The notes under the pieces: model-generated
The model's input: the letters and a program-made list of their open reading frames with translations, nothing else
Databases searched by the model: none
Told to the model about the DNA's origin: nothing
DNA from: Candidatus Omnitrophota bacterium
GTDB taxonomy: Bacteria > Omnitrophota > Gorgyraeia > Velamenicoccales > JABMQK01
Assembly (NCBI GenBank): GCA_028711115.1
Contig: JAQTSV010000001.1
Coordinates: forward strand, 582,032-646,031
Length of the DNA stretch: 64,000 nucleotides
Reading direction: 5' to 3'
Shown here: in pieces, positions 1 to 64,000 of the stretch
Numbering within the stretch: position 1 is the first letter of the stretch
How the letters are laid out: each line of letters begins with the position of its first letter
Position numbers and translations under genes: made by a program

Positions 1-1068
1 CAGGGAATCGCCATTATTGCAATTTCGTTCTTGGTCGGAGGCACCAACGGTTCGCTTAATCTGTATCTTGGGGAAGGGCGCGATGAGAAATTGGTCCCCA
101 ACGTTATCCATACGGCGCGTTTTATTTGGGCTATTAGCATAGCGTACTTGATTCTAGGCACTATTGTGTTAGGTTTGGTAGGGATGTCTATAGGATTGAA
201 GCCTCACAGCGCATTCTTTCACGCTGTCTGTATTTTTATGGCTGGATTCGATACCGCAGGTTTTGCCCCGCAATCAATTAATATTCTTTACTATCACAGT
301 TTGATGTTTGAAATTGTTACAATTTTCTTTATGGTCATCGGCTCATTCAATTTTAATTTGCACTATCAAATTTGGACAGGTAATTTTAAAGAAATATGGA
401 AAAATATCGAAATGCGGACTCTCTTGTTTATCACTATGATTGTTACTTTGATTACGATGGCTGGCTTGAGGCAATGGGGTGTTTATTCGGATGGAATGAT
501 ACTTTTCCGCAAGGGATTTTTTCAGATCATCTCAGGACAAACCACAACCGGTTACATGACAATATATGCGCAACAGTTTCTTAAGGAATGGGGAGATTTA
601 GCGTTAACCGGGATAATCATTGCCATGGTCCTGGGAGGTTGCGCTTGTTCTACGGCCGGGGGTATTAAAATGCTGCGCGTGGGAATTATTTATAAAGCAT
701 TCAGACAAGATATAAAAAAAATGATGCTTTCGCCAAGCGCTGTCATAGTACAAAGATTTCATCATATAAGAACGATGTTTATTGATGATAAACAGGTACG
801 AGCAGTTTTGATTGTTACATTGGGATATTTTTTCCTTTACGGACTGGGCACTCTTGTGGGAGTAGGATTAGGTTACCCATTTTTAAATGCCCTGTTTGAA
901 TCGACTTCTGCTGCTGGCAACGTTGGACTTTCCTGTGGAATAACCGATGCAAGTATGCCGGCAATATTAAAGATGACCTATATAATCGAAATGTGGGCGG
1001 GAAGACTTGAGTTAATGTCGGTTTTTGCGCTTATTGGTTTTTTTGTAGCGTTTGTGAAAGGTAGATGA
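1..1068 (+). CDS. Trk/Ktr-type K+ transporter membrane subunit (TrkH/KtrB family), 5' end cut by window edge
   Basis: Reading frame stays open to base 1. Four pore-loop-like motifs (MAGFDTAGF, GQTTTGY, CSTAGGIKM, SAAGNVGLS) are separated by hydrophobic helices, matching the four-MPM layout of TrkH/KtrB. Confidence 0.8.
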   Translation, partial: QGIAIIAISFLVGGTNGSLNLYLGEGRDEKLVPNVIHTARFIWAISIAYLILGTIVLGLVGMSIGLKPHSAFFHAVCIFMAGFDTAGFAPQSINILYYHSLMFEIVTIFFMVIGSFNFNLHYQIWTGNFKEIWKNIEMRTLLFITMIVTLITMAGLRQWGVYSDGMILFRKGFFQIISGQTTTGYMTIYAQQFLKEWGDLALTGIIIAMVLGGCACSTAGGIKMLRVGIIYKAFRQDIKKMMLSPSAVIVQRFHHIRTMFIDDKQVRAVLIVTLGYFFLYGLGTLVGVGLGYPFLNALFESTSAAGNVGLSCGITDASMPAILKMTYIIEMWAGRLELMSVFALIGFFVAFVKGR

Positions 1069-1556
1069 AAGTGAAAAGCTTTTTCTTTTTTGTGATGTTA
1101 TGCTTGGTGCTGATTATTTCTAGTTCTAACTGTTATGCTCAGATATCTACGAGTTCGGACTTGTTAAATGGCACCAAACAGTATGACGGTAAAACTGTAA
1201 ACTATAAAGGAGAGGTTATAGGAGATGTAATGATTCGAGGAGATCATGTATGGCTGCATGTAAATGACGGCACTATTGCGATTGGTATTTGGGCTCCCAA
1301 GATAATGATTCAAGATATCCTCTATATTGGGGACTATCATAAAAAAGGAGATATCGTAGAAGTTTCTGGTACGTTTCATCGAAGCTGTCCGGAGCATGGA
1401 GGCGATTTGGATATCCATGCTTCTGAAATAAAGAAAATAACTTCGGGTAGCACAGTTATTCGGCCAATCAGCAGGAAAAAAGTTTACATCGGAGTTTATT
1501 CTTTAATGCTAGTTTTGATATTCTATGCATTAAAGAGATTTTTTAAGAACAGATAG
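1065..1556 (+). CDS. Exported or membrane-anchored protein of unknown function (signal peptide, beta-rich OB-fold-like core, C-terminal TM helix)
   Basis: ATGA overlap with the upstream gene. Hydrophobic N-terminus ends in NCYA-Q. C-terminal hydrophobic stretch VYIGVYSLMLVLIFYAL. No family motif recognised. Confidence 0.55.
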   Translation: MKVKSFFFFVMLCLVLIISSSNCYAQISTSSDLLNGTKQYDGKTVNYKGEVIGDVMIRGDHVWLHVNDGTIAIGIWAPKIMIQDILYIGDYHKKGDIVEVSGTFHRSCPEHGGDLDIHASEIKKITSGSTVIRPISRKKVYIGVYSLMLVLIFYALKRFFKNR

Positions 1557-1659
1557 CATTGCTAATTCCAGAGTTCTTTTGATTATCACTCCGTCCTCGC
1601 TTTATAATACATGCTTGTAAATAGTGAGAAGTTTCCTTTGACTCACACGAGAGTAACCA

Positions 1660-1688
1660 TTGATTTTTCTAAGATTATGAGGTATAAT
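1660..1688 (+). promoter_or_regulatory. Sigma70-like promoter (TTGATT - 17 nt - TATAAT)
   Basis: TTGATT at 1660-1665 and TATAAT at 1683-1688. The -10 ends only 7 nt before the ATG at 1696, and no Shine-Dalgarno lies between them. Confidence 0.4.
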
Positions 1689-1695
1689 CATATAT

Positions 1696-2004
1696 ATGAA
1701 GAAGATATGCCTAACAGCTTTGGTAAGTTTTATGATTTTTGCGTTGGTCAGCGGATTTATCGGCGAGACTTATGCTAGCAATCACAAGGATTGTGCATGT
1801 TGTACTTCAAATAAATGCCACAGCAATGCCAAATGCCATAATACCGCCAAGCCTTGCGTTTGCAGTTATCAGGCAACTCAGGTATTCTTACCGAAAAGCA
1901 ATTTTACGCCCGCGCTTATCTTTACCGGATATATTGCGCAAAATCTTGATTTTACCTACCTTTATTTATATACCGAAGATATCTTTCATCCTCCCAAAGC
2001 GTAA
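1696..2004 (+). CDS. Small exported Cys/His-rich protein (102 aa)
   Basis: Signal-peptide-like N-terminus (ends TYA-SN). This is followed by DCACCTSNKCHSNAKCHNTAKPCVC, with 7 Cys and several His in about 30 residues. The C-terminus ends HPPKA. Confidence 0.55.
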   Translation: MKKICLTALVSFMIFALVSGFIGETYASNHKDCACCTSNKCHSNAKCHNTAKPCVCSYQATQVFLPKSNFTPALIFTGYIAQNLDFTYLYLYTEDIFHPPKA

Positions 2005-2062
2005 TAGAAACGCATCTAATCAAAAATAACAAATACGTTTTATAAAATAAAGGAGAAATATT

Positions 2063-2290
2063 ATGAAGAAGTATATTTTTGTGTTGTTTATTATTATGTC
2101 TATGCTTTTGGGCAGCGGTTATGCTTTGGCTGCAGCAGAAAATTGTTGCGCAAAAACTTCCTGTGCGTGCGTAAAAGGAAGCTGTTGCGTGAACGGAAAA
2201 TGCAACTGCAACGCAAACTGCTGCGCTAAGGGTAGCTGCCACTGCGCTGACGGCAAATGTAACACAGAGTGCAATTGCCAAAAACAATAA
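2063..2290 (+). CDS. Exported metallothionein-like cysteine-rich peptide (75 aa precursor)
   Basis: Strong SD (AAAGGAG) 8 nt upstream of the ATG. Signal peptide ends ALA-AAEN. The mature 52 residues contain 15 Cys, with an internal duplication (NCCAKTSCAC... / NCCAKGSCHC...). Confidence 0.65.
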   Translation: MKKYIFVLFIIMSMLLGSGYALAAAENCCAKTSCACVKGSCCVNGKCNCNANCCAKGSCHCADGKCNTECNCQKQ

Positions 2291-2320
2291 CAGCTAGCGC
2301 GTAGTGTTTCTGTGAATAAG

Positions 2321-2356
2321 ATAGGGGAGGCAGAAAATCGCCTCCTCTATTTATTA
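2321..2356 (+). terminator. Rho-independent terminator after the Cys-rich gene pair
   Basis: An 11-bp stem (ATAGGGGAGGC / GCCTCCTCTAT, one G-U pair), an 8-nt loop and a T-rich tail (TTATT). Confidence 0.6.
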
Positions 2357-2387
2357 AATAGAGATTTATAAGTTTCCTATTTAAAAA

Positions 2388-2417
2388 TTGACAGATTTGT
2401 GGTTTAATTAATATATT
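2388..2417 (+). promoter_or_regulatory. Sigma70-like promoter feeding the TPP riboswitch
   Basis: TTGACA at 2388-2393, and ATATAT/TATATT 17-18 nt downstream. Confidence 0.45.
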
Positions 2418-2560
2418 GAGAAACGGGGAGGCCGTAAATCGGCCTGAGAGTTCCGTCCGCCACTAAAACTTTGGCGGACGCCCGCCGACGTATCAGTGGC
2501 GGGCGTATATTAAACGGATTACCCAATGAACCTGATCTGGATAATGCCAGCGGAGGGAAA
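2418..2560 (+). promoter_or_regulatory. TPP (THI-box) riboswitch aptamer
   Basis: Matches the conserved core: GGGGAGGCC..GGCCTGAGAG, then TACCCAATGAACCTGATCTGGATAATGCCAGCGGAGGGAAAG. The variable P3 region (about 2451-2517) is expanded into two GC-rich hairpins. Confidence 0.88.
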
Positions 2561-2568
2561 GTAAATTT

Positions 2569-2601
2569 ATACCCTTATGCTTTTGGCATAAGGGTTTTTT
2601 G
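2569..2601 (+). terminator. Riboswitch expression-platform terminator
   Basis: Perfect 10-bp stem (ACCCTTATGC / GCATAAGGGT), 5-nt loop and a run of six T. It lies 28 nt before the start codon at 2629. Confidence 0.8.
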
Positions 2602-2628
2602 TTGGGCGCGACATAAAAAGGAGAGTAT

Positions 2629-3675
2629 ATGAAGAAGCTTCCTAGGTTAGGAAAAATTACGCCGGATTTTTTTACCAAAGTCATCTATCCGCGGTTGGGC
2701 AATAAAGATTCATCCGTAATTGTCAAGCCGCAACACGGAGTTGACTTTGGAGTAATCTCTCTCGGCGGAAATGTAATGGTTATGTCCACAGACCCGTTTT
2801 ATATCGCCAGAGAACTCGGTATAGAAAAGGCAGCGTGGTTTGCAGTGCATATTTTGGCAAGCGACGTCGCGGTAAGCGGAATTCCTCCGCGTTATCTGGC
2901 GGTGGATTTAAACCTTCCTCCTGAAATGACAGAAAAAGAATTGCGTGGAATGTGGCAGACAGTGCATCTTGAATGTAAGAAATTGGGAATAGCGGTTATT
3001 ACAGGGCACACAGCGCGCTACAGCGGTTGCAACTATCCTATGGTTGGAGGAGCGACTATGTTCGGCGTGGGTAAACGCAAATCGCTCATCATCCCCAAGG
3101 CTCAGCCCAAGGATGCGATTATAATTTCCAAAGGCCCGGCAATAGAAACCACGGGGCTTATGGCAGCGTATTTTCCGGAATTCCTCGAAGAAAAATACGG
3201 AAGGGCATTTGTAAAAAAGGCACAAAGTATTTATTATCAGATGTCCACAGTCAAAGACGCATTAATCACGGCGCGTATAAAAGGCGTAACTGCCATGCAT
3301 GACGCGACCGAGTGCGGAGTTTTAGGCGGGCTTTTTGAAATGTCTCAGCACAGCCGCGTAGGCATGGATATTTTTCTCGACGATATTATAATTCAGGATG
3401 AAGTAAAAAAAACCTGCGAATGTTTTGGCATCGATCCGTATGTTTCCATAAGCGAAGGCACGCTCTTGGCAACGGTAAATAAGAAAAATGCCAGGAAAGT
3501 GGTTAAGACGTTGGAAGATGAAGGCATCAAATCCTGCATCGCAGGAGAAGTTGTTTCTTTCAAAGAAGGAGTCCATGTCTACAATAAAGGTAAAAAGAAT
3601 AAGCTTAAACATCCTGAAGTGGACCCGTTCTGGTCGAAGTTCGATGAATATCTCCGGAAAAAGAATAAGAAGTGA
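2629..3675 (+). CDS. AIR-synthase-related protein (PurM/ThiL/HypE/SelD superfamily), specific function unknown
   Basis: Strong SD (AAAGGAGAG). PurM-fold hallmarks: GVDFGVISL...MSTDPFY, ASDVAVSGIPPRYLAVDLNLP, AVITGHTARY. It sits directly under the TPP riboswitch. Confidence 0.8.
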   Translation: MKKLPRLGKITPDFFTKVIYPRLGNKDSSVIVKPQHGVDFGVISLGGNVMVMSTDPFYIARELGIEKAAWFAVHILASDVAVSGIPPRYLAVDLNLPPEMTEKELRGMWQTVHLECKKLGIAVITGHTARYSGCNYPMVGGATMFGVGKRKSLIIPKAQPKDAIIISKGPAIETTGLMAAYFPEFLEEKYGRAFVKKAQSIYYQMSTVKDALITARIKGVTAMHDATECGVLGGLFEMSQHSRVGMDIFLDDIIIQDEVKKTCECFGIDPYVSISEGTLLATVNKKNARKVVKTLEDEGIKSCIAGEVVSFKEGVHVYNKGKKNKLKHPEVDPFWSKFDEYLRKKNKK

Positions 3676-3707
3676 ATTATGAAATCATCTCTAATTCTAG
3701 AATATCC

Positions 3708-3736
3708 TTGCCATATTAAGGTATTGTATATATAAT
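3708..3736 (+). promoter_or_regulatory. Sigma70-like promoter (TTGCCA - 17 nt - TATAAT)
   Basis: TTGCCA at 3708-3713 and TATAAT at 3731-3736, upstream of the 3792 gene. Confidence 0.4.
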
Positions 3737-3791
3737 TCATAGGTGGTTTAATAATCTATTTGAAAACATTTGCTAAACATAGGCGCAGAAA

Positions 3792-4352
3792 ATGATGGAT
3801 GATTCCAAAGGAAAAGCAGAGCAAAGGGCTAATGCCTTAAGGGAGATAGGTGTTGTTATCGATACCTGGGATGATATCTTTTCTGACTTTGATCCCCGGC
3901 CATTAAGTGAACGCACGGTGTCGGGAGATTTTTTAGAGGAGTTAAAGAAACGCTACAAAGAAACTGGCACGGGCGATTTTATCATCACAATTCATGCCCC
4001 CGTTTCATTAAAAAATGAAGAGTCGGAAAAGATGGTTACTAACCGCCTCAAAAAACATTTTCGTCAGAAGTTTTTGCAAAAGCAAAAAGTTCTTACCTTT
4101 ATTCGTATGCGGGGGCTGATGTTTGTTCTTATCGGCATTTGTTCATTGAGTTTTTTAACCCTGGCAACATATTATAAGTTCTTAAGCGAGCTGGCAATTC
4201 AGATTGCAGGTATTTTCCTTATGCCGCTTGGCTGGTTTGGATTCTGGGAAGGGCTTTCCAAACTTGTAGATACCTCACCGGTTGTTATACAAGACGAGAA
4301 GTTATTTGAGAAACTTTCAAAAGCAACATATCACTTCAAATATATCACATAA
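3792..4352 (+). CDS. Hypothetical membrane protein (soluble N-domain plus two TM helices)
   Basis: 186-aa ORF with no competing frame. Two hydrophobic helices (LMFVLIGICSLSFLTLA, IAGIFLMPLGWFGFW). No motif recognised. Confidence 0.6.
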   Translation: MMDDSKGKAEQRANALREIGVVIDTWDDIFSDFDPRPLSERTVSGDFLEELKKRYKETGTGDFIITIHAPVSLKNEESEKMVTNRLKKHFRQKFLQKQKVLTFIRMRGLMFVLIGICSLSFLTLATYYKFLSELAIQIAGIFLMPLGWFGFWEGLSKLVDTSPVVIQDEKLFEKLSKATYHFKYIT

Positions 4353-4384
4353 TAAAACAAAAGTATTTTAACAAAGGAGCGGGA

Positions 4385-5611
4385 ATGAAAAGAGCGATTC
4401 TTACATTGCTACTGTTTGTCTTAATAGCAAGCCCTGTTTTTTCCAGAGACAAATGTGACGAGTCGAGGTATGGGATAGAAACGCCCGTCAGGGTAGAGCC
4501 TGTAATTCACAGAGAAGACTTTAGGGGAGAATCTCTAGGCGATGCAAAAGAATTTGTGGTTTATTTGGATAAAGGCGACAAACAGAACCATTATGTTCCT
4601 TCGGGTTGGATAGGCGATTATGGAGATATAAAAATGAATGAAGGGGATATGGTCAATCCGCACTCCGGGTCCACTGCTATTCAGTTTATCTACAATGCAA
4701 AAAAATCCAATGGCCAGGGTTGGGCAGGCGTATATTGGCAGAGTTCCGTAAACAACTGGGGTTCAAAAATCGGAGGTTTTGATCTTAGCAGTATGACTAA
4801 GGTAACTTTTTGGGCAAAAGGCGCAAAGGGCGGCGAGGTAATCCAGAAGTTTATGATAGGCGGCATAAAAGGCGAATATGCGGATTCTACGCTTATAGAA
4901 TTTGGTCCGGTAGAATTAACAAACACCTGGACTCAATATACTATTAACGTGGCAGGCAAGGACCTTTCTTATATTAACGGCGGTTTTGGCTGGGCAACTA
5001 CGGCAGACCTGAATGCGGACGGATGCAATTTTTATCTGGATGACATAAAGTTCGAGGCAGATCCTGCCATAAAGCCGCAAGGTCGACAGCCCCAGAATAT
5101 GCCGTTTTATGTCTACTCCGACAGAGGTTCAGCAAATAACCATTTTGTTCCCTCAGGTTGGATGGGAGATTACGGCGACATTAAATATGACGGCGCCTCC
5201 AAAGAAAATCCTTACTCAGGCAACACATGCATTAAGATTAATTACTGCGCATGTGCTTATCAAGGTGCGCGTTGGGCAGGTATATACTGGCAGAATCCAG
5301 CAAACAACTGGGGTAATATTGACGCCGGATATGATCTTTCCAAAGCCACTAAGCTTACCTTTTGGGCGAGGGGAGCAAAAGGCGGTGAGTACATCGATAA
5401 TTTTAAAGTAGGTGGCATTGGCGGTCAGTTTGGGGATTCCGGTATGGCGAATATAGGCCCAATCGTTCTTAACAAGGAATGGACGCAATATACCATTGAC
5501 CTGACCGGGAAAAATATGACCAGTATCATCGGCGGTTTCTGCTGGATGGCGAATATGGATAAGAATCCACAAGAATTTGATTTTTATTTGGATGAGATTA
5601 AGTTTGAATAA
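4385..5611 (+). CDS. Secreted protein with two tandem carbohydrate-binding-module-like beta-sandwich domains
   Basis: SD (AAAGGAGCGGG) and a signal peptide. Two roughly 175-aa modules share HY/FVPSGW-GDYGDIK, WAG-YWQ--NNWG, TFWA-GAKGGE and FYLD-IKFE. Confidence 0.8.
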   Translation: MKRAILTLLLFVLIASPVFSRDKCDESRYGIETPVRVEPVIHREDFRGESLGDAKEFVVYLDKGDKQNHYVPSGWIGDYGDIKMNEGDMVNPHSGSTAIQFIYNAKKSNGQGWAGVYWQSSVNNWGSKIGGFDLSSMTKVTFWAKGAKGGEVIQKFMIGGIKGEYADSTLIEFGPVELTNTWTQYTINVAGKDLSYINGGFGWATTADLNADGCNFYLDDIKFEADPAIKPQGRQPQNMPFYVYSDRGSANNHFVPSGWMGDYGDIKYDGASKENPYSGNTCIKINYCACAYQGARWAGIYWQNPANNWGNIDAGYDLSKATKLTFWARGAKGGEYIDNFKVGGIGGQFGDSGMANIGPIVLNKEWTQYTIDLTGKNMTSIIGGFCWMANMDKNPQEFDFYLDEIKFE

Positions 5612-5744
5612 TTTGGCGTTTACCTGGCGACTGGCACAAAAAATATAACCGGTCATAGAAAAAAATGCTATCAAACAGGTTTTAACCTGTCCTTAGCCGA
5701 AGATTCCAGTAATTTCATTTCCTCGGATAACGAGAAAAGTTAGG

Positions 5745-5785
5745 AGGCTATGATTGAATCAATCAATCAATCATAGCCTTTTTAT
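5745..5785 (+). terminator. Rho-independent terminator
   Basis: An 11-bp stem (AGGCTATGATT / AATCATAGCCT), a loop containing the TCAA repeat, and a TTTTT tail. Confidence 0.7.
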
Positions 5786-5849
5786 ATGTTTGGTTATCAC
5801 ATTGCATATTTAAAGACCTTTCATTAATCAATATTTTCCTTAATTTCGC

Positions 5850-5878
5850 TTGACAGAGTCAGTATGCTATGTCATACT
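5850..5878 (+). promoter_or_regulatory. Sigma70-like promoter with overlapping inverted repeat (candidate operator)
   Basis: TTGACA at 5850-5855, 17-nt spacer, CATACT at 5873-5878. The inverted repeat AGTATG-N6-CATACT (5861-5878) spans the -10. Confidence 0.4.
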
Positions 5879-5960
5879 TATCATATTAGACATATAAATC
5901 ATACCAAACATACCCAAGATATTGTTTTGTAGATAATTTATTATCAAAAGGAGGATTAAT

Positions 5961-6200
5961 ATGGCGGCATTTCATGGGCCTAAGATGTATGGTGCGGTAA
6001 CAGTAGGAGAGCGAGGGCAGGTGGTAATACCTTCGGAATTGAGGGAATCTTTTGGGGTCAAGGCAGGGGATAAGCTGATAGTTTTTGCCAAGCCAGGAGA
6101 AGCCATCGGCCTTATCCCGGCAGACCAATTCAATGAATTCCTTAGCCATATGAGTAAGATGATGGCAAGCATTAAGAAAGAAAAAACAAATAATAAATAA
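5961..6200 (+). CDS. AbrB/SpoVT/MazE-family DNA-binding protein
   Basis: Strong SD (AAAGGAGGA). Looped-hinge-helix signature VTVGERGQVVIPSELRESFGVKAGDKLIVF. Confidence 0.8.
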   Translation: MAAFHGPKMYGAVTVGERGQVVIPSELRESFGVKAGDKLIVFAKPGEAIGLIPADQFNEFLSHMSKMMASIKKEKTNNK

Positions 6201-7459
6201 TGAATAAATTTATAAAATTTTTTATAATTTTATTATTTTTGAGCTTCTTTTTGTATAATGCATCAGCCGAAGAAATTCTCACCTGGCAGGATTGTATTAA
6301 AGAAGCCCAGAAGAACCATCCTGACTTAATTTCTGCGCAGGAAAATGTAAAGGAGTCCCAGGCCAGTGAAAAAATTACCGCCAGCACTATTTATCCCCAA
6401 GTAGACGCAAGCGTAGACGCATCCCGGACCAAAACAACCAAAATCACCAATACATACACATACGGCGTAAGCGGAACGCAGTTATTGTTCGATGGTTTTA
6501 AGACTGATAATGATATAAAATCCGCTTCCGAAAATATAAAATATGCCCAGCAAGGTTACAGGTTTACTTCCTCCGAGGTAAGGTTGAATTTACGCACTGC
6601 ATTCATTAATTTGTTAAAGGCCCAGGAATTAATGTATGTAGCGGAAGAAATTGTAAAAATCAGAAGAGATAGTCTGGTATTGATATCCTTGCGTTATCAA
6701 TCCGGATTGGAACATAAAGGTGCGCTGTTGACCGCAGAGGCGAATAGCGCAGAGGCTAATTTCGAGCTTTCCCAGGCAAAGAGAGATGTGGAGTTGGCGC
6801 AGAGGCAGCTTACCAAAGAAATGGGACGCAAGGAATTTGCGCCTATGTCTGTGAAAGGAGATTTTACAGTCCGTGATACTGCTAAAGAAATTCCCGATCT
6901 CGAGGCTCTGGTAAAAAACAATCCCTCTTTATTACAGGCTGCGGCAAAGAAGAACGCCGCCGCTTTCAGTTTAAAATCCGCGTATGCAAATTTTGTCCCG
7001 AAAGTTTCAGGCGGAGCAGGCGCTAGTAAAACCAACTCGCACTGGCCTCCTGAAAATAACCAGTGGAATCTGGGATTAAGTCTGACTATGCCCATACTTG
7101 AAGGCGGATTAAGGCTGGCCCAGATTTCCCAGGCACAGGCTGTATACAAACAGGCAGAAGCCGATGAAAGAAGCGCAAGAGACAGCGCTGTTGTCGGCCT
7201 TGAGAAAATGTGGGTGGCATTACAAGACGCCATTGAGACTGTAGATGTGCAAAGTAAATCCCTGGAGGCTGCCGAAGAGCGCTCCAAAATAGCAGAGGCA
7301 CAATATTCGACAGGTTTTATTGCCTTTGATAACTGGATTATCATAGAGAATGATTTAGTAAATGCGAAAAAAACATTCTTGAATGCCCGGGCAAATGCCT
7401 TATTGGCTGAGGCAAATTGGATCCAGGCGAAAGGAGAGACATTAGAATATGCGGAATAA
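6200..7459 (+). CDS. TolC-family outer-membrane efflux protein
   Basis: Signal peptide. Two-repeat OEP architecture with typical coiled helical repeats. One-base overlap with the upstream stop. Confidence 0.85.
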   Translation: MNKFIKFFIILLFLSFFLYNASAEEILTWQDCIKEAQKNHPDLISAQENVKESQASEKITASTIYPQVDASVDASRTKTTKITNTYTYGVSGTQLLFDGFKTDNDIKSASENIKYAQQGYRFTSSEVRLNLRTAFINLLKAQELMYVAEEIVKIRRDSLVLISLRYQSGLEHKGALLTAEANSAEANFELSQAKRDVELAQRQLTKEMGRKEFAPMSVKGDFTVRDTAKEIPDLEALVKNNPSLLQAAAKKNAAAFSLKSAYANFVPKVSGGAGASKTNSHWPPENNQWNLGLSLTMPILEGGLRLAQISQAQAVYKQAEADERSARDSAVVGLEKMWVALQDAIETVDVQSKSLEAAEERSKIAEAQYSTGFIAFDNWIIIENDLVNAKKTFLNARANALLAEANWIQAKGETLEYAE

Positions 7460-8408
7460 AAAATTATTATTGTTTTTTGCTGTTGTAATTATTTTAGGTG
7501 TTGCAGGTTTTTATGTAACCAGAATAAAACAGAAAAGCCCTTCAGACGAGATAGTTAGAGAGATTGTGCCGGTTATGGGTTCAATCAAAACCTTTATTTC
7601 TTGTACCGGCACAGTCCTGCCCAAGAACCGCCTGGAAATAAAACCTCCGGTCAACGGCAGGATTGAGGATATTTTAGTCCAGGAAGGCGAAAAGGTAAAG
7701 ACCGGGCAGACTCTGGCGTGGATGAGCTCAACAGAAAGGGCTGCTCTACTGGATGCTGCCAGAGGCAAAGGGGAAGAAGATTTGAAATACTGGGAGGATA
7801 CCTATAAGCCCATACCTTTACTTGCGCCTATTGACGCAGAAGTGATTGTGGCAAAAACGCAGCCCGGCCAGACCATAACCACTGCCGATGCTGTATTGGT
7901 ATTATCAGACCAGCTGATTGTCCGTGCACAGGTCGACGAAACGGATATCGGTAAAATCACACCCGATATGAAAGCAATCATCACTCTGGATGCATATCCC
8001 GATATAAAAATAAATTCTTCTGTTGAACATATCTATTATGAATCAAAAACCGTCAATAATGTAACTATCTATGAAGTCGATTTAACTCCCCGAGAGGCGC
8101 CTGCGTTTTTCCGTTCCGGAATGAATGCCAGTGTGGATTTTATAGAACAGGGCAGAGAAAATGCCTTACTTATTCCTCAAGATGCGGTATCCAAAGATAA
8201 TGATGAAAATTATGTCCTGGTAAAACAGGATAACGGCAAAGAACCGCTGAAGGTAAGCGTTAAATTAGGTATTTCTGACGATAAGAATGTGGAAATCATT
8301 TCTGGTATCAAAGAGAGTGATAGAATAATACTAAAGACAAAAAAATATTCTTTACCCAAAAGCAGCACAACAGGCAGTAATCCTTTTATGCCGAGCCGCA
8401 GAAGATAA
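7449..8408 (+). CDS. macA: Efflux periplasmic adaptor (MacA/HlyD family)
   Basis: N-terminal TM anchor. Lipoyl-like motif (GRIEDILVQEGEKVKTGQTLA) and a beta-barrel region. Overlaps both neighbouring genes. Confidence 0.8.
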   Translation: MRNKKLLLFFAVVIILGVAGFYVTRIKQKSPSDEIVREIVPVMGSIKTFISCTGTVLPKNRLEIKPPVNGRIEDILVQEGEKVKTGQTLAWMSSTERAALLDAARGKGEEDLKYWEDTYKPIPLLAPIDAEVIVAKTQPGQTITTADAVLVLSDQLIVRAQVDETDIGKITPDMKAIITLDAYPDIKINSSVEHIYYESKTVNNVTIYEVDLTPREAPAFFRSGMNASVDFIEQGRENALLIPQDAVSKDNDENYVLVKQDNGKEPLKVSVKLGISDDKNVEIISGIKESDRIILKTKKYSLPKSSTTGSNPFMPSRRR

Positions 8409-10375
8409 TGATCGAATTAAAAAATATATACAAGACCTATCATATGGGCAATGTAGAGGTGAAGGCCCTGCAGGGTGTTTCTCTGAAAATTGCACCCGGG
8501 GAATTTGTGGCGATTATGGGGCCGTCGGGATCGGGAAAATCTACGCTGATGCATGTCTTAGGTTTATTGGACAGGCCGGATAGCGGGGAATATTATTTAG
8601 GAAAGAAAAAGATTAACGAACTTTTGGATGAGGAATTATCCGCGATAAGAAATCGGCTGGCTGGTTTTGTATTTCAGCAGTTTCATCTTTTACCGAGGAT
8701 GACTGCCCTGGAAAACGCAGCGTTACCTTTGATTTATGCAGGGAAGAGGCATTTAAAAGAAAGGGCAAGACAGAAAATTGAGGAAGTCGGTCTTGCGGAT
8801 AGGATGAGCCACAGGCCGAACGAGCTTTCCGGAGGCCAGCAGCAGCGCGTGGCAATTGCGCGTTCATTAGTCAACGACCCTCTGATAATTTTTGCAGATG
8901 AACCCACCGGTAATCTTGATTCCAAAAGCCAGGAAGAGATAATTTCCATTCTGAAAGATTTGAATCAAAAAGGCAAAACCATTATTATGGTTACTCACGA
9001 GAAAGAGGTTGCTGCGTACGCCCGGCGCGTCATTCGTATGCTCGACGGCCGGATTATCTCCGATGAAAAATCAGGAATTCCTGCAAAATATTCCCAGGAA
9101 AACCAAACCGACAAGATAATAGAAGTTGTCTTATCCAAATCCGAAAGAAAAGCCCGGGAGATTGAATTTTGGGATTATCTGCGCCAGGCAGCAGGGGCAA
9201 TGGTATCGCATAAAATGCGCTCATTCTTGTCTATTCTGGGGATATTAATCGGAGTAGCAGCAGTTATCGCTATGCTTGCAGTAGGTCAGGGAGCAAAAGA
9301 ATCAATTGAGAGTCAGCTGGCATCTTTAGGGTCCAATCTTTTATTGGTCAGGCCCGGTTCATCCAGAATGATGGGAGTGGCTTTGCAGGCAGGCACGGTA
9401 ACACGTTTTACATTTCAGGATGTTAGTGCCATAGAAAAACTTTCCGATGAAGTAAAGAGCGTAAGCCCGTCGGTGACAGGCAGAGGCCAGTTAGTCTACG
9501 GAAATAAGAACTGGAATACTCAGATTGAAGGAGTGGGTGTGGATTACGCCTCAATCCGCGCTTCACAACCGGCTGTGGGAAGGTTTATTTCCGAGGATGA
9601 AGTAAAAATGAGAGATAGGGTTGTTTTGCTTGGTACGACGGTGGCCAGGGAACTTTTCGGAGATGCAAATCCTGTCGGCGAAACAATAAAAATAAACCTG
9701 CTTAACTTTAAAGTAATCGGGGTATTGCCTGAGAAAGGCGCGGGTGGTTTTCATGATCAGGACGACACAGTGCTTATTCCCGTTACTACAGCCATGTACA
9801 GAGTCTTGGGAAAAGAATACATTGATTCTATTTATGTGGAAGCGAAAAGTCCTGATTCAATCGATGCAGCGCAAGAGGCCATAACCAATCTTATTATAAA
9901 ACAACATCATCTGGCTAAAGATGAAGAAGATTCATTCCAGATCCGGAATATGTCTGATATTAAGAATGCGCTTGAGGCCACCACGAAAACAATGTCTTTG
10001 TTATTGGGTTCGATTGCCGCCATATCGCTTTTGGTCGGCGGGATCGGCATTATGAATATTATGCTTGTGTCGGTGAGTGAGCGCACGCGCGAAATCGGCC
10101 TGCGCAAGGCAATCGGCGCAACCAATAAAGATATTATGGTGCAATTTCTGATTGAGGCGGTATTAATGTCTTTCATCGGCGGAATATGCGGTGTTTTATT
10201 GGGTAGCGGCATATCTATTCTCATTACTCTTTTTGCCGGATGGACAGTGAGAGTTTCTATGTTTTCTGTAATTCTCGCCACAACATTTTCTTTAATCGTG
10301 GGTATAGTATTCGGACTTTGGCCAGCCCAAAAAGCTTCCCAGCTTGATCCCATCGAAGCATTGAGATACGAATAA
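8408..10375 (+). CDS. macB: MacB-type ABC transporter, fused ATPase and FtsX-like permease
   Basis: Walker [10 protein letters not shown], signature LSGGQQQR, Walker [10 protein letters not shown] large periplasmic domain is followed by the C-terminal FtsX four-TM region. Confidence 0.9.
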
Positions 10376-10485
10376 ATTCTTTCAGTCTCCTGTCCAATAA
10401 GAAAATTCCTTTCTTGTCCCAGAATATTCACGATAAGTTAAAATATTAAACTGTTACCAAGATTTATTTTTTGTAACGACTGGAA

Positions 10486-10513
10486 TTGCCAATCTTCAGT
10501 TCGCGATTATAAT
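10486..10513 (+). promoter_or_regulatory. Sigma70-like promoter (TTGCCA - 16 nt - TATAAT)
   Basis: TTGCCA at 10486-10491 and TATAAT at 10508-10513, upstream of the polyamine gene pair. Confidence 0.45.
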
Positions 10514-10604
10514 AACAGAAAACGAGAAAAAACTTGCAAACCAATCGAATATTGATTAATATTAATGTAATAAATACGCATTTTTATTAAATAAAAATCC
10601 GATT

Positions 10605-11708
10605 ATGGACTTAGAAACGCCTTATTATCTGATTGACGAACGCAAGTTATTAAAGAACCTCAAGATTATTAAAAAAATCAGGGATTGTTCCGGCGCGAAA
10701 TCTTTATTGGCGCTCAAGTGTTTCTCGACGTGGAGCGTTTTTGGGCTGATGAAAAAATATATGGACGGCACGACTTCAAGTTCCACCTATGAAGCCCGCC
10801 TGGGTTATGAGAAATTCGGCAAAGAAACCCACGCCTATTGCGTAGGTTATTCCAAAGAAGACATAAAAGAAGTCAGCAAATTTTGCGATAAAATTATTTT
10901 TAACTCCATATCGCAATTGAAAATGTTTTATCCTTATGCCAAAAATTGTGAAATTGGATTAAGGATAAATCCTAAAGTAAGTTATTCCCATTTTGATTTA
11001 GCGAATCCTAACCGTAAATTTTCCCGCCTGGGAGTTACAGACAAAAAATCTCTTTCAAAAACACTCTCTCTAATCAGCGGCGTAATGTTTCACTTTAACT
11101 GCGAAAATAATGATTTCAGGAATTTTTCTTTAAATCTTGATTATATAAGCCGTGAATATGGTGATTTGCTTAAGCGTTTGGAATGGGTGAGCCTCGGCGG
11201 CGGAATTTATTTTACCAAAGAAGGTTATCCTTTGGAAAAATTCTGCAAAAAATTAAAGGAATTTAGCAAACGTTTCGGAGTGCAGGTTTATTTAGAGCCC
11301 GGAGAGAGCGCAATCACCGAATCAACGGAATTGGTTACAAAGGTTTTAGACATAGTCCATAACAAAATTGACATCGCCATAGTCGACGCCTCGACCGAAG
11401 CGCACATGCTGGATTTATTGATTTACAGGATAAACGCCAAAATAAAAGATAAAGGCAATGGCCGTTATAAATATATGATTGCCGGTCGTTCTTGCCTGGC
11501 TGGCGATGTATTCGGCACTTATAATTTAAAATCCAAATTGAAAATCGGAAGCATTGTCAAATTTTCCGATGCCGGCGGTTATACTATGGTTAAAAAAAAT
11601 TGGTTTAACGGGCTTAAAATGCCGTCAATCGCGGTGAAGAGGCTAAATGGAAAAATCGATTTGGTGCACAGGTTTAATTACAAAGATTTTATTAATAGTT
11701 TATCGTGA
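10605..11708 (+). CDS. nspC: Carboxynorspermidine/carboxyspermidine decarboxylase
   Basis: N-terminus ETPYYLIDERKLLKNL and an Orn/DAP/Arg-decarboxylase-fold layout typical of NspC. It is paired with the dehydrogenase gene. Confidence 0.85.
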   Translation: MDLETPYYLIDERKLLKNLKIIKKIRDCSGAKSLLALKCFSTWSVFGLMKKYMDGTTSSSTYEARLGYEKFGKETHAYCVGYSKEDIKEVSKFCDKIIFNSISQLKMFYPYAKNCEIGLRINPKVSYSHFDLANPNRKFSRLGVTDKKSLSKTLSLISGVMFHFNCENNDFRNFSLNLDYISREYGDLLKRLEWVSLGGGIYFTKEGYPLEKFCKKLKEFSKRFGVQVYLEPGESAITESTELVTKVLDIVHNKIDIAIVDASTEAHMLDLLIYRINAKIKDKGNGRYKYMIAGRSCLAGDVFGTYNLKSKLKIGSIVKFSDAGGYTMVKKNWFNGLKMPSIAVKRLNGKIDLVHRFNYKDFINSLS

Positions 11709-11741
11709 TAAATTTAGCGATTTAAATTAGGAGGCAAATTA

Positions 11742-12989
11742 ATGAAAAAAAATGTTTTAATCGTTGGGGCGGGTGGCGTTGCCCATGTGGCTTTGCATAA
11801 ATGCGCACAGAATAATGATGTTTTGGGAGACATTTGCATCGCCTCCAGAAAACAGCATAAGTGCGATATGATTATCGAAAGCGTAAAGAAGAAAAATCAC
11901 GCTAAAGATAAAACCAAGAAAATATATTCGCGGCAAATTGATGCTTTAGATATTCCGGCCACAATGAAACTCATAAAAGAAACCAATTCACAGATCGTAA
12001 TAAATCTTGCCCAGGCCTATGTGAATATGTCTTTATTGGAAGCCTGCATAAAAACAGGCGTCGCCTATTTAGACACCGCCATACATGAAGAGCCCAACAA
12101 AGTATGCGAAGACCCGCCGTGGTATGCCAATTATGAATGGAAGCGAAAAGACCGCTGCAAGGAAAACGGAATCACCGCGATTTTGGGCTGCGGGTTTGAC
12201 CCCGGGGTTGTAAACGCCTATTGCGCGCTGGCGGTAAAGCATTATTTCGATAAGATTGATACTATTGATATATTGGATGTCAACGCCGGAAGCCACGGAA
12301 AATATTTTGCCACCAACTTTGACCCGGAAATAAATTTCCGCGAATTCAAAAAGGTCTGGACGTGGATTGACCGAAAGTGGGTGATGGAAAAAGTCCATTC
12401 CATAAAGATGATTTATGATTTTCCCGTCGTAGGCAAAATGCCGGTTTATCTAAACGGCCACGATGAACTCCATTCTTTATCGAAAAATATCGACGCCAAC
12501 AGCATCCGTTTCTGGATGGGTTTTGGCGACCACTATATAAATGTTTTTACTGTACTGACCAACTTAGGTTTAACTTCAGAAAAACCCATTAAAACCGCCG
12601 AAGGCGCTGAAGTGGTTCCTTTGAAAGTCCTGAAAGCCATTCTGCCGGATCCTTCATCGCTTGCCCCCGATTATACCGGAAAAACCTGTATCGGAAATTA
12701 TGTTAAAGGTACAAAAAACGGAAAGAACAGAGAAATCTTTATTTATAATACCTGTGACCACGCCGAATGCTATAAGGAAGTAGAATCGCAGGCAATTTCT
12801 TATACTGCCGGTGTCCCACCTGTAGCCGCTGCCATGCTTATCGCCAAAGGCGACTGGGATGTCAAAACTATGGTTAACGTCGAGGAATTAGATCCTGATC
12901 CTTTTATCGGATTACTTAATAAAATGGGGCTGCCCACAGAAATCGAAGAAAACCCGTCGCCCCTTCCAGCCAGCGAAAGAGTAAAATAA
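11742..12989 (+). CDS. Carboxynorspermidine synthase/dehydrogenase (saccharopine dehydrogenase family)
   Basis: Rossmann motif VLIVGAGGVAHVALHKCAQN...ICIASR. Length and adjacency to nspC fit the alternative (nor)spermidine pathway. Confidence 0.8.
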   Translation: MKKNVLIVGAGGVAHVALHKCAQNNDVLGDICIASRKQHKCDMIIESVKKKNHAKDKTKKIYSRQIDALDIPATMKLIKETNSQIVINLAQAYVNMSLLEACIKTGVAYLDTAIHEEPNKVCEDPPWYANYEWKRKDRCKENGITAILGCGFDPGVVNAYCALAVKHYFDKIDTIDILDVNAGSHGKYFATNFDPEINFREFKKVWTWIDRKWVMEKVHSIKMIYDFPVVGKMPVYLNGHDELHSLSKNIDANSIRFWMGFGDHYINVFTVLTNLGLTSEKPIKTAEGAEVVPLKVLKAILPDPSSLAPDYTGKTCIGNYVKGTKNGKNREIFIYNTCDHAECYKEVESQAISYTAGVPPVAAAMLIAKGDWDVKTMVNVEELDPDPFIGLLNKMGLPTEIEENPSPLPASERVK

Positions 12990-13062
12990 TATATAAAATA
13001 ATTTTTAAAACCTTTGCTATATTAAGTATCCAGCAGGATGGAATGATTATCCTAGAGTTATG

Positions 13063-13090
13063 TTGACAAATTTAAATAAAGTAGTATAAT
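13063..13090 (+). promoter_or_regulatory. Sigma70-like promoter (TTGACA - 16 nt - TATAAT)
   Basis: Consensus hexamers at 13063-13068 and 13085-13090. Confidence 0.5.
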
Positions 13091-13119
13091 ATATTACAGA
13101 AAGATTAGAAAATCTTAAG

Positions 13120-13157
13120 CCGTAGAGGAAGATAGCTAACCTTTACGGATTTTTTTT
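13120..13157 (+). terminator. Intrinsic terminator-like hairpin inside the helicase leader (attenuator or short-RNA end)
   Basis: A 9-bp stem (CCGTAGAGG / CCTTTACGG), an 11-nt loop and a run of eight T. It lies about 25 nt downstream of the predicted transcription start. Confidence 0.55.
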
Positions 13158-13182
13158 CTGTATTATCTGAAAAGGAGCAGCC

Positions 13183-13335
13183 ATTAAACCAGTCAGAACA
13201 TCATGTAAAGGCAGGAAGTGCAGGTATCCGCACTGTAAGCAAATCTTAAGCATCTATAATCATGAAGCTTATTGTCATGTTCATCTTGGTCAGTTGGTTT
13301 CAGGCCACAGGTCTAAAATTTCCAAAACATTATGA
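13183..13335 (+). CDS. Tentative Cys/His-rich mini-protein (about 50 aa) with a non-AUG start, coupled to the helicase gene
   Basis: Stop-to-stop ORF 13171-13335 has no ATG. A perfect SD (AAGGAG, 13172-13177) sits 5 nt before ATT at 13183. The TGA stop overlaps the helicase ATG (ATGA). Sequence contains SCKGRKCRYPHCKQILSIYNHEAYCHVH. Confidence 0.3.
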   Translation: MKPVRTSCKGRKCRYPHCKQILSIYNHEAYCHVHLGQLVSGHRSKISKTL

Positions 13336-14597
13336 TGAATAAATCAGCTAATATAGCTAACGTTCAACAAGTAGCCAGTCAGCCGAATCAGGGTTTTTAC
13401 GGTTTGGGTATTGCACCGAAAATTCTGGATATCCTTGAACGCATAAAATTCAATGTGCCCACGCCGATTCAGCTCAAGGCAATCCCTCTGGCAATTGAAG
13501 GTAAGGATATCATCGGTATTGCGCAGACAGGAACCGGTAAAACCCATTCTTTTGCCATTCCCATGGTGCAGCGCCTGGCGCAAAAAAAAGGTACAGGATT
13601 AGTGCTTGCGCCGACCAGGGAATTGGCTATCCAGATTGACGAGGCTTTCCGGGGAATCGCATATTCATTCGGAATGCGCACTGCCTGTCTTATCGGTGGT
13701 GCTCCGATGCCGCCACAGGTACAGGCGCTGCGTAAAAACCCGCGCATTGTAATTGCCACTCCGGGCAGGCTCCTTGACCACATGAGGCGCTGGAATATTT
13801 TGACTAATGATGTAATAATGCTCGTACTTGATGAAGCAGACCGCATGCTGGATATGGGTTTTGCCCCGCAGATAGAACAGATTTTACGTTTTCTGCCTAA
13901 GGAAAGACAGACCATGCTTTTTTCTGCGACTATTCCCAAAGAGATTATGGCCATCGCCGCTAAATATATGAAACTTCCGGTTTCTGTTGAAATCGCCCCT
14001 TCAGGCACTATCCCGGAACGCGTTACCCAGGAATTATTTATTGTAAAAAAAGATGCCAAGTTGCGGCTTTTGGGAAAATTACTTATGCAATACCACGGCT
14101 CAATTCTTTTGTTCTCCCGCACCAAACATAATGCAAGAAAGATTACGGTAGCAATCAGGAATATGGGCCACAGGGCTGCCGAAATACATTCTGACCGTTC
14201 CCTGAATCAGCGCCGTGAAGCACTGGAAGGCTTTAAATCAGGTAAATATAAAGTGCTGGTTGCTACTGATATTGCTGCCCGAGGGATTGATGTTACCGGA
14301 ATTGAGCTGGTTATTAATTACGACCTTCCCGAAGACACAGAAAATTATGTGCACCGTATCGGCCGCACAGGAAGGGTAGGGCATAAAGGGCATGCAATTT
14401 CTTTTGCCACACCTGACCAGAGCCACGATGTGCGCGACATTGAAAGGCTTATCAGGACGACGCTTCCTATTTCCAGACATCCCGAATTTTCCACGGAACA
14501 ATTTATTCAATCTCCGCATCGGCCTTCATACAGACAATCGAGGCATAATTATGGCCAAAGGCGCAATAATTTCCACAGACATAAGTTTTCCCGTTAA
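13332..14597 (+). CDS. DEAD-box ATP-dependent RNA helicase
   Basis: Q-motif region, AQTGTGKT, DEAD (VLDEADRML), SAT, HRIGRTGR, and a basic C-terminal tail. No SD of its own. Confidence 0.92.
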   Translation: MMNKSANIANVQQVASQPNQGFYGLGIAPKILDILERIKFNVPTPIQLKAIPLAIEGKDIIGIAQTGTGKTHSFAIPMVQRLAQKKGTGLVLAPTRELAIQIDEAFRGIAYSFGMRTACLIGGAPMPPQVQALRKNPRIVIATPGRLLDHMRRWNILTNDVIMLVLDEADRMLDMGFAPQIEQILRFLPKERQTMLFSATIPKEIMAIAAKYMKLPVSVEIAPSGTIPERVTQELFIVKKDAKLRLLGKLLMQYHGSILLFSRTKHNARKITVAIRNMGHRAAEIHSDRSLNQRREALEGFKSGKYKVLVATDIAARGIDVTGIELVINYDLPEDTENYVHRIGRTGRVGHKGHAISFATPDQSHDVRDIERLIRTTLPISRHPEFSTEQFIQSPHRPSYRQSRHNYGQRRNNFHRHKFSR

Positions 14598-14648
14598 AGT
14601 ATTAAGTTAATAAAATCACAAAGTCACTTTTTTGGTTTCATAAAATTC

Positions 14649-14677
14649 TTGATATAATAAGGTAAGCGTTTTATAAT
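14649..14677 (+). promoter_or_regulatory. Sigma70-like promoter (TTGATA - 17 nt - TATAAT)
   Basis: Hexamers at 14649-14654 and 14672-14677. Confidence 0.4.
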
Positions 14678-14720
14678 ACCTGTTATAAAAGTTAAATTCT
14701 ATTCTAAGTCGGAGGTAATC

Positions 14721-15689
14721 ATGGAAAAAATAGCAGAGTTAAAAGCCAACACCTTAAATACCGCGGAATTTATCAATGAAAAGGCGCAGGAAATATCTAG
14801 AACAGTAGGAGACGGCCTTGCCATCAACGCACTTTCCGGCGGAGTGGATTCTTCAGCAGTCACAATGTTAGGCCACAAGGCCTTAGGCGATCGCCTAAAA
14901 ACCTATTTTATAAATAATGGTTTGATGCGCAAAGATGAACCAGAGTCAATTGTTTCCATATTCAAGAAACTGGGCGTAAAGGTGGAAATAGTCGACGCGC
15001 AGGCCAGATTTTTCAAGGCGCTGAGAGGTATTACTGATCCGGAAGAAAAAAGAGAAGCTATCACGCAGACTTTTTACAAAGATGTTTTCGCCAAATTAGT
15101 AAAAGATAGCGGCGCAAAATATCTTTTACAGGGAACAATTCTTACCGATGTAGATGAAACCGTTGCCGGCATCAAAAGACAGCACAATGTCTTTGAACAG
15201 CTTGGCATTGATCCGCAGGAGGCATTTGGTTACAAGATTATCGAACCTTTAGTGCAGTTGCGCAAAGACGGCGTAAGAAAGGTTGCCGAGGCATTAAATC
15301 TGCCCAAATCCATATTTAACCGTATGCCATTTCCCGGCCCAGCATTGTCAGCCAGGGTAATCGGCGAAGTCACGCCGGAAAAAATAAACACAGTGCGAAT
15401 CGCTACTTCCATTGTAGAAGAAGAATTAGCACAAGTATCCGCATTTCAATATATGGCCATTTTACATAACGACAGAGTCACCGGTATGCGTCAGGGAAAA
15501 AGAGATTTCGGCCTGCAGATTGAAATCAGATGCTGGAATAGCATTGATGCCAGAAATGCAAAGCCCACGCAGGTTGCTTACGAAAAACTGGAAAAATTAG
15601 CCAGCCGTATGACAACAGAAGTCCCCGGCGTGGTCAGCGTAACTTATAATATTGCCTCCAAACCGCCGTCAACAATGGAAGCGGTTTAG
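14721..15689 (+). CDS. guaA: GMP synthase ATP-pyrophosphatase subunit/domain only (no glutamine amidotransferase domain)
   Basis: PP-loop SGGVDSSAV. Also DPEEKR, LLQGT, PFPGPALSARV and the C-terminal SKPPSTME, collinear with the GuaA C-terminal half. 322 aa. Confidence 0.75.
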   Translation: MEKIAELKANTLNTAEFINEKAQEISRTVGDGLAINALSGGVDSSAVTMLGHKALGDRLKTYFINNGLMRKDEPESIVSIFKKLGVKVEIVDAQARFFKALRGITDPEEKREAITQTFYKDVFAKLVKDSGAKYLLQGTILTDVDETVAGIKRQHNVFEQLGIDPQEAFGYKIIEPLVQLRKDGVRKVAEALNLPKSIFNRMPFPGPALSARVIGEVTPEKINTVRIATSIVEEELAQVSAFQYMAILHNDRVTGMRQGKRDFGLQIEIRCWNSIDARNAKPTQVAYEKLEKLASRMTTEVPGVVSVTYNIASKPPSTMEAV

Positions 15690-15744
15690 TTTTTCTATAT
15701 TCTTTTCTGCTTTATAAAATCAGAAGGCATATCCAGGCTCGATT

Positions 15745-16353
15745 ATGACCGAAAATATTATTTGGGAAAAATTTGAGCAGTGGACAAAGAACCTCAATCC
15801 TAAACAAGCGCGCATTTCTATTTTTAATCACATCCGCGATATTCCTTATGCTATAGTTCCGCAATTAAGGAATCCCACCAGCGGCCCGGCAGGAATGCTA
15901 GATTTAAACAAAGGTTCATGCCAGCCCAAACACTATCTTTTGGCTATTTTCTTTCAGAAATTAGGTATTCCTGTAAAATACGTAACGTATCCTTTTAAAT
16001 GGAAAGATTCTTCTGTCAATTTCCCCGACCAGATACAGGCGATTATCAATGATTTGCCTTTCGCCTATCATCTCGCCTGTAAGGCCTATATTAAAGAGAA
16101 ATGGATTCTAGTTGATGCCACCTGGGATAAACCTTTAAAAGAAGTCGAATTTCCCGTAAATGAGAATTGGAATGGTGAAAGCGATACCATAAACGCAGTA
16201 CCTGCCTGGGATGAAATTGTTCACCATACCTTGCAGGACCGTATTAGATATGAAGCCGAACAAAGAGGCCGTCAGAGCGAAGAACAGAAGGCCTTATACG
16301 CTGAATTTATCAAAAGGTTAAATTTCTGGTTAGAGAGTGTGAGGAATGACTAA
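15745..16353 (+). CDS. Transglutaminase-like cysteine protease-fold protein
   Basis: Candidate Cys-His-Asp triad in GSCQPKH, YHLACKAY and VDATWD. Confidence 0.65.
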   Translation: MTENIIWEKFEQWTKNLNPKQARISIFNHIRDIPYAIVPQLRNPTSGPAGMLDLNKGSCQPKHYLLAIFFQKLGIPVKYVTYPFKWKDSSVNFPDQIQAIINDLPFAYHLACKAYIKEKWILVDATWDKPLKEVEFPVNENWNGESDTINAVPAWDEIVHHTLQDRIRYEAEQRGRQSEEQKALYAEFIKRLNFWLESVRND

Positions 16354-16365
16354 AAAGGAGACAAT

Positions 16366-16803
16366 ATGTTAGCCAATCAGGGAATAAAGATGCAGATAAA
16401 TGAAGTTGTACAGAAATTTGCTGAGGCGTTTTCCGAAAGAGACGCCAATACACTGCTCGGCCTTTTTGCCGACGATCCGGATGTCACTTTGATAGGTTCT
16501 GGTATTGATGAGGTGAGGGTAGGCATTAAAGAAATTGCCTCCCAGTTTGACCGCGACTGGATGCAGTCCGATGGCATCAAGAGCCAGGTTAAAATCAACA
16601 ATGTCTCTTGTGCCGGCAATGTGGCCTGGACTTTTGGTGAAACCAAAGTGCAGGCAAGAATGCATAATGAGACTGTCTCTTATTATGCGCGTTTTACCGG
16701 AGTTTTTGAAAGGCGTAAAGACAAGTGGCTAATTATGCAGTGGCATATTTCCCTTCCGGCCTATGAGCAGGAGGAAGGCGAATCCTGGCCGGAGAAACGG
16801 TAA
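16366..16803 (+). CDS. SnoaL/NTF2-like fold protein (DUF4440-like)
   Basis: SD (AAGGAG) 5 nt upstream. The pattern FAEAFSERDANTLLGLFADDPDV...RKDKWLIMQWHIS is typical of NTF2-like small proteins. Confidence 0.6.
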   Translation: MLANQGIKMQINEVVQKFAEAFSERDANTLLGLFADDPDVTLIGSGIDEVRVGIKEIASQFDRDWMQSDGIKSQVKINNVSCAGNVAWTFGETKVQARMHNETVSYYARFTGVFERRKDKWLIMQWHISLPAYEQEEGESWPEKR

Positions 16804-16831
16804 ACAACGTCAGGCTTTAAAATAATATCCT

Positions 16832-17404
16832 ATGCCTAAGAAAATACTGATACTTTCCGGAAGCCCGAAGAAGAACGGCAATACCGCAACGCTCGTGAAA
16901 TGGTTTAGCCAAGGCGCGCGTTCAAAAGGCGCCGAAGTGGAAATAGTACGTACCGCCTTCTTAAGGTACAAATCCACCGGCTGCACATCCTGCAGGATGT
17001 GCCAGAAACTCAAAAAATACGAATGCGTCATAAATGACCAAGCTAAACCTATCTTGGCAAAGATGGCCAGGGTAGATGTGATAGTTATGGCTACGCCGCT
17101 TTATTTCTTTTCCGCCAGCGCGCAGCTAAAGCTCGTGTTTGACAGGATGTTTTCGCTTTATAAATGGGACAATAAAGCCAACACAATGACAACACCTTTA
17201 AAAGGAAAAACTTTTGTGCTGATTGCCAGCGCATTTGAAGATGTGGGATTAGACGCACTCAAGAAACCATTTGCTTTGACAGCCAAATACACTAAGATGA
17301 AATTCAAATCCCTGCTTATCCCCAATGCCGGAGAGTCAGGCGACATTAAGAATAAAACCGATATCCGCAAAAAGGCAGTTACATTTGGCAGGAAAGCAGT
17401 GTGA
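16832..17404 (+). CDS. Iron-sulfur flavoprotein-like NADPH-dependent FMN reductase fold protein
   Basis: Flavodoxin-like N-terminus ILILSGSPKKNGNT. Compact Cys motif CTSCRMCQKLKKYEC (C-x2-C-x2-C-x7-C), as in Isf proteins. Confidence 0.75.
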   Translation: MPKKILILSGSPKKNGNTATLVKWFSQGARSKGAEVEIVRTAFLRYKSTGCTSCRMCQKLKKYECVINDQAKPILAKMARVDVIVMATPLYFFSASAQLKLVFDRMFSLYKWDNKANTMTTPLKGKTFVLIASAFEDVGLDALKKPFALTAKYTKMKFKSLLIPNAGESGDIKNKTDIRKKAVTFGRKAV

Positions 17405-17510
17405 ATTATTTAAAGGCGGTTATGATTAGGAGTATACTTATAGAAAGGGGAATTTGCATTCCCTAAATTCCTTGACTTAACCCTTTATTTCTGTTAGACT
17501 TAGTACTAAT

Positions 17511-17541
17511 ATTCACTCTTTTAGAGAGTGAATTTTTTTAT
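17511..17541 (+). terminator. Rho-independent terminator
   Basis: A 9-bp stem (ATTCACTCT / AGAGTGAAT) followed by seven T. Confidence 0.7.
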
Positions 17542-17579
17542 TAATAGGCAGATTAAGCAAACGATACGGACTGGAATTT

Positions 17580-19028
17580 ATGAGATATGATTTGGTGCTT
17601 TTGAATACAGTTTTGATTCCTGTTGCAGGCGCATTTATCCTGCCGCTGGTAGCGCGGATTTCGCTTAAGACTAGGGATTTTGCGGCGCTGGGTTTGGTGC
17701 TGGCGTCGTTTGTATTTTCACTTTTGCTGATACCTCAGATTATGGCAGGCAGAGCGGTAATCATTTTCAGCCAGCTGCCATTGGGTTTTAATTTCGTTCT
17801 CACTGCGGATGCCTTGGCAGTATTTATGGCCTGCGTGTCTTCGTTTATCAGCGCGATAATCATTTTATATTCCTTCGGATACATCAGCCACTACGAGAAT
17901 CAGAATGAATACTATACGATGGTGGTGTTGTTTTTGGGCGCGATGATGGGTTTGGTGTTTGCAGGAAATCTTATTTTATTATATGTATTCTGGGAAATTA
18001 CCGCCATAACCAGCTGGCGCTTAATCGGATTTTTCAGAGAAAAGAAGCACGTTATATGCGCGGATAAGGCATTTCTGGTAACTATGTTTGGTGCTGTGTT
18101 GATGCTCATAGGATTTATCAGTATATTCCAGCAGACCGGATCATTTGATCTGGCAGTGATAAAGGAAAGCGTAAAAACTAATCCGGTTTCCAATCTGGCA
18201 ATAGCATTAATTCTTGTGGGAATATTTTCCAAGTCAGCGACTCTGCCGTTTCATACCTGGCTTCCGGACGCAGGTGTTGCGCCGTCGCCGGTGACTGCTT
18301 TGCTGCATGCGGCAATTCTGGTAAAGATAGGTGTGTATGTGTTCGCAAGATTATTCCTCACAACTTTTTCGCTTGCTCAATTCTGGCATACAGCCGTGCC
18401 GATAATAGCCGCCATAAGCGCCATTGTTTCTGCCGGGGCTGCGTTAAGGGAGACAGATATAAAAAGGATTATTGCCTATTCGACTGTAAGTCAGATAGGC
18501 TTTATATTTTTGGGATTATCCATAGGAAATGAATTGGCAGTGGCAGGCGGTTTGTTATATATTCTTATGCACGGCTTAGCCAAGGCCGGGTTGTTTCTTT
18601 GCGCAGGCATAATAGAACAGAACACAAAGACCAAGGATATCACAAAACTCGGCGGCCTGATAAAGACCATGCCTGTGACAGCCATGGCATTTTTATTCTG
18701 CGCATTTTCCGTGATGGGCATTCCGCCGTTCGGCGGATTCTTCAGTAAATACATGGTTTTTGCCGGGGCAGTGGAAACCGGACATTTGTGGATAGTGTTT
18801 GCGTTTTTAGTGGGAGCATTTCTTACGATTCTTTATCTTTTCAGGGTATTTAATTTAGTATTCTTGGGTGAGGCACGCTCTTTAATACAGGCAAAAGAGA
18901 AGAGCCCGATAATGGTTACAAGCGTGGCGATTTTGGCTGTGCTTTCGCTTGTGGGCGGAATTTTTATTAATTATCCTTGCGGATTTGTACAGATTATTTT
19001 GGCAAATATGGCCGGGATTATAAAATGA
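17580..19028 (+). CDS. Hydrogenase membrane arm: antiporter-like subunit 1 (MrpD/NuoN/MbhH family)
   Basis: 482 aa polytopic protein. Proton-conducting-transporter motifs WEITAITSW, SKSATLPFHTWLPDA and LLHAAILVKIG. Confidence 0.85.
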   Translation: MRYDLVLLNTVLIPVAGAFILPLVARISLKTRDFAALGLVLASFVFSLLLIPQIMAGRAVIIFSQLPLGFNFVLTADALAVFMACVSSFISAIIILYSFGYISHYENQNEYYTMVVLFLGAMMGLVFAGNLILLYVFWEITAITSWRLIGFFREKKHVICADKAFLVTMFGAVLMLIGFISIFQQTGSFDLAVIKESVKTNPVSNLAIALILVGIFSKSATLPFHTWLPDAGVAPSPVTALLHAAILVKIGVYVFARLFLTTFSLAQFWHTAVPIIAAISAIVSAGAALRETDIKRIIAYSTVSQIGFIFLGLSIGNELAVAGGLLYILMHGLAKAGLFLCAGIIEQNTKTKDITKLGGLIKTMPVTAMAFLFCAFSVMGIPPFGGFFSKYMVFAGAVETGHLWIVFAFLVGAFLTILYLFRVFNLVFLGEARSLIQAKEKSPIMVTSVAILAVLSLVGGIFINYPCGFVQIILANMAGIIK

Positions 19029-20860
19029 TAGATAAACTTTTACTACTCTTACTTATAATTTTACCTTTAATTGCCGCAGTCAAAATTCTTATAATTTTCA
19101 GGAAATTTCCCAAGCTGACAGAGGCAGCCGCGTTATCAGCTACATTGTTAAACCTTTTGCTGGCGATAATATTATTCAAGAGCGAGATTAGATTTTTTGC
19201 GCCGTGGCTGGGATGGGGATTGGATTTTTCACTCAGACTTTATCACTTCAGCGCTTTCATAATTTTAGCCATTGCGGGTTTCAGTTTTCTGATTGCTCTG
19301 TATTCCGTTGTGTTTATGCGCGGCAAGCCTTGTTTAAATCAATTTTATGTATATTTTCTTTTGACGCTTGCTTTTGCCAACGGCGTAGTGCTCAGCGACA
19401 ATCTGCTGATACTTTTGTTTTTCTGGGAAGGGCTACTTCTGACTTTATTCGGCATGATAGCCATAGGAAACAAGAATGCTTTTCAGGTTGCCACCAAGGC
19501 ATTTATTATCGTGGGCATTACTGATCTATGTATGATGATAGGCATTGCGCTCACAGGATATCTTTCCGGGACAATGGCAATATCACAGATAAATCTTCCG
19601 TTGGGCGGCTTGGCAAGCCTGGCGTTTATTCTTTTGATAATCGGGGCGATTTCCAAGTCCGGATCAATGCCGTTCCACAGCTGGATTCCCGACGCTGCTA
19701 TGGACGCGCCGCTTCCTTTTATGGCGCTGATTCCTGCGGCGTTTGAGAAACTTCTGGGAATATATTTTCTTACCAGGATTTGCCTGGATATGTTCAGGCT
19801 TAACGTAAATTCCTGGTTAAGCATTTTACTTATGATTGTGGGGGCGGTTACTATAATCCTTGCGGTAATGATGGCACTGATACAGAAGAATTACAAAAGA
19901 TTGCTGTCATATCATGCCATAAGCCAGGTGGGTTATATGATATTAGGTATTGGCACGGCAGTGCCGGCAGGGATTGTCGGCGGATTATTCCATATGATTA
20001 ATAATGCGCTTTATAAAAGCTGTCTGTTTCTTACCGGCGGAGCAGTAGAAAAACAGACCGGCACGACCAATCTGGAAGAACTGGGCGGAATCGGTTCTAA
20101 GATGCCCGTAACATTTATCTGTTTTATTATCACCGCGCTTTCCATATCCGGCGTTCCGCCGTTTAACGGTTTCTTTTCCAAAGAACTCGTATATGACGGG
20201 GCTTTGCAGCGCGGAAATATTTTTTATATTATAGCAGTGCTGGGTTCATTTTTTACTGCCGCGTCTTTCTTAAAGTTGGGTCATGCAGCTTTTCTGGGAA
20301 AATTGCAGGAAAAAAACAATAATGTCAGAGAAGTTTCTTTTTCCATGTTATTGCCGATGATTGTGATTGCGCTGTTGTGTATTGTATTCGGAGTTTTTAA
20401 TTATCTGCCGTTAAATAAACTTATTGGGCCGATACTCGGCGAATCTCGTCTGGGAGGCCATAATTTCTCTGGATTCCCCGTCAATATGAAATTGGTTGTA
20501 GTCAGCGTGGTTGTTTTAATTGCTGCTTTGTTAAACCATATCTTTGCAGTGAGGGTTAAGGGAAGCGCAATCAAGGCCTCAGACCATATTCACCATGCGC
20601 CGGTATTATCCGCAATTTATGACAGGGCAGAAAAAAGATTTTTCGATCCTTATGATATAGGAATGAATATCACGCGCAAGATATCAAAAGTTGCCTTCTT
20701 GTGCGATAAGGCCATAGATTGGATTTATAATGTTTTGATAGTGAAACTGACTTTTGCTTTTACAAATGAAATAAAAAGATTACATAACGGAAGTTATTCT
20801 ATGTATCTGGTATGGTCTTTATTGGGATTATTTCTGGTTGCAGCATTTTTAGTACACTAA
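19025..20860 (+). CDS. Hydrogenase membrane arm: antiporter-like subunit 2 (MrpA/NuoL-like, with C-terminal extension)
   Basis: The ATG at 19025 overlaps the upstream stop (ATGA); the track ORF start at 18977 lies inside the upstream gene. Motifs FFWEGLLLT and SKSGSMPFHSWIPDA. About 100 extra residues after the core end in a TM helix. Confidence 0.85.
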   Translation: MIDKLLLLLLIILPLIAAVKILIIFRKFPKLTEAAALSATLLNLLLAIILFKSEIRFFAPWLGWGLDFSLRLYHFSAFIILAIAGFSFLIALYSVVFMRGKPCLNQFYVYFLLTLAFANGVVLSDNLLILLFFWEGLLLTLFGMIAIGNKNAFQVATKAFIIVGITDLCMMIGIALTGYLSGTMAISQINLPLGGLASLAFILLIIGAISKSGSMPFHSWIPDAAMDAPLPFMALIPAAFEKLLGIYFLTRICLDMFRLNVNSWLSILLMIVGAVTIILAVMMALIQKNYKRLLSYHAISQVGYMILGIGTAVPAGIVGGLFHMINNALYKSCLFLTGGAVEKQTGTTNLEELGGIGSKMPVTFICFIITALSISGVPPFNGFFSKELVYDGALQRGNIFYIIAVLGSFFTAASFLKLGHAAFLGKLQEKNNNVREVSFSMLLPMIVIALLCIVFGVFNYLPLNKLIGPILGESRLGGHNFSGFPVNMKLVVVSVVVLIAALLNHIFAVRVKGSAIKASDHIHHAPVLSAIYDRAEKRFFDPYDIGMNITRKISKVAFLCDKAIDWIYNVLIVKLTFAFTNEIKRLHNGSYSMYLVWSLLGLFLVAAFLVH

Positions 20861-20875
20861 ATGATAGGAGAATAG

Positions 20876-22309
20876 ATGTATTCGTCGTTAATATTGCTGC
20901 CGTTTCTTAGCGTAATAGCCTTAAACCTGCCATTCAGGAATTTAATGAAGAAGCTGGCCTTTGTGGTCTGTTTATTGGTATTGCTTGTCCAGATCAGCTT
21001 AATCGTCTGTCCTTCAATCTGCATATGGAGCAATGATTTGGATATTTTCGGTTCTTTTTTACAATTTAATTTCGCGGTAGATAATTTGAGCCGTGTGATG
21101 TTATTTTGTATCGGCATTGTCCTGCTGGCTGCGCTTTTTGTGCAGAGATATATAATTGACGACGAGGAACGAATCTTTAATTTTGTCAATGTCCTGCTTC
21201 TGATACTTATAGGAATGGATGGCATTGTGATGGTGCGCGATATTTTCTCTTTGTATATATTTCTGGAGATTACGGCGGTGGGTTCTTTTATTCTCATAGG
21301 GTTCAATAAAGATGTCGATGCGTTCGAGGCGGCGTTCAAATACATAATTCTTTCCGTGGTGGCAACGGTATTAATGCTTTCGTCGATAGCCTTGCTTTTG
21401 ATTGTTTCCGGAAGCACCAGTTTTTCCTCCATAAGCGACGCATTAAAGACATCTCCGGATAGCCTTCTTATCAGTTCTGCCGTGGCTATTTTTCTCTGTG
21501 CCTGTTTTATCAAAGCAGGGCTTATTCCGTTTCACGGCTGGCTCGCCGACACTTATTCTGCAGCGCCCGCAGCTGTCTCTGTACTTTTGGCGGGAATCGT
21601 AACCAAGACTGTAGGCGCCTACACATTGATAAGAATAGTAAATTCAGTATTTGGTTTTGAGAGTTCCATAAATAGTCTTTTGCTTGTGATAGGCATAATT
21701 TCAATAGTTATAGGAGCGCTGGCAGCCCTGGGCCAACGCGATTTTAAAAGAATGCTTGCATATTCCAGCATCAGCCAGGTTGGTTATATTATATTAGGTT
21801 TAGGGTGTGGCACAACATTGGGATTGGCAGGGGCAGTGTTTCATTTATTTAATCACTCCATTTTTAAAACGCTTTTGTTTGTGAATTCAGCAGCCGTAGA
21901 ATTAGAGACAGGCACAACAGATATGAATGGTCTCTCGGGATTATCGAAGAAGATGCCGTTTACAGCCATGACTTCGGTTGTGGCGAGTTTATCCGCAGCC
22001 GGCATACCGCCTTTGTCCGGATTCTGGAGCAAATTGATTATTATTATGGCGCTGTGGATGTCCGGATTTTATGTTTACGCAGTAATAGCGATATTAGCGA
22101 GCGTATTAACGCTTGCTTATTTTCTTTCTTTGCAGAGGATGGTATTCTTCGGAAGACTAAAAGAAGATTCAGCAAATATAAAAGAGGCGGGTTTGGGTTT
22201 AATGTTCCCGGCTCTTATACTTGCATTGATAATAGTGGCAGTGGGTTTATTTTTTCCCTTTATAATTAATACCTTTATATTGCCGGCGGGAAATATTTTA
22301 GGAGGGTAG
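20876..22309 (+). CDS. Hydrogenase membrane arm: antiporter-like subunit 3 (MrpD/NuoM family)
   Basis: SD (AGGAG). 477 aa polytopic protein. Motifs FLEITAVGSF, IKAGLIPFHGWLADT and SISQVGYI. Confidence 0.85.
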   Translation: MYSSLILLPFLSVIALNLPFRNLMKKLAFVVCLLVLLVQISLIVCPSICIWSNDLDIFGSFLQFNFAVDNLSRVMLFCIGIVLLAALFVQRYIIDDEERIFNFVNVLLLILIGMDGIVMVRDIFSLYIFLEITAVGSFILIGFNKDVDAFEAAFKYIILSVVATVLMLSSIALLLIVSGSTSFSSISDALKTSPDSLLISSAVAIFLCACFIKAGLIPFHGWLADTYSAAPAAVSVLLAGIVTKTVGAYTLIRIVNSVFGFESSINSLLLVIGIISIVIGALAALGQRDFKRMLAYSSISQVGYIILGLGCGTTLGLAGAVFHLFNHSIFKTLLFVNSAAVELETGTTDMNGLSGLSKKMPFTAMTSVVASLSAAGIPPLSGFWSKLIIIMALWMSGFYVYAVIAILASVLTLAYFLSLQRMVFFGRLKEDSANIKEAGLGLMFPALILALIIVAVGLFFPFIINTFILPAGNILGG

Positions 22310-22310
22310 A

Positions 22311-22799
22311 GTGTCTGTCGATATAATTATTCTTTTTACTTTTATTATGGCTGCGCTTTGGACAGTAATGACCAGAAGTCTTTTGCGCTCTGCCATAGGG
22401 CTTGCACTTACCAGCGCCATACTTAGCATAATTATGTTCAGGCTTAATTCGCCTCTGGCTGCGGTGTTTGAGTTATCGGTATGTTCTGGTTTAATTTCAG
22501 TATTATTTATCAGCACTATAAGCCTTACACATCCATTGACACAAAAGGAAGTTTTGGAACATATGAGGGAAAGGTTGGCCAGATTTTGGCTTTTGCCTTT
22601 CATCGTAATAGTTTTAGGCATTACTTTAAGTTTGATAGATATAAGGCCGGTCATAAAACTGCCTTTGCCGGAAACGGTAAAAGATGTGCGTGTAGTCTTG
22701 TGGAATTTGAGGCAGGTGGATGTGATGGGCCAGATTATCATATTGTTAACCGGCGTATTCGGAGTGGTAATACTATTTAAGGAAAGGGTAAAAAAGTGA
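22311..22799 (+). CDS. MnhB / MbhD-MbhE-like small membrane subunit (NuoJ-equivalent position)
   Basis: GTG start 1 nt after the upstream stop, with GGAGGG upstream. Four TM helices. The N-half resembles the MbhD/DUF4040 pattern and the C-half the MnhB pattern (VDVMGQIIILLTGVFGV). Confidence 0.7.
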   Translation: MSVDIIILFTFIMAALWTVMTRSLLRSAIGLALTSAILSIIMFRLNSPLAAVFELSVCSGLISVLFISTISLTHPLTQKEVLEHMRERLARFWLLPFIVIVLGITLSLIDIRPVIKLPLPETVKDVRVVLWNLRQVDVMGQIIILLTGVFGVVILFKERVKK

Positions 22800-23116
22800 A
22801 CACTGAAGTTATGCGTTTATTTTGGTCGTATGGCTTGTTTATCAGCATACTTTGTATAATTGGTTTTTATTGCATCCTGGTAACTTATAATTTAATCAGG
22901 GCGTTGGTCGGTTTGGAAATTCTGATCAAGGCAGCAACGCTTTTAATAATAGTCGCAGGATATATCACCGGCCACGAGGCATTGGCACAGAGCCTGGTTA
23001 TTACGTTGATAGTAATTGAAGCGGTGGTAATTACTGTGGCGGTGGGAATTGTTCTGGGGATTCGCAGCCACAATAATTCCCTGGATGCAAGAAAGATAAG
23101 GAATCTGAAGGGATAA
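22796..23116 (+). CDS. NuoK/MnhC/MbhG-like membrane subunit
   Basis: 106 aa with three TM helices. LIRALVGLEILIKAATLLII resembles the NuoK/MrpC glutamate-containing helix. GTGA overlap with the upstream gene. Confidence 0.75.
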   Translation: MNTEVMRLFWSYGLFISILCIIGFYCILVTYNLIRALVGLEILIKAATLLIIVAGYITGHEALAQSLVITLIVIEAVVITVAVGIVLGIRSHNNSLDARKIRNLKG

Positions 23117-23121
23117 AAAAT

Positions 23122-23454
23122 ATGGAGAAATGGTTAATTACACCTCCGGTTGCTTTTATAGTAATTCTATGCGCAGCGTGGTTAGCTGCACGTTTACTTT
23201 CAAGGCTTGCGTTTCGCACTACATTAAAGACTAACGGTTCGCGGCAATCTTATGCCTGCGGCGAAGAGAATTATGACCATATGGCCCAGCCTGACTACAG
23301 CAATTTCTTTCCTTTTGCATTTTTCTTCACGCTGGCACATGTGGCTACGCTTATTATGACTACAGTCCCCACGGAAACATTGGAGACATTTGTCCTGGCT
23401 GCTATTTATATAATCGGCGCAACCTTAGGTTTATACATTTTGTTCAGGAGATAA
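23122..23454 (+). CDS. NuoA/MbhI-like membrane subunit
   Basis: 110 aa with three TM helices. The loop motif SYACGEE corresponds to the NuoA YECG loop. Confidence 0.7.
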   Translation: MEKWLITPPVAFIVILCAAWLAARLLSRLAFRTTLKTNGSRQSYACGEENYDHMAQPDYSNFFPFAFFFTLAHVATLIMTTVPTETLETFVLAAIYIIGATLGLYILFRR

Positions 23455-23461
23455 TTTTTTT

Positions 23462-23902
23462 ATGGGATTGGTAAAGAAAATCGTAACTTGGGCAAGGATT
23501 AAATCGCCGTGGATACTGCATTTTAATACCGGCGCCTGCAACGCCTGCGATATCGAGATCATAGCGGCGCTGACTCCGCGTTATGACCTGGAGCGTTTTG
23601 GCGTGCAGCTGAAAGGAACGCCGCGGCATGCAGACATATTGGTTTGTTCTGGTCCGGTGACAAAACAGATAGAGGACAGGTTGGTAAGGATTTATGAGCA
23701 GATGCCCGAGCCGAAATTTGTGGTGGCAGTGGGCACTTGCGCCTGCAGCGGCGGAGTTTTCAACGGCTGCTACAATATAAAAGGCGGCATTAAATCCACG
23801 ATACCTGTATCGGCTTTTATTCCCGGCTGCCCTGCCAGCCCCAAGGCCATAATTGATGGCGTAGTGAAATTATTGCAGAGTTTGGAAGAACCTAAAAAAT
23901 AA
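23462..23902 (+). CDS. [NiFe]-hydrogenase small subunit (NuoB/MbhJ family)
   Basis: SD (AGGAG). Four cluster cysteines in GACNACDIE, GTCACSGG and PGCPASP. Confidence 0.9.
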   Translation: MGLVKKIVTWARIKSPWILHFNTGACNACDIEIIAALTPRYDLERFGVQLKGTPRHADILVCSGPVTKQIEDRLVRIYEQMPEPKFVVAVGTCACSGGVFNGCYNIKGGIKSTIPVSAFIPGCPASPKAIIDGVVKLLQSLEEPKK

Positions 23903-23917
23903 GCAAAGGAGCAATAA

Positions 23918-24373
23918 ATGTCCCAGGAAGAAAAAATAAAACAGGAATTGATAAACAGATTCAGCTATCTGGAGAATATTATTAAAATACAGCGGCCGAG
24001 AAGAATGTCTGCAGAGATTGATTATAATAATTTTACGGAAATTTTAGATTATGCCGTAAAACAATTGAAATTTATTCATTTATGCACGATAACCGGCCTG
24101 GATGAACAGGATAAATTAGGTTTCATTTATCATCTGGCACAGGATTCGGGAGTTTTATTTAATTTAAAAACAAGTGTGTTCAAACAAAATCCTGAGATAA
24201 AGAGTGTAATGCCGTATTTTGCCGGCGCAGAAATTTACGAAAGAGAATTAGTGGATTTATTGGGAGTTAAAGTTGAAGGTTTGCCCGTCGGTAATCGCTA
24301 TCCTTTGACAGACGACTGGCCGACAGACCAGTTTCCTCTGCGCAAAGATTGGAAACCTTCTTCGGATAAATAA
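23918..24373 (+). CDS. NuoC/MbhK-like hydrogenase subunit
   Basis: SD (AAAGGAG). 151 aa. YERELVDLLGVKVEG...PLRKDW is typical of the 30-kDa (NuoC) family. Confidence 0.85.
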   Translation: MSQEEKIKQELINRFSYLENIIKIQRPRRMSAEIDYNNFTEILDYAVKQLKFIHLCTITGLDEQDKLGFIYHLAQDSGVLFNLKTSVFKQNPEIKSVMPYFAGAEIYERELVDLLGVKVEGLPVGNRYPLTDDWPTDQFPLRKDWKPSSDK

Positions 24374-24386
24374 AGAGGTGAATAAA

Positions 24387-25631
24387 ATGCATAAACCAGA
24401 GCCAGATAAATTTAAAATACCTGTAGGGCCGCAACATCCTGCCTTAAAAGAGCCGGAAGGTTTTAGCGTGGCCTTAAAAGGCGAAAAGATTATGGGATTG
24501 GAAATCCGCCTTGGTTACAACCATCGCGGAATAGAAAAGGCATGCGAAGAGAGGACTTATATTCAGGATTTATATTTGATTGAACGCGTCTGCGGAATAT
24601 GTTCGCACTCTCACTCGACCTGTTTTGTGCAGGCAGTGGAGGAGATTGCTGCGGTAGAAGTGCCGAAACGCGCTCTTTATATCCGTACTTTAATCGGAGA
24701 ATTGGAACGCGTCCACAGCCATTTGCTTTGGCTGGGCGTAGCCGGACACGAAATAGGTTTTGATACCTTGCTTATGTATGCCTGGCGCGACCGTGAGATT
24801 GTTATGGATCTTCTGGCACTTATCACAGGCAATCGCGTTAATTATGGTATGAATACTATCGGAGGCGTAAGGCGCGATATTAGCAAAGAACAGGCAGAGG
24901 AAGTGCTGAAGGGAATAAATATTCTCGAGGAAAGGACCAAGTATTACATTGAAATTGCCACGCAGGAAACCACAATCATAAAAAGATTATCAGGCGTGGG
25001 TATAATTTCTCATGAAGATGCGTTAAAATTAGATGCAGTTGGCCCTACTGCGCGCGCTTCCGGTGTAAACAGGGATGTCAGATACAACGATCCTTATGCA
25101 GCCTATGGTGAAATAACATTCAATGTAATCACAGATACGCACAATGATGTTTATGGCCGTACTTTGGTAAGAGTCAAGGAGCTCATGGAGTCTTACCAGA
25201 TAATCCGCCAGTGTCTTAAGAAAATACCCGATGGCCCGATACTGACTAAAGTGCCGCGTAAAATTCCCATAGGTGAAGCAACCAGCCGTTATGAAGCCCC
25301 GCGCGGCGAAGACGTGCATTATGTAAAATCCAACGGCAGCGAAAAACCTGAGAGGGTAAAGATAAGGGCACCGACATTGGCCAATATACAGGCAGTAAAA
25401 CATATGCTGAAAGACAGATTCCTTGCCGATATGCCTATAGTCATTGCTGCGATAGACCCTTGTTTTTCCTGTACTGACAGGTCGGTTTCTTTGGAAAATC
25501 CAGGTGACAGAAATAAAGAAATTATGACCTGGCATGCCCTTCGCACTTACAGTATCGAATGGTATAAAAAGCAGGGAATAGATTTCACGGAATTAAATAA
25601 TAATTTAAAAAATAAATTGGAAAGGCGTTGA
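24387..25631 (+). CDS. Group-4 [NiFe]-hydrogenase large (catalytic) subunit (NuoD/MbhL family)
   Basis: N-terminal RVCGICSHSH and C-terminal DPCFSCTDR Ni-Fe ligand motifs are both intact. I prefer the ATG at 24387 (AGAGG 8 nt upstream) over the track's GTG at 24378. Confidence 0.9.
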   Translation: MHKPEPDKFKIPVGPQHPALKEPEGFSVALKGEKIMGLEIRLGYNHRGIEKACEERTYIQDLYLIERVCGICSHSHSTCFVQAVEEIAAVEVPKRALYIRTLIGELERVHSHLLWLGVAGHEIGFDTLLMYAWRDREIVMDLLALITGNRVNYGMNTIGGVRRDISKEQAEEVLKGINILEERTKYYIEIATQETTIIKRLSGVGIISHEDALKLDAVGPTARASGVNRDVRYNDPYAAYGEITFNVITDTHNDVYGRTLVRVKELMESYQIIRQCLKKIPDGPILTKVPRKIPIGEATSRYEAPRGEDVHYVKSNGSEKPERVKIRAPTLANIQAVKHMLKDRFLADMPIVIAAIDPCFSCTDRSVSLENPGDRNKEIMTWHALRTYSIEWYKKQGIDFTELNNNLKNKLERR

Positions 25632-26569
25632 TGATTAAGGCACTTTTTTCTATTCTGATTTTTCCCGGGTTTTTGTTTGTGAGTGTTTTTGGTTTATTTG
25701 CAGAATTTTTTGACAGGAAAATATATGCCCGTCTGCAGAACAGGGTAGGGCCGCCTTGGTTTCAGACATTTGCGGATTTTATCAAATTATTGGCAAAAGA
25801 GGATATCGTTCCTTGCGAAGCCAATCCCAGGATGTTTGGCCTGGCACCTATATTTGCACTGGCTTCGGTCATAACCGTATTTCTTTATATACCGCTCTGG
25901 AAAACAGAGACGCTGTTTTCTTTTAACGGCGATATAATTATGGTTCTCTACTTATTGACTGTGCCTACTCTGGCTTTTTTTATCGGCGGCTGGTATTCCA
26001 CTTCGTTATTTGCCAGGATTGGTTCGGTGCGCTGCGTTACGCAGTTGTTTGCTTATGAAGTTCCTCTGTTTATGAGCATCCTGGCGGCAGCGCTTTTGGC
26101 AAATAGCTGGTCTTTGGTTGATATTGTAATTTTCTATACAAGGCATCCGTTATACTGTCTGTTTAATCTTATAGGATTTGGGATTTCGCTGATAGCATTA
26201 TTGGGAAAACTTGAGAAAACTCCTTTTGATATACCCGAGGCAGAGACCGAGATTGTCGCCGGTGCGTTCACAGAATACAGCGGCAGATTGCTGGCGATAT
26301 TAAGATTGACCATAGATATCGAAATGGTGGTGGGCTCGGCGCTTTTAGTGGCGGTATTCTTTCCTTTTGGTTTGACGCTTGCGCCGATTACGGGATTTGT
26401 TGTGTTTATGGCGGAGATTATGTTTGTAATTGCACTGCTTTCATTATTGCGCACAGTTGTGGCCCGTCTGCGCATAGACCAGATGATTAATTTCTGTTGG
26501 AAATATATGGTTCCGCTGGCGATTTTTCAGCTCCTGCTCAATCTTACTTTAAAGAGGATTTTAATGTGA
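25631..26569 (+). CDS. NuoH/MbhM-like membrane subunit
   Basis: The ATG at 25631 overlaps the upstream TGA. The motif RKIYARLQNRVGPP and eight TM helices are typical of NuoH/HycD. Confidence 0.88.
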   Translation: MIKALFSILIFPGFLFVSVFGLFAEFFDRKIYARLQNRVGPPWFQTFADFIKLLAKEDIVPCEANPRMFGLAPIFALASVITVFLYIPLWKTETLFSFNGDIIMVLYLLTVPTLAFFIGGWYSTSLFARIGSVRCVTQLFAYEVPLFMSILAAALLANSWSLVDIVIFYTRHPLYCLFNLIGFGISLIALLGKLEKTPFDIPEAETEIVAGAFTEYSGRLLAILRLTIDIEMVVGSALLVAVFFPFGLTLAPITGFVVFMAEIMFVIALLSLLRTVVARLRIDQMINFCWKYMVPLAIFQLLLNLTLKRILM

Positions 26570-26952
26570 TGAGACCCGGAAAGATGATAAAAGAGGTTTT
26601 GCGCTCAATAATCAAAAAGCCCGCCACGAATTTATATCCTGCGGAAGAGCTTGCGATGCCGCATAATTTCAGGGGCAAGCTGATTTTTCATCCTGAAAAA
26701 TGCGTCGGTTGTAAACTCTGCATGAAAGACTGCCCTACCGGCGCTATTACCATTAATAAAGTCGGCGAAAAACAATTCCAAGCCGTCATAGATTTGGGTA
26801 AATGCATATATTGTGCACAGTGCGTTGATTCCTGTCTGAAAAAAGCCCTTGAAACCACAAAAAATGTGGAATTGGCACAGTTGGATGCGAATAAACTAAA
26901 GGTCACCTTTAGTGGCGAATCTAAAACAGGCATTGAAAATAAAACTCCGTAA
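26569..26952 (+). CDS. 2x[4Fe-4S] ferredoxin-like subunit (NuoI/MbhN family)
   Basis: The ATG at 26569 (TGATG overlap, AAGAGG upstream) is preferred over the track start at 26497. Cluster motifs CVGCKLCMKDCP and CIYCAQCVDSC. Confidence 0.85.
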   Translation: MRPGKMIKEVLRSIIKKPATNLYPAEELAMPHNFRGKLIFHPEKCVGCKLCMKDCPTGAITINKVGEKQFQAVIDLGKCIYCAQCVDSCLKKALETTKNVELAQLDANKLKVTFSGESKTGIENKTP

Positions 26953-27116
26953 TGCAGTTGAATAAGCCCGCAGGCACTACCAGGATTAAAATCAACAGTT
27001 CTTCTTTTTGTACACATAAGTCCTCCTCATAGTCATGACTGATTGCTTGATTAGTTCTCTTAGTTGTGACATAATAATTATCGGTGTTCGATAATAACGA
27101 TTCACAGGTTAATTAA

Positions 27117-27602
27117 ATGCAGAATATGATAATACAGAATGACAAATATATGCGACTGGCTATTAAGGAGGCCAGAAAGAATTTGAAGTCAATGGAAGGC
27201 GGGCCTTTCGGCGCCTGCATTGTTAAAGGCAATAGAATTCTGGCTGTCGCGCGCAATACTGTTTTAAAAAGAGATGCAACCTGTCATGCCGAGATAAATG
27301 CAATAAGAATGGCATCGAAGAAAATCAGAAGTTTTGATCTTTCGGGCTGCATTATTTATTCGACGACCGAGCCGTGCCCGATGTGTTTTAGCGCCATACA
27401 CTGGGCAAAGATCGACGCTGTTATCTACGGGACTACTATTAAAGATGCGGAAGACATAGGATTTAATGAACTTAAAATAACTGATAGTTTATTAAAAGCC
27501 TTGGGTAAAAGCAGGGTAAAGTTAAAAAGAACTTTGCTCCTTGGTGAGTGCAGGAAACTATTCAAAGATTGGTATGTGCTGCCGAATAAAAAGCTATATT
27601 AA
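27117..27602 (+). CDS. CDA-fold deaminase, guanine deaminase (GuaD)-like
   Basis: GGPFGACIV, the zinc motifs CHAEINAIR and PCPMC, and a C-terminal ...FKDWYVLPNKKLY resembling the small Bacillus-type guanine deaminase. Confidence 0.75.
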   Translation: MQNMIIQNDKYMRLAIKEARKNLKSMEGGPFGACIVKGNRILAVARNTVLKRDATCHAEINAIRMASKKIRSFDLSGCIIYSTTEPCPMCFSAIHWAKIDAVIYGTTIKDAEDIGFNELKITDSLLKALGKSRVKLKRTLLLGECRKLFKDWYVLPNKKLY

Positions 27603-27614
27603 TTAACAGAAATT

Positions 27615-28064
27615 ATGCAAACCATGCATTATAAATTTATGCAGGAGGCGATAAGGCAGGCCAAGAGAGGATTAAGGCAAGGCGGTATTCCCATTGGTTC
27701 TGTGTTGGTGAAAGACGGTAAGATAATCGGCCGCGGCCACAATAAAAGAATGCAGAAAAAATCTGCCATTCTTCACGCCGAAATGGATTGTTTGGAAAAT
27801 ACGGGAAGGCTAAAAGCCAGGGACTATAAAAAATGTGTGATATATTCAACGTTGTCGCCTTGCGATATGTGCACCGGCGCAATCCTGCTTTATAAAATTC
27901 CCGTGGTTGTCATCGGAGAGAATAAGACTTTCAAGGGGCCTGAGGGATATTCCAGGAAAAGAGGAGTAAAGATTATAAATTTAAATATGCAGGAATGTAA
28001 AGATATGATGCGGGATTTCATCCATAAAAATCCCCGTTTATGGAATGAGGATATCGGAAAATAA
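27615..28064 (+). CDS. CDA-fold deaminase, small yeast-type (Fcy1-like) cytosine deaminase
   Basis: HAEMDCLEN and LSPCDMCTGA. The tail VVVIGENKTFKGPEGY...FIHKNPRLWNEDIG is collinear with Fcy1-type cytosine deaminases as I recall them. Confidence 0.75.
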   Translation: MQTMHYKFMQEAIRQAKRGLRQGGIPIGSVLVKDGKIIGRGHNKRMQKKSAILHAEMDCLENTGRLKARDYKKCVIYSTLSPCDMCTGAILLYKIPVVVIGENKTFKGPEGYSRKRGVKIINLNMQECKDMMRDFIHKNPRLWNEDIGK

Positions 28065-28136
28065 ATAATCCTTAATTAATCCATTCGACTTGGCTCAAGG
28101 GATGCTTGAGTATCGTCGAAGTACCAAGGAGCTGAT

Positions 28137-28295
28137 ATGAAAATAGGTAAACTTAACGTCAGCATTTTCAAAATCAAAAATCGCAGAGGCTATGCCGCTG
28201 TCTGCGCCGGTCATTTGACCGAAGGCAGAACCGGTCAGCAGGCATATGATAGAATGACAAAGGCGATTCGCAGAAAAAAGAAAAGAACCGCGTAA
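28137..28295 (+). CDS. Unlisted 52-aa ORF, possibly HicB/UPF0150-like fold
   Basis: AAGGAG lies 5 nt before the ATG at 28137. The sequence is MKIGKLNVSIFKIKNRRGYAAVCAGHLTEGRTGQQAYDRMTKAIRRKKKRTA. It is below the 60-aa track cutoff and competes with the antisense track ORF 28095-28340. Confidence 0.4.
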   Translation: MKIGKLNVSIFKIKNRRGYAAVCAGHLTEGRTGQQAYDRMTKAIRRKKKRTA

Positions 28296-28358
28296 CAATC
28301 TCTCCTTACGGGCAATAGCAAAACTTTTTATCGTAAACATTATTTAAAAAGGTAAAAA

Positions 28359-29165
28359 TTGGAAATAGATAAAAACAAAGACTACGAAATTGTTGTTTTT
28401 CCCAATCAAGACGAAGGCCTGAAAGCCCAGCAGGTTTTGATAACTAAAGATACAGACTTCAAACATATTTCTACTTTGGCGGTTGTTATTCCCGGGGAAA
28501 GACGCCAAGAGATATGCCGAATTTTACTTGAAGAAGATATCCTTATCAGCGGTTATTATAAATTCCTGTACCGCGATTATGAGAAAGATTTTTTTAATAA
28601 GGCTAAAAATTATAAACCAGCTTGTCCCGAAGGAGAATTCTTAAAATCAATTACGCTTTGTTATGTTGCTCCTTGCATGGCTGATGAAAAAAAGATTCGT
28701 CTGATTGCCTATTTTGACCGCGATATAACAGAAATTCTTCCTTATTTAAATGCAGTTATAAAAGGGGCATCTTATAACAAAAATGCACCTACTCTTACTT
28801 ATACAAAATCACGCCGCATCATTAATCTCTACAATATTAAAGTAACCATTGCTAAAGCCAATGATATTCTTGACGCCTGGGAGGTTTTGGATGAGATTAA
28901 AGATTTGATAAATAAGACATATCAAAATAGAGAAAATATAAAGCCTAATTACGAAGAAAAAATTAAAATAACCGCTTTGCAAATATATGGCTGGTTACCC
29001 AAGACGAATTGCAGGATTTGTGGCGAAGCGACCTGCCTTGCTTTCGCGGTTAAGTTTCTTCAGGGAGAACAGAAATTAGAAAGTTGCCTGCCTTTATCAA
29101 CAGATTTGAAATTTTCCGAGAATAAGAATATTATGTATGAAATGGCAGAGGCTTTAGGTATTTAA
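28359..29165 (+). CDS. Fe-S-binding protein of unknown function (C-terminal C-x2-C-x4-C-x16-C domain)
   Basis: TTG start. The C-terminal CRICGEATCLAFAVKFLQGEQKLESC matches the putative Fe-S motif seen at the N-termini of CFeSP and RnfB. The N-terminus (YEIVVFPNQDEGLKAQQVL) resembles small DUF3343-type redox-associated domains. Confidence 0.65.
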   Translation: MEIDKNKDYEIVVFPNQDEGLKAQQVLITKDTDFKHISTLAVVIPGERRQEICRILLEEDILISGYYKFLYRDYEKDFFNKAKNYKPACPEGEFLKSITLCYVAPCMADEKKIRLIAYFDRDITEILPYLNAVIKGASYNKNAPTLTYTKSRRIINLYNIKVTIAKANDILDAWEVLDEIKDLINKTYQNRENIKPNYEEKIKITALQIYGWLPKTNCRICGEATCLAFAVKFLQGEQKLESCLPLSTDLKFSENKNIMYEMAEALGI

Positions 29166-29192
29166 TTATATTATGGATAAGGAGTAGCATAA

Positions 29193-30233
29193 ATGGCAGA
29201 AAGCATTACTAAAAAGTTGTCTTTCTTAGATCGATTTTTGACGCTGTGGATTTTTCTGGCTATGGCATGCGGCGTAGGGTCAGGGTATCTCTATCCGCAG
29301 ATTGTTGGTTTTTGGAATAAATTTCAAGTAGGAACTACCAATATTCCTATTGCTATTGGATTGATTTTGATGATGTATCCACCGCTGGCAAAAGTAAAAT
29401 ATGAGGAGATGGCTAACGTTTTCAAAAATACCAAGATTCTTGTTCTGTCGCTCATTCAAAACTGGATTATCGGTCCGATTCTAATGTTTTTACTGGCAGT
29501 GATATTCCTAAGGAATTACCCGGAATATATGGTTGGGTTAATAATGATCGGGCTTGCCCGATGTATCGCAATGGTCATTGTCTGGAATGAGCTTGCCAAA
29601 GGCGATACTGAGTATTGCGCTGGTTTAGTCGCTTTCAATTCGTTATTTCAGGTAATATTTTATTCAGCGTACGCCTGGTTTTTTATTACAGTGCTTCCGC
29701 CGTATTTTGGATTAACAGGCGTTGAAGTAAACATCAGCATAGCTCAAATAGCAAACAGCGTTTTTATTTATCTTGGTATTCCGTTTCTTGCGGGAATTTT
29801 CACGCGCATTACTTTATTAAAATTAAAGAGCAAAAAATGGTATGAAGAAAAATTTATCCCCAGAATAAGCCCCGTAACTTTGATAGCTTTATTATTTACC
29901 ATAGTAGTTATGTTTTCGCTTAAAGGCGCATATATAATTAAGATACCTTTTGATGTTGTAAGAATAGCCATTCCGCTTTTGGTTTATTTTGTGTTGATGT
30001 TTCTGGTATCTTTTTATATGGGCAGGAAATTTAATGCAGGATATTCAAAAACGGCGACATTGTCATTTACCGCGGCAAGCAACAACTTTGAGCTGGCTAT
30101 AGCGGTTGCAGTCGCGGTTTTCGGAATAAATTCTGGTGCCGCATTTGCTGCCGTAATCGGCCCTTTGGTAGAGGTGCCGGCATTGATTGGCCTAGTCAAT
30201 GTAGCACTTTATTTTAAAAAGAAATATTTTTAA
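29193..30233 (+). CDS. acr3: ACR3-family arsenite efflux transporter
   Basis: SD (AAGGAG). The N-terminus [19 protein letters not shown] and a 10-TM layout are typical of Acr3. Confidence 0.88.
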
Positions 30234-30263
30234 AAAAATATTATTTTCCAGGTTAAGAAAATT

Positions 30264-31658
30264 ATGCAAACTTTACGCAAAAATCTTTATGTAATAGCGA
30301 TTGTCTTATGTCTGATAATAACAACTGGCGTTGGAATTTGTCAGACAAAAGAAGATGCTGTTGCACAAACAGCGTGGCCTAAACTAACCTTGAAGCCGGA
30401 TGATCGCATTCTTATCTTAGCACCTCATCCTGATGACGAGTTATTGGGTTGTGCAGGCATTATACAGAAAGCCAGGGCCATGGGCTTGCCGATACATATA
30501 GTGTTTCTTACTTACGGCGATAATAACCAGTGGTCATTTATCATCTATCGCAAACATCCGGTATTTTTTCCCAAGGCAATGCGCCAAATGGGAATTTTGC
30601 GCCATAATGAGGCAATTGCATCTGCGAAATTTTTAGGTGTTTCGCCGGATAATCTTACGTTTTTAGGTTATCCTGATTTCGGAACACTGACTATTTGGTA
30701 TAAACATTGGGGAAACAAGCGTCCTTTTTTAAGTATGCTTACAAAAGTACGCGCTGTCCCGTATTTTAATGCCTTGCGCCCGGGCGCGCCATATAAAGGC
30801 GAGGAGATATTGAGAGATTTGACTACTGTTATCAGAGAATTCCGGCCCACGAAAATATTTCTTTCGCATCCGGGCGACCACAATGGCGATCATCGCGCTC
30901 TGTATCTTTTTACGCGCGTTGCGCTGTGGAATCTGGCAAGCCAGATGCAACCGGAACTTTATCCTTATATGGTCCACTATAAAGGCTGGCCTATGCCCAG
31001 AGGGTATCATCCGCAGAAACAATTGGAACCGCCGCCATTATTCAAAGAACAGATTTCCTGGCAGGAAGATATGCTTAATTCGCAGGAAGTCAGCCGCAAA
31101 GAAAAGGCACTTAGAAAACAATGGTCACAGTACAGGTCCACTCCTGGATATCTGAAAACATTTGTGCGCAGCAGCGAGCTATTCGGTGATTTCCCTGTGG
31201 TCAAGTTGCAATCCAATATTTCTTCCGCAAACTTATCTACAAATTCTGAGCAGGCCTCTGAGCAGTTGACCGACGAGGAAAGGGCATTTTTTGTGGGGTT
31301 TGAGGAGCGTTACGCTTATATCGAAAATGACTGTCTGGTAATATCTATCAAATTATCCCGGCCGTTAGGCAAGCAGGTAGGCATTGCCGTTTATATATTC
31401 GGCTATCGCTCGGATATTCCTTTTGTGCAGATGCCTAAATTACAACTGAGATTCGGGACATTTATGCACGCCATTTATGATCAGAACCGCAGGATATCGC
31501 GTTCCGGGATCAAGATCAAACGCCGCATGAAAGAAATTACCATACGCGTGCCACTTAAATTGTTAGGGAATCCGCAGCGTATTCTAACCAGCGCAAACAC
31601 CTATTTGGGTAACTTGCCGTTAGATTGGGTTTCCTGGAGAATATTGGAATTACCCTAG
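30264..31658 (+). CDS. PIG-L/LmbE-family N-acetylglucosaminyl deacetylase with an extra ~200-aa C-terminal domain
   Basis: N-terminal anchor. Zinc motif ILAPHPDDELLGCAG, then HPGDHNGDH. The C-terminal half is unassigned. Confidence 0.8.
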   Translation: MQTLRKNLYVIAIVLCLIITTGVGICQTKEDAVAQTAWPKLTLKPDDRILILAPHPDDELLGCAGIIQKARAMGLPIHIVFLTYGDNNQWSFIIYRKHPVFFPKAMRQMGILRHNEAIASAKFLGVSPDNLTFLGYPDFGTLTIWYKHWGNKRPFLSMLTKVRAVPYFNALRPGAPYKGEEILRDLTTVIREFRPTKIFLSHPGDHNGDHRALYLFTRVALWNLASQMQPELYPYMVHYKGWPMPRGYHPQKQLEPPPLFKEQISWQEDMLNSQEVSRKEKALRKQWSQYRSTPGYLKTFVRSSELFGDFPVVKLQSNISSANLSTNSEQASEQLTDEERAFFVGFEERYAYIENDCLVISIKLSRPLGKQVGIAVYIFGYRSDIPFVQMPKLQLRFGTFMHAIYDQNRRISRSGIKIKRRMKEITIRVPLKLLGNPQRILTSANTYLGNLPLDWVSWRILELP

Positions 31659-31682
31659 AATCATAAAGCTAAAAAATCGGAT

Positions 31683-33329
31683 ATGAATGTGTTAAAAGAA
31701 AAAGTTGAGTCATTCAGTTTCAGATCCTGGCTGAAAAAACACTGGAAAACGGCGGTGTTTTTGATTCTCTTAGTTTGTCTGGCTTACGCCAATAGTTTAA
31801 ACAGCGATTTTGTTTCAGACGATACGCGTTCAATACTGGACAACAAATCACTGGATAAGGCAAGTTACATCTTTAACCAGCCCAAGGTTACTTTAAGTTC
31901 GCTATTTTATTTTGTTATAAATAAGGCAGTTGGCCGCGTGCCGCTGTTTTACAGGTTGGTAAATATTTGTTTCCAATTGGGAGTGGTTTTAGTTGTTTTT
32001 TTCTTATTTAGTTTTTTAACCGACGCCAAAACCGCTTTTTTTGCCGCTTCTATTTTAGCTGTACATCCCTTACTCACAGAATCTGTAAGCTGGATCTCCG
32101 GCGGGTCGTATGCCCAGTACAGCTTTTTTGTGCTTTTTGCCCTTTTGGCATATTCTCTGTCAATTAGAAATAGAAAATGGTTTTTAGTTTCAATATTTAG
32201 TTTTATCTTGAGCCTGTTCTCGCACGATATGGCAATAGTATTTCCTTTGATTCTTTTGATATTTGTAATCGCCTTCGCAGATATACGCAGAGACTGGAAA
32301 AAGCTGATTCCATTTTTTGCATTGAGCATAATTGCCGGATTGATCTATTTTGGCAGAATCGGTCAGAGATTAACAAACTTTCAGATGGATTTTTATCAGA
32401 AGCCGCAGTTGCTCAATCCGTTTTTACAGATCCCCATTGCTATTACTTCTTACTTAGAACTTATCTTCTGGCCCAAAGGCCTTACGCTTTATCATTCAGA
32501 GATGACATTTAGCCAGATGCAATATATTGCCAGGCTTTTGGTATTCATTATCTTTTTGGCGATAATTGTTTATAGTTTCAGGCGCAGCCGCAGCGTATTT
32601 TTCGGCTTTTGTTTATTTGTAATCAGCCTTTTGCCGGCACTTACGCCGTTAGGCATTACCTGGATTGTAGCTGAACGTTATGTTTATCTCGGTTCTATCG
32701 GGATTTTTATTGCTGTTGCCTCGGGAATCAATAAATTAGAAAAGATTGAACAATTAAAAATTCCCGTATGGATTTTTTTCTTTTTAATTATGGCTGTGCT
32801 TTTAACCCGAACGGTTTTAAGAAATATAGACTGGAAAAATGAAGACAATCTGTGGACAGCCACGGCCAAAACTTCACCCAGCAGCCCCAACACTCATAAT
32901 AACTTAGGCGATGTCTATTCCCGCCACGGAGAATTGGAAAAGGCGGTCGGGGAATTTAAGAAAGCGATAGAGATAAAACCTGATTACGCCGACGCCTATC
33001 ATAATTTAGCACATACCTACTATCAAATGTCCAGATACCCTGAGGCCATCGAGAACCTTAAAAAAGCTGTTTATCTCAATCCCCGCCTCTGGCAGTCCTA
33101 TCAATGTTTGGGCGTGATTTATTTCCAGGAGAAACAATATAGTCCGGCCAGAGATTATTTTAAGAAGGCGATAGAGATAAATCCACAAGAACCAAGCCTG
33201 CATAATAATTTAGGCATCGTTTATATTCTGATGAACGATAAGTCAAAGGCAGAAGAGGAATTTGAAAAAACTCTTCAGATTGATTCTGACAATCAAGTGG
33301 CAAAACAGGCGCTTAGTTTGCTTCGTTAA
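31683..33329 (+). CDS. GT-C-fold (PMT/ArnT/TMTC-like) membrane glycosyltransferase with C-terminal TPR repeats
   Basis: About 10 TM helices. First-loop acidic motif LNSDFVSDD, then HPLLTESVSWISGG. At least four TPR units follow (NNLGDVYSRHGELEKAVGEFKKAIEIKPDYADAYHNLA...). Paralog of the gene at 55527-57005. Confidence 0.8.
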   Translation: MNVLKEKVESFSFRSWLKKHWKTAVFLILLVCLAYANSLNSDFVSDDTRSILDNKSLDKASYIFNQPKVTLSSLFYFVINKAVGRVPLFYRLVNICFQLGVVLVVFFLFSFLTDAKTAFFAASILAVHPLLTESVSWISGGSYAQYSFFVLFALLAYSLSIRNRKWFLVSIFSFILSLFSHDMAIVFPLILLIFVIAFADIRRDWKKLIPFFALSIIAGLIYFGRIGQRLTNFQMDFYQKPQLLNPFLQIPIAITSYLELIFWPKGLTLYHSEMTFSQMQYIARLLVFIIFLAIIVYSFRRSRSVFFGFCLFVISLLPALTPLGITWIVAERYVYLGSIGIFIAVASGINKLEKIEQLKIPVWIFFFLIMAVLLTRTVLRNIDWKNEDNLWTATAKTSPSSPNTHNNLGDVYSRHGELEKAVGEFKKAIEIKPDYADAYHNLAHTYYQMSRYPEAIENLKKAVYLNPRLWQSYQCLGVIYFQEKQYSPARDYFKKAIEINPQEPSLHNNLGIVYILMNDKSKAEEEFEKTLQIDSDNQVAKQALSLLR

Positions 33330-33400
33330 ATGCATAAATGAATCCATGTCAAAGTTTATTTAGGCGTTCACTTATATTTAGTTACAAAAAATAAAATAAC

Positions 33401-33429
33401 TTGATAGACGGGTAAATTTATGTTAAATT
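33401..33429 (+). promoter_or_regulatory. Sigma70-like promoter with extended -10 (TTGATA - 17 nt - TGtTAAATT)
   Basis: TTGATA at 33401-33406 and TAAATT at 33424-33429, preceded by TG. Confidence 0.4.
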
Positions 33430-33469
33430 TAGAACTTCTAACATGTTTTCAGAAAAGGAGTAAGGCGTT

Positions 33470-33790
33470 ATGCATATCCTGCATCTAAATGACGGAAATT
33501 TTAATTCTCAGGTAATTACTTCCAAGGAGCCTGTTCTGGTTGATTTTTGGGCAGAGTGGTGCGGCCCTTGCAAAAAAGTGACTCCGGTCATAGAAGAACT
33601 AGCCAAGGAATATCACGGCAAGGTAAAGATGGCCAAGCTCAATGTGGAAGAAGGCAGAAATACAGCTTCGAATTTTGGCATTATGTCCATTCCCACTTTG
33701 ATGTTATTTAAAAATGGCAAGATAGTCAAACAGATTGTAGGCGCTATTTCCAAGCATGAATTAAAGTCGATGATAGATAATAATATTTAA
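33470..33790 (+). CDS. trxA: Thioredoxin
   Basis: SD (AAAGGAG). Active site WAEWCGPCK. 106 aa. Confidence 0.92.
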   Translation: MHILHLNDGNFNSQVITSKEPVLVDFWAEWCGPCKKVTPVIEELAKEYHGKVKMAKLNVEEGRNTASNFGIMSIPTLMLFKNGKIVKQIVGAISKHELKSMIDNNI

Positions 33791-33801
33791 AGGATTATTC
33801 T

Positions 33802-34734
33802 ATGGATATAGTGAAAAAAATAAGAGATAAAGCCAGGAAACAAAAAAAGACTATAGTTCTGCCGGAAGGCGATGAGCCACGGACAATAGAGGCGATAAAA
33901 ATAATTAAAGCCGAGAATATCGCCAATCTCACTGTGCTTACCAAAAGCAATTTGGATCCGCAGAAGGTTAAGGAATATTCGGATGCGTATTTTTCCATAC
34001 GTCAGCAAAAAGGCATTACTTACGAAGATGCCATGGCGACTATTTCCAATCCTTTGTTTTATGCGGCGATGATGGTAAAGCAGGGCCTGGCCGATGGTTT
34101 TGTGGCCGGAGCAGCAAATACGACTGCGGATGTGGCCAGGGCGGCTTTTTATTGTCTGGGTTTGGACAAAAGATTTTCTGTAATGTCCAGCAGCTTTATA
34201 ATGTGCGTGCCTAATTGCCGTTATGGCGAAGAAGGTGTTTTCCTATTTGCCGATTGCGGTATAATTCCCGATCCTTCTCCGCGGCAGTTAGCCAATATCG
34301 CAGTTTGCACTTCAGAGTTAGCCAGGAGATTATTAGACATTACTCCCAGAGTGGCTATGCTGAGTTATTCTACCAAAGGCTCTGCCTCAGGAAGGTTTAT
34401 AGATAAAATTAAGGAAGCCACAGCCTTGGCCAAACAGATAGCCCCGGATTTAATCATCGACGGAGAATTGCAGGTGGACTCTGCTATTGTGCCGGAGGTG
34501 GCCAGGATTAAGGATCAAAGCGGTATCATAGTCGGCAATGCCAATGTTTTAATCTTCCCGAATTTAGAGGCGGGAAATATTTCCTACAAATTAGTACAGC
34601 GTCTTGCCAATGCCAGGGCCATAGGTCCTATTTTGCAAGGCGTTAACTTTCCCTGCAGTGATTTATCGCGCGGCTGCAGCGTGGAAGATATAGTTGATTG
34701 CGTGGCTGTAACTGCCATTCGGTCACAGAAATAA
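33802..34734 (+). CDS. pta: Phosphate acetyltransferase (short PTA_PTB-only form)
   Basis: Typical N-terminus KTIVLPEGDEPRTIEA and C-terminus GPILQG...PCSDLSRGCSVEDIV. Sits directly upstream of ackA. Confidence 0.85.
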   Translation: MDIVKKIRDKARKQKKTIVLPEGDEPRTIEAIKIIKAENIANLTVLTKSNLDPQKVKEYSDAYFSIRQQKGITYEDAMATISNPLFYAAMMVKQGLADGFVAGAANTTADVARAAFYCLGLDKRFSVMSSSFIMCVPNCRYGEEGVFLFADCGIIPDPSPRQLANIAVCTSELARRLLDITPRVAMLSYSTKGSASGRFIDKIKEATALAKQIAPDLIIDGELQVDSAIVPEVARIKDQSGIIVGNANVLIFPNLEAGNISYKLVQRLANARAIGPILQGVNFPCSDLSRGCSVEDIVDCVAVTAIRSQK

Positions 34735-34735
34735 T

Positions 34736-35854
34736 ATGAATAAAAAAAGAAACGGCGATTTAATTATCCTTACATTAAATTGCGGAAGCTCATCCGTAAA
34801 ATACAGCCTGTTTAAAGTCAAGGGCGCTGATGGCGACAAAGATTTTGCTTTGATTACCAACGGACAGATTGAATGCATAGGCCAGGAAGGCTCAAAGGTC
34901 AAGAATCATAAAGAGGCCATAAAAATAATTCTAGATACTCTGGGTTCCAAACATTACTCGTATAGGAATATTGATGCCGTGGGACATCGCGTTGTTCACG
35001 GCGGAGAATATTTTAGAAAACCCACGCTGATTAATAAAGATGTGCTCAGCAAGATAAAAAGCTGTGCTAAGCTTGCGCCTTTGCACAATCCGGCTAATTT
35101 GGCAGGAATTGAGGCCTGTCAGGTGTTGTTGCCGGGAATTTCTCAGGTAGCAGTTTTTGACACGGCATTTCATCAGACCATTCCTCCCCGTGCATATATG
35201 TATGCCATCCCTTACAGGTATTACAAAAAATATAATTTAAGAAAATTTGGCTTTCATGGAATGAGCCACCAGTATGTATCCAGGGAAGTGGCAAAGAGGT
35301 TGGGCAAGCCTGTCAGCCAATTGAAATTGATTACTTGTCATTTGGGCAATGGCTGTAGTATTTGTGCCGTAAAGAATGGCATCTCTGTGGATACGAGTAT
35401 GGGTTTTACTCCTTTGGCAGGATTGATGATGGGCACGCGTTCCGGCGACATAGATCCCGCAGCGGTTTTATACATAATGCAGAAAGAGAAACTGAGCCCC
35501 GAGCAGATGGAGGAGATACTGAATAAGCAGAGCGGGCTCAAAGGAGTCTCCGGCATAAGCAATGATATGCGGATTATAGAAAAAGCCGTCAAAAAAGGAA
35601 GTAAACGGGCGAAACTCGCCTTGAGTATTTTTACCTACAGCATCAGAAAATATATCGGGGCCTATATTGCTATAATGGGCGGCGTGGACGCAGTGGTTTT
35701 TACTGCCGGCATCGGAGAGCATATAGGTATGAAGAAGATGATATCTTACGGTATAACCAGCTTTCTCAAGAAATTAAATGTAAAGTTTTTAGTTGTGCAC
35801 ACAGACGAAGAGTTGATGATAACCCAGGAAGTATTCAAAACAATAAAGAAGTAA
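34736..35854 (+). CDS. ackA: Acetate kinase
   Basis: LTLNCGSSSVKYSLF, GHRVVHGG, PLHNPANL, FGFHGMSHQYV and TAGIGEH. Confidence 0.9.
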   Translation: MNKKRNGDLIILTLNCGSSSVKYSLFKVKGADGDKDFALITNGQIECIGQEGSKVKNHKEAIKIILDTLGSKHYSYRNIDAVGHRVVHGGEYFRKPTLINKDVLSKIKSCAKLAPLHNPANLAGIEACQVLLPGISQVAVFDTAFHQTIPPRAYMYAIPYRYYKKYNLRKFGFHGMSHQYVSREVAKRLGKPVSQLKLITCHLGNGCSICAVKNGISVDTSMGFTPLAGLMMGTRSGDIDPAAVLYIMQKEKLSPEQMEEILNKQSGLKGVSGISNDMRIIEKAVKKGSKRAKLALSIFTYSIRKYIGAYIAIMGGVDAVVFTAGIGEHIGMKKMISYGITSFLKKLNVKFLVVHTDEELMITQEVFKTIKK

Positions 35855-35873
35855 ATAAAATAAGGGAGATATA

Positions 35874-36239
35874 ATGTTGCATATTTTTTGTAAATCAAAG
35901 ATTTCCGGATTAAAAGTTACAAAGGCCGAGCTTTACTATGAAGGCAGTATTACTGTAGATGCCAAAATTTTGGATGCAGCCGGTATTTTGTCCGGTGAAA
36001 AAGTAGAAGTACTAAATGTAAATAATGGTGCAAGGATTGAAACATATCCCATAAGGGCAAAGAAGGGTTCCGGAATTGTGTGTTTAAATGGGCCGGCAGC
36101 TCGCTCCGGAAATGTAGGGGATAGATTAATTATTCTTTGTTATGGTTTGTTAGATGAAAAAGAAATCAAAAAAGCACGGATGAAAATTATCAAAGTCGAT
36201 GAAAGAAACCGAATTAAAAATACATACATACGGCGATAA
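35874..36239 (+). CDS. panD: Aspartate 1-decarboxylase proenzyme
   Basis: Self-processing site YYEGS-ITVD, LDAAGIL and NGPAAR. SD (AAGGGAG). Confidence 0.88.
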   Translation: MLHIFCKSKISGLKVTKAELYYEGSITVDAKILDAAGILSGEKVEVLNVNNGARIETYPIRAKKGSGIVCLNGPAARSGNVGDRLIILCYGLLDEKEIKKARMKIIKVDERNRIKNTYIRR

Positions 36240-36696
36240 AGTCCTCAGAAATAAGTCCCTTCCCGTGAAAAAGGTGGGCGAAGAGGAACGCAGGATTTTG
36301 GATAAGATGGTAGACATAATGTATACCCATGGAGGCATTGGTCTGGCTGCGCCGCAGGTGGGCATAAATAAGCAAATAATAATTATAAACGTAGGCAAGG
36401 GTTTATATAAATTGATTAATCCTAAAATCAGCGAGAAGAAAGGTTCGGCGGTTTTGGAAGAAGGTTGTTTGAGCCTTCCGGGTATTTCTGTAGAGGTAAA
36501 AAGGGCGAAGAGGATTTTCGTCGAAGCCATGGATGAGTTCAACAAAGATGTAGCTTTTTGGGCGGATGATTTATTTTCCCGGGCCATACAGCATGAGATA
36601 GACCATCTGGTAGGAAAACTTATTATTGATTACGCCAGCTTTATAAAAAGAATAAAGATCAGAAAGAATCTCAAGAAAAAATTAAATCATAAATGA
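36199..36696 (+). CDS. def: Peptide deformylase
   Basis: The three PDF motifs are present: GIGLAAPQVG, EGCLSLPG and HEIDHL. Overlaps the panD 3' end by 41 nt. Confidence 0.9.
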   Translation: MKETELKIHTYGDKVLRNKSLPVKKVGEEERRILDKMVDIMYTHGGIGLAAPQVGINKQIIIINVGKGLYKLINPKISEKKGSAVLEEGCLSLPGISVEVKRAKRIFVEAMDEFNKDVAFWADDLFSRAIQHEIDHLVGKLIIDYASFIKRIKIRKNLKKKLNHK

Positions 36697-36893
36697 AGAG
36701 TTGTCCCAATAAGGAAATTAATTTAAAGAATTGTAACTGTACTTATATAACTTGTTCTCGCAAGGGTGTCTGTTGTGAATGTATAACTTATCACAGAGAA
36801 AATAATCAGCTTCCCGCCTGTTATTTTTCTCCGTCTGCAGAGAAGACATACGACCGCTCAGTAGATAATTTTATCAGGACACATAATAAATAG
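36693..36893 (+). CDS. Small cysteine-rich cytoplasmic protein (66 aa, 9 Cys)
   Basis: ATGA overlap with def, and its stop abuts the lipA ATG. Pattern CPNKEINLKNCNCTYITCSRKGVCCECITYH...LPAC. Confidence 0.6.
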   Translation: MKSCPNKEINLKNCNCTYITCSRKGVCCECITYHRENNQLPACYFSPSAEKTYDRSVDNFIRTHNK

Positions 36894-37763
36894 ATGAAAA
36901 ACAGATTGCCGGTTTGGTTCAAACAGGAATTGCCTTCCAGGCAAGCCAGGGAATTCTCCGGGCTTCTTAGGGATAAATTCAGATTAAATACAGTTTGCCA
37001 CAGCGCAAAGTGCCCGAATGCCACATGGTGCTTTTCCCAAAGACATGCAACATTTTTGATAATGGGCAATCGCTGTACGCGAAATTGCCGTTTTTGTAAT
37101 ATCGAACAGGAAAAAAATCTGTTACCTTCTTTAGATAAAGATGAGCCGCAGAGAATAGCCCAAGCGGTTAAATTTTTAAATTTACAATACGTGGTTGTTA
37201 CTTCTGTGACGCGCGATGATTTAGCCGACGGAGGGTCCGGGCATTTTGCCAAAACCATACAGGCGATTAAAACATTGAATCCGGATATTTCTGTTGAGGT
37301 TTTGATTCCGGATTTTCAGGGTTCAAATAGCGCATTAGAAATAATTATTAAGCAAAGGCCGGATGTCATCGCCCATAACTTGGAGACGGTAAAAAGAATT
37401 TTTCCCTTGGTTCGTCATCAGGCAGATTATAAGCGTTCCTTAGATGTGTTAGAGAATATAAAGCTGATAAATTCCAGCCAAATAACCAAATCCTCGATTA
37501 TGCTGGGTTTGGGTGAGCTGGATATGGATTTAGAGGAGTCTTTGGCGGATTTACGTCTTGTGAAATGTGATAAATTGGTATTAGGTCAGTATCTGCGTCC
37601 TTCTCCGGAACAATATCCGGTGGAAAAGTTTTATTCTCCCGAAGAATTCAAATATTGGGAAAAGTTTGCTTATGGTCTAGGTTTTAAAAGTGTCTGCGCT
37701 TTTCCTTTGGCAAGGACTTCTTATTTGGCAAATAAAAATTTAGCCGAAAAAGTTTTGGCATAA
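36894..37763 (+). CDS. lipA: Lipoyl synthase
   Basis: Auxiliary cluster motif CHSAKCPNATWC (C-x4-C-x5-C), radical-SAM motif CTRNCRFC, and VVVTSVTRDDL. Confidence 0.92.
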   Translation: MKNRLPVWFKQELPSRQAREFSGLLRDKFRLNTVCHSAKCPNATWCFSQRHATFLIMGNRCTRNCRFCNIEQEKNLLPSLDKDEPQRIAQAVKFLNLQYVVVTSVTRDDLADGGSGHFAKTIQAIKTLNPDISVEVLIPDFQGSNSALEIIIKQRPDVIAHNLETVKRIFPLVRHQADYKRSLDVLENIKLINSSQITKSSIMLGLGELDMDLEESLADLRLVKCDKLVLGQYLRPSPEQYPVEKFYSPEEFKYWEKFAYGLGFKSVCAFPLARTSYLANKNLAEKVLA

Positions 37764-37774
37764 TTAATAATTAG

Positions 37775-38716
37775 ATGAAGATATATGATGTGATTATAAT
37801 CGGAGCCGGTCCTGCAGGATTAACTGCGGCAATTTATTGCGGAAGAGCAAAGTTGAGCACCAAGTTAATAGAACAATCTCAGCCCGGCGGGCAGGTCAAT
37901 CTTACCGAGGAGGTTGAAAACTTCCCCGGCGTGTTTAAGACAAGCTCAAAGAATCTGATAGACATAATTTTGAAACAGGTGAATGACTTGGATAAAGTGG
38001 AGATGGAAGAATTTAAGGAAGTCAGCGATATCAAATACGATAATAATAATTTTGAAGTACGCGGACAATCTCTGGATGGAAAAGATTTTAGTTCTAAGTC
38101 CAAGGCATTGATAATAGCCTCCGGAGCTCAGCCCAAGAAGTTAGGTTTAAAAGGAGAAGAAGATTTTACAGGCAAAGGCGTTTCTTACTGCGCGGTATGC
38201 GACGCGCCATTTTTCAAAGATAAAGATGTTGTATTAATAGGCGGTGGAGACACAGCTATAGATGAAGCTCTTTACTTGGCTAAGTTTGCGCGCAAGGTTA
38301 AGGTAATCCACCGTCGGGACGCTCTGCGCGCCAGCGGAATTCTGCAGGAAAGGATAAAGAGTAATCCCCAGATAGAATTAATCCTGGATTCGGTGGCAGT
38401 CGAAATATTGGGTAAGAAGACAGTAGAGAAAATACGCGTGAGAAATGTGAAAACAAACAAAGAAACGGAAGTTGATTGCAACGGCGTATTTATTTTTGTA
38501 GGGTACAGCCCCAACACTAAATTTTTAGAAGGATTACTGGAATTAAATGAGGAAAAGTATATAATAACCAATGAGGAGATGGCCACAGCTAAAAAAGGTA
38601 TTTTTGCTTGCGGTGATTGCAGGAAGAGGCCATTCAGACAAATCGTCACCGCCTGCGCAGAAGGGGCGATAGCTGCTCATTCCGCAGAACAATATTTATC
38701 TCAAAACAATGTTTGA
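37775..38716 (+). CDS. trxB: Thioredoxin-disulfide reductase
   Basis: FAD motif IIGAGPAGLTAA, redox-active CAVCDA and NADPH motif GGGDTA. Confidence 0.92.
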   Translation: MKIYDVIIIGAGPAGLTAAIYCGRAKLSTKLIEQSQPGGQVNLTEEVENFPGVFKTSSKNLIDIILKQVNDLDKVEMEEFKEVSDIKYDNNNFEVRGQSLDGKDFSSKSKALIIASGAQPKKLGLKGEEDFTGKGVSYCAVCDAPFFKDKDVVLIGGGDTAIDEALYLAKFARKVKVIHRRDALRASGILQERIKSNPQIELILDSVAVEILGKKTVEKIRVRNVKTNKETEVDCNGVFIFVGYSPNTKFLEGLLELNEEKYIITNEEMATAKKGIFACGDCRKRPFRQIVTACAEGAIAAHSAEQYLSQNNV

Positions 38717-40490
38717 TACGATTAAACACAAAAAATTAAAGAAGTGGGTTAAAGACATGGCTAGTCTTTGCCAGCCGGATGAGATTGTCTGGATTGATGG
38801 TTCGCCAGAGCAGAAAAAGAAATTAGAAAACGAAGCCTGTTCAAAAGGTGAGATAATCCGTCTGAATAAAAAGAAACTGCCCGGTTGTTTTTATCACAGG
38901 ACAGCCATAAATGACGTTGCCCGCACCGAACATCTGACTTTTATCTGTACCAAAAGAAAATCAGAAGTCGGCCCTACCAATAACTGGATGTTTACATCCA
39001 CGGCCTATAAAAGAGCCAAAGAGATATTCAAAGGTTGTATGCAGGGCCGCAAGATGTATGTTATTCCGTTTTCAATGGGGCCGTTGGGTTCGCCTTTCAG
39101 CAAAATCGGAGTAGAATTGTCGGATAGTATTTATGTAGTTTTAAATATGCTCATCATGACGCACGTGAGCAAAAAAGTTCTGGAGGTATTGGCCAGCGAC
39201 GGCGAATTTACTAAGTGTCTGCACAGCAAGGCGGATTTGGATATTACGCGGCGGCTGATTCTCCATTTTCCCGAGCACAATACGATTTGGAGCGTGGGCT
39301 CGGGCTACGGCGGAAATGTTCTGCTGGGAAAAAAATGCCTGTCTTTACGTATAGCAAGTTATCTGGCCAGAAAAGAAGGCTGGCTGGCTGAACATATGCT
39401 GATTATGGGGATAGAAGATGCAAACGGGCACGTTCAATATATAACCGGTGCTTTTCCCAGCGCCTGCGGAAAGACGAATTTAGCCATGCTCGTTCCTCCC
39501 AAGAGTTTTATGAAGAAAAATTATCGTATCTGGACAGTAGGCGATGATATTTCGTGGATGCGCATTGATTCCGACGGCAGCCTGTGGGCAATCAATCCGG
39601 AGACGGGTTTTTTTGGTGTTGCCCCCGGCACAAATTCCCGTTCCAATCCCAACGCGGTAGAGACAATCAAAAAGAATACAATATTTACGAATGTTCTTTT
39701 GAAGCCGGATAAAACGGTTTGGTGGGAAGATGCAGATGGCCCGGTGCCTAAAAAAGGAATTGACTGGATGGGCCGACCCTGGAAACCGGGAATGTTAGAT
39801 GATAAAGGTAAAGTTGTAAAAGGGGCTCATCCCAATAGCCGCTTTACCGCTCCTATTTCACAGTGTCCTTCGGCTTCTTTCCGCTTGGAACACCACCACG
39901 GAGTGCCGGTTTCTGCAATTCTGTTAGGCGGACGGCGAGAACATCTTGCCCCTTTGGTTTATGAGTCATTTAATTGGCAGCACGGCGTCTATATTAGCGC
40001 GACCATGGCTTCTGAACGCACCTCTGCCCAATTCGGAAAATTAGGAGAAGTCCGTTTTGATCCTATGGCAATGTTGCCTTTCTGCGGTTATAATATGGCA
40101 GATTATTTCAGGCATTGGTTAAAAATGGGTAAACGTATGGTAAAGCAGCCCAGAATATTCTGTGTAAATTGGTTCAGGGTTGATGAAAATGGCAAATTCC
40201 TATGGCCGGGTTTTGGCGAGAATCTACGCGTAATAGAGTGGATATTGAAACGTTGTAATAATGAAGTAGGTGCCGTTAAAACACCCATAGGTTATATCCC
40301 CAAGTTAGAAGATTTGAATACCGACAGCCTGGATTTATCCAAGGATACATTAAAGAAGCTTTTTTTGATTGACAAGAGTGAGTGGAGGGAGGAATTGGAA
40401 AGGCAGCGCATATTTCTAGCAACTTTCAAGAATTCTCTTCCCGAAGAGATCTGGAAAGAGTATCGAGCGTTAAAGAAACGTCTGGATTAA
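38709..40490 (+). CDS. pckG: Phosphoenolpyruvate carboxykinase (GTP)
   Basis: Kinase-1a motif FPSACGKTN, plus WMRID and HPNSRFTAP, typical of GTP-dependent PEPCK. 8-nt overlap with trxB. Confidence 0.92.
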   Translation: MFDTIKHKKLKKWVKDMASLCQPDEIVWIDGSPEQKKKLENEACSKGEIIRLNKKKLPGCFYHRTAINDVARTEHLTFICTKRKSEVGPTNNWMFTSTAYKRAKEIFKGCMQGRKMYVIPFSMGPLGSPFSKIGVELSDSIYVVLNMLIMTHVSKKVLEVLASDGEFTKCLHSKADLDITRRLILHFPEHNTIWSVGSGYGGNVLLGKKCLSLRIASYLARKEGWLAEHMLIMGIEDANGHVQYITGAFPSACGKTNLAMLVPPKSFMKKNYRIWTVGDDISWMRIDSDGSLWAINPETGFFGVAPGTNSRSNPNAVETIKKNTIFTNVLLKPDKTVWWEDADGPVPKKGIDWMGRPWKPGMLDDKGKVVKGAHPNSRFTAPISQCPSASFRLEHHHGVPVSAILLGGRREHLAPLVYESFNWQHGVYISATMASERTSAQFGKLGEVRFDPMAMLPFCGYNMADYFRHWLKMGKRMVKQPRIFCVNWFRVDENGKFLWPGFGENLRVIEWILKRCNNEVGAVKTPIGYIPKLEDLNTDSLDLSKDTLKKLFLIDKSEWREELERQRIFLATFKNSLPEEIWKEYRALKKRLD

Positions 40491-40503
40491 CCGAGAGAAA
40501 AAT

Positions 40504-41448
40504 TTGAAAAGCTTTCTTAGTTTTATTCTTAAAATCAGCATCTCTATAGCGTTGCTGATTTTTTTATTTAATCGTATAGATATAAGACACACTGTTTTTT
40601 ATATACGCGCTGTAGAACCGCTGTATTTTATATGCGCGGTTTTATTATTTTTATTTGTGATTTACTTGGGGATAGCGAGATGGGAGATATTGCTGAAGGC
40701 TTTAAAACACGATCTGACATTCGGCAGGATTTTTATCTCTTATTGCGGCGGATTATTTTTCAATGTGTTTCTGCCTTCCAGCATAGGCGGAGATATTGTG
40801 AGGACTACGGATTTGGCCTTACATACCAAAGACAGCTCTTCGATATTTGCCACCGTGTTTTTGGACAGAGTCTTGGGTTTTGTGGGCTTGGTGTTGGTTG
40901 CTATTTCTGGTTTCCTAATCGGTCATATTTGCGGGTTGGATTATGACTTCAGATTATCTTTATTTATAATAATTTTTACGGCAATACTAATTTGTATTTT
41001 TGCCATACTTTTCAGCAAAAGGATATTTAATCTGGTTAATAAATTATTGATATTCAAGACACTCAAGAATTACTTGGCTAAGTTTCATGATTGTTGCCAT
41101 TCTTTCCGTTTTCAGAAGACAATACTAGTAAAAACAATTTTTTTATCGGTGATATTGCAGGCTAGCTACGCAGCGGTATTTTATCTTGTGGGTTTATCCT
41201 TAGGGATAAAATTAAATATCATTCATTATTTGATTTTTGTTCCCATCATAGGTTCGGTGACGATTCTGCCTATTTCTATCGGCGGGCTGGGATTACGTGA
41301 TAACGCAGCTGTGGTTTTGTTTTCTACATTAGGAGTGGCCGCGGACAGAGTAGTCGCCATGACATTGATTAATTTCGCCTTTTTATTCTTTATAGGCGTC
41401 CTGGGAGGCATTATTTATGCCATTGCATTATATAGTCGACGGCTATAA
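40504..41448 (+). CDS. Flippase-like membrane protein (lysylphosphatidylglycerol-synthase TM-region / UPF0104 family)
   Basis: TTG start. Eight TM helices. Motif FLPSSIGGDIVR, with a repeat ILPISIGGLGLRD. Confidence 0.7.
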   Translation: MKSFLSFILKISISIALLIFLFNRIDIRHTVFYIRAVEPLYFICAVLLFLFVIYLGIARWEILLKALKHDLTFGRIFISYCGGLFFNVFLPSSIGGDIVRTTDLALHTKDSSSIFATVFLDRVLGFVGLVLVAISGFLIGHICGLDYDFRLSLFIIIFTAILICIFAILFSKRIFNLVNKLLIFKTLKNYLAKFHDCCHSFRFQKTILVKTIFLSVILQASYAAVFYLVGLSLGIKLNIIHYLIFVPIIGSVTILPISIGGLGLRDNAAVVLFSTLGVAADRVVAMTLINFAFLFFIGVLGGIIYAIALYSRRL

Positions 41449-41896
41449 TGTAATTAAAAGAACAGGTTTCTTAAATCATAAGAAATTACGGGACGCCAGG
41501 AATGCCTTATTGGGCTTTATCGATAAGTATCGCCCCCACGGCAGTTACAAAAATAAGATTACGGTAGTTTTTGACGGCAGAGACGATGTTTTTGGCTTCC
41601 GCAACAACCACGATTTTGGTGTAATCTTTTCTAAGAATGAGTCAGCGGATAACCTCATAAAATCCTTAGTAGACAAGACCTCCAACCCCAGAAATATAAT
41701 AGTAGTCAGTGACGACAAAGAAATTATATTTCATTGTCGTTCTCAAGGGGCGGAGATTTTAACCACAGATGATTTTGTAAGAAAGGCATATAAAAAAACA
41801 GATACCGCCAAAACAAATAATACGGAATTCTCCGAATTGTCTTTTGCGGAACGCAAAAAGATAAACGATGAATTGAGTCAAATATGGTTAAAGTAA
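41417..41896 (+). CDS. NYN-domain ribonuclease, YacP/Rae1-like
   Basis: N-terminus HYIVDGYNVI, then VVFDG and VVSDD acidic motifs. 32-nt overlap with the upstream gene. Confidence 0.75.
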   Translation: MPLHYIVDGYNVIKRTGFLNHKKLRDARNALLGFIDKYRPHGSYKNKITVVFDGRDDVFGFRNNHDFGVIFSKNESADNLIKSLVDKTSNPRNIIVVSDDKEIIFHCRSQGAEILTTDDFVRKAYKKTDTAKTNNTEFSELSFAERKKINDELSQIWLK

Positions 41897-42486
41897 ATTC
41901 AAAACCCATTGCCAAAGGCCCCAGATATATTGTGAGTGCGTGCCTGGTGGGGAAAAATTGTGTTTATGACGGCTCGTCTAAATATTATAATCCCAGGGTA
42001 AAAGAATTATTAGATAGCGGCATGGCTGTTGCATTGTGTCCTGAAGAATTGGGCGGATTAAAGGTACCACGGCCGCCGGTAGAAATATTTGCCGGCAGCG
42101 GAGAGGATGTATTGGCAGGCAGGGCTTATGTATTTAATAAAGAAGGCAAAGATGTCACCATTAACATTATTAAAGGAGCGAAGGAATTTCTAAATATTGC
42201 CGATGAATACGCAATCAGGGAAGCTATACTTAAGGCAAGGAGCCCGAGTTGCGGCTGCGGCAGGATTTACGATGGCACTTTTACAAACAAGTTAAAGAAC
42301 GGCAATGGCGTTACCGCGGCGTTATTATTAAGAAATAATATCAGAGTCATAACCGATGAAGAGTTTCTCCGCGGTAGAGTTTCATCTTCTTCCAAAAAGA
42401 ACAGCAAGAAAGTCACGCGTTCCAGAACCGTAAAGAACGCAAAGAATAATAAATATGGCAAAAGACAAAAAAGTAAAACAAGATAA
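41884..42486 (+). CDS. DUF523-family protein (TudS-like thio-nucleobase desulfidase fold) with a poly-basic tail
   Basis: VSACLVGKNCVYDG, CPEELGGL and ARSPSCGCG. The last ~45 aa are Ser/Lys/Arg-rich. Confidence 0.7.
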   Translation: MVKVNSKPIAKGPRYIVSACLVGKNCVYDGSSKYYNPRVKELLDSGMAVALCPEELGGLKVPRPPVEIFAGSGEDVLAGRAYVFNKEGKDVTINIIKGAKEFLNIADEYAIREAILKARSPSCGCGRIYDGTFTNKLKNGNGVTAALLLRNNIRVITDEEFLRGRVSSSSKKNSKKVTRSRTVKNAKNNKYGKRQKSKTR

Positions 42487-43237
42487 TTTTATAAAATTTT
42501 TGGGCACAGCCGGCGCGCGTTTTGTGATGATAAAACAACTGCGTGCCTCCGGCGGTATCTGGATAAAGGTAAAAAATACCAATGTGATGATTGATCCGGG
42601 CCCGGGAAGCATTGTGCGCTGTGCAAGCTCTAAACCAAAACTGGATCCTTCCCAATTAGACGCCATCATCTTGACACACCGCCACCTGGATCATTCCAAT
42701 GATGTCAATGTGATGATTGAGGCAATGACAGAAGGAGGATTCAAGAAGAAGGGCTGTTTATTTCTGCCCAAGGATGCATTGGGAGAGGATTCGGTAGTTT
42801 TAAAACATACTCTCAATTTTGTAGGCTCTGTGGAATTTCTAAAAGAGAAGACAGATTACAGCGTGGGCGAGTTTAGTTTCACGACGGGGCCGAGGAATTT
42901 ACATCCCGTTGAGACTTATGGTTTGAAGTTTGCCATAAATAAAAAGACCATATCTTTAATCGGCGATACGGCATTTTATCCCGGGATTTTGGATTTTTAT
43001 AAAAGTGACATACTCATAATAAATACGGTTTTTTATGAACCACGCCCGGCTGTCCAGCATTTAAGTTTTGAGGAAACCAGGAATATAATAGAAAAGTTAC
43101 GGCCGAAAACCACGATACTCACGCACTTTGGCATGACTATGTTAAAAGCAAAGCCGCATATCCTTGTGGAAAACCTAAAACAGGAATTGAATCTGGATAT
43201 CATTGCTGCCTATGATGGAATGTCGCTAACTCTTTGA
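42455..43237 (+). CDS. MBL-fold metallo-hydrolase
   Basis: Metal motif THRHLDHSND, with downstream GDT and THF elements. Overlaps the upstream gene by 32 nt. Confidence 0.75.
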   Translation: MAKDKKVKQDNFIKFLGTAGARFVMIKQLRASGGIWIKVKNTNVMIDPGPGSIVRCASSKPKLDPSQLDAIILTHRHLDHSNDVNVMIEAMTEGGFKKKGCLFLPKDALGEDSVVLKHTLNFVGSVEFLKEKTDYSVGEFSFTTGPRNLHPVETYGLKFAINKKTISLIGDTAFYPGILDFYKSDILIINTVFYEPRPAVQHLSFEETRNIIEKLRPKTTILTHFGMTMLKAKPHILVENLKQELNLDIIAAYDGMSLTL

Positions 43238-43280
43238 TATTTATATACCTATAGGAAAAGCAATTATTATGTATATATGC

Positions 43281-43309
43281 TTGACACGGGTAATAAATTG
43301 TGATAAATT
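43281..43309 (+). promoter_or_regulatory. Sigma70-like promoter with extended -10 (TTGACA - 17 nt - TGaTAAATT)
   Basis: TTGACA at 43281-43286, TG at 43301-43302 and TAAATT at 43304-43309. Confidence 0.45.
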
Positions 43310-43336
43310 AGAAATAATATAAAAAGGAGGTGCAGG

Positions 43337-44020
43337 ATGTTGCAGATCTTTCTAAGTCAGTCTGCAGAAGCCGCAAAGGCAGCTTTCGTCAAGCTGGCTA
43401 GTATGCTCTCTGGGTTAATAGGGCTACTGCTTATAATTATCATTGGTTGGCTTGTGGCGAAAGTAATAAAGGATGTGATAATCAAAGTGCTGAAAGCAGT
43501 TAAGTTAGACTCGGTGGCAGACTCTACCGGGATAAATGACATTCTGGAAAAAGGTGGATCCAAACTTACACTCTCCGAGGTGGTAGGCGTTTTGTTTTAT
43601 TGGCTGTGTTTACTTGTTACAGCTGCAGTAGCAGTTGATTTTTTAGGCCTAGATGTTATTGGCACGCTATTAAATAACGTAATTCTCTATATCCCCAACG
43701 TAATACTTAGTATGTTTATTCTTGTGCTTGGTATATTTATGTCTACATTCTTGGGGGCTATGGTTCAGACAGCAGCTGCTAATGCGGGCTTATTAAGGGC
43801 AAAATTACTAGCAAAGATAGTCGAGGTTATTATAATAGTATTTGCTGTTGTAATTGCATTAGAACAGTTGAAGATAGGTGCCGAGGTTATCGGTCTTGTG
43901 ATAAATGCAATAATTATTAGTATAGCTGCTGCGGTAGCTATAGCTTTTGGTTTGGGTTGCAAGGAGATGGCAGCGAGAGCACTATCAGATTGGTTAGATA
44001 AGTTAAAAGAGAAGAAATAA
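43337..44020 (+). CDS. Membrane protein with conserved-TM-helix repeats (MscS-N-terminal-like), function unknown
   Basis: SD (AAAGGAGG). Repeated long hydrophobic helices, each followed by amphipathic segments. Confidence 0.6.
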   Translation: MLQIFLSQSAEAAKAAFVKLASMLSGLIGLLLIIIIGWLVAKVIKDVIIKVLKAVKLDSVADSTGINDILEKGGSKLTLSEVVGVLFYWLCLLVTAAVAVDFLGLDVIGTLLNNVILYIPNVILSMFILVLGIFMSTFLGAMVQTAAANAGLLRAKLLAKIVEVIIIVFAVVIALEQLKIGAEVIGLVINAIIISIAAAVAIAFGLGCKEMAARALSDWLDKLKEKK

Positions 44021-44045
44021 GCACTTTGCAAGTTAACAGAAATAC

Positions 44046-44084
44046 AAAGAGAGCCAACATAGATAAGTTGGCTCTCTTTATTTT
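44046..44084 (+). terminator. Rho-independent terminator
   Basis: Perfect 13-bp stem (AAAGAGAGCCAAC / GTTGGCTCTCTTT), 8-nt loop and a T-rich tail. Confidence 0.75.
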
Positions 44085-44120
44085 AAACCGAGATAGATTG
44101 TAAAGATAATATCAGAAAAT

Positions 44121-44645
44121 ATGCCAAAAGCAGCAGTTGTTTGTTTAGCCATATTCTTTATATTAGCTGTAAGAGGTGAGGTTATGGCCTTAGATTTGAA
44201 GTGTACGGATTTTGAACAAAATGAATTTATCCCCAGAAAATATAGCTGCCAGGGAGAAGATAAATCGCCAGCGCTTCATTGGATAGATGAGCCTTTAGAG
44301 ACAAAAAGTTTTGCTATCATCTGCGATGACCCTGATGCGCCGTCAGGAATTTGGGTACACTGGTTAATCTATAATATTCCAGCTCAGCGGCACGGTCTTC
44401 CTGAAGGCACAGAGAAGAAGGAGATGCTGGAAGATGGTGCCAGACAAGGTGTTAATGATTCCGGAGACATTGGTTATGGCGGTCCTTGTCCGCCACCTGG
44501 AAGAGCACACCGCTATTTCTTTAAGCTTTATTGTCTGGATACAATGTTAAATCTTAAACCCGGTTTTACAAAGGATGATTTGTTAAACGCTATGAAGGGG
44601 CACGTAATCGAGGAAGCTCAGCTCATTGGTCTGTATAAAAGATAG
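44121..44645 (+). CDS. YbhB/YbcL-family PEBP (Raf-kinase-inhibitor-like) protein, exported
   Basis: Signal-like N-terminus. Motifs CDDPDAP, HWLIYNIP and GPCPPPG..HRYFF. Confidence 0.85.
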   Translation: MPKAAVVCLAIFFILAVRGEVMALDLKCTDFEQNEFIPRKYSCQGEDKSPALHWIDEPLETKSFAIICDDPDAPSGIWVHWLIYNIPAQRHGLPEGTEKKEMLEDGARQGVNDSGDIGYGGPCPPPGRAHRYFFKLYCLDTMLNLKPGFTKDDLLNAMKGHVIEEAQLIGLYKR

Positions 44646-44723
44646 GAAAACCAATTAAGCCATTCAATAACTTCCCTCTATAAATGTTTTCTTTAGGGTT
44701 GATTTTAACCGAATAATCTAATC

Positions 44724-46805
44724 ATGAAGATACTATTATTATCTGCGTCACTGAATTTTGGCGGAGTAGAGACAGGGACTGTGGATTTAGCCAAGTCGTT
44801 GAAGAAACTCGGCCAGGATGTTATCGTTGTCTCTTACGGAGGCCAATTGGTCAGGGAGTTAGAGGAATCCAATATTAAACACATCAAATTGGATGTTTAT
44901 AAGAAATCACTGACTGCTTTTTTGCAGGTTCCCAAACTCGCAAGGATTATTAAAGACGAAAATATCGATATTGTCCACGCCCAGAGCCGTATGCCTGCCT
45001 GGATAGCCTACTTTGCCTGTAAGAAGACCAAAGCCATATTCATAACCAGCTGCCACGGTTACTATTCCCGGCATTTTTTCAGCAGAGTTATGGGTTGGGG
45101 CAGAAAAGTTATTGCCATCTCCGGTATTATAGGTAAGCATATGAGGGAAAAATTCGCAGTCAACCCGGAAAAGATACGTTTAGTTTACAGAGGTGTGGAT
45201 TTAACAAAATACCTCTATCAAAAAGATAAATATAGCCGCCCCAAGGATAAATTCATAATAGTAAATATCTCAAGGATTACGCCTATAAAAGGGCAAAGGG
45301 AATTTATTAAGGCGATAGCGATTGTGGTAAGGAAAATATCCAATATAGAGGTCTGGTTGGTGGGTGCGGCAGCGAAAAAGAATAGGCACTACGAAATAGA
45401 ATTGCACCAGTTGGTAAGAGAATTGAATCTAGGAGATAAAGTAAAGTTTTTAGGTGGCCGTAAAGATGTGCCTCAGATTCTAAGTGATGCGGATTTACTG
45501 GTTTTATCCACCAATGTTGCCGAGGCATTTGGCCGTGTGATTATTGAGGCCGGGGCAAGCGGCGTAGCAGTATGCGCCAGCAATATAGGTGGGATAAGCG
45601 AGATTGTAGATGATAAGAAAGACGGCTTGCTATTTTCTGTTAACGACGAAAATTCTATGGTGCAGTCCATAATTACAATGTTAAGCAATCCGGATTTGAT
45701 GAGGCAATATAGCGCTAACTTGCGAAAAAAAGTCGAAGAGAAATTTTCCCTGGAAGAGATGGCGCAGAAGACACTGGAAGTTTACAGGGAGTCAATAGAA
45801 AATAAAAAGATTTTAGTGATTAAATTAGGAGGATTGGGTGATTTAATCTTGGCAATGCCAAGCCTCAGAATGCTCAAAAAAAGATTTCCCCGCGCAAATA
45901 TTTCCTTATTGATAGATAGCAATTTCCAGTCCTTAGCGAAGAATTGTCCTTATATAGACGAGCTGATCTTATTCGACCGCAAGAAAGATGGATTTTTAAG
46001 ATTAGTCAAAGATTTAAAATTCAGGGATTTTGATTTGTGTATCGATTTTAAGAATAGTAATTTCACTCATATGTTGGCGTATTTAGCCAGAGTTCCTCTG
46101 CGTTATGGTTTTTCCCGGGGATTGACAGCCAGTTTGTTAAATTGTCCGGAAAGATTGACTAAGGATTTGGCTGAGAAACCCGTAGAACAGCAATATCGCA
46201 TCTTAAAAAGAATCGGCGTGCGAGATTTTGATGACACCTTGGAGCTTTGGCCCAGCCGCCAGGACGAAGATTTCATTAACAGTATTTTAGAAAAGAAAGG
46301 CATCTCCGTAAAAGACAAACTTATTGGCTTGGCAATCGGTGCCAGCCCAAAATGGCCCACAAAGAATTGGCCGGTAGATAATTTTTCCAAGTTATCAGAG
46401 AAACTGATAGCCAATGGTTTTAAGGTAATTTTATTGGGAACGGATTATTTAAGTAGCGAAATAAATAAATTTCCCAAGGACGAAAGAATTATTAGTTTCA
46501 TAGGAGAAACTAATTTAAATCAATTGGTTTCTTTAATTAAAAGATTAAATGCGTTGGTGACGCCGGATAGCGCGCCCATGCATATTGCCAGTGCTACAAA
46601 AACCAAAGTCATCGCTTTATTCGGGCCTACTGATCCTGAGAGGCACATTCCGCCGTCGAAAAATATCGAAGTTTTGGTTAAACATATTGCCTGCCAGCCT
46701 TGTTACAGCAGAAAATGTATCAACAAAGAGAAAATGGCTTGCCTGAATAAAATCAGCGTTGAAGAAGTTTTTGATGCGATAATTAAAGTCCCAGAGGGGG
46801 CTTAA
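44724..46805 (+). CDS. Fused glycosyltransferase: N-terminal GT4 (RfaG-like) plus C-terminal GT9 (heptosyltransferase-like)
   Basis: The GT4 half contains GGVETGTVDLAKSL and the E-x7-E region EAFGRVIIEAGASG. The GT9 half starts near aa 370 with KILVIKLGGLGDLILAMPSL and contains PDSAPMHIA. C-terminal Cys cluster CQPCYSRKCINKEKMAC. Confidence 0.85.
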   Translation: MKILLLSASLNFGGVETGTVDLAKSLKKLGQDVIVVSYGGQLVRELEESNIKHIKLDVYKKSLTAFLQVPKLARIIKDENIDIVHAQSRMPAWIAYFACKKTKAIFITSCHGYYSRHFFSRVMGWGRKVIAISGIIGKHMREKFAVNPEKIRLVYRGVDLTKYLYQKDKYSRPKDKFIIVNISRITPIKGQREFIKAIAIVVRKISNIEVWLVGAAAKKNRHYEIELHQLVRELNLGDKVKFLGGRKDVPQILSDADLLVLSTNVAEAFGRVIIEAGASGVAVCASNIGGISEIVDDKKDGLLFSVNDENSMVQSIITMLSNPDLMRQYSANLRKKVEEKFSLEEMAQKTLEVYRESIENKKILVIKLGGLGDLILAMPSLRMLKKRFPRANISLLIDSNFQSLAKNCPYIDELILFDRKKDGFLRLVKDLKFRDFDLCIDFKNSNFTHMLAYLARVPLRYGFSRGLTASLLNCPERLTKDLAEKPVEQQYRILKRIGVRDFDDTLELWPSRQDEDFINSILEKKGISVKDKLIGLAIGASPKWPTKNWPVDNFSKLSEKLIANGFKVILLGTDYLSSEINKFPKDERIISFIGETNLNQLVSLIKRLNALVTPDSAPMHIASATKTKVIALFGPTDPERHIPPSKNIEVLVKHIACQPCYSRKCINKEKMACLNKISVEEVFDAIIKVPEGA

Positions 46806-46826
46806 CTTTAACAGATGAGGTTTTAG

Positions 46827-47213
46827 ATGAAAATTAAAATTACATATGAGGAAGGCTATAGATTTAGCGTGCAGTCCGGGATGCATCAAATAACAGTCGA
46901 CCAGCCCAAAGAAAAAGGCGGAAGCGATTCAGGAATGAATCCTCTGGAGATTTTTCTTTCTTCTCTGGGGAGCTGTATCGCCTTTTATATCACAAGGTAT
47001 TGCCAGGATACAAAGATAGACCCCAAGGGTTTTACGGTTGATATAGAATCAGAACTCAGCCAGGAGCGGCCGCTTAGGTTTAAAGAGATCAAGGTCAAAA
47101 TAAATTTAAACCAGGATTTAGGCAGTAAAAAAGAATCATTCTTAAAGTTTATAAAGAATTGCCCTGTGCATAACACTATAACCGGTCAGCCGAATGTCGT
47201 TATAGAATTATAA
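46827..47213 (+). CDS. osmC: OsmC-family peroxiredoxin-like protein
   Basis: The two conserved Cys contexts LGSCIAF and KNCPVHNT. 128 aa. Confidence 0.8.
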   Translation: MKIKITYEEGYRFSVQSGMHQITVDQPKEKGGSDSGMNPLEIFLSSLGSCIAFYITRYCQDTKIDPKGFTVDIESELSQERPLRFKEIKVKINLNQDLGSKKESFLKFIKNCPVHNTITGQPNVVIEL

Positions 47214-47230
47214 TATTTTTTGAATAAATT

Positions 47231-47866
47231 ATGGTTAGTGAAAAATCCATAGTATATGAGGACGAAAGTTTAATTGTGGTAAATAAGCCTTCGGGTATTC
47301 TTACGGTACCTACGCCTAAGAACGAAAAATATACACTCACCGCCTGCCTTAATAAAGTTTTAGAAAAGAGAGGATTGAATACAAAAGTTTTTCCCTGCCA
47401 CAGGTTAGACAGGGAAACATCGGGTCTTATTATTTATGCAAAAAGCCCAGCTGCCCAAGAGATGATTATGGAGCAGTTTAAAATAGGGCAGGTAAAGAAA
47501 AAATACATTGCTTTTGTCCAGGGGCTGATAAAAAATCCCAGCGATACAATAAGCTTTCCTATTGAAAATAAAAAGGCGATTACAAAATATAAATTGCTGC
47601 AGAGAAGAAAAGATTATAGTATAATAGAGGTCGAACCGAGCACGGGAAGGACCAATCAGATTAGAATTCACTTCAAAATGATCGGGCATCCTTTGTTAGG
47701 TGAAAGAAAATTCGCTTTTGGCAAGGATTCCAAGGTTAAATTTAGAAGAGTGGCTTTGCATGCCAGCGAAATCCAGTTCAGGCACCCTGCGGATGGCAGA
47801 ATCTTGTGTTTTTCTTCTAAATTAGCCGACGATATGAACAGGCTGATAGGCAGCCTTCCTCATTAA
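47231..47866 (+). CDS. RluA-family pseudouridine synthase (no S4 domain)
   Basis: Catalytic motif HRLDRETSGLI, GRTNQIR and LHA. Confidence 0.85.
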   Translation: MVSEKSIVYEDESLIVVNKPSGILTVPTPKNEKYTLTACLNKVLEKRGLNTKVFPCHRLDRETSGLIIYAKSPAAQEMIMEQFKIGQVKKKYIAFVQGLIKNPSDTISFPIENKKAITKYKLLQRRKDYSIIEVEPSTGRTNQIRIHFKMIGHPLLGERKFAFGKDSKVKFRRVALHASEIQFRHPADGRILCFSSKLADDMNRLIGSLPH

Positions 47867-47892
47867 AATCTATTAGACAAAGGGGGTGTGTT

Positions 47893-48147
47893 ATGGAGGA
47901 AAAATTAATCGGTAAAATAACACATTACTACAGCCATCTCAGTGTCGGCATAATTGAGCTTTCAGATGTTTTAAAAGCGGGCGATACAATTCACATCAAA
48001 GGACACAGCACGGATTTCACACAGCCGATTGCTTCTATGCAGATAGAGCATGCGACTGTGCAAGAGGCGGGATCCGGAGATTCCGTCGGTATAAAGGTTA
48101 GCCAGAAGGTCCACGAAAACGATACAGTTTATAAGGTCACAGTTTAA
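47893..48147 (+). CDS. Small beta-barrel protein resembling translation-factor domain 2
   Basis: 84 aa. GKITHYYSHLSVGIIEL...GDTIHIKG...SVGIKV resembles EF-Tu domain-2-like barrels. SD (AAAGGGGG). Confidence 0.5.
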   Translation: MEEKLIGKITHYYSHLSVGIIELSDVLKAGDTIHIKGHSTDFTQPIASMQIEHATVQEAGSGDSVGIKVSQKVHENDTVYKVTV

Positions 48148-48190
48148 ATTGTTTTTAGAAAGCAGCTTTAATTAAGAGAAGAGCTATATT

Positions 48191-49336
48191 GTGGAGATTA
48201 CTCAGACAGAGACGAAGATAAAACAGTTATCTGAATTTGGCCAGAGTGTCTGGCTCGATAATATAAGCCGTTCGATAATCAATAACAAAGAATTGTCCAG
48301 GTTGATTGATTTAGGCGTAAGCGGCGTAACATCAAATCCTACGATTTTTGATAAATCTATCAGTGGCAGTCCAGATTATGATGCAAAGATAAGAGAATTA
48401 AAAGAGAGAAGCTTGTCCACTTTCGAAATTTATGATGAGCTTACAGTTAAAGATATCCAGGACGCCGCTGATTTGTTCCTTCCTGTATTTCGCCAGACAA
48501 AAGGTTTTGACGGATATGTCAGTTTAGAGGTTAATCCTCTGCTTGCCCATAAGACAAACGAGACGATTAAAGAAGCCAAGAGGCTGCATCGAAAAGTCAA
48601 TAGGCCCAATGTGATGTTTAAGATACCTGCCACAGACAATGGTTTTGAGGCAGGAAAGGTTTTATTGTCCGGCGGGATTAACATAAATTTCACGCTTATA
48701 TTTTCTTTGGGGCAATATATAAGAACTGCAGATACATTCATAAATGGCGCAACAGAATTTCTGAAATCAGGCGGAGATTTAAGGAATATTTCTTCAGTAG
48801 CGAGTGTTTTTGTGAGCAGGATAGACACCGTTATCGATAAGTTGATAGGAGATAAAATAAATAACCTAAGAGACGAAACAAAGAAAACAGAATTGCGGAA
48901 TTTAAGAGGCAGTGCCGCCGTGGCAAATTGCGGTTTGATATTCGCCAAGTCTTCGGAGATTTTCTCTCAGCAGGAATTTCTGAAACTGAAGGAAAAAGGT
49001 TTGAGGCAGCAGAGAGTGCTCTGGGCTTCTACAAGCACCAAAGATCCGGTGTACAGTGATATCAAATATGTGACTGAACTGATTGGTAAATCTACCATAA
49101 ATACAATGCCTAGACCCACAATTGATGCATTTATGGATCACGGTACAGTGAAGAATGTTTTGGCTCAAGACACAAAAGATGCCGAACATATAATTGAATC
49201 CTTAAGGAACTTCGATATAGACATAAACCAAATTTGCGCAGGGCTTCTCAAAGATGGTGTCACAGCTTTTGAAAAATCTTTTGATTCTTTGCTTAGGGCA
49301 ATAGAACTTAAAGCAGGAACATATCATAAAACTTAG
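48191..49336 (+). CDS. tal: Transaldolase (long form)
   Basis: GTG start. FGQSVWLDNISR, GVTSNPTIF and Schiff-base lysine context MFKIPAT. Confidence 0.85.
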   Translation: MEITQTETKIKQLSEFGQSVWLDNISRSIINNKELSRLIDLGVSGVTSNPTIFDKSISGSPDYDAKIRELKERSLSTFEIYDELTVKDIQDAADLFLPVFRQTKGFDGYVSLEVNPLLAHKTNETIKEAKRLHRKVNRPNVMFKIPATDNGFEAGKVLLSGGININFTLIFSLGQYIRTADTFINGATEFLKSGGDLRNISSVASVFVSRIDTVIDKLIGDKINNLRDETKKTELRNLRGSAAVANCGLIFAKSSEIFSQQEFLKLKEKGLRQQRVLWASTSTKDPVYSDIKYVTELIGKSTINTMPRPTIDAFMDHGTVKNVLAQDTKDAEHIIESLRNFDIDINQICAGLLKDGVTAFEKSFDSLLRAIELKAGTYHKT

Positions 49337-49371
49337 AAATTTATATTCACAATAGAAAAGGAGGGTTGTAT

Positions 49372-49812
49372 ATGCAGCGGATAATATCATCTATGGTAGT
49401 TTTATTTTTTGCTGTAGCGGTTTTAGGTTGTCAATCTATGGGTGAGAAGACAAAGAGCGGAGCACTTCTCGGCGGTTTAATCGGCGCAGGCGCTGGAGGT
49501 ATAATCGGCCATCAGAGCGGCCACGGCCTTGGAGGTGCAGCTATTGGTGCAGCTGCAGGGGCAATTGGCGGCGGACTAATCGGTAACCAATTAGATAAAG
49601 CAGACCAGCAATCAAAAGAAAATAATCCCAATCATTTAGGTATTTTAGGTATTGTGGATATGACTTCTAAGGGCGTGCCAGCCGATGTAATTATTGATGA
49701 GATTCAGAGGACGAAATCTGTTTATAATCTGACTTCTGAAACAATCGATTATTTAAAGAAGAATAATGTAAGTAACAAAGTAATCGATGCAATGTTGGCC
49801 ACTGTCAAGTAG
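49372..49812 (+). CDS. Glycine-zipper lipoprotein
   Basis: I prefer the ATG at 49372 (AAAGGAGGG 6 nt upstream) over the track's TTG at 49366. Lipobox AVLGC. A long Gly-zipper (GGLIGAGAGGIIG...GAAIGAAAGAIGGGLIG) is followed by a helical C-domain. Confidence 0.75.
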   Translation: MQRIISSMVVLFFAVAVLGCQSMGEKTKSGALLGGLIGAGAGGIIGHQSGHGLGGAAIGAAAGAIGGGLIGNQLDKADQQSKENNPNHLGILGIVDMTSKGVPADVIIDEIQRTKSVYNLTSETIDYLKKNNVSNKVIDAMLATVK

Positions 49813-49843
49813 CGTAAAACAATAAGAAGAGCAGCAGACACAG

Positions 49844-50215
49844 ATGGCAGATAAGAAAACAATACTTATAGTAGATGATGAAGTGGACATTCTTACAGTC
49901 TTGTCTGCGAGATTGATAGATGCTGGTTATGATGTATTAAAGGCGGATAACGGCATAGAGGCAATCGATATCGCCAAACAAAAAATGCCGCATCTGATTA
50001 TTCTCGATATAATGATGCCGCATATGGACGGCGTGACTGTGAGCCAGCATTTAAAAGAGAATAAGAATACCAAGGATATCCCCGTTATTTTTTTGACGGC
50101 TCTTCAGGGGAAGAAAGAGGAGATGACTAATCATAAGAGCGGAAAAAATATTATTTTTTCCAAACCATACAATCCCAAAGAATTATTGGATAAGATAAAG
50201 GAATTGATTGGTTAG
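49844..50215 (+). CDS. Single-domain response regulator (CheY-like receiver)
   Basis: VDDE, phospho-acceptor context ILDIMMPHMDG, LTA and the conserved K (SKPY). Confidence 0.85.
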   Translation: MADKKTILIVDDEVDILTVLSARLIDAGYDVLKADNGIEAIDIAKQKMPHLIILDIMMPHMDGVTVSQHLKENKNTKDIPVIFLTALQGKKEEMTNHKSGKNIIFSKPYNPKELLDKIKELIG

Positions 50216-50235
50216 CCGGACAAGGATTTTTCTTA

Positions 50236-50646
50236 ATGATGGTCGATACGAATAAAATAAACATATTAATTGCCGACGACGAAGTAGACAGCTGCAATTT
50301 TATCCAGAAGTGGCTTTTAAAACAGGGGTATAATGTGGATGTTTCTTTTGATGGAAATGACGCACTGGCAAAGACACAGACCGATAAATATGATTTTGTA
50401 TTTCTTGATGTTGATATGCCGGGGTTGACAGGGACAGAGATAGCCAGGATTATCAAACAAAAAGGCCTGAAGTGCGTCACTGCAATGATAACAGGTTATC
50501 CCCCTGAAGATGAATCTACTACAAAGGCCTTGGGTGTGGATGAATATTTGGAGAAGCCTTTTTCTTTGGAGCGCATAAAGGAGATAATTGATAAATATTC
50601 AATGAAAGGTAAGAAAGATGAGAATAAAAAGAAAAGAACATCCTGA
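50236..50646 (+). CDS. Single-domain response regulator (receiver)
   Basis: ADDE, FLDVDMPGLTG, ITG and EKPF. Confidence 0.8.
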   Translation: MMVDTNKINILIADDEVDSCNFIQKWLLKQGYNVDVSFDGNDALAKTQTDKYDFVFLDVDMPGLTGTEIARIIKQKGLKCVTAMITGYPPEDESTTKALGVDEYLEKPFSLERIKEIIDKYSMKGKKDENKKKRTS

Positions 50647-51613
50647 TTTAGAGCTAAAACAGATAGTCGAGGAGTTAAGGGAAGACCCTCTGCACAAATT
50701 TAATATCGCTTTTGCGTTGATGAGTATTATCCCCATGCTCGGCTTTATGTACATTTTAGTGGGCCATTTGTTTTCTTTCAAAATTCTGGAAGGCAATGTC
50801 GGTCTTATAATTTTTGTGGTTATTCTTGTTTCTTTGTTGGGCTTTCTAGTCGGTCACGCATTAATCAAGAGCCTGTTAAGGCGGGTCATAAATTATATGA
50901 TGAAGTTACAGCAAAACGACAAACAGAAATCTATTTTTGTGGCCAATGTTTCTCACGAAATAAAAAATCCCTTAGCTACTTTGAGGTTGTCTATAACTAA
51001 TATTTTAGATGGTCTTGTCGGTGCAATAACTGATTATCAGGGCGAGATACTGAAAAGATGCAAGGATTTATGCGATAGATTAATACGTTTTGCCACAGAT
51101 ACTCTGGATATATCGAAAATTGAGGCAGGCAAGGTAGAACTGAAGAGGTCGCAATTCGAAGTAAATAAATTAGTCGATACAGAGATGAATGTCTGCGAGC
51201 CGGCTTTTAAGAAGAAACATTTAGAGCTTATGACCAATCGTCCTTTCCCGAGAATAAATATTTGGGCAGACCACGATAAATTATCCCAGGTAATTTTTAA
51301 TCTCATCGACAATGCCATAAAATACACTCCCGAAAAAGGGAAGGTGTTGGTTAATTTAATAGATGAAGACAGGTATGCGCGGGTGGAAGTATGCGATACC
51401 GGCGAAGGCATACCGCCGGATAAAATAGACAAGATATTCGATAAATTTGAAAGAGTTACTTCTCAGCAGGGCGGAACAGGCCTGGGATTGGCAATCACAA
51501 AAGATTTTATCGAGCTGCACAGAGGCAGGATCTGGGTAGAATCAAAGTTAAACGAAGGCAGCAAATTCATTGTTATTTTACCTAAAGACCTCCGCGGGAC
51601 AAGAAGGTTTTAG
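50618..51613 (+). CDS. Membrane sensor histidine kinase (2 TM, HisKA plus HATPase_c)
   Basis: H-box NVSHEIKNPLATL, N-box DNAIKYTP, G1 DTGEGIP and G2 GGTGLGLAI. Confidence 0.88.
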   Translation: MRIKRKEHPDLELKQIVEELREDPLHKFNIAFALMSIIPMLGFMYILVGHLFSFKILEGNVGLIIFVVILVSLLGFLVGHALIKSLLRRVINYMMKLQQNDKQKSIFVANVSHEIKNPLATLRLSITNILDGLVGAITDYQGEILKRCKDLCDRLIRFATDTLDISKIEAGKVELKRSQFEVNKLVDTEMNVCEPAFKKKHLELMTNRPFPRINIWADHDKLSQVIFNLIDNAIKYTPEKGKVLVNLIDEDRYARVEVCDTGEGIPPDKIDKIFDKFERVTSQQGGTGLGLAITKDFIELHRGRIWVESKLNEGSKFIVILPKDLRGTRRF

Positions 51614-51642
51614 GCGTCATTAATAATAGGAGAGGTTTGATT

Positions 51643-53319
51643 ATGCATTCACAACAATCAGTCATTGAACTTTTGGTTAAAAAAGGTATGTTGGATAACA
51701 CTCAGGTTTCCGAGGCAATGAAGGAAGCCAAAAGAATAGGCATTCCTGTTGAAAAGGCGCTGGAGAAATTAGGGTTTATTTCGGAGACAGAGATTACTCA
51801 GGTATTGGCAGATTCGTTAGGTGTGCCTTTTATGGACCTTACAGATTATCTTATTGATTCCGAGGTTATAAAGCTGGTTCCTGAAGCTGTAGCCAAAAGG
51901 TATAAGGCTGTGCCTTTGTTTAAAATCGGCGATAGCTTAACCGTGGCCATGGCAGACCCGCAGGATATTACAGCTATTGATGAGATTAGGATAAAGAGTA
52001 AGGTAGGCGTGGTTGATCCTGTGTTGTCTACTCCGGATATGATCCAGAAAGTTATTGATCAATATTATGGCGCAATTGGCAACGCCGAGGAACTGGTAAA
52101 GGGATTGACTAAGGAGAAGCTGGAAGAAAAAGTCAGCGATACCAAAGGTATGTCTGGCATTGTAGAAGATACTTCCATAATCAAATTAGTAAACCTGATT
52201 ATTATGCAGGCTGTAAAAGACAGAGCGAGTGATATCCATATAGAACCAGAGGAAGACAAGGTGCGCATCCGTTACCGCATCGACGGGATTTTGCATGAGA
52301 TTCAGAATATACCCAAGCATTTACAGAGCGTTTTGGCTTCACGTATAAAGGTAATGGCAAATATGGACATCGCAGAGACACGCAATCCACAGGATGGCAG
52401 GATTCAGCTTAAGATGGAAAACAAGAATCTGGATTTAAGAATTTCCTCTTTTCCTACGGTGCATGGCGAAAATTTAGTTCTAAGGATTTTAGATAAAACT
52501 TCCGTACTTTTAGGTTTGCCGGAATTAGGTTTTTCCAGTAAAGATTTAAAGAATTTCGAAAAGGCGATAAAACAGCCCAACGGCATTGTGCTGGTTACTG
52601 GCCCGACTGGTTCAGGAAAAACTACTACTTTATATGCCGCGCTTTCCACCATAAATTCAGTGGAGAAGAATATAATTACAATTGAAGATCCGGTGGAATA
52701 TGAAATTCCTATGATCCGCCAGACTCAGGTAAATCCCAAGGCAGGTCTTACCTTTGCCAACGGCTTAAGGAGTATTTTGAGGCAAGATCCGGACATCGTA
52801 ATGGTGGGCGAAATCCGCGACAGAGAGACAGCTGATATTGCAGTGAGGGCGTCTTTAACCGGTCATCTGGTTTTTTCTACTCTGCATACAAACGACGCAG
52901 CAGGTGCTTTAACAAGACTCCTAGATATGGGCATAGAGCCATTTTTAATTTCCAGTTCAGTGCTGGCCATATTGGCCCAGCGGTTAGTTCGCGTTATTTG
53001 TCCCAACTGCAAAGAAAAATATGTTCCCTCCGAGGAGGTAATCAGCGATTTGAAGTTAACCCAAAAAATAGATTTTTATCGCGGTAAAGGTTGTATGAGA
53101 TGCAAGAATACTGGTTTTTCCGGACGCATCGGAATTTTTGAATTATTAGTGATGAATGAAGAACTCAAGAATATGGTTACAGCAAAAATGTCAGCCAAGG
53201 ATATCAGAAATAAGGCGGTAAGTTTAGGTATGTGCACTTTATTTGAAGACGGTATGCAGAAAGTTAAAGATGGCGTAACTACCGTAGAAGAAGTGTTAAG
53301 GGTAAGTGAGGAATCCTAA
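51643..53319 (+). CDS. pilB: Type IV pilus / T2SS assembly ATPase (PilB/GspE family)
   Basis: N-terminal GspII/MshEN-like domain. Walker A GPTGSGKTTT, Asp/His boxes and the tetracysteine motif CPNC...CMRC. The ATG at 51643 is preferred (AGGAGAGG upstream). Confidence 0.92.
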   Translation: MHSQQSVIELLVKKGMLDNTQVSEAMKEAKRIGIPVEKALEKLGFISETEITQVLADSLGVPFMDLTDYLIDSEVIKLVPEAVAKRYKAVPLFKIGDSLTVAMADPQDITAIDEIRIKSKVGVVDPVLSTPDMIQKVIDQYYGAIGNAEELVKGLTKEKLEEKVSDTKGMSGIVEDTSIIKLVNLIIMQAVKDRASDIHIEPEEDKVRIRYRIDGILHEIQNIPKHLQSVLASRIKVMANMDIAETRNPQDGRIQLKMENKNLDLRISSFPTVHGENLVLRILDKTSVLLGLPELGFSSKDLKNFEKAIKQPNGIVLVTGPTGSGKTTTLYAALSTINSVEKNIITIEDPVEYEIPMIRQTQVNPKAGLTFANGLRSILRQDPDIVMVGEIRDRETADIAVRASLTGHLVFSTLHTNDAAGALTRLLDMGIEPFLISSSVLAILAQRLVRVICPNCKEKYVPSEEVISDLKLTQKIDFYRGKGCMRCKNTGFSGRIGIFELLVMNEELKNMVTAKMSAKDIRNKAVSLGMCTLFEDGMQKVKDGVTTVEEVLRVSEES

Positions 53320-53346
53320 TAAATATAATAACAAAGAGAGATAGAG

Positions 53347-54561
53347 ATGGCTAATTTTAAATACAGGGCTCGTGACAGATTCTCAAAGCTGGTTACCGGC
53401 ATAACCACAGCAGAAAGCAAAGAAGACGCGGCAAAAAAACTTAAGGATATGGGTTATGTCCCGGTTTCTATCAGTGAATCTTCTGATTCAGGGGCAGATG
53501 CTATTTTCAGAAGGTTCAATAAGGTCAGGCCGGAAGAAATAGCCGCATTTACACGCCAGCTGTATTCTCTGCAAAAGGCCGGAGTGCCTTTGCTTGCCAG
53601 CCTTGAGGCAATAGCCCTTCAGACAAAAAATAAATACTTTAAGTTTGTAATCGAGGAACTTGCGCGCAGTATCAAAGGAGGGTTAAGTTTATCCGAGGCA
53701 TTAATGAGACACAGCTCAATTTTTGACAGTATTTATATTAGCATGATTAAATCAGCAGAGGCAGGCGGTAGAATAGTTGAGATTTTGGAGAGATTGACAG
53801 GATTAATCGAGCAGGATATCGATACGCGTGCACGCATAAAGGCTGCCACAAGATATCCTATGATTGCGTTTTTTACTTTATGTGTGGGTTTTTTGATAGT
53901 GGTTAGTTTTGTAATTCCCCGTTTCGCCGTCATATATAGCCAGTTTAATACAGCGCTGCCGTTACCGACGCGTATATTGATAGCTATAAATTTAGCAATC
54001 AGCAAATTCTGGTATTTGTTTATTTTGGTGGTTGTGTTTACAATTTTTGCATTTCTGCGTTTTATCAACTCCAAAGCAGGTCGTCCCATATGGGATAATT
54101 TTAAATTGAAGATTTTTATTTTCGGACCGCTTGTGTCTATGCTAGTAATGTCACGCTTTGCCAGAATTACAGCAATATTATTAAGAAGCGGTTTGCCGAT
54201 TCTGGAAATTCTGGAATTAGTGAAAAATACATCAGGCAATATTATTATCGCCCGCGCCATTGATAATATCCGGGAGAGCGTAAACCAGGGCAGAGGTATG
54301 TCTGAGCCGATGAAGGTCTCCAGTTTATTCCCTCCCATTGTGGTGCAGATGGTTTCTATCGGCGAGCAAACCGGCAAGGTAGACGAGCTGCTGTTGAGCG
54401 TCGCTGATTACTATGACCGCGAATCAGGATATATGATAAAGAATCTGACCACTTATATTGAACCTCTGCTTATATTTGTCTTGGCGGTTATGGTTTTAAT
54501 TATGGCATTGGCTATATTTATGCCTATGTGGAATTTAATAAGGGTATTCAGGCCATCTTAA
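53347..54561 (+). CDS. pilC: Type IV pilus platform protein (PilC/GspF family)
   Basis: Two T2SF repeats, three TM helices and the typical motif FPPIVVQMVSIGEQTG. Confidence 0.92.
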   Translation: MANFKYRARDRFSKLVTGITTAESKEDAAKKLKDMGYVPVSISESSDSGADAIFRRFNKVRPEEIAAFTRQLYSLQKAGVPLLASLEAIALQTKNKYFKFVIEELARSIKGGLSLSEALMRHSSIFDSIYISMIKSAEAGGRIVEILERLTGLIEQDIDTRARIKAATRYPMIAFFTLCVGFLIVVSFVIPRFAVIYSQFNTALPLPTRILIAINLAISKFWYLFILVVVFTIFAFLRFINSKAGRPIWDNFKLKIFIFGPLVSMLVMSRFARITAILLRSGLPILEILELVKNTSGNIIIARAIDNIRESVNQGRGMSEPMKVSSLFPPIVVQMVSIGEQTGKVDELLLSVADYYDRESGYMIKNLTTYIEPLLIFVLAVMVLIMALAIFMPMWNLIRVFRPS

Positions 54562-63568: not shown

Positions 63569-63937
63569 ATGGCAAACAAAAAAATTCTCGTAGTTGACGA
63601 TGAAGTTCAACTGGTAGATATGATGAAATTGAGATTAGAGGCAAATAATTATGATGTCATTGCCGCTTATGATGGTCAGGAAGGATTAGATAAGGCCCGT
63701 AAGGAAAAACCAGACCTGATAATCCTTGATCTCATGCTTCCTAAAATCGACGGTTATAAAGTCTGCAGAATGCTTAAATTCGACGAGAAGTATAAGAAAA
63801 TTCCTATTATAATGTTTACTGCCCGCGCACAGGCAGAAGATGAAAAAGTAGGAATGGAAGTGGGTGCCGATGCCTATGTTACCAAGCCGTTCGAACCCCA
63901 GGTTTTATTAGGCAAGATTAAAGAACTCATACATTAA
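63569..63937 (+). CDS. Single-domain response regulator (receiver)
   Basis: Strong SD (AAGAGGAGGGGG). VDDE, ILDLMLPKIDG, FTA and TKPF. Confidence 0.88.
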   Translation: MANKKILVVDDEVQLVDMMKLRLEANNYDVIAAYDGQEGLDKARKEKPDLIILDLMLPKIDGYKVCRMLKFDEKYKKIPIIMFTARAQAEDEKVGMEVGADAYVTKPFEPQVLLGKIKELIH

Positions 63938-64000
63938 TCAGGCACTGGTTTATGAATCCGGGCGTTTTTATTGCGGGGACATTTACCTTTCGATAATAAT

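Follow-up and report, generated by a model that had tools for sequence, protein, structure and literature searches.

The gene pair and its transcription unit

The window analysed here, which is the whole 64-kb stretch of DNA, contained two small open reading frames side by side on the forward strand. Gene 1 (1696..2004) was predicted to encode an exported Cys/His protein of 102 aa, a putative metal-sensing leader or arrest peptide that is CutF-like in its architecture, and gene 2 (2063..2290) a 75-aa precursor of an exported, metallothionein-like, cysteine-rich peptide. Both reading frames proposed originally proved to be real, with coordinates and quoted sequences that matched the open reading frame list exactly. 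A consensus scan placed a sigma-70-type promoter on the same strand at 1660..1688 (TTGATT-17-TATAAT, 10/12 matches), with the end of the -10 box 7 nt before the ATG of gene 1. Promoters of the form TTG(T/A)(T/A)T-17-TATA(A/C/T)T were kept in about 17 of 20 homologous loci, and there too the -10 box ended 6-7 nt before the ATG. Because this distance is so short, the transcript probably has little or no leader and would start at gene 1, as judged from the promoter position.

The two genes were separated by an A/U-rich spacer of 58 nt (2005..2062), in which the Shine-Dalgarno sequence of gene 2, AAGGAG, lay at 2050-2055, 7 nt before the ATG. Spacers of 34-58 nt with AAGGAG(A/G) were found in 19 of 20 loci. 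The unit was closed on the same strand by an intrinsic-terminator-like hairpin at 2319..2352 with a minimum free energy of -27.4 kcal/mol (z = -5.1; none of 200 shuffles was equally stable), and this stem was flagged by the scan as well. A GC hairpin followed by a U tract was present 3' of gene 2 in all 20 loci checked, with differing sequences. With its own promoter, a spacer carrying a strong Shine-Dalgarno sequence, and a strong terminator after gene 2, the pair is a self-contained bicistron, as had been predicted.

The pair was found in about 20 related loci, which indicates that the reading frames are not due to chance. All of these comparison data came from metagenome-assembled genomes and metagenome contigs. 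The concern that a stretch rich in Cys codons had produced spurious reading frames was not borne out, as cysteine made up 20% of gene 2 and 1.2% of the long open reading frames of the window. Homologues of gene 2 were 42-81% identical and were always encoded directly 3' of gene 1, and the Cys columns of both proteins were invariant or almost so in the homologue alignments. The dN/dS ratio of gene 2 was 0.07-0.25, with synonymous sites near saturation, indicating strong purifying selection. No second copy of the pair was present elsewhere in the window. One 1080-aa match (P0052, with 16 matched stretches) was discarded as a translation artefact of a tandem repeat.

Polycysteine leader reading frames that sense Cys-tRNA occur in mycobacteria, and thiamine and sulfur genes lie downstream of the pair in several loci, so gene 2 could in principle be a Cys-codon-rich attenuator for downstream genes, or otherwise the precursor of a RiPP. 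These readings were rejected. Gene 2 and the next gene are separated by the strong terminator and by a further promoter that is associated with a TPP riboswitch, the signal peptide and the non-Cys residues of gene 2 are conserved under the selection described above, and its 75 codons far exceed the length of known leaders. For a RiPP precursor, no modifying enzyme such as a radical SAM protein or a cyclodehydratase was conserved nearby.

The cysteine-rich peptide encoded by gene 2

A simple rule-based check supported the earlier expectation that both products are exported: each begins with MKK, followed by an uncharged stretch of 20-22 residues and an acceptable -3/-1 site (TYA before S in gene 1, ALA before A in gene 2). 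The Sec-type signal peptide of gene 2 was placed by this check at aa 1-23 (2063..2131, forward strand), ending in GYALA and followed by AAE, and the A-x-A cleavage site was kept in 19 homologues in the forms ALA, VWA, AFA and SLA. The mature peptide (2132..2287, forward strand) has 52 aa, with 15 Cys, 6 Lys and no aromatic residues. The count of 15 Cys in 52 aa after the ALA-AAE site agreed with the original prediction, but the description of two similar halves did not, since four tandem units of the CC-x4-C-x-C type fit the sequence better. The units run CC-x4-C-x-C, x4, CC-x4-C-x-C, x3, CC-x4-C-x-C, x4, C-x3-C-x-C, and this Cys spacing was identical in most homologues. The composition is metallothionein-like, as had been suggested, with 29% Cys, one His and no Phe, Trp or Tyr in the mature part, and the homologues were alike in this respect.

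Although similar in composition, gene 2 did not belong to any metallothionein family that could be recognized by sequence. None of the 19 gene 2 homologues matched a metallothionein family at E ≤ 10, and gene 2 had no Pfam match. AlphaFold2, run on the small alignment available, gave a pLDDT of 53 and no confident fold. Gene 2 resembles the bacterial metallothioneins SmtA/BmtA and MymT in being small and about 30% Cys, with C-x-C and CC motifs and few or no aromatics. However, those proteins are cytoplasmic and have no signal peptide, whereas gene 2 has a Sec signal and the four-fold repeat, and the fold of SmtA is zinc-finger-like and includes His ligands. Csp1 is a Tat-exported four-helix copper store of methanotrophs. 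Gene 2 is proposed to share with Csp1, PcoE/SilE and the Met-rich periplasmic proteins the role of a small, ligand-dense buffer for soft metals outside the cytoplasm. It differs from Csp1, a folded helical bundle in which Cys residues line the core, in being built from repeats and probably unstructured as an apo-peptide, and it differs from PcoE/SilE, which use Met and His, in relying on Cys only. To our knowledge, bacterial metallothioneins are cytoplasmic and periplasmic sponges use either Met/His or a helical bundle. Literature searches on exported or periplasmic metallothionein returned nothing relevant.

Judged by its sequence features, gene 2 may well encode an exported thiolate metal buffer. 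An oxidising periplasm, which would turn the 15 thiols into disulfides, counts against this reading, and a disulfide-rich secreted peptide (a toxin, a bacteriocin-like or a structural peptide) was considered in its place, with gene 1 as its partner in immunity, maturation or export. Disulfide-knotted peptides, too, are typically small, with a Sec signal and strict Cys spacing, and Omnitrophota are often thought to be host-associated. The variation among the homologues does not suit such a peptide. The number of Cys is odd in the window and ranged from 7 to 16 among the homologues (15, 16, 12, 8, 7), and two 46-aa variants (L008, L025) lacked the inner units, indicating that loss of repeats, and of half the Cys, is tolerated. 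Gene 2 is also without aromatic or hydrophobic residues for a core, the failure to obtain a confident model or a Pfam or PDB relative weighs in the same direction, no transporter, protease or immunity gene was conserved beside the pair, and relatives of gene 1 head metal operons. A disulfide-rich peptide therefore appears quite improbable, and the thiolate buffer is retained as the reading of gene 2.

Gene 1 and its C-terminal motif

Gene 1 was 100% identical to a 'hypothetical protein' of a Candidatus Omnitrophica genome at NCBI, and its family comprised 47 cluster representatives among 1.84 billion proteins. The export signal (1696..1776, forward strand, aa 1-27) consists by the rule-based check of MKK, a 20-residue hydrophobic stretch and the TYA site, and both its position and a (V/T)-Y-A motif were kept in the homologues. 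It is followed by a Cys/His cluster at aa 33-56 (1792..1863, forward strand; C-A-CC-TSNK-CH-SNAK-CH-NTAKP-C-V-C), a candidate ligand-sensing motif, and at the extreme C-terminus by the motif DIFHPPK (aa 95-101; 1978..1998, forward strand), a putative ribosome-arrest element. The C-terminus had been given as HPP; the protein in fact ends in EDIFHPPKA.

Across 44 gene 1 sequences, C54 and the residues F97, H98, P99 and P100 were invariant, and C35, C36, C47 and C56 were at least 90% conserved. The Cys cluster and FHPP were the only invariant parts of the family, and the stretch between them was poorly conserved in sequence, but its length was not free to vary. The offset from the last Cys to the His, 42 in the window (C56 to H98), was 42-43 in 35 of 42 representatives, which leaves 40-41 residues in between, and it fell within 41-45 for all but two of the 42. 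FHPP ended 2-8 residues from the C-terminus across the family, and in the window the two prolines are residues 99-100 of 102. An invariant Cys cluster and an invariant FHPP joined by a spacer of fixed length and variable sequence is the pattern of an arrest-peptide sensor.

None of the 44 members matched a Pfam or NCBIfam model, and searches of the PDB by sequence and by profile returned nothing for the gene 1 or the gene 2 family. The sole library signals were below threshold and compositional, each in one member (DUF6153, E = 0.016; vertebrate Metallothio, E = 0.0037). As with gene 2, AlphaFold2 on a small alignment gave no confident fold (pLDDT 50).

In its sequence layout, gene 1 has the anatomy of a metal-sensing upstream reading frame of the CutF/CruR type, whose known role in other bacteria is the control of copper. 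CutF, from the cutFOG operon of Rhodobacter capsulatus, has 45 residues between its Cys motif and its Pro motif and cannot be detected in the form of a stable protein (Ozturk et al. 2023, PMC9973294; see also the 2025 preprint 10.1101/2025.02.05.636593). Like CutF, gene 1 is a small exported protein, first in its operon, with a Sec signal, a Cys metal motif, a C-terminal Pro motif 2 residues from the stop codon and only a short distance to the next gene, and it passes the rule-based filters of the CutF authors (102 aa, PP at 99-100, 58-nt spacer, signal by rule check). The two proteins show no detectable homology. FHPP takes the place of GPPPRL and a multi-Cys/His cluster that of CxxxC, the window's clade has no conserved stem-loop masking the Shine-Dalgarno sequence, the downstream gene encodes no Tat-exported enzyme but a Cys-rich peptide of 75 aa that carries a Sec signal, and the phylum, Omnitrophota, is a different one.

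CruR, the DUF2946 protein of Bordetella pertussis, keeps 45 residues between its two motifs, a number that varies by no more than 1-2 (Roy et al. 2022, PMC9426467). It shares with gene 1 the upstream position, the export signal, the Cys motif and the C-terminal PP, its xxPP motif lies 3 residues before the end, and it heads metal-homeostasis operons. Gene 1 did not match Pfam DUF2946 (PF11162) at E ≤ 1, nor did any of the 44 members at E ≤ 10. Its C-x-CC, two CH pairs and C-x-C would be comparable in function to the CXXC of CruR or the CxxxC of CutF, neither of which it has at conserved positions, and it has FHPP where CruR has RAPP; its 40-41 intervening residues compare with 45 in CruR, both lengths being tightly kept. 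The di-proline of gene 1 occupies the CruR/CutF position, but is part of neither RAPP nor PPP. CruR also has a long G+C-rich spacer and Rho-dependent control, whereas the spacer in the window is short and A/U-rich.

The RAPP-like arrest peptides (SecM, ApdA, ApdP and the RQH family; Fujiwara et al. 2024, PMC10987492; 2025, PMC12992588) resemble gene 1 in being small secretory or membrane proteins with a short, conserved Pro motif close to the C-terminus, in being encoded upstream of a regulated gene, and in having N-terminal parts that differ between families. Neither F-H-P-P nor H-P-P-K fits the consensus tested for these peptides, (R/Q/H)(A/G/D)(P/G/S)(P/G) (PMC10987492), the mismatch being at the first or second position, and what RAPP-like peptides monitor is the Sec/YidC machinery rather than a ligand.

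The RNA around the Shine-Dalgarno sequence of gene 2 gave mixed results. In the window, the spacer folded no better than its shuffles (z = -0.33), and no consensus structure was found in the window's clade, which counts against arrest; a CutF-like stem-loop was not recovered for this clade. The Shine-Dalgarno sequence of gene 2 was nevertheless predicted to be mostly paired, with a value of 0.88 as against 0.77 in synonymous recodings of the 3' end of gene 1 (p = 0.008, for loci that are not independent). In the clade with short spacers it lay in a 5-bp helix with codons of the gene 1 tail that would lie under a ribosome paused at Pro-Pro, and this helix showed no compensatory base changes. 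In the window, its predicted partner lay some 30 nt 5' of the His codon and beyond the footprint of the paused ribosome, which again counts against such coupling. The Pro-Pro codons themselves (CCUCC) were rejected as a conserved anti-Shine-Dalgarno sequence, as their choice (CCU CCG, CCC CCG, CCA CCG) varied with genome usage.

The motif DIFHPP(K/R), followed by 0-8 residues, was also found at the C-terminus of other small, exported, Cys-rich proteins that were otherwise unrelated, from Gammaproteobacteria, Deltaproteobacteria, Planctomycetes, Bacteroidota-like and other contigs. Alignment of gene 1 with these proteins by hhalign was possible over the last 21 columns only, with a probability of 94%. 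The distance from the last Cys to the His was 40-45 residues in 8 of the 10 lineages. The gammaproteobacterial relative directly preceded a CopA-type multicopper oxidase (TIGR01480, 1e-119), a position like that of CutF. Other relatives headed short runs of genes: a 6-Cys protein and then CzcB and CzcA in one case, a YtkA protein and then a TonB receptor in another, and an HMA protein and then a MerT-like protein in a third. A further relative preceded a His-rich lipoprotein. An earlier hunch had likened the layout of gene 1 to that of small exported Cys/His proteins found beside metal genes, and it held: in layout and over the last 21 residues, gene 1 agrees with small exported Cys/His proteins of other phyla whose genes lie just ahead of those for metal homeostasis. 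With an E-value cutoff as lenient as 10, Pfam DUF2946 and the NCBIfam models still matched none of the other DIFHPPK proteins, the gammaproteobacterial relative had no tblastn match in a plasmid collection, and literature searches for DIFHPP, FHPPK and related strings returned nothing relevant.

These observations bear on whether gene 1 and gene 2 might instead be two stable periplasmic partners under no translational control, gene 1 acting as a Cys/His metallochaperone or loading factor, either membrane-anchored or soluble, and DIFHPPK serving as a recognition tag for another protein or a protease. The apparent export of both products would suit such partners, as would the resemblance of the Cys motif of gene 1 (CC-x4-C ... 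C-x-C) to the repeat unit of gene 2, and the missing masking structure in the window's clade. A stable fold of gene 1 is possible, as its residues 58-90 show partly conserved aromatic positions and, in the AlphaFold model, beta strands of low confidence. However, a 7-residue C-terminal motif that is invariant across phyla in unrelated proteins and a 40-45-residue spacer of kept length and variable sequence are both hard to explain by a folded domain, and both fit the DUF2946/CutF sensors. No confident fold was obtained for gene 1, and CutF cannot be detected as a stable protein. On balance stable partners seem rather unlikely.

Genomic context and a model for the pair

The genes flanking the pair varied, and differed among the window, L003, L004, L014 and L024. 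In favor of a role in metal handling, the neighbours of the pair in L024 and L026, which form the closest clade, were DUF134, an arsenite methyltransferase, a thioredoxin and an ArsP_1 permease, and in L006 and L011 it adjoined FeoAB. In 7-11 loci it lay between an Rrf2-MetY-CysK-MetX-MetW-tautomerase cluster and a sulfide-dependent thiazole synthase, and in L001 it came after a cluster of rubredoxin, desulfoferrodoxin, rubrerythrin and a TrxB-like protein. The recurring neighbours in Omnitrophota were genes for sulfur assimilation and thiamine, not classic metal-resistance genes, which counts against a role in metal handling. Literature searches on Omnitrophota and cysteine-rich proteins returned nothing relevant.

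The sulfur/thiazole context and the redox cluster in L001 raise the prospect that the module answers to thiol-redox or sulfur status, the gene 1 cluster reporting periplasmic oxidation, sulfide or polysulfide and gene 2 providing a sacrificial thiol buffer, or a cysteine or sulfur reserve tied to the neighbouring Cys, Met and thiazole genes. We consider this very improbable: the pair has a promoter and terminator of its own, its flanks are not constant, DIFHPPK relatives elsewhere precede metal genes and not sulfur genes, and exporting cysteine as a reserve would waste resources.

The reading that we favor, with a probability of about 0.5, is that gene 1 is a metal-gated arrest peptide controlling the exported thiolate metal buffer encoded by gene 2. 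The original prediction of a buffering pair would then have to be revised, since the CutF/CruR-type anatomy of gene 1 points to gene 1 as the switch and gene 2 as the only buffer; that gene 1 is probably a switch is suggested by its PP motif, its fixed spacer and its lack of a confident fold. The pair would be a module that handles a thiophilic metal or metalloid outside the cytoplasm. During translation, the nascent chain of gene 1 would go to the Sec translocon. When the ribosome reached DIFHPPK, the Cys/His cluster would be at or past the periplasmic mouth of SecY, as there are about 42 residues from the Pro-Pro site to the last Cys. A ligand bound to the exposed cluster could alter the dwell time of the ribosome on the Pro-Pro motif, and this dwell time would set the output of gene 2 from the same mRNA. 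Gene 2 would be the effector, a Sec-exported peptide of 52 residues whose 15 thiols in four CC-x4-C-x-C units may buffer or sequester soft metals in the periplasm, such as Cu(I), Zn, Cd and possibly As(III).

More tentatively, DIFHPP(K/R) may be a hitherto unrecognised, pan-bacterial, ligand-gated arrest motif, distinct from RAPP and PPP and reused many times by unrelated small exported Cys-rich sensors, in every case about 42 residues after the last ligand Cys. In Omnitrophota, acting on a leaderless bicistronic mRNA, it would gate the first bacterial metallothionein to be exported by Sec, and because the repeat of gene 2 mirrors the Cys motif of gene 1, the sensor and the buffer would be matched to one common ligand. 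This extension is possible, though we think it doubtful.

If the favored model is correct, nascent-chain sensing of extracytoplasmic metals, as in CutF and CruR, reaches well past Pfam DUF2946, with a sequence-distinct DIFHPPK class of sensors in several phyla that is invisible to current family libraries. Bacteria would also possess an exported thiolate-based metal buffer, and a secreted, Cys-rich, metallothionein-like peptide is a target undescribed for such ribosome-stalling sensors. The model would provide the first functional handle on a conserved gene pair of the Omnitrophota, a phylum in which experiments have characterised hardly any genes. With only 52 residues, the gene 2 peptide is open to chemical synthesis.

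Three further DIFHPPK loci (L027, L029 and L033) preceded genes for exported, low-complexity proteins rich in Met, Gly and His. These proteins are the Met-rich counterpart of gene 2, and their position after DIFHPPK leaders suggests a general design in which a sensor leader is paired with a disposable periplasmic ligand sponge.

The two genes and their conservation

Two adjacent ORFs were found on the forward strand, gene 1 at 1696-2004 (102 amino acids) and gene 2 at 2063-2290 (75 amino acids), in agreement with the original prediction of two exported cysteine-rich mini-proteins at 1696-2290. Both N-termini passed a simple rule-based signal-peptide check, which supported the export proposed there; the predicted signals consisted of MKK and 20-22 uncharged residues, followed by TYA↓S in gene 1 and ALA↓A in gene 2. 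The gene pair is more structured than first described. Gene 1, which had been read as ending in HPP, ends in EDIFHPPKA, and the mature part of gene 2 is made up of four tandem units rather than two halves. Neither protein had a match in Pfam, NCBIfam, or the PDB chains, and the NCBI protein identical to gene 1 (100%) is a 'hypothetical protein' on a 1.57-Mb contig of a Candidatus Omnitrophica MAG. AlphaFold2 models contained no confident fold for gene 1 (pLDDT 50) or gene 2 (pLDDT 53); that the genes encode two stable partner proteins was judged unlikely.

A word-indexed search found four relatives of gene 2 and eight of gene 1. HMMER, run in full over 1.84 billion representatives with a gene 1 profile, found 47, and a later profile search gave 83 strong matches, every one unnamed. 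Scanning of GTDB genomes and JGI metagenomes yielded about 20 loci, most labeled Omnitrophota and a few Planctomycetales or Margulisiibacteriota. A gene 2 homolog (42-81% identity) was encoded directly downstream of gene 1 on the same strand in every locus, and all seven loci retrieved via gene 2 also contained gene 1. The dN/dS of gene 2 was 0.07-0.25 at a pS of 0.3-0.8, and gene 2 is under purifying selection.

A promoter, TTG(T/A)(T/A)T-17-TATA(A/C/T)T, ended 6-7 nt upstream of the gene 1 ATG in about 17 of the 20 loci, and a strong GC hairpin with a U tract followed gene 2 in all 20 (in the window, -27.4 kcal/mol, z = -5.1). Flanking genes varied from locus to locus. Because promoter, pairing, and hairpin were conserved, the unit was taken to be promoter, gene 1, spacer, gene 2, and terminator, and this conserved bicistron is almost certainly real. 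Gene 2 has a canonical Shine-Dalgarno (SD) sequence, AAGGAG, 7 nt upstream of its ATG, unlike gene 1, for which none was found at the normal distance when the -10 box position was compared in the window (1683-1698) and in the loci L001-L026. Given this and the closeness of the -10 box to the ATG, gene 1 is probably translated from a leaderless mRNA. The spacer was 34-58 nt with AAGGAG(A/G) in all loci but one. In that locus (L021, 3614-3796), a G+C-rich, highly structured insert of about 180 nt, which may be a small mobile or repeat element, was found where the others have an A/U-rich spacer; the 252-nt folded stretch containing it had an MFE of -70 kcal/mol.

Gene 1 as a candidate metal-sensing leader

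Among 44 gene 1 sequences, only C54, F97, H98, P99, and P100 were invariant, with C35, C36, C47, C56, and Y88 nearly so. The stretch from the cysteine cluster to the C-terminus was poorly conserved in sequence and fixed in length: the last Cys and the His were 42 or 43 positions apart in 35 of 42 representatives, and 41-45 apart in 40.

This anatomy is that published for CruR/DUF2946 of Bordetella pertussis and CutF of Rhodobacter capsulatus, which have an export signal, a Cys motif, first place in metal operons, a C-terminal Pro motif 2-3 residues from the end, and 45 residues between the motifs, a distance that is kept within 1-2 and functionally required (PMC9426467; PMC9973294; preprint 10.1101/2025.02.05.636593). 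In CutF, binding of Cu to the nascent exported chain lengthens a pause at the Pro motif, and the stem-loop that masks the SD of the next gene melts (PMC9973294; preprint 10.1101/2025.02.05.636593). Gene 1 passed every rule-based filter applied by the CutF authors. However, its FHPP is neither RAPP nor PPP, and the DUF2946 HMM did not match gene 1 or its family, so by sequence gene 1 would be described as working like CutF/CruR rather than as a member of DUF2946. By architecture and context, it likely belongs to their class; the chances that it acts by ribosome arrest appear about even. In the favored reading, with a probability of roughly 0.5, gene 1 is a CutF-like arrest-peptide leader, gated by metal, and controls gene 2, an exported peptide resembling a metallothionein.

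The weak link of this CutF-like reading is the coupling of the pause to gene 2. Between the end of gene 1 and the start of gene 2, the window sequence folded no better than shuffles (z = -0.33), and the window's clade had no consensus RNA structure; the predicted SD partner in the window was the run of codons for Y-L-Y-L-Y, which lies some 30 nt upstream of that for the His. A second clade has short spacers (34-40 nt) and an extended tail (PPKVNLF before the stop); here, the tail codons paired with the gene 2 SD, and RNAalifold gave a 5-bp helix without compensatory changes in this short-spacer clade. SD pairing was 0.88 compared to 0.77 under synonymous recoding (p = 0.008, from loci that are not independent), and pairing with the footprint of a Pro-Pro-paused ribosome exceeded the null only in the short-spacer clade. 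Candidate routes by which a pause might be passed to gene 2 are unmasking of the SD, a queued second ribosome, and protection from Rho or from RNases.

A permissive-threshold profile search identified 37 further small proteins of 85-162 amino acids (P0112-P0148; loci L016-L019 and L027-L033) on gammaproteobacterial, deltaproteobacterial, planctomycete, Bacteroidota-like, and unassigned contigs. All had an N-terminal hydrophobic segment, a Cys-rich middle, and DIFHPP(K/R) with 0-8 residues following; the way the word index was constructed partly accounts for presence of the motif, but not for its C-terminal location, the protein size, or the Cys cluster. Pfam and NCBIfam contained none of these proteins. 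When profiles were compared with that of the gammaproteobacterial group, the alignment was confined to the last 21 columns (probability 94%). The last Cys was 40-45 residues before the His in eight of ten lineages outside Omnitrophota and 65-66 in two Bacteroidota-like members.

Apart from one unclear planctomycete context, these proteins head metal operons, which bore out the earlier suggestion of such a layout beside metal genes in other phyla. The genes that followed encoded a CopA-type multicopper oxidase; a 6-Cys protein, then CzcB and CzcA; a Met-rich YtkA lipoprotein, then a TonB receptor; an HMA protein, then a MerT-like membrane protein; or a His-rich lipoprotein. On one contig (L032), RF-1, the DIFHPPK protein, and proteins of 235, 143, and 120 amino acids recurred two to three times, probably because the source is a small element that is circular or was assembled in tandem.

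The gene 2 peptide

Three further loci encoded exported Met/Gly/His-rich low-complexity proteins one or two genes downstream of the DIFHPPK leader (L027 7046-7420; L029 6502-6825 and 6939-7298; L033 2809-3120); in two of these loci, a CDF transporter was encoded close by. The low-complexity proteins had 11-18 Met, many Gly, and no Pfam match, and the L027 protein also had 10 His. Their sequences suggest periplasmic, Met-rich sponges of the Cu(I)/Ag(I) type that are governed by a similar leader, and gene 2 would therefore be their Cys-based counterpart.

Mature gene 2 is 52 residues long with 15 Cys (29%), arranged as three CC-x4-C-x-C units and one C-x3-C-x-C unit. It is rich in Lys, Gly, Asn, and Ser, with no aromatic and almost no hydrophobic residues. 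Cys spacing was conserved, and the count was odd and variable (16, 12, 8, or 7 in homologs). Natural 46-residue variants (L008 1714-1854; L025 741-881) with 7-8 Cys had lost the inner repeats but still had the signal peptide and the first Cys unit, the last, or both, showing that the array is able to contract. A disulfide-rich secreted peptide would also be small, exported, and full of cysteine, and was considered improbable; the odd, variable Cys count and tolerated loss of inner repeats fit it less well. Because of these features and the composition, a modular thiolate ligand array appears to fit better than a fixed disulfide knot. Metallothionein family models did not match the gene 2 homologs, so gene 2 would work like a metallothionein rather than belong to that family by sequence. 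It seems somewhat more probable than not that it binds soft metals, and very improbable that it is a cysteine-codon leader or a RiPP precursor.

Genomic neighborhood and other features of the window

With a promoter and a terminator of its own, the pair was not regarded as part of an operon with its flanking genes, which were treated as neighborhood. Upstream of the pair in 7-11 loci were genes for Rrf2, O-acetylhomoserine sulfhydrylase, cysteine synthase, MetX, MetW, and a 59-residue tautomerase; this sulfur-assimilation block was upstream in L006-L013, L022, L024, and L026 and was also recorded by the pair in L001, L014, and L015. Sulfide-dependent thiazole synthase or other thiamine genes lay downstream in some loci. 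The sulfur block may reflect either function or only shared ancestry, and these neighbors keep alive the reading of the pair as a thiol or sulfur-status module, which is nevertheless quite improbable. In the clade closest to the window, DUF134, ArsP_1 permease, and Thioredoxin_3 genes directly followed the pair's terminator (L024 1603-4196; L026 10358-12319), with an arsenite methyltransferase (NF008823, 372 bits) in L024 only. The Omnitrophota neighbors thus add As(III) to Cu, Zn, and Cd as candidate ligands. FeoA-FeoB followed the terminator in two other loci (L006 10626-12640; L011 10637-12597).

A TolC-HlyD-MacB set was often less than 10 kb from the pair in Omnitrophota. In the window (5961-10375, forward strand), an AbrB/MazE-type small DNA-binding protein preceded a TolC-like OEP, an HlyD-type adaptor, and a MacB-type ABC transporter; the three-gene efflux set was within 10 kb in L004, L015, and L026, at differing relative positions.

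Downstream of the pair, a TPP riboswitch (2414-2575, forward strand) with a 62-nt insertion in its variable stem was missed by the default scan because its 54.0 bits fall below the Rfam gathering score of 54.3. It has a promoter-like site (2388-2417) and a terminator-like hairpin (2571-2595), both on the forward strand. The gene that follows (2629-3675, forward strand) is AIR-synthase-related, its product resembling HypE, ThiL, and SelD, each only below the family cut-off; such a gene under TPP control is unusual. A 408-residue exported protein (4385-5611, forward strand) contains two internal repeats of about 190 residues (NHYVPSGWIGDYGDIK... and NHFVPSGWMGDYGDIK...), and its sole family match was a borderline choice-of-anchor J domain.

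Follow-up and report, generated by a model that had tools for sequence, protein, structure and literature searches.

The window, i.e. the whole 64-kb stretch of DNA analysed here, contains a predicted riboswitch leader followed by a single gene, which we call X. Their features are listed in Table 1. The ten open reading frames flanking X code for TrkH, unknown proteins and a MacAB/OEP efflux set. A tblastn search of the 64 kb with a panel of 22 thiamine proteins returned nothing beyond X, in agreement with the original prediction that the window holds no other thiamine biosynthesis gene. The panel included ThiM, ThiG, ThiH, ThiS, ThiF, ThiE, ThiC and ThiD from E. coli as well as ThiL, TenA, Thi4 and ThiN.

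Table 1. Features of the leader and of gene X (positions refer to the window).
Feature	Position	Strand	Description
Sigma-70-like promoter	2388..2417	+	TTGACA 2388-2393, 18-nt spacer, TATATT 2412-2417; 11/12 matches, consensus match only
TPP (THI-box) aptamer	2414..2575	+	RF00059, 54.0 bits, E 4.8e-10, full model 1-105 (local search)
Expanded P3	2452..2518	+	Base helix 2452-2456/2514-2518 shared by two hairpins; insertion of 62 nt in the alignment to Rfam
Intrinsic terminator (predicted expression platform)	2571..2600	+	ACCCUUAUGC, UUUUG, GCAUAAGGGU, then U-run
Shine-Dalgarno-like GGAGAG	2620..2625	+	3 nt 5' of ATG, read from sequence
Gene X	2629..3675	+	348 aa, PurM superfamily, uncharacterised subfamily

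The leader RNA of gene X

All elements of the leader that had been read from the letters alone, namely a consensus promoter, a THI-box aptamer with conserved cores, a P3 expanded into two GC hairpins and a strong terminator ahead of a single gene, were recovered. As to the promoter, six promoter-like sites are seen in the 1.7-kb region where 3.1 are expected. Hexamers resembling a -10 box are equally far from P2 in the close relatives L013, L019 and L024.

The structured core of the aptamer (~2425-2560) consists of P2, the J3/2 junction CUGAGA, P3 and P4/P5. Its conserved cores are CTGAGA (2444-2449), ACCTGATCTGGATAATGCCAGCG (2530-2552) and GGGAA (2555-2559). The pyrimidine-sensor arm is present: P2 is GGGG/ACCC, the junction reads CUGAGA, and the base helix of P3 carries a branched extension. 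The pyrophosphate-sensor arm P4/P5 with ACCUGAUCUGGAUAAUGCCAGCG...GGGA (2530-2559) follows the consensus near-perfectly, with posterior probability '*' throughout. The covariance model RF00059 detects the aptamer just under its curated threshold: the gathering score is 54.3 bits and is missed by 0.3 bits owing to the 62-nt two-hairpin insertion in P3. Hence an Rfam scan of the whole window at the gathering threshold gave no match, which is a threshold effect and not absence of the aptamer. A profile of the conserved 3' half (nhmmer) scores 49.8 bits in the window, and the fold of the leader compared with shuffled sequences has a z of -4.8.

The leader resembles RF00059 riboswitches with a terminator platform in its CUGAGA junction, P2, P3, P4/P5 and pyrophosphate-sensor sequence. 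It differs from the usual architecture in several respects. First, P3 is branched, with folding placing two GC-rich hairpins (~2457-2477 and ~2478-2506) on the shared base; in L013, L019 and L024 the same place is taken by a plain hairpin. Second, the GGGG of P2 follows 7 nt after the end of the predicted -10 box. Third, no P1 helix is recognisable in the window, where the best duplex of the 5' and 3' sides reaches -0.1 kcal/mol (-0.4 to -3.8 kcal/mol in L013, L019 and L024) and all P1 pairs of the model alignment (5/5) are non-canonical. Judging from sequence and folding predictions, the riboswitch appears to work without a P1 helix.

The terminator follows the aptamer at a distance of 10 nt. 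Its hairpin (2571-2595) has 11 pairs (5 GC), a 3-nt loop and a predicted energy of -15.5 kcal/mol, and is followed by TTTTTTGTT. A corresponding hairpin is located 3' of the aptamer in L013, L019 and L024, the only changes being from A-U to G.U, and in L011 the hairpin is kept while the aptamer is absent. In relatives, the terminator 5' half repeats the ACCCUUAU segment of the aptamer itself.

Based on this arrangement, high TPP would lock the aptamer and the terminator would form, so that transcription would end ahead of X. At low TPP, the G-run in the 3' strand of P4 (GAGGG, ~2552-2556) could pair with the emerging CCCUU of the terminator 5' half. This would delay terminator formation and permit read-through into X. 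When folded without the 3' half of the terminator, CCCUU pairs with the G-run after P4 in the window, L019 and L024. Constraining the terminator 5' half to pair upstream led to the same fold as no constraint. The switching mechanism remains a proposal, since the minimum-free-energy folds without ligand retain the terminator, the antiterminator comprises only ~5 bp and P1 is not evident.

The surroundings of X relatives were surveyed for further aptamers (0.80 Mb of DNA around 104 relatives, 89 deduplicated groups). As MAFFT mis-aligned the variable 5' half of 20 aptamers, we used the nhmmer profile of the 3' half and confirmed the result with Rfam. The profile matched 31 loci, all of them on the strand of X and 5' of X or its operon. 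The threshold of RF00059 was passed by 18 of 20 tested loci with 56-77 bits, and L007 (70.5 bits) and L106 (63.7 bits) pass it as well. In a clade with the order X-TenA-ThiE (L037 and relatives) the sole match was a sub-threshold one in L080 (50.3 bits). Altogether 32 TPP aptamers were found, and 32/32 lie upstream of X or the X operon. They precede X in 28 of the 89 groups and occur in at least four clades, which bears out the expectation that THI-boxes recur ahead of orthologs. The arrangement of the window, a lone aptamer followed by X, is seen in at least 12 other loci. It is highly probable in our view that the leader functions as a TPP riboswitch and that the enzyme under its control acts in the thiamine pathway and represents a new family.

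A large unnamed branch of the PurM superfamily

The product of X contains the Pfam domains AIRS (PF00586, 47.3 bits, gathering 24) and AIRS_C (PF02769, 73.7 bits, gathering 23.1). With its motifs GVDFGV and TGHTAR it had been described as a PurM-type protein other than canonical ThiL, and the subfamily models agree. X scores 58.4 bits on the ThiL model TIGR01379 (cutoff 184.15; relatives of X 61-79 bits), 94.2 bits on the HypE model TIGR02124 (cutoff 251.6) and 51.3 bits on the SelD model TIGR00476 (cutoff 125). The AlphaFold model (pLDDT 94.2) gave 106 PDB matches in Foldseek at E<=0.001, and those listed all belong to the PurM superfamily. ThiL, HypE and SelD are tied as structural neighbours, the best matches being complexes of ThiL with nucleotide. 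X thus belongs to a large branch of the PurM/ThiL/HypE/SelD superfamily that has no name of its own, and is neither ThiL, HypE nor SelD.

A database search revealed more than 6000 relatives, which are called 'AIR synthase family protein' or, wrongly, HypE. The family is found in Omnitrophota, KSB1, Calditrichia, Acidobacteriota, Patescibacteria and at least one archaeon. No description of the family or of its link to TPP was found in the literature. Five acidic residues are invariant (D39, D55, D79, D225, E228). By reading of the motifs (GxD, TDP, ASD and HDxTE in X), they seem to be the counterparts of the aspartates with which ThiL binds metal. The N-terminal loop reads LPRLGKITP, with an invariant K9. 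At the C-terminus, X ends with ...HPEVDPFWSKFDEYLRKKNKK; the family end consists of DPFW plus a helix and carries no terminal Cys. Within the close subfamily of X, Cys134 and Cys229 hardly vary, but they are not conserved in more distant members.

ThiL (PDB 3c9r, 3c9t, 3c9u) shares with X the two-domain PurM fold (Foldseek E 1.6e-21, TM 0.66-0.70) as well as pathway and regulon. X differs by an identity of only 16-20%, its N-terminal GK loop, GHT in place of the ThiL GGDT and the C-terminal DPFW helix; moreover, it is encoded side by side with true ThiL (see below).

HypE (PDB 2i6r, 2z1e; TM 0.73-0.76) is the best-scoring named relative, with 94 bits in NCBIfam and 111 bits when the family profile is compared with the PDB. 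Many members carry this name at JGI, and the DPFW of X aligns with the DP(V/L)PRIC tail of HypE, whose C-terminal Cys carries the carbamoyl/cyano group. If X were HypE or a generic AIR synthase as the databases have it, the THI-box would be incidental or non-functional. This is effectively refuted. The score is far under the cutoff, the required Cys is absent from X, no hyp or hydrogenase gene occurs in any fully annotated X context, and X is under TPP control, with every aptamer in the 0.8 Mb preceding it.

SelD (PDB 3u0o, 2yye) has a loop Lys like X: in the family profile, the invariant Lys9 of X is aligned to Lys20 of E. coli SelD (3u0o), which is catalytic. The GHT motif of X reads like the SelD GGHS. 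In contrast to SelD, X lacks both Cys and Sec in its N-terminal loop, where the aligned position is variable and never a conserved Cys, and its context is that of thiamine.

The X family in thiamine operons and fused to ThiN

At other loci, X shares operons with bona fide thiamine genes. An aptamer is followed by X-ThiE-ThiD in L030 and L041, by (TenA)-X-TenA-ThiE-ThiL-ThiD in L050, L058 and L093, by X-ThiL-ThiD in L092 and by Thi4-X in L013, this Thi4 being sulfide-dependent (308 bits, cutoff 148). Ten further loci show X-(TenA)-ThiE-(ThiL-ThiD). TenA flanks X in seven loci. The ThiD partners score 340-363 bits on the model for bifunctional ThiD (TIGR00097, cutoff 205), and the ThiL partners in the same operon as X reach 276-311 bits on the ThiL model. 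According to tblastn, 17 of 102 loci contain ThiE and two contain ThiN. ThiM, ThiG, ThiH, ThiS and ThiF were found in 0 of the 102, with the reservation that the E. coli queries may miss a very divergent ThiM or ThiS. Adjacency of BioY and BirA was discounted, as each is limited to one syntenic lineage.

In addition, X is fused to the thiamine-phosphate synthase domain ThiN. The order is X-ThiN in P0121, P0391, P0392, L026 and P0189 and ThiN-X in P0140, and the fusions recur on several independent contigs. One lone fusion gene lies behind its own TPP riboswitch. A putative X-ThiE fusion (P0398) has its junction in frame, and its ThiE part ends after ~70 residues. An apparent X-PfkB fusion (P0211) proved to be a frameshift artefact with an Arg-rich low-complexity tail. 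Taken together, the X family recurs in the TPP regulon and in thiamine operons, and its fusion to ThiN is seen repeatedly. Hence the original prediction of a thiamine enzyme stands in its broad form, and X very probably carries out a step in the synthesis or salvage of thiamine that has so far escaped notice. X would use ATP and act immediately next to the thiamine-phosphate synthase, be it ThiE or ThiN.

The more specific options of the original prediction, a kinase for thiamine monophosphate (TMP) or for HMP and its phosphate, are argued against by the presence of genuine ThiL and ThiD alongside X. A second thiamine-phosphate or thiamine kinase, similar to ThiL or ThiK and making TPP or TMP from salvaged thiamine, would suit reduced genomes in which X is the sole riboswitch-controlled gene. 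Consistent with this, the lone aptamer-X arrangement is recurrent, and X is found in Omnitrophota, Patescibacteria and one small-genome archaeon. The ThiL structures rank first in Foldseek, and the five acidic residues, including E228 in HDATE(C/G)G, read like the ThiL DISDG. A fusion with ThiN would link the making of TMP directly to its phosphorylation. However, true ThiL (197-311 bits, cutoff 184) lies beside X in L050, L058, L092, L093 and L102, and tblastn adds L037, L080, L085 and L026. In all of these but L102 and L026, where it adjoins the fusion, ThiL is part of the X operon. A duplicate activity within one operon is unlikely, and X and its relatives reach no more than 58-79 bits on the ThiL model. 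We thus regard this kinase as improbable.

Similar considerations apply to an HMP-phosphate kinase, i.e. the second step of ThiD carried out by ThiL-like phosphate-to-diphosphate chemistry. The archaeal loci L102 and L026 would fit, as X-ThiN is located there where archaea usually have ThiD-ThiN; ThiC and ThiL are its neighbours and no ThiD is in view. P0391 is even labelled 'ThiDN' at NCBI. X-ThiN and archaeal ThiDN both join an ATP-dependent enzyme to a ThiN domain, yet the N-terminal module of the former is AIRS plus AIRS_C and not a ribokinase-fold ThiD. Bona fide bifunctional ThiD shares the operon with X in nine loci (L030, L041, L050, L058, L092, L093, L037, L080, L085), which makes this role very improbable.

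The recurrence of TenA beside X could also point to some other ATP-dependent reaction on thiamine, such as a PurM-like cyclodehydration that re-closes an opened thiazole, or processing of breakdown products together with TenA. PurM, PurL and HypE use ATP to activate an amide or formyl oxygen, and X is equidistant from all characterised subfamilies. Such a candidate reaction would explain the sulfur-gene context described below no better than the other readings, and the ThiN fusion points to a precursor of the main line rather than to a repair substrate. We give it little credence.

With true ThiD, ThiL and TenA in X operons and no thiazole gene except one Thi4, X most likely would supply thiazole phosphate. 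We tentatively favour, at somewhat less than even confidence, the idea that X serves the thiazole branch and delivers thiazole phosphate to the synthase, based on the pathway gap and the fusions. As the counts cover loci and not whole genomes, these organisms may have ThiM, ThiG or Thi4 at another place in the genome. In the simplest version X may be a hydroxyethylthiazole kinase, a non-orthologous displacement of ThiM, which taken by itself is possible though rather unlikely. X indeed occupies the slot of ThiM in the X-ThiE-ThiD operons, with ThiM absent from 102/102 loci, and is fused to thiamine-phosphate synthase as is ThiM in yeast THI6, a ThiE-ThiM fusion. The likeness would be one of function only. 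ThiM is ribokinase-like (PF02110) with no kinship in sequence or fold to the PurM-like X, and X has no match to PF02110 at E<=1; it could therefore be a functional analog but not a member of that family. A close alternative within the thiazole idea is that X may convert ADP-thiazole, the product of Thi4, to thiazole phosphate.

Sulfur genes beside X and the possible role of the family

A second context, equally recurrent and outside what the letters of the window show, consists of sulfur genes. NifS adjoins X in 20 of the 89 groups and IscU in 12; with other sulfur genes included, this context is found in 26 groups. LarE-family, PP-loop, CysK, HcyBio, FdhD, MOSC and NIL genes are recurrent neighbours as well. 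The gene order is HcyBio-NifS-aptamer-X-NifS in L079 and aptamer-Thi4-X-Rrf2-CysK-like-HcyBio in L013. Proteins from thiamine-linked and sulfur-linked loci show equal identity across the two sets and no discriminating positions. Two candidates were rejected: a 'ThiI' by Pfam label in the gene before X (L095) is a generic PP-loop ATPase (NCBIfam 45 bits, cutoff 264), and the class-V aminotransferase of L099 is divergent and does not qualify as a NifS equivalog.

Proximity to a NifS-type desulfurase is a trait that X shares with SelD, which is often adjacent to such an enzyme. X might accordingly be an ATP-dependent enzyme that mobilises or activates sulfur together with cysteine desulfurase, feeding the thiamine thiazole (e.g. 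through sulfide-dependent Thi4) and possibly other sulfur insertions. It would act on sulfide or persulfide in the manner of SelD, or through a conserved Cys, and TPP control would apply where thiamine is the main sulfur consumer. The sulfur neighbours, the two gene orders, the shared Lys, the SelD-like GHT motif and the near-invariant Cys134 and Cys229 are consistent with this. Against it, a sulfur enzyme has no obvious reason to be fused to thiamine-phosphate synthase, yet ThiN is fused in both orders. Thi4 lies next to X in only one of ~100 loci. The Cys are not conserved in distant members, one of which, P0189, is still fused to ThiN and riboswitch-controlled, and we know of no metabolism of the thiophosphate type. 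Overall, a sulfur enzyme of this kind seems unlikely.

On the other hand, a simple thiazole kinase leaves both the sulfur-gene context in 26/89 groups and the near-invariant Cys134/Cys229 unexplained. A combination of the two ideas, in which X would couple sulfur from NifS to the formation of thiazole phosphate by means of a near-invariant putative active-site Cys and SelD-like ATP chemistry, would account for both the thiamine operons with ThiN fusions and the NifS/IscU sulfur islands. We consider it doubtful. If true, X could be the missing in-vivo partner for efficient sulfide-dependent Thi4 or part of a third thiazole route.

Bacterial thiamine biosynthesis is regarded as essentially solved, and X represents a family of thousands of sequences that may be a missing enzyme of this pathway. 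Confirmation of the thiamine link would close a gap in the pathway of many uncultured anaerobes and set right a widespread mis-annotation. It would also alter predictions as to whether a given environmental microbe produces, salvages or requires B1 precursors. Plant engineers aim to exploit catalytic THI4 thiazole synthases, for which the true sulfur donor is an open practical question. The link to cysteine desulfurase, if real, would bear on the identity of this donor.

A TPP riboswitch ahead of a PurM-superfamily gene

The original prediction had placed a promoter, a THI-box aptamer with expanded P3, a strong terminator and a single gene (X, PurM superfamily) in succession, and all of these elements were located in the window (see table). 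The aptamer matches the TPP model RF00059, although its score falls just short of the gathering score of 54.3 bits because of a 62 nt insertion in P3; scanning the whole window with Rfam at gathering thresholds gave no match. Two GC-rich hairpins on one shared P3 base are formed by the insertion, and the leader folds far better than shuffled sequences (z = -4.8). Enlarged or duplicated P3/P2 insertions are also present in other aptamers preceding X relatives (the L068 aptamer carries the tandem repeat CCCGCCAGAGGCGGATAAAC x2). Hence P3 expansion is common in this set of riboswitches and not peculiar to the window. The window riboswitch belongs to a known class, of which it is a new and somewhat atypical example.

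Positions of features in the window and at loci encoding relatives of X (L-numbers)
Feature	Sequence	Position	Strand	Remark
Cysteine-rich ORFs	window	1696-2004, 2063-2290	+	just upstream of riboswitch
Hairpin	window	2326-2345		3' of cysteine-rich ORFs
Promoter-like TTGACA-18-TATATT	window	2388-2417	+	11/12 matches
TPP aptamer	window	2414-2575	+	RF00059 full-model match, 54.0 bits, E 4.8e-10 (local Rfam scan)
P1 search region	window	2410-2428 + 2557-2575
P1 search region	L013	2056-2170
P1 search region	L019	3148-3258
P1 search region	L024	342-458
Terminator hairpin with U-run	window	2571-2600	+	11 bp, -15.5 kcal/mol
X ORF	window	2629-3675	+	348 aa, GGAGAG just upstream
Cys116, 134, 229, 263 codons	window	2974-2976, 3028-3030, 3313-3315, 3415-3417	+
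ORF with homolog in L011	window	3792-4352
Terminator region	L011	1085-1170		vs window 2513-2600
P3/P2 insertions	L068	1880-1980
P3/P2 insertions	L052	3877-3961
P3/P2 insertions	L078	3826-3924
Methyltransferase-like ORF region	L080	1705-2609
X-ThiN fusion	L102	10001-11572		P0391, VVB67191.1
Sulfur island	L095	8982-19054		X at head
cspA thermoregulator match	L002	10395-10785		sub-threshold
cspA thermoregulator match	L004	10209-10604		sub-threshold

Four Omnitrophota leaders (window, L013, L019, L024) have one terminator in common which varies only by A-U to G.U changes, and in the relatives the aptamer's own ACCCUUAU segment is repeated in the terminator 5' half. None of these four leaders can form a P1 helix, the best duplex reaching -0.1 to -3.8 kcal/mol. 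Moreover a -10-like hexamer ends ~7 nt upstream of the P2 GGGG in each of them, so that the transcript may begin at P2. This suggests a P1-less TPP riboswitch with transcripts starting at P2.

The terminator is formed in every equilibrium fold. Once the 3' half is left out of the fold, the CCCUU of the terminator forms pairs with the G-run of the P4 3' strand, which would represent a plausible but weak co-transcriptional antiterminator. By analogy with other terminator-type TPP riboswitches, the element would act as an OFF switch for X. The L011 ortholog (93% identical) has lost the aptamer and retained the terminator, here preceded by 'GATTACCCTTATGC'. Its sequence suggests that the stretch between two direct repeats, ACCCTTAT in the 3' strand of aptamer P2 and again in the terminator 5' half, was deleted. 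The gene upstream in L011 is a homolog of window ORF 3792-4352, hence this locus is rearranged as well.

The window (64 kb, 40.6% GC) exhibits an extreme coding-strand bias: among the 67 ORFs with a length of 110 aa or more, 65 lie on the + strand. The two small, very cysteine-rich ORFs are apparently secreted and gave no Pfam match; the 75-aa one of the pair holds ~18 Cys within a mature part of 51 aa, and its CC, CxC and CxxxC runs recall metallothioneins. A few kb downstream of X, two other Omnitrophota loci show the sub-threshold cspA matches (59-61 bits vs gathering score 78, E ~1e-12).

Recurrence of the riboswitch and thiamine operons

In total 104 loci with X relatives of 35-93% identity were searched with a profile built on the conserved aptamer 3' half. 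Matches were found in 31 loci, all on the X strand and upstream of X or an X-containing operon, and nowhere else in the 0.80 Mb searched. Of 20 loci tested with Rfam's own TPP model, 18 were confirmed (56-77 bits), and the model also confirmed the aptamers of L007 (70.5 bits) and L106 (63.7 bits); the L080 aptamer is sub-threshold (50.3 bits). With loci collapsed at 90% identity, a THI-box precedes X or its operon in 28 of 89 groups, spread over at least four clades of a neighbour-joining tree. The association is thus ancient or repeatedly acquired and not a local accident.

Operon partners were checked with Pfam and NCBIfam. The aptamer is followed by X-ThiE-ThiD (L030, L041), (TenA)-X-TenA-ThiE-ThiL-ThiD (L050, L058, L093), X-ThiL-ThiD (L092), X-ThiE (L044, L064) or, in the Omnitrophota locus L013 (X 73% identical to the window protein), by Thi4-X, with Thi4 of the sulfide-dependent type (308 bits). 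Ten further loci show X-(TenA)-ThiE-(ThiL-ThiD) with no detectable aptamer. In L080 the aptamer and X-TenA-ThiE-ThiL-ThiD are separated by an ORF resembling class-I SAM methyltransferases (DVU_1556-family-like at 55 bits, under the cutoff), an unexpected gene in a thiamine operon.

X is also fused to ThiN, the alternative thiamine-phosphate synthase, on multiple independent contigs: as X-ThiN in the proteins P0121 (62% identical to window X), P0391, P0392 and the distant P0189 and at locus L026, and as ThiN-X in P0140. At L106 the fusion gene stands alone and is preceded by a TPP riboswitch of its own; in the archaeon 'Ca. Norongarragalina meridionalis' the fusion adjoins ThiC and ThiL. In one further protein X is in frame with the first ~70 residues of a truncated ThiE domain. 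Fusion in both orders places the X reaction directly adjacent to thiamine-phosphate synthesis.

Which step, and the sulfur context

The partners ThiL (276-311 bits, cutoff 184) and ThiD (340-363 bits, cutoff 205) are genuine, therefore X cannot replace either enzyme in those organisms. The original, hedged reading of X as a thiamine-phosphate or precursor kinase, or another ATP-dependent thiamine enzyme, is supported and sharpened: operons and ThiN fusions argue for a thiamine enzyme, and the true ThiL in the same operons argues against a ThiL replacement.

A tblastn panel over all loci detected ThiE in 17, ThiN in 2, ThiD in 9, ThiL in ~8, TenA in 7, ThiC in 2 and Thi4 in 1, and no ThiM, ThiG, ThiH, ThiS or ThiF in any. 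The L093 and L050 operons encode HMP salvage, HMP(-P) kinase, coupling enzyme and final kinase. Thiazole phosphate is the only input without a gene in such operons, so that X may supply it, in the simplest form as a ThiM-like kinase; judged from gene context, supply of thiazole phosphate is the favoured but tentative reading, slightly less likely than not, and a kinase specifically is less likely again. A kinase would fit the position of ThiM, both within the classical thiM-thiD-thiE operons and in yeast as part of the THI6 fusion. Alternatively, X might process ADP-thiazole, the Thi4 product; the ADP-thiazole hydrolase of archaea is still to be identified (PMC4215014).

Supply of thiazole phosphate leaves unexplained that in 20 groups X adjoins NifS, a cysteine desulfurase (one verified, 585 bits vs cutoff 531), and in 12 the scaffold IscU. 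Other neighbours are LarE-family and other PP-loop ATPases, CysK, FdhD, MOSC and NIL proteins as well as the sulfide-incorporating HcyBio. Moreover, across 89 relatives with 46% identity or more Cys134 (100%) and Cys229 (97%, inside the active-site motif HDATECG) are near-invariant, followed by Cys263 (90%) and Cys116 (83%); in more distant family members these four are not conserved. Together, neighbourhoods and cysteines make a sulfur-related role feeding the thiazole a serious rival.

Thiamine-linked and sulfur-linked X proteins are equally similar within and across sets (median 56%), and no residues discriminating them were found. Within the Omnitrophota clade (at least 65% identity) the context alternates among NifS, BioY, Thi4 and a bare riboswitch, and three groups combine both themes, e.g. 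L079 with HcyBio-NifS-aptamer-X-NifS. A conserved Omnitrophota 'sulfur island' (L095, also L096 and L013) reads PP-loop ATPase or Thi4, X, Rrf2, CysK, HcyBio, ArsP-type permease, DsbD, redoxin, NifU, DUF5981, NifS, NifU_N.

Identity of protein X

X contains both PurM-superfamily domains and stays far below all curated equivalog cutoffs, with scores for HypE (94 vs 252), ThiL (58 vs 184 bits, in line with the original prediction of a non-canonical ThiL) and SelD (51 vs 125); the PurM equivalog model gave no match at all. Its confident AlphaFold model (pLDDT 94.2, pTM 0.91) is about equally close to ThiL, HypE and SelD structures (E ~1e-21, TM 0.66-0.76, 16-24% identity). X lacks the cysteine found at the HypE C-terminus as well as the N-terminal Cys/Sec typical of SelD; the SelD loop lysine K20 aligns with the invariant K9 of X.

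The family comprises >6000 word-sharing relatives (324 clusters at 50% identity, E<1e-30), the closest coming from Candidatus Omnitrophota. Databases list the family just as 'AIR synthase family protein' or misname it HypE, a label given by JGI to many members. The N-terminal module of the archaeal fusion P0391 consists of AIRS/AIRS_C instead of ThiD; NCBI annotates this protein as 'Bifunctional thiamine biosynthesis protein ThiDN'. Both the ThiDN and HypE labels are propagating mis-annotations. Full-text searches of the literature gave no description of the family or its TPP link, nor is the family mentioned in the THI4 comparative-genomics papers. X represents a functional branch new to a known superfamily, and is very probably a thiamine-pathway enzyme that has so far gone unrecognised.

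Follow-up and report, generated by a model that had tools for sequence, protein, structure and literature searches.

What kind of enzyme does an operon encode that joins the active site of a hydrogenase to the membrane arm of complex I? The question is raised by eleven genes at positions 17580-26952 of the window, the 64-kb stretch of Omnitrophota DNA that was analyzed here. All eleven ORFs are intact and lie on the plus strand, and they abut each other, with neighbours overlapping by up to 4 nt or lying at most 15 nt apart, showing that the co-directional, tightly packed arrangement described in a first, sequence-only reading is real. Pfam assigned PF00361 three times, PF00499, PF00420, PF00507, PF01058, PF00329, PF00346 together with PF00374, PF00146 and Fer4 families. 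The gene order is L-like, L, N-like, J, K, A, B, C, D, H, I, and the eleven subunits map one-to-one onto the complex I core NuoA, B, C, D, H, I, J, K, L, M and N. The locus is a [NiFe] hydrogenase operon with the architecture of complex I minus the NADH module. A formate dehydrogenase, CODH or NuoEFG electron-input module was found neither in the window nor beside 80 homologous loci, as the sequence-only reading had already stated for this DNA. On the 5' side, the operon is preceded by genes for GMP synthase B, a transglutaminase-like protein, a SnoaL-like protein and an FMN reductase.

The large subunit, a NuoD homologue of 414 aa (24387..25631; PF00346 and PF00374), contains both Ni-Fe-binding CxxC pairs that had been read from the letters, in the L1 motif RVCGICSHSH and the L2 motif DPCFSCTDR. 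It also carries the hydrogenase-type GPxHPxxKEP loop (GPQHPALKEP) and, behind L2, a 48-aa HycE-type C-terminal tail of the cleavable kind. The Ni-Fe motifs and the tail are kept in every related locus with a complete large-subunit gene. Among PDB entries the protein scored best with MbhL of Pyrococcus furiosus (331 bits), followed by HycE (261) and Nqo4 (230). The small subunit, NuoB-like and 146 aa long (23462..23902; PF01058), provides one [4Fe-4S] site. Its ligands C26-x2-C29, C93 and C123 show no variation across 75 orthologues and follow the CxxC pattern of hydrogenases, whereas complex I has a tandem CC. The NuoC-like subunit (151 aa, 23918..24373; PF00329) and the large subunit form a single fused protein at some of the related loci. 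Finally, the NuoI/MbhN-like subunit (127 aa, 26569..26952; Fer4 families) has two CxxCxxCxxxC motifs for two [4Fe-4S] clusters, matches NuoI/HycF-type NCBIfam models and is the presumed entry point for ferredoxin.

The small membrane subunits are those of complex I as well. The 162-aa gene (22311..22799), initially labeled MnhB/MbhDE-like, turned out to be the NuoJ equivalent: PF00499 covers the whole protein (34 bits), while MbsD/MbhD match its N-terminal half only (residues 3-77) and the MbhD family gives a weak 24 bits, so that it corresponds to MbhD plus MbhE in a single chain. Its E54 is invariant (73 of 73 orthologues). In the NuoK/MbhG-like subunit (106 aa, 22796..23116; PF00420), both membrane glutamates, E41 and E75, are kept in 70-71 of 72 orthologues. 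The NuoA/ND3-like subunit (110 aa, 23122..23454), which has a YACGEE loop with invariant Y44 and G47, gave a weak PF00507 match; a profile built from 31 orthologues matched no PDB chains other than ND3/NuoA, with a full-length alignment and a best E of 8e-4. The assignments of the NuoK-, A-, B-, C-, D-, H- and I-like genes thus agree with those made from the letters. The NuoH/MbhM-like membrane anchor (312 aa, 25631..26569; PF00146) is closer to MbhM (144 bits) than to NdhA/Nqo8 (124 bits). In its FDIPEAETEIVAGAFTEYSG loop E207 and E215 are invariant, with E203 and E205 largely conserved.

Three antiporter-like subunits of 482, 611 and 477 aa precede this part, and Pfam confirmed PF00361 in each. 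Subunit 1 (Ant1, 17580..19028; PF00361 and PF00662) has the core of the NuoL/MrpA-N class without a C-terminal extension; its top PDB matches are MrpA (218 bits), NdhF (209) and NuoL (198). Subunit 2 (AntL, 19025..20860) aligns with positions 4-610 of the 615 in the NCBIfam NuoL model. The predicted NuoL-type extension is visible in its AF2 model (pLDDT 82.9), in which TM15 (488-512) is followed by a long helix (528-586), the lateral helix, and TM16 (591-610), and Foldseek aligned the model over its full length with NuoL/ND5/NdhF/MrpA at a TM score of about 0.75. Subunit 3 (Ant3, 20876..22309) belongs to the MrpD/MbhH/NuoN class, with MbhH (225 bits), MrpD (196) and MbsH (191) as top PDB matches. 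All three keep the TM5 Glu, TM7 Lys, TM8 His/Lys, TM11 Lys and TM12 Lys in 59-68 orthologues from many phyla. These are E139, K218, H243, K335 and K390 in subunit 1 (invariant, 61 orthologues), E135, K211, K242, K331 and K386 in subunit 2 (conserved) and E131, K213, K244, K331 and K386 in subunit 3 (65-68 of 68 orthologues). In Margulisiibacteriota, Ant1 and AntL form one fused protein of ~1000 aa, which argues that the two are neighbours in the complex. The physical order is presumably NuoH-A/J/K-Ant3-Ant1-AntL. The combination of a hydrogenase active site with a three-pump arm, as originally proposed, is borne out.

The suggestion that the locus could be an evolutionary intermediate did not hold, nor is the form rare. 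The operon is conserved in at least 15 phyla, and carriers of the same gene order include Omnitrophota, Planctomycetota, Kiritimatiellia, Elusimicrobiota, Margulisiibacteriota, Bacillota, Spirochaetota, Acidobacteriota and other phyla. The exact order is present in 45 of the 80 loci, with the majority of the remaining ones running off contig ends; it is hence not peculiar to the window genome. Recurrent neighbours in relatives are HycI, Hyp proteins and an H+-PPase. Omnitrophota and Endomicrobium hydrogenases of this kind have been surveyed as HydDB group 4g, a polyphyletic and largely uncharacterized class (PMC8542988, PMC10066038, PMC11257099). The family is widespread and already catalogued, and not a one-off evolutionary intermediate.

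What does the enzyme do? We believe that the product is probably a membrane-bound, energy-converting [NiFe] hydrogenase of group 4 which is reversible, coupled to ferredoxin and ion-translocating, and which evolves H2 in an acetate fermenter. The earlier idea of ferredoxin-driven H2 evolution fits the Pta-AckA genes 7 kb downstream of the operon. Reduced ferredoxin from acetate fermentation would reduce the NuoI-like subunit at its two [4Fe-4S] clusters, and the electrons would pass from there via the single NuoB-like cluster to the Ni-Fe site in the NuoD-like subunit, reducing protons to H2. Changes in charge and conformation where NuoD, B and H meet would then be passed on by the NuoH/A/J/K glutamate chain, in the manner of Mbh and complex I, to the three antiporter-like subunits, which would be clamped by the NuoL-type lateral helix and export ions. 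The hydrogenase reaction is expected to be reversible. Because the literature holds no purified or biochemically characterized member of the clade (PMC7886697, PMC11257099), donor, direction and ion are taken from homology; the ferredoxin partner, the reaction direction, H+ as the coupling ion and the stoichiometry are all presumptive.

The energetics set a limit. From standard potentials, electron transfer from ferredoxin (about -500 mV) to H+/H2 (-414 to -296 mV) yields about 17-39 kJ per 2 e-, while the export of four ions against 150 mV costs about 58 kJ. Thus the four putative paths cannot each export one ion per turnover at normal membrane potential. This mismatch favors the idea that the same enzyme works mainly in reverse, with the membrane potential, maintained by ATP hydrolysis or the H+-PPase, driving ferredoxin reduction by H2. 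Such H2-driven ferredoxin reduction is known for Eha/Ehb. It was also proposed for the archaeal Hfo (PMC7886697), an H+-PPase gene adjoins the operon in ten related loci and in one of the two closest relatives (L088), and many Omnitrophota combine a partial or complete Wood-Ljungdahl pathway with the 4g hydrogenase (PMC10066038). If true, the high ion-to-electron ratio of three pumps would be advantageous at low H2. However, the window contains Pta-AckA and a PEPCK gene and no Wood-Ljungdahl genes; Mbh, the closest solved relative, evolves H2, and many carriers such as Endomicrobium, Christensenella and Elusimicrobia are plain fermenters. We consider operation mainly in reverse unlikely, albeit the most serious competitor to H2 evolution.

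Most carriers have a twelfth gene behind the eleven, encoding a HycI-type maturation protease: an intact PF01750 gene directly follows nuoI in L087, L088, L089 and about 60 other loci. Together with the large-subunit tail, this gene forms a HycE/HycI-type maturation signature of the family. In the window, we found a frameshifted relic instead (26955..27097, plus strand). It was detected by tblastn (match at 26958-27020) and as two collinear HMM segments in adjacent frames (HMM positions 84-109 and 112-135), and it is the top hycI-HMM match over six frames of the entire window. Annotation and an NCBIfam search revealed no hyp genes within the 64 kb either. An AIRS protein at 2629-3675 stays below the HypE cutoff (94 bits versus 252). 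With hycI decayed and hyp genes absent from the window, maturation must here rely on genes outside it. One may ask whether the hydrogenase is being lost or repurposed in this genome, given that its dedicated protease gene has been destroyed while the closest relatives, L088 and L089 (83% identity), keep theirs, and given the lack of hyp genes in the window. We regard this as quite improbable. None of the eleven ORFs is broken, no cofactor or ion-path residue has been lost, the cleavable tail is still present, the operons of L003 and L004 are intact despite lacking an adjacent hycI, and a protease gene may lie at another place in the genome. Moreover, relative-rate tests against hycI-keeping relatives gave 181 versus 211 and 238 versus 267 lineage-specific changes (p > 0.1), showing that the rate of amino-acid change was not raised in the window lineage.

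The proposed function is modelled on the ferredoxin-dependent H2 evolution by Mbh of P. furiosus (group 4d; PDB 6CFW). Mbh is the best solved match for the large subunit, the NuoH-like anchor, antiporter-like subunit 3 and the N-terminal half of NuoJ, and the MbhI-N end of its gene order equals A-B-C-D-H-I of the window. However, in Mbh a single antiporter-like subunit is accompanied by MbhA-C and F (MrpE/F/G/B-like), while the window operon has three, one of them with the NuoL-type lateral helix, and no Mrp E/F/G/B genes. Could the Na+ module of a Pyrococcus-type enzyme be encoded elsewhere in the genome, as is implied where Omnitrophota surveys annotate the hydrogenase as 'Mrp-linked'? Williams et al. 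did report Mrp in Omnitrophota MAGs carrying a 4g hydrogenase (PMC8542988). These calls are probably explained by the three PF00361 subunits, which would themselves be annotated as MrpA/MrpD. The positions beside NuoH are already filled by the NuoJ-, K- and A-like subunits, and MrpEFG/MbhABCF genes are absent from the window, including the annotated genes upstream of the operon, and from the inside and vicinity of all 80 loci, in line with the sequence-only reading. A separate Na+ module is accordingly very doubtful.

Complex I and its 11-subunit relatives (NDH-1, Fpo-like, Nuo without NuoEFG) share with the window all 11 core homologues, three pumps with the canonical Glu/Lys chain, the NuoL lateral helix, the NuoK glutamates and the NuoH loop, but they use a quinone in place of the Ni-Fe site, ligate N2 by tandem Cys and not CxxC, and differ in gene order. 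That the locus encodes such a ferredoxin:quinone oxidoreductase mis-scored as a hydrogenase is hardly credible: although PF00346 outscores PF00374, the NCBIfam NuoD model reaches 342 bits (cutoff 360) and the membrane arm is completely Nuo-like, every orthologue keeps the four cysteines for Ni-Fe, the proton-relay loop of the hydrogenase type and a tail like that of HycE, the quinone-binding Tyr position is a cysteine ligand, the NuoB tandem-Cys motif is missing and relatives have HycI within the operon.

The 11-subunit composition of the window locus is already described for the Bathyarchaeia Hfo, a complex I-like (Fpo-like) [NiFe] hydrogenase without Na+ module (Loh et al. 2021); Ca. Methanomethylicus and Pyrodictium have related clusters (HydDB 4g-6; PMC7886697). 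Like the window locus, Hfo has eleven NuoABCDHIJKLMN homologues with L1 and L2 retained, lacks MbhABCF and an input module, and is biochemically uncharacterized. The idea of an under-described subgroup therefore stands only in part: the composition is known, whereas gene order and membrane arm of the window clade differ and none of its members has been characterized biochemically. Hfo-type clusters run A-B-CD-H-I-J-K-L-M-N with NuoC and NuoD fused, which are separate genes in the window. A Bathyarchaeota cluster (L085) is 65% identical in the small and 53% in the large subunit, but only 23-32% in the membrane arm, with NuoK and NuoA giving no BLAST match. Also, Hfo is archaeal, while the window clade is mainly bacterial.

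Asgard archaea have complex I-like hydrogenases as well (groups 4j-4q, 2024; bioRxiv 10.1101/2024.07.04.601786), whose NuoD keeps the Ni-Fe ligands within a Nuo-like complex that lacks NuoEFG. Their large subunit is about 50% identical (P0127/P0416), and the one locus examined (L086) has only A-B-CD-H-I together. Escherichia coli hydrogenase 4 / FHL-2 (Hyf, group 4a) shares the group 4 [NiFe] site, three antiporter-like subunits and HycE/HycI-type C-terminal processing, and the NCBIfam HyfB and HyfD models match window proteins at 200-300 bits. Hyf differs in its coupling to formate dehydrogenase, its extra ferredoxin-like subunits and its fused NuoCD-type large subunit, and it lacks the NuoA- and NuoJ-like subunits that the window has. 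The nearest outgroup in a neighbour-joining tree is a Mbh-type cluster of Methanomicrobiales (Methanoregula, L087; 56% identity). It shares the three antiporter modules, NuoJ/K/A-like genes (38-40% identity over aligned segments of 42-88 residues) and B-C-D-H-I, which in L087 is followed by HycI. Unlike in the window, J-x-K come first, NuoJ is split, and two antiporter modules are fused (1094 aa). A J-K-first order is also seen in L070, L071 and L080.

The operon comprises eleven open reading frames, all on the forward strand (17580–26952); neighbouring frames overlap by up to 4 nt or are up to 15 nt apart. The first three genes encode PF00361 antiporter-like proteins of 482, 611 and 477 aa, here called Ant1, AntL and Ant3. 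They are followed by genes for a NuoJ-like (162 aa, PF00499/MbhD-like), a NuoK-like (106 aa, PF00420) and a NuoA-like protein (110 aa, with a weak PF00507 match), the NuoB-like small subunit (146 aa, PF01058), a NuoC-like protein (151 aa, PF00329), the NuoD-like large subunit (24387–25631, 414 aa, PF00346 and PF00374), the NuoH-like membrane anchor (312 aa, PF00146) and finally a NuoI-like 2x[4Fe-4S] protein (127 aa). Reading frames and Pfam matches show that the feature is real and intact, and that the eleven-gene description in the sequence-only reading was accurate. Contig JAQUPK010000001.1 of the Omnitrophota MAG GCA_028716625.1 matches the window with 100% identity.

The large subunit carries a GPQHPALKEP loop, the cysteine motifs L1 (RVCGICSHSH) and L2 (DPCFSCTDR), and then a 48-residue tail, so that both group 4 patterns, RxCGxCxxxH and DPCxxCxxR, are found. 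The Ni-Fe motifs are kept in every related locus with a whole large-subunit gene, together with the tail motif W..LR.YSI.WY..GIDF, which resembles the C-terminal peptide that is cleaved from HycE of E. coli. In the small subunit the ligands are of the hydrogenase type (GACNACD...GTCAC...PGCP), with C26, C29, C93 and C123 invariant, and the further group 4 features, a CxxC...C...C small subunit, a 2x[4Fe-4S] subunit with two CxxCxxCxxxC motifs and a NuoH-like PF00146 anchor, are present as well. In complex I, NuoD has an HPxxHGVLR-type loop and quinone-binding His/Tyr residues and no Ni-Fe cysteines, and NuoB binds the N2 cluster through tandem cysteines. A quinone reductase of this type does not fit the operon, which retains the cysteine ligands and encodes GPQHPALKEP in the loop and GACNACD in the NuoB-like subunit. 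An Ehr/Mbx-type enzyme, in which the Ni-Fe cysteines are lost, is dismissed because four of four are present. Among solved structures the large subunit scores best with P. furiosus MbhL (331 bits), ahead of HycE (261), T. thermophilus Nqo4 (230) and MbsL (188), and MbhM is the closest solved structure for the NuoH-like subunit. Judged by these motifs, the predicted enzyme is a hydrogenase and not a quinone reductase.

The membrane arm is of the complex I kind, with three antiporter-like subunits, a NuoL lateral helix and NuoA/J/K. AntL aligns with positions 4–610 of the 615 in the NCBIfam NuoL model, and its AlphaFold2 model (43 homologues, mean pLDDT 82.9) has TM15 at 488–512, a long helix at 528–536 and 542–586 and a terminal TM16 at 591–610. 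In Foldseek this model aligns over its full length to NuoL/ND5/NdhF/Nqo12 and MrpA (TM about 0.75), and with MbhH over the 14-helix core only. In length the extension equals that of NuoL, which spans two neighbouring pumps. A PDB sequence search with the 140-aa C-terminal extension gave no significant match to NuoL; we therefore base the NuoL-type assignment on the end-to-end NCBIfam match, the predicted topology and Foldseek, and do not equate the conserved D561 with D563 of E. coli NuoL. Ant1 belongs to the MrpA-N/NuoL class and has no extension, and Ant3 to the MrpD/MbhH/NuoN class. All three contain the TM5 Glu, TM7 Lys, TM8 His/Lys, TM11 Lys and TM12 Lys, which are conserved in 59–68 orthologues, and both NuoK glutamates, one NuoJ glutamate and the NuoH loop glutamates are likewise conserved among orthologues. 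The gene previously read as MnhB/MbhDE-like is better named a NuoJ equivalent: residues 3–77 indeed match MbsD/MbhD, and the entire chain matches the NuoJ family. For the NuoA-like protein a single-sequence PDB search returned no matches, while a profile of 31 orthologues found ND3/NuoA chains only, with end-to-end alignment. The Ni-Fe motifs, the NuoL model, the AlphaFold2 model and Foldseek together bear out the proposed combination of a hydrogenase active site with a complex-I-like three-pump arm.

In Margulisiibacteriota (locus L034, about 4.7–7.8 kb; proteins P0341, P0345 and P0380) the Ant1 and AntL genes are fused and encode a protein of about 1000 aa, and a Methanoregula cluster (L087, 3776–7060) encodes a 1094-aa double antiporter. 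The Margulisiibacteriota fusion suggests that Ant1 and AntL are adjacent in the complex, and from this fusion and the NuoL-length helix we infer the physical order NuoH-A/J/K-Ant3-Ant1-AntL.

At 77–84% identity, relatives of the large subunit number in the hundreds; those that are named are mostly Omnitrophota. At 50% clustering its homologues (E ≤ 1e-30) form 1010 representative clusters, and the nearest keep both cysteine motifs. When one genome per GTDB species was scanned, 80 loci emerged at 55–79% identity. By their labels as deposited, with binning errors possible for some MAGs, they come from Omnitrophota, Phycisphaerae/Sedimentisphaerales, Kiritimatiellia, Verrucomicrobiota, Elusimicrobiota and Endomicrobia (L038 and L045, 65–66% identity, are Endomicrobia), Margulisiibacteriota, Bacillota (including Christensenella and Acutalibacteraceae), Spirochaetota, Bipolaricaulota, Coriobacteriia, Myxococcota, Fibrobacterota, Acidobacteriota, Aminicenantes and Caldisericota, and from one Methanobacteriota MAG. 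As to rarity, the sequence-only interpretation does not hold: the operon occurs across many phyla, and its gene order recurs exactly in 45 of the 80 loci. Of the others, most end at a contig boundary or deviate through ORF-calling or a NuoC-D fusion, and J-K is placed first in three only (L070, L071 and L080). On one contig, from a MAG labelled 'Actinomycetota' (L026, about 11–14 kb), a second, shorter B-D-H-I hydrogenase-like set lies directly 3' of the eleven-gene operon.

Among known systems, Pyrococcus-type Mbh (group 4d, Mrp-linked) differs in two respects: its single MrpD-like subunit is replaced here by three PF00361 subunits with complete sets of charged residues, and no MbhA-C/F Na+ module accompanies the operon. 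Genes of the latter kind (MrpE/F/G/B-like) are absent from the tightly joined operon, from the genes upstream and from the 64-kb window as a whole, and no small membrane-protein genes of the MrpE/F/G type recur beside the 80 related loci. For the window and the neighbourhoods of these loci, this bears out the sequence-only reading, which had recognised no MrpE/F/G homologues. Formate dehydrogenase, CODH and NuoEFG genes are also missing from the 64-kb window, as had been stated. Unlike formate hydrogenlyase (Hyc/Hyf, groups 4a/4b), the operon has no formate dehydrogenase or HycB/HyfA-type polyferredoxin in the window or among recurrent neighbours, and its NuoC and NuoD are separate instead of fused in the large subunit.

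The closest parallel in composition is Hfo of Bathyarchaeia, described by Loh et al. as the first [NiFe] hydrogenase with the eleven subunits and the gene order of Fpo/Nuo and without MbhABCF (PMC7886697). Like Hfo, the operon has eleven NuoABCDHIJKLMN homologues and Ni-Fe motifs and no MbhABCF. Unlike Hfo, it does not follow the A-B-C-D-H-I-J-K-L-M-N order, as seen against the Hfo-type cluster of a Bathyarchaeota genome (L085, A-B-CD-H-I-J-K-L-M-N). The large subunits of the two are 53% identical and the peripheral subunits 53–65%, versus 27–32% for the antiporter-like subunits and 23% for NuoJ; NuoK and NuoA gave no BLAST match to this cluster. With source names attached to the nearest representative clusters, this Hfo-type cluster is one of three neighbours. 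The others are a Methanoregula Mbh-type cluster (L087, 56% identity), arranged J-x-K, fused double antiporter, antiporter, A-B-C-D-H-I-HycI, and a Promethearchaeota/Hodarchaeota cluster (L086, 50% identity). In a neighbour-joining tree, which is distance-based, carries no support values and gives source names for only a few clusters, the bacterial loci group together, next to the Methanoregula type and apart from Bathyarchaeota P0124, so that membership in the 4g-6 clade of Hfo is not indicated. Complex-I-like group 4 hydrogenases with shorter membrane arms are described from Asgard archaea by Appler et al. (bioRxiv 10.1101/2024.07.04.601786).

'Group 4g' membrane-bound hydrogenases, called Mrp-linked, are reported from Omnitrophota MAGs (PMC8542988, PMC10066038). 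For Endomicrobium, too, a 4g enzyme is reported and called uncharacterised (PMC11257099). The Endomicrobia MAG loci L038 and L045 carry the operon of the window, and the published 4g genes may be the same ones. It is through these reports, and hence indirectly, that we provisionally place the operon in group 4g, itself a loose, polyphyletic class (PMC13582414). The clade has no biochemically characterised member (PMC7886697, PMC11257099), and the literature searched, with incomplete coverage, contained no paper that explicitly describes the bacterial operon as an 11-subunit complex-I-like hydrogenase. By its sequence, the operon is a bacterial representative of a kind that is recognised but has no biochemically characterised example: complex-I-like [NiFe] hydrogenases of 11 subunits, probably of the 4g type. 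Its gene order is distinct, and in the genome of the window its maturation-protease gene is decayed.

The best-supported reading of the function is that of a reversible ferredoxin:H+ oxidoreductase. Electrons would enter at the NuoI-like subunit and pass through the cluster of the NuoB-like subunit to the Ni-Fe site, where protons would be reduced, and NuoH/A/J/K would pass the energy on to the three antiporter-like subunits. Ferredoxin lies near −500 mV and the H+/H2 couple between −414 mV (1 bar) and about −296 mV (10 Pa). By arithmetic from these standard values, the transfer of 2 e− yields about 17–39 kJ/mol, and the export of each ion against 150 mV consumes about 14.5 kJ/mol, which allows at most one to fewer than three exported ions per H2. 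From a complex I arm four ions are expected. This gap may be closed by a stoichiometry below what the architecture suggests, or it is possible that the enzyme runs mostly backwards, as proposed for Hfo. A third possibility, that part of the arm exchanges ions, is less likely without an MrpE/F/G region, the presumed route of Na+ in Mbh and Mrp.

We further consider, as a tentative and rather unlikely reading, that the bacterial 11(+1)-gene family is a distinct lineage in which a complete complex-I-type arm, with four putative ion paths and a NuoL lateral helix over two neighbouring pumps, serves a Ni-Fe site; the genes of this arm stand in another order than in archaeal Hfo, and its subunits are only 23–32% identical to those of Hfo. 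If this were true, three-pump arms would have been joined to hydrogenase modules more than once, or the clade would have kept a state near that of the bacterial precursor of complex I. Either way the ion/electron stoichiometry would have to be sub-integer, variable or reversed, because four ions cost more than electron transfer from ferredoxin to protons yields.

Bioenergetics has long asked how complex I, which reduces quinone and pumps four protons, arose from a hydrogenase module of the soluble type. Enzymes with a Ni-Fe site and a full complex I membrane arm are natural test objects for this origin, and they extend beyond a few archaea to a conserved operon across many anaerobic bacterial phyla. 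Cultured members exist in lineages to which several MAG loci are assigned (Endomicrobia, Christensenella and Elusimicrobiaceae). This, together with the spread over bacterial phyla, makes two questions experimentally approachable: how many ions a three-pump arm moves when the driving reaction gives about 17–39 kJ per 2 e−, and whether the lateral helix and the antiporter chain work alike with H+/H2 and with quinone. The large subunit also scores 244 bits on PF00346 (Complex1_49kDa), and source annotations name the antiporter-like subunits MrpA/MrpD/NuoL. Surveys that use PF00346 as a complex I marker, or that count 'Mrp' separately, may misassign the operon, and metabolic reconstructions can mistake such matches and annotations for complex I or a separate Mrp antiporter.

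A gene of about 165 aa directly follows nuoI in about 60 related loci and is called as PF01750 HycI in the Methanoregula cluster L087 and in L088 and L089, the two closest relatives examined (83% identity). In the window the 164-bp spacer 3' of nuoI holds two collinear, frameshifted fragments, matching positions 84–109 and 112–135 of the protease HMM; the stronger one is the best match to this HMM across six frames of the whole window. The stretch 26955–27097 is therefore a frameshifted relic of a HycI-type hydrogenase maturation protease gene. Since the gene is intact in L088 and L089, its loss in the lineage of the window was recent. Tajima relative-rate tests over 3010 concatenated positions gave 181 versus 211 and 238 versus 267 lineage-specific changes (p > 0.1); with no acceleration in the window lineage, the eleven structural genes do not have the look of relaxation. 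Maturation in group 4 takes HypA-F and a HycI-type protease that removes a C-terminal tail of the large subunit; this tail is present and conserved here. No hyp genes were found within the 64-kb window. An AIRS-domain protein (2629–3675) has HypE as its best NCBIfam match and was rejected at 94 bits against a cutoff of 252.

Hyp genes and a membrane H+-pyrophosphatase gene are occasional neighbours of the related operons, the latter in 10 loci. In L088 (14051–16334) the pyrophosphatase, called in two pieces, lies 3' of hycI after MotA/ExbB- and ExbD-type genes. This neighbourhood hints at a shared part of the two systems in membrane energisation.

In the window itself, genes for GMP synthase subunit B, a transglutaminase-like protein, a SnoaL-like protein and an FMN reductase lie 5' of the operon. 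Two deaminase genes and genes for an Fe-S domain protein and a bile-acid/Na+ symporter family protein lie 3', with Pta and AckA at 33802–35854 and PEPCK at 38709–40490. The FMN-reductase/flavodoxin-fold gene (16832–17404) was rejected as an input module, as it is not a recurring upstream neighbour: only one of the 80 loci, L043, has a homologue in its flank. Between this gene and Ant1 lies a terminator-like hairpin (17511–17533, or 17511–17543 with the T run that follows its 10-bp stem), a consensus match only, which separates the two and suggests a start of its own for the operon. In the close relative L089, OEP/MFP/MacB transporter genes (1–3054) stand directly 5' of the operon and a dCMP_cyt_deam deaminase gene (20918–21239) about 8 kb 3' of it. 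In the window the transporter (6200–10375) is separated from the operon by about 7 kb with other genes (10605–17404), and a deaminase gene (27117–27602) follows nuoI almost directly, so both flanks have been rearranged in the window lineage. This deaminase gene and the next (27615–28064) are tandem paralogues of the cytidine/deoxycytidylate-deaminase fold (161 and 149 aa; PF00383, MafB19-like). All called genes in the 64-kb window are on the forward strand, the GC skew is positive throughout and the cumulative skew climbs monotonically; gene orientation is strongly aligned with the strand.
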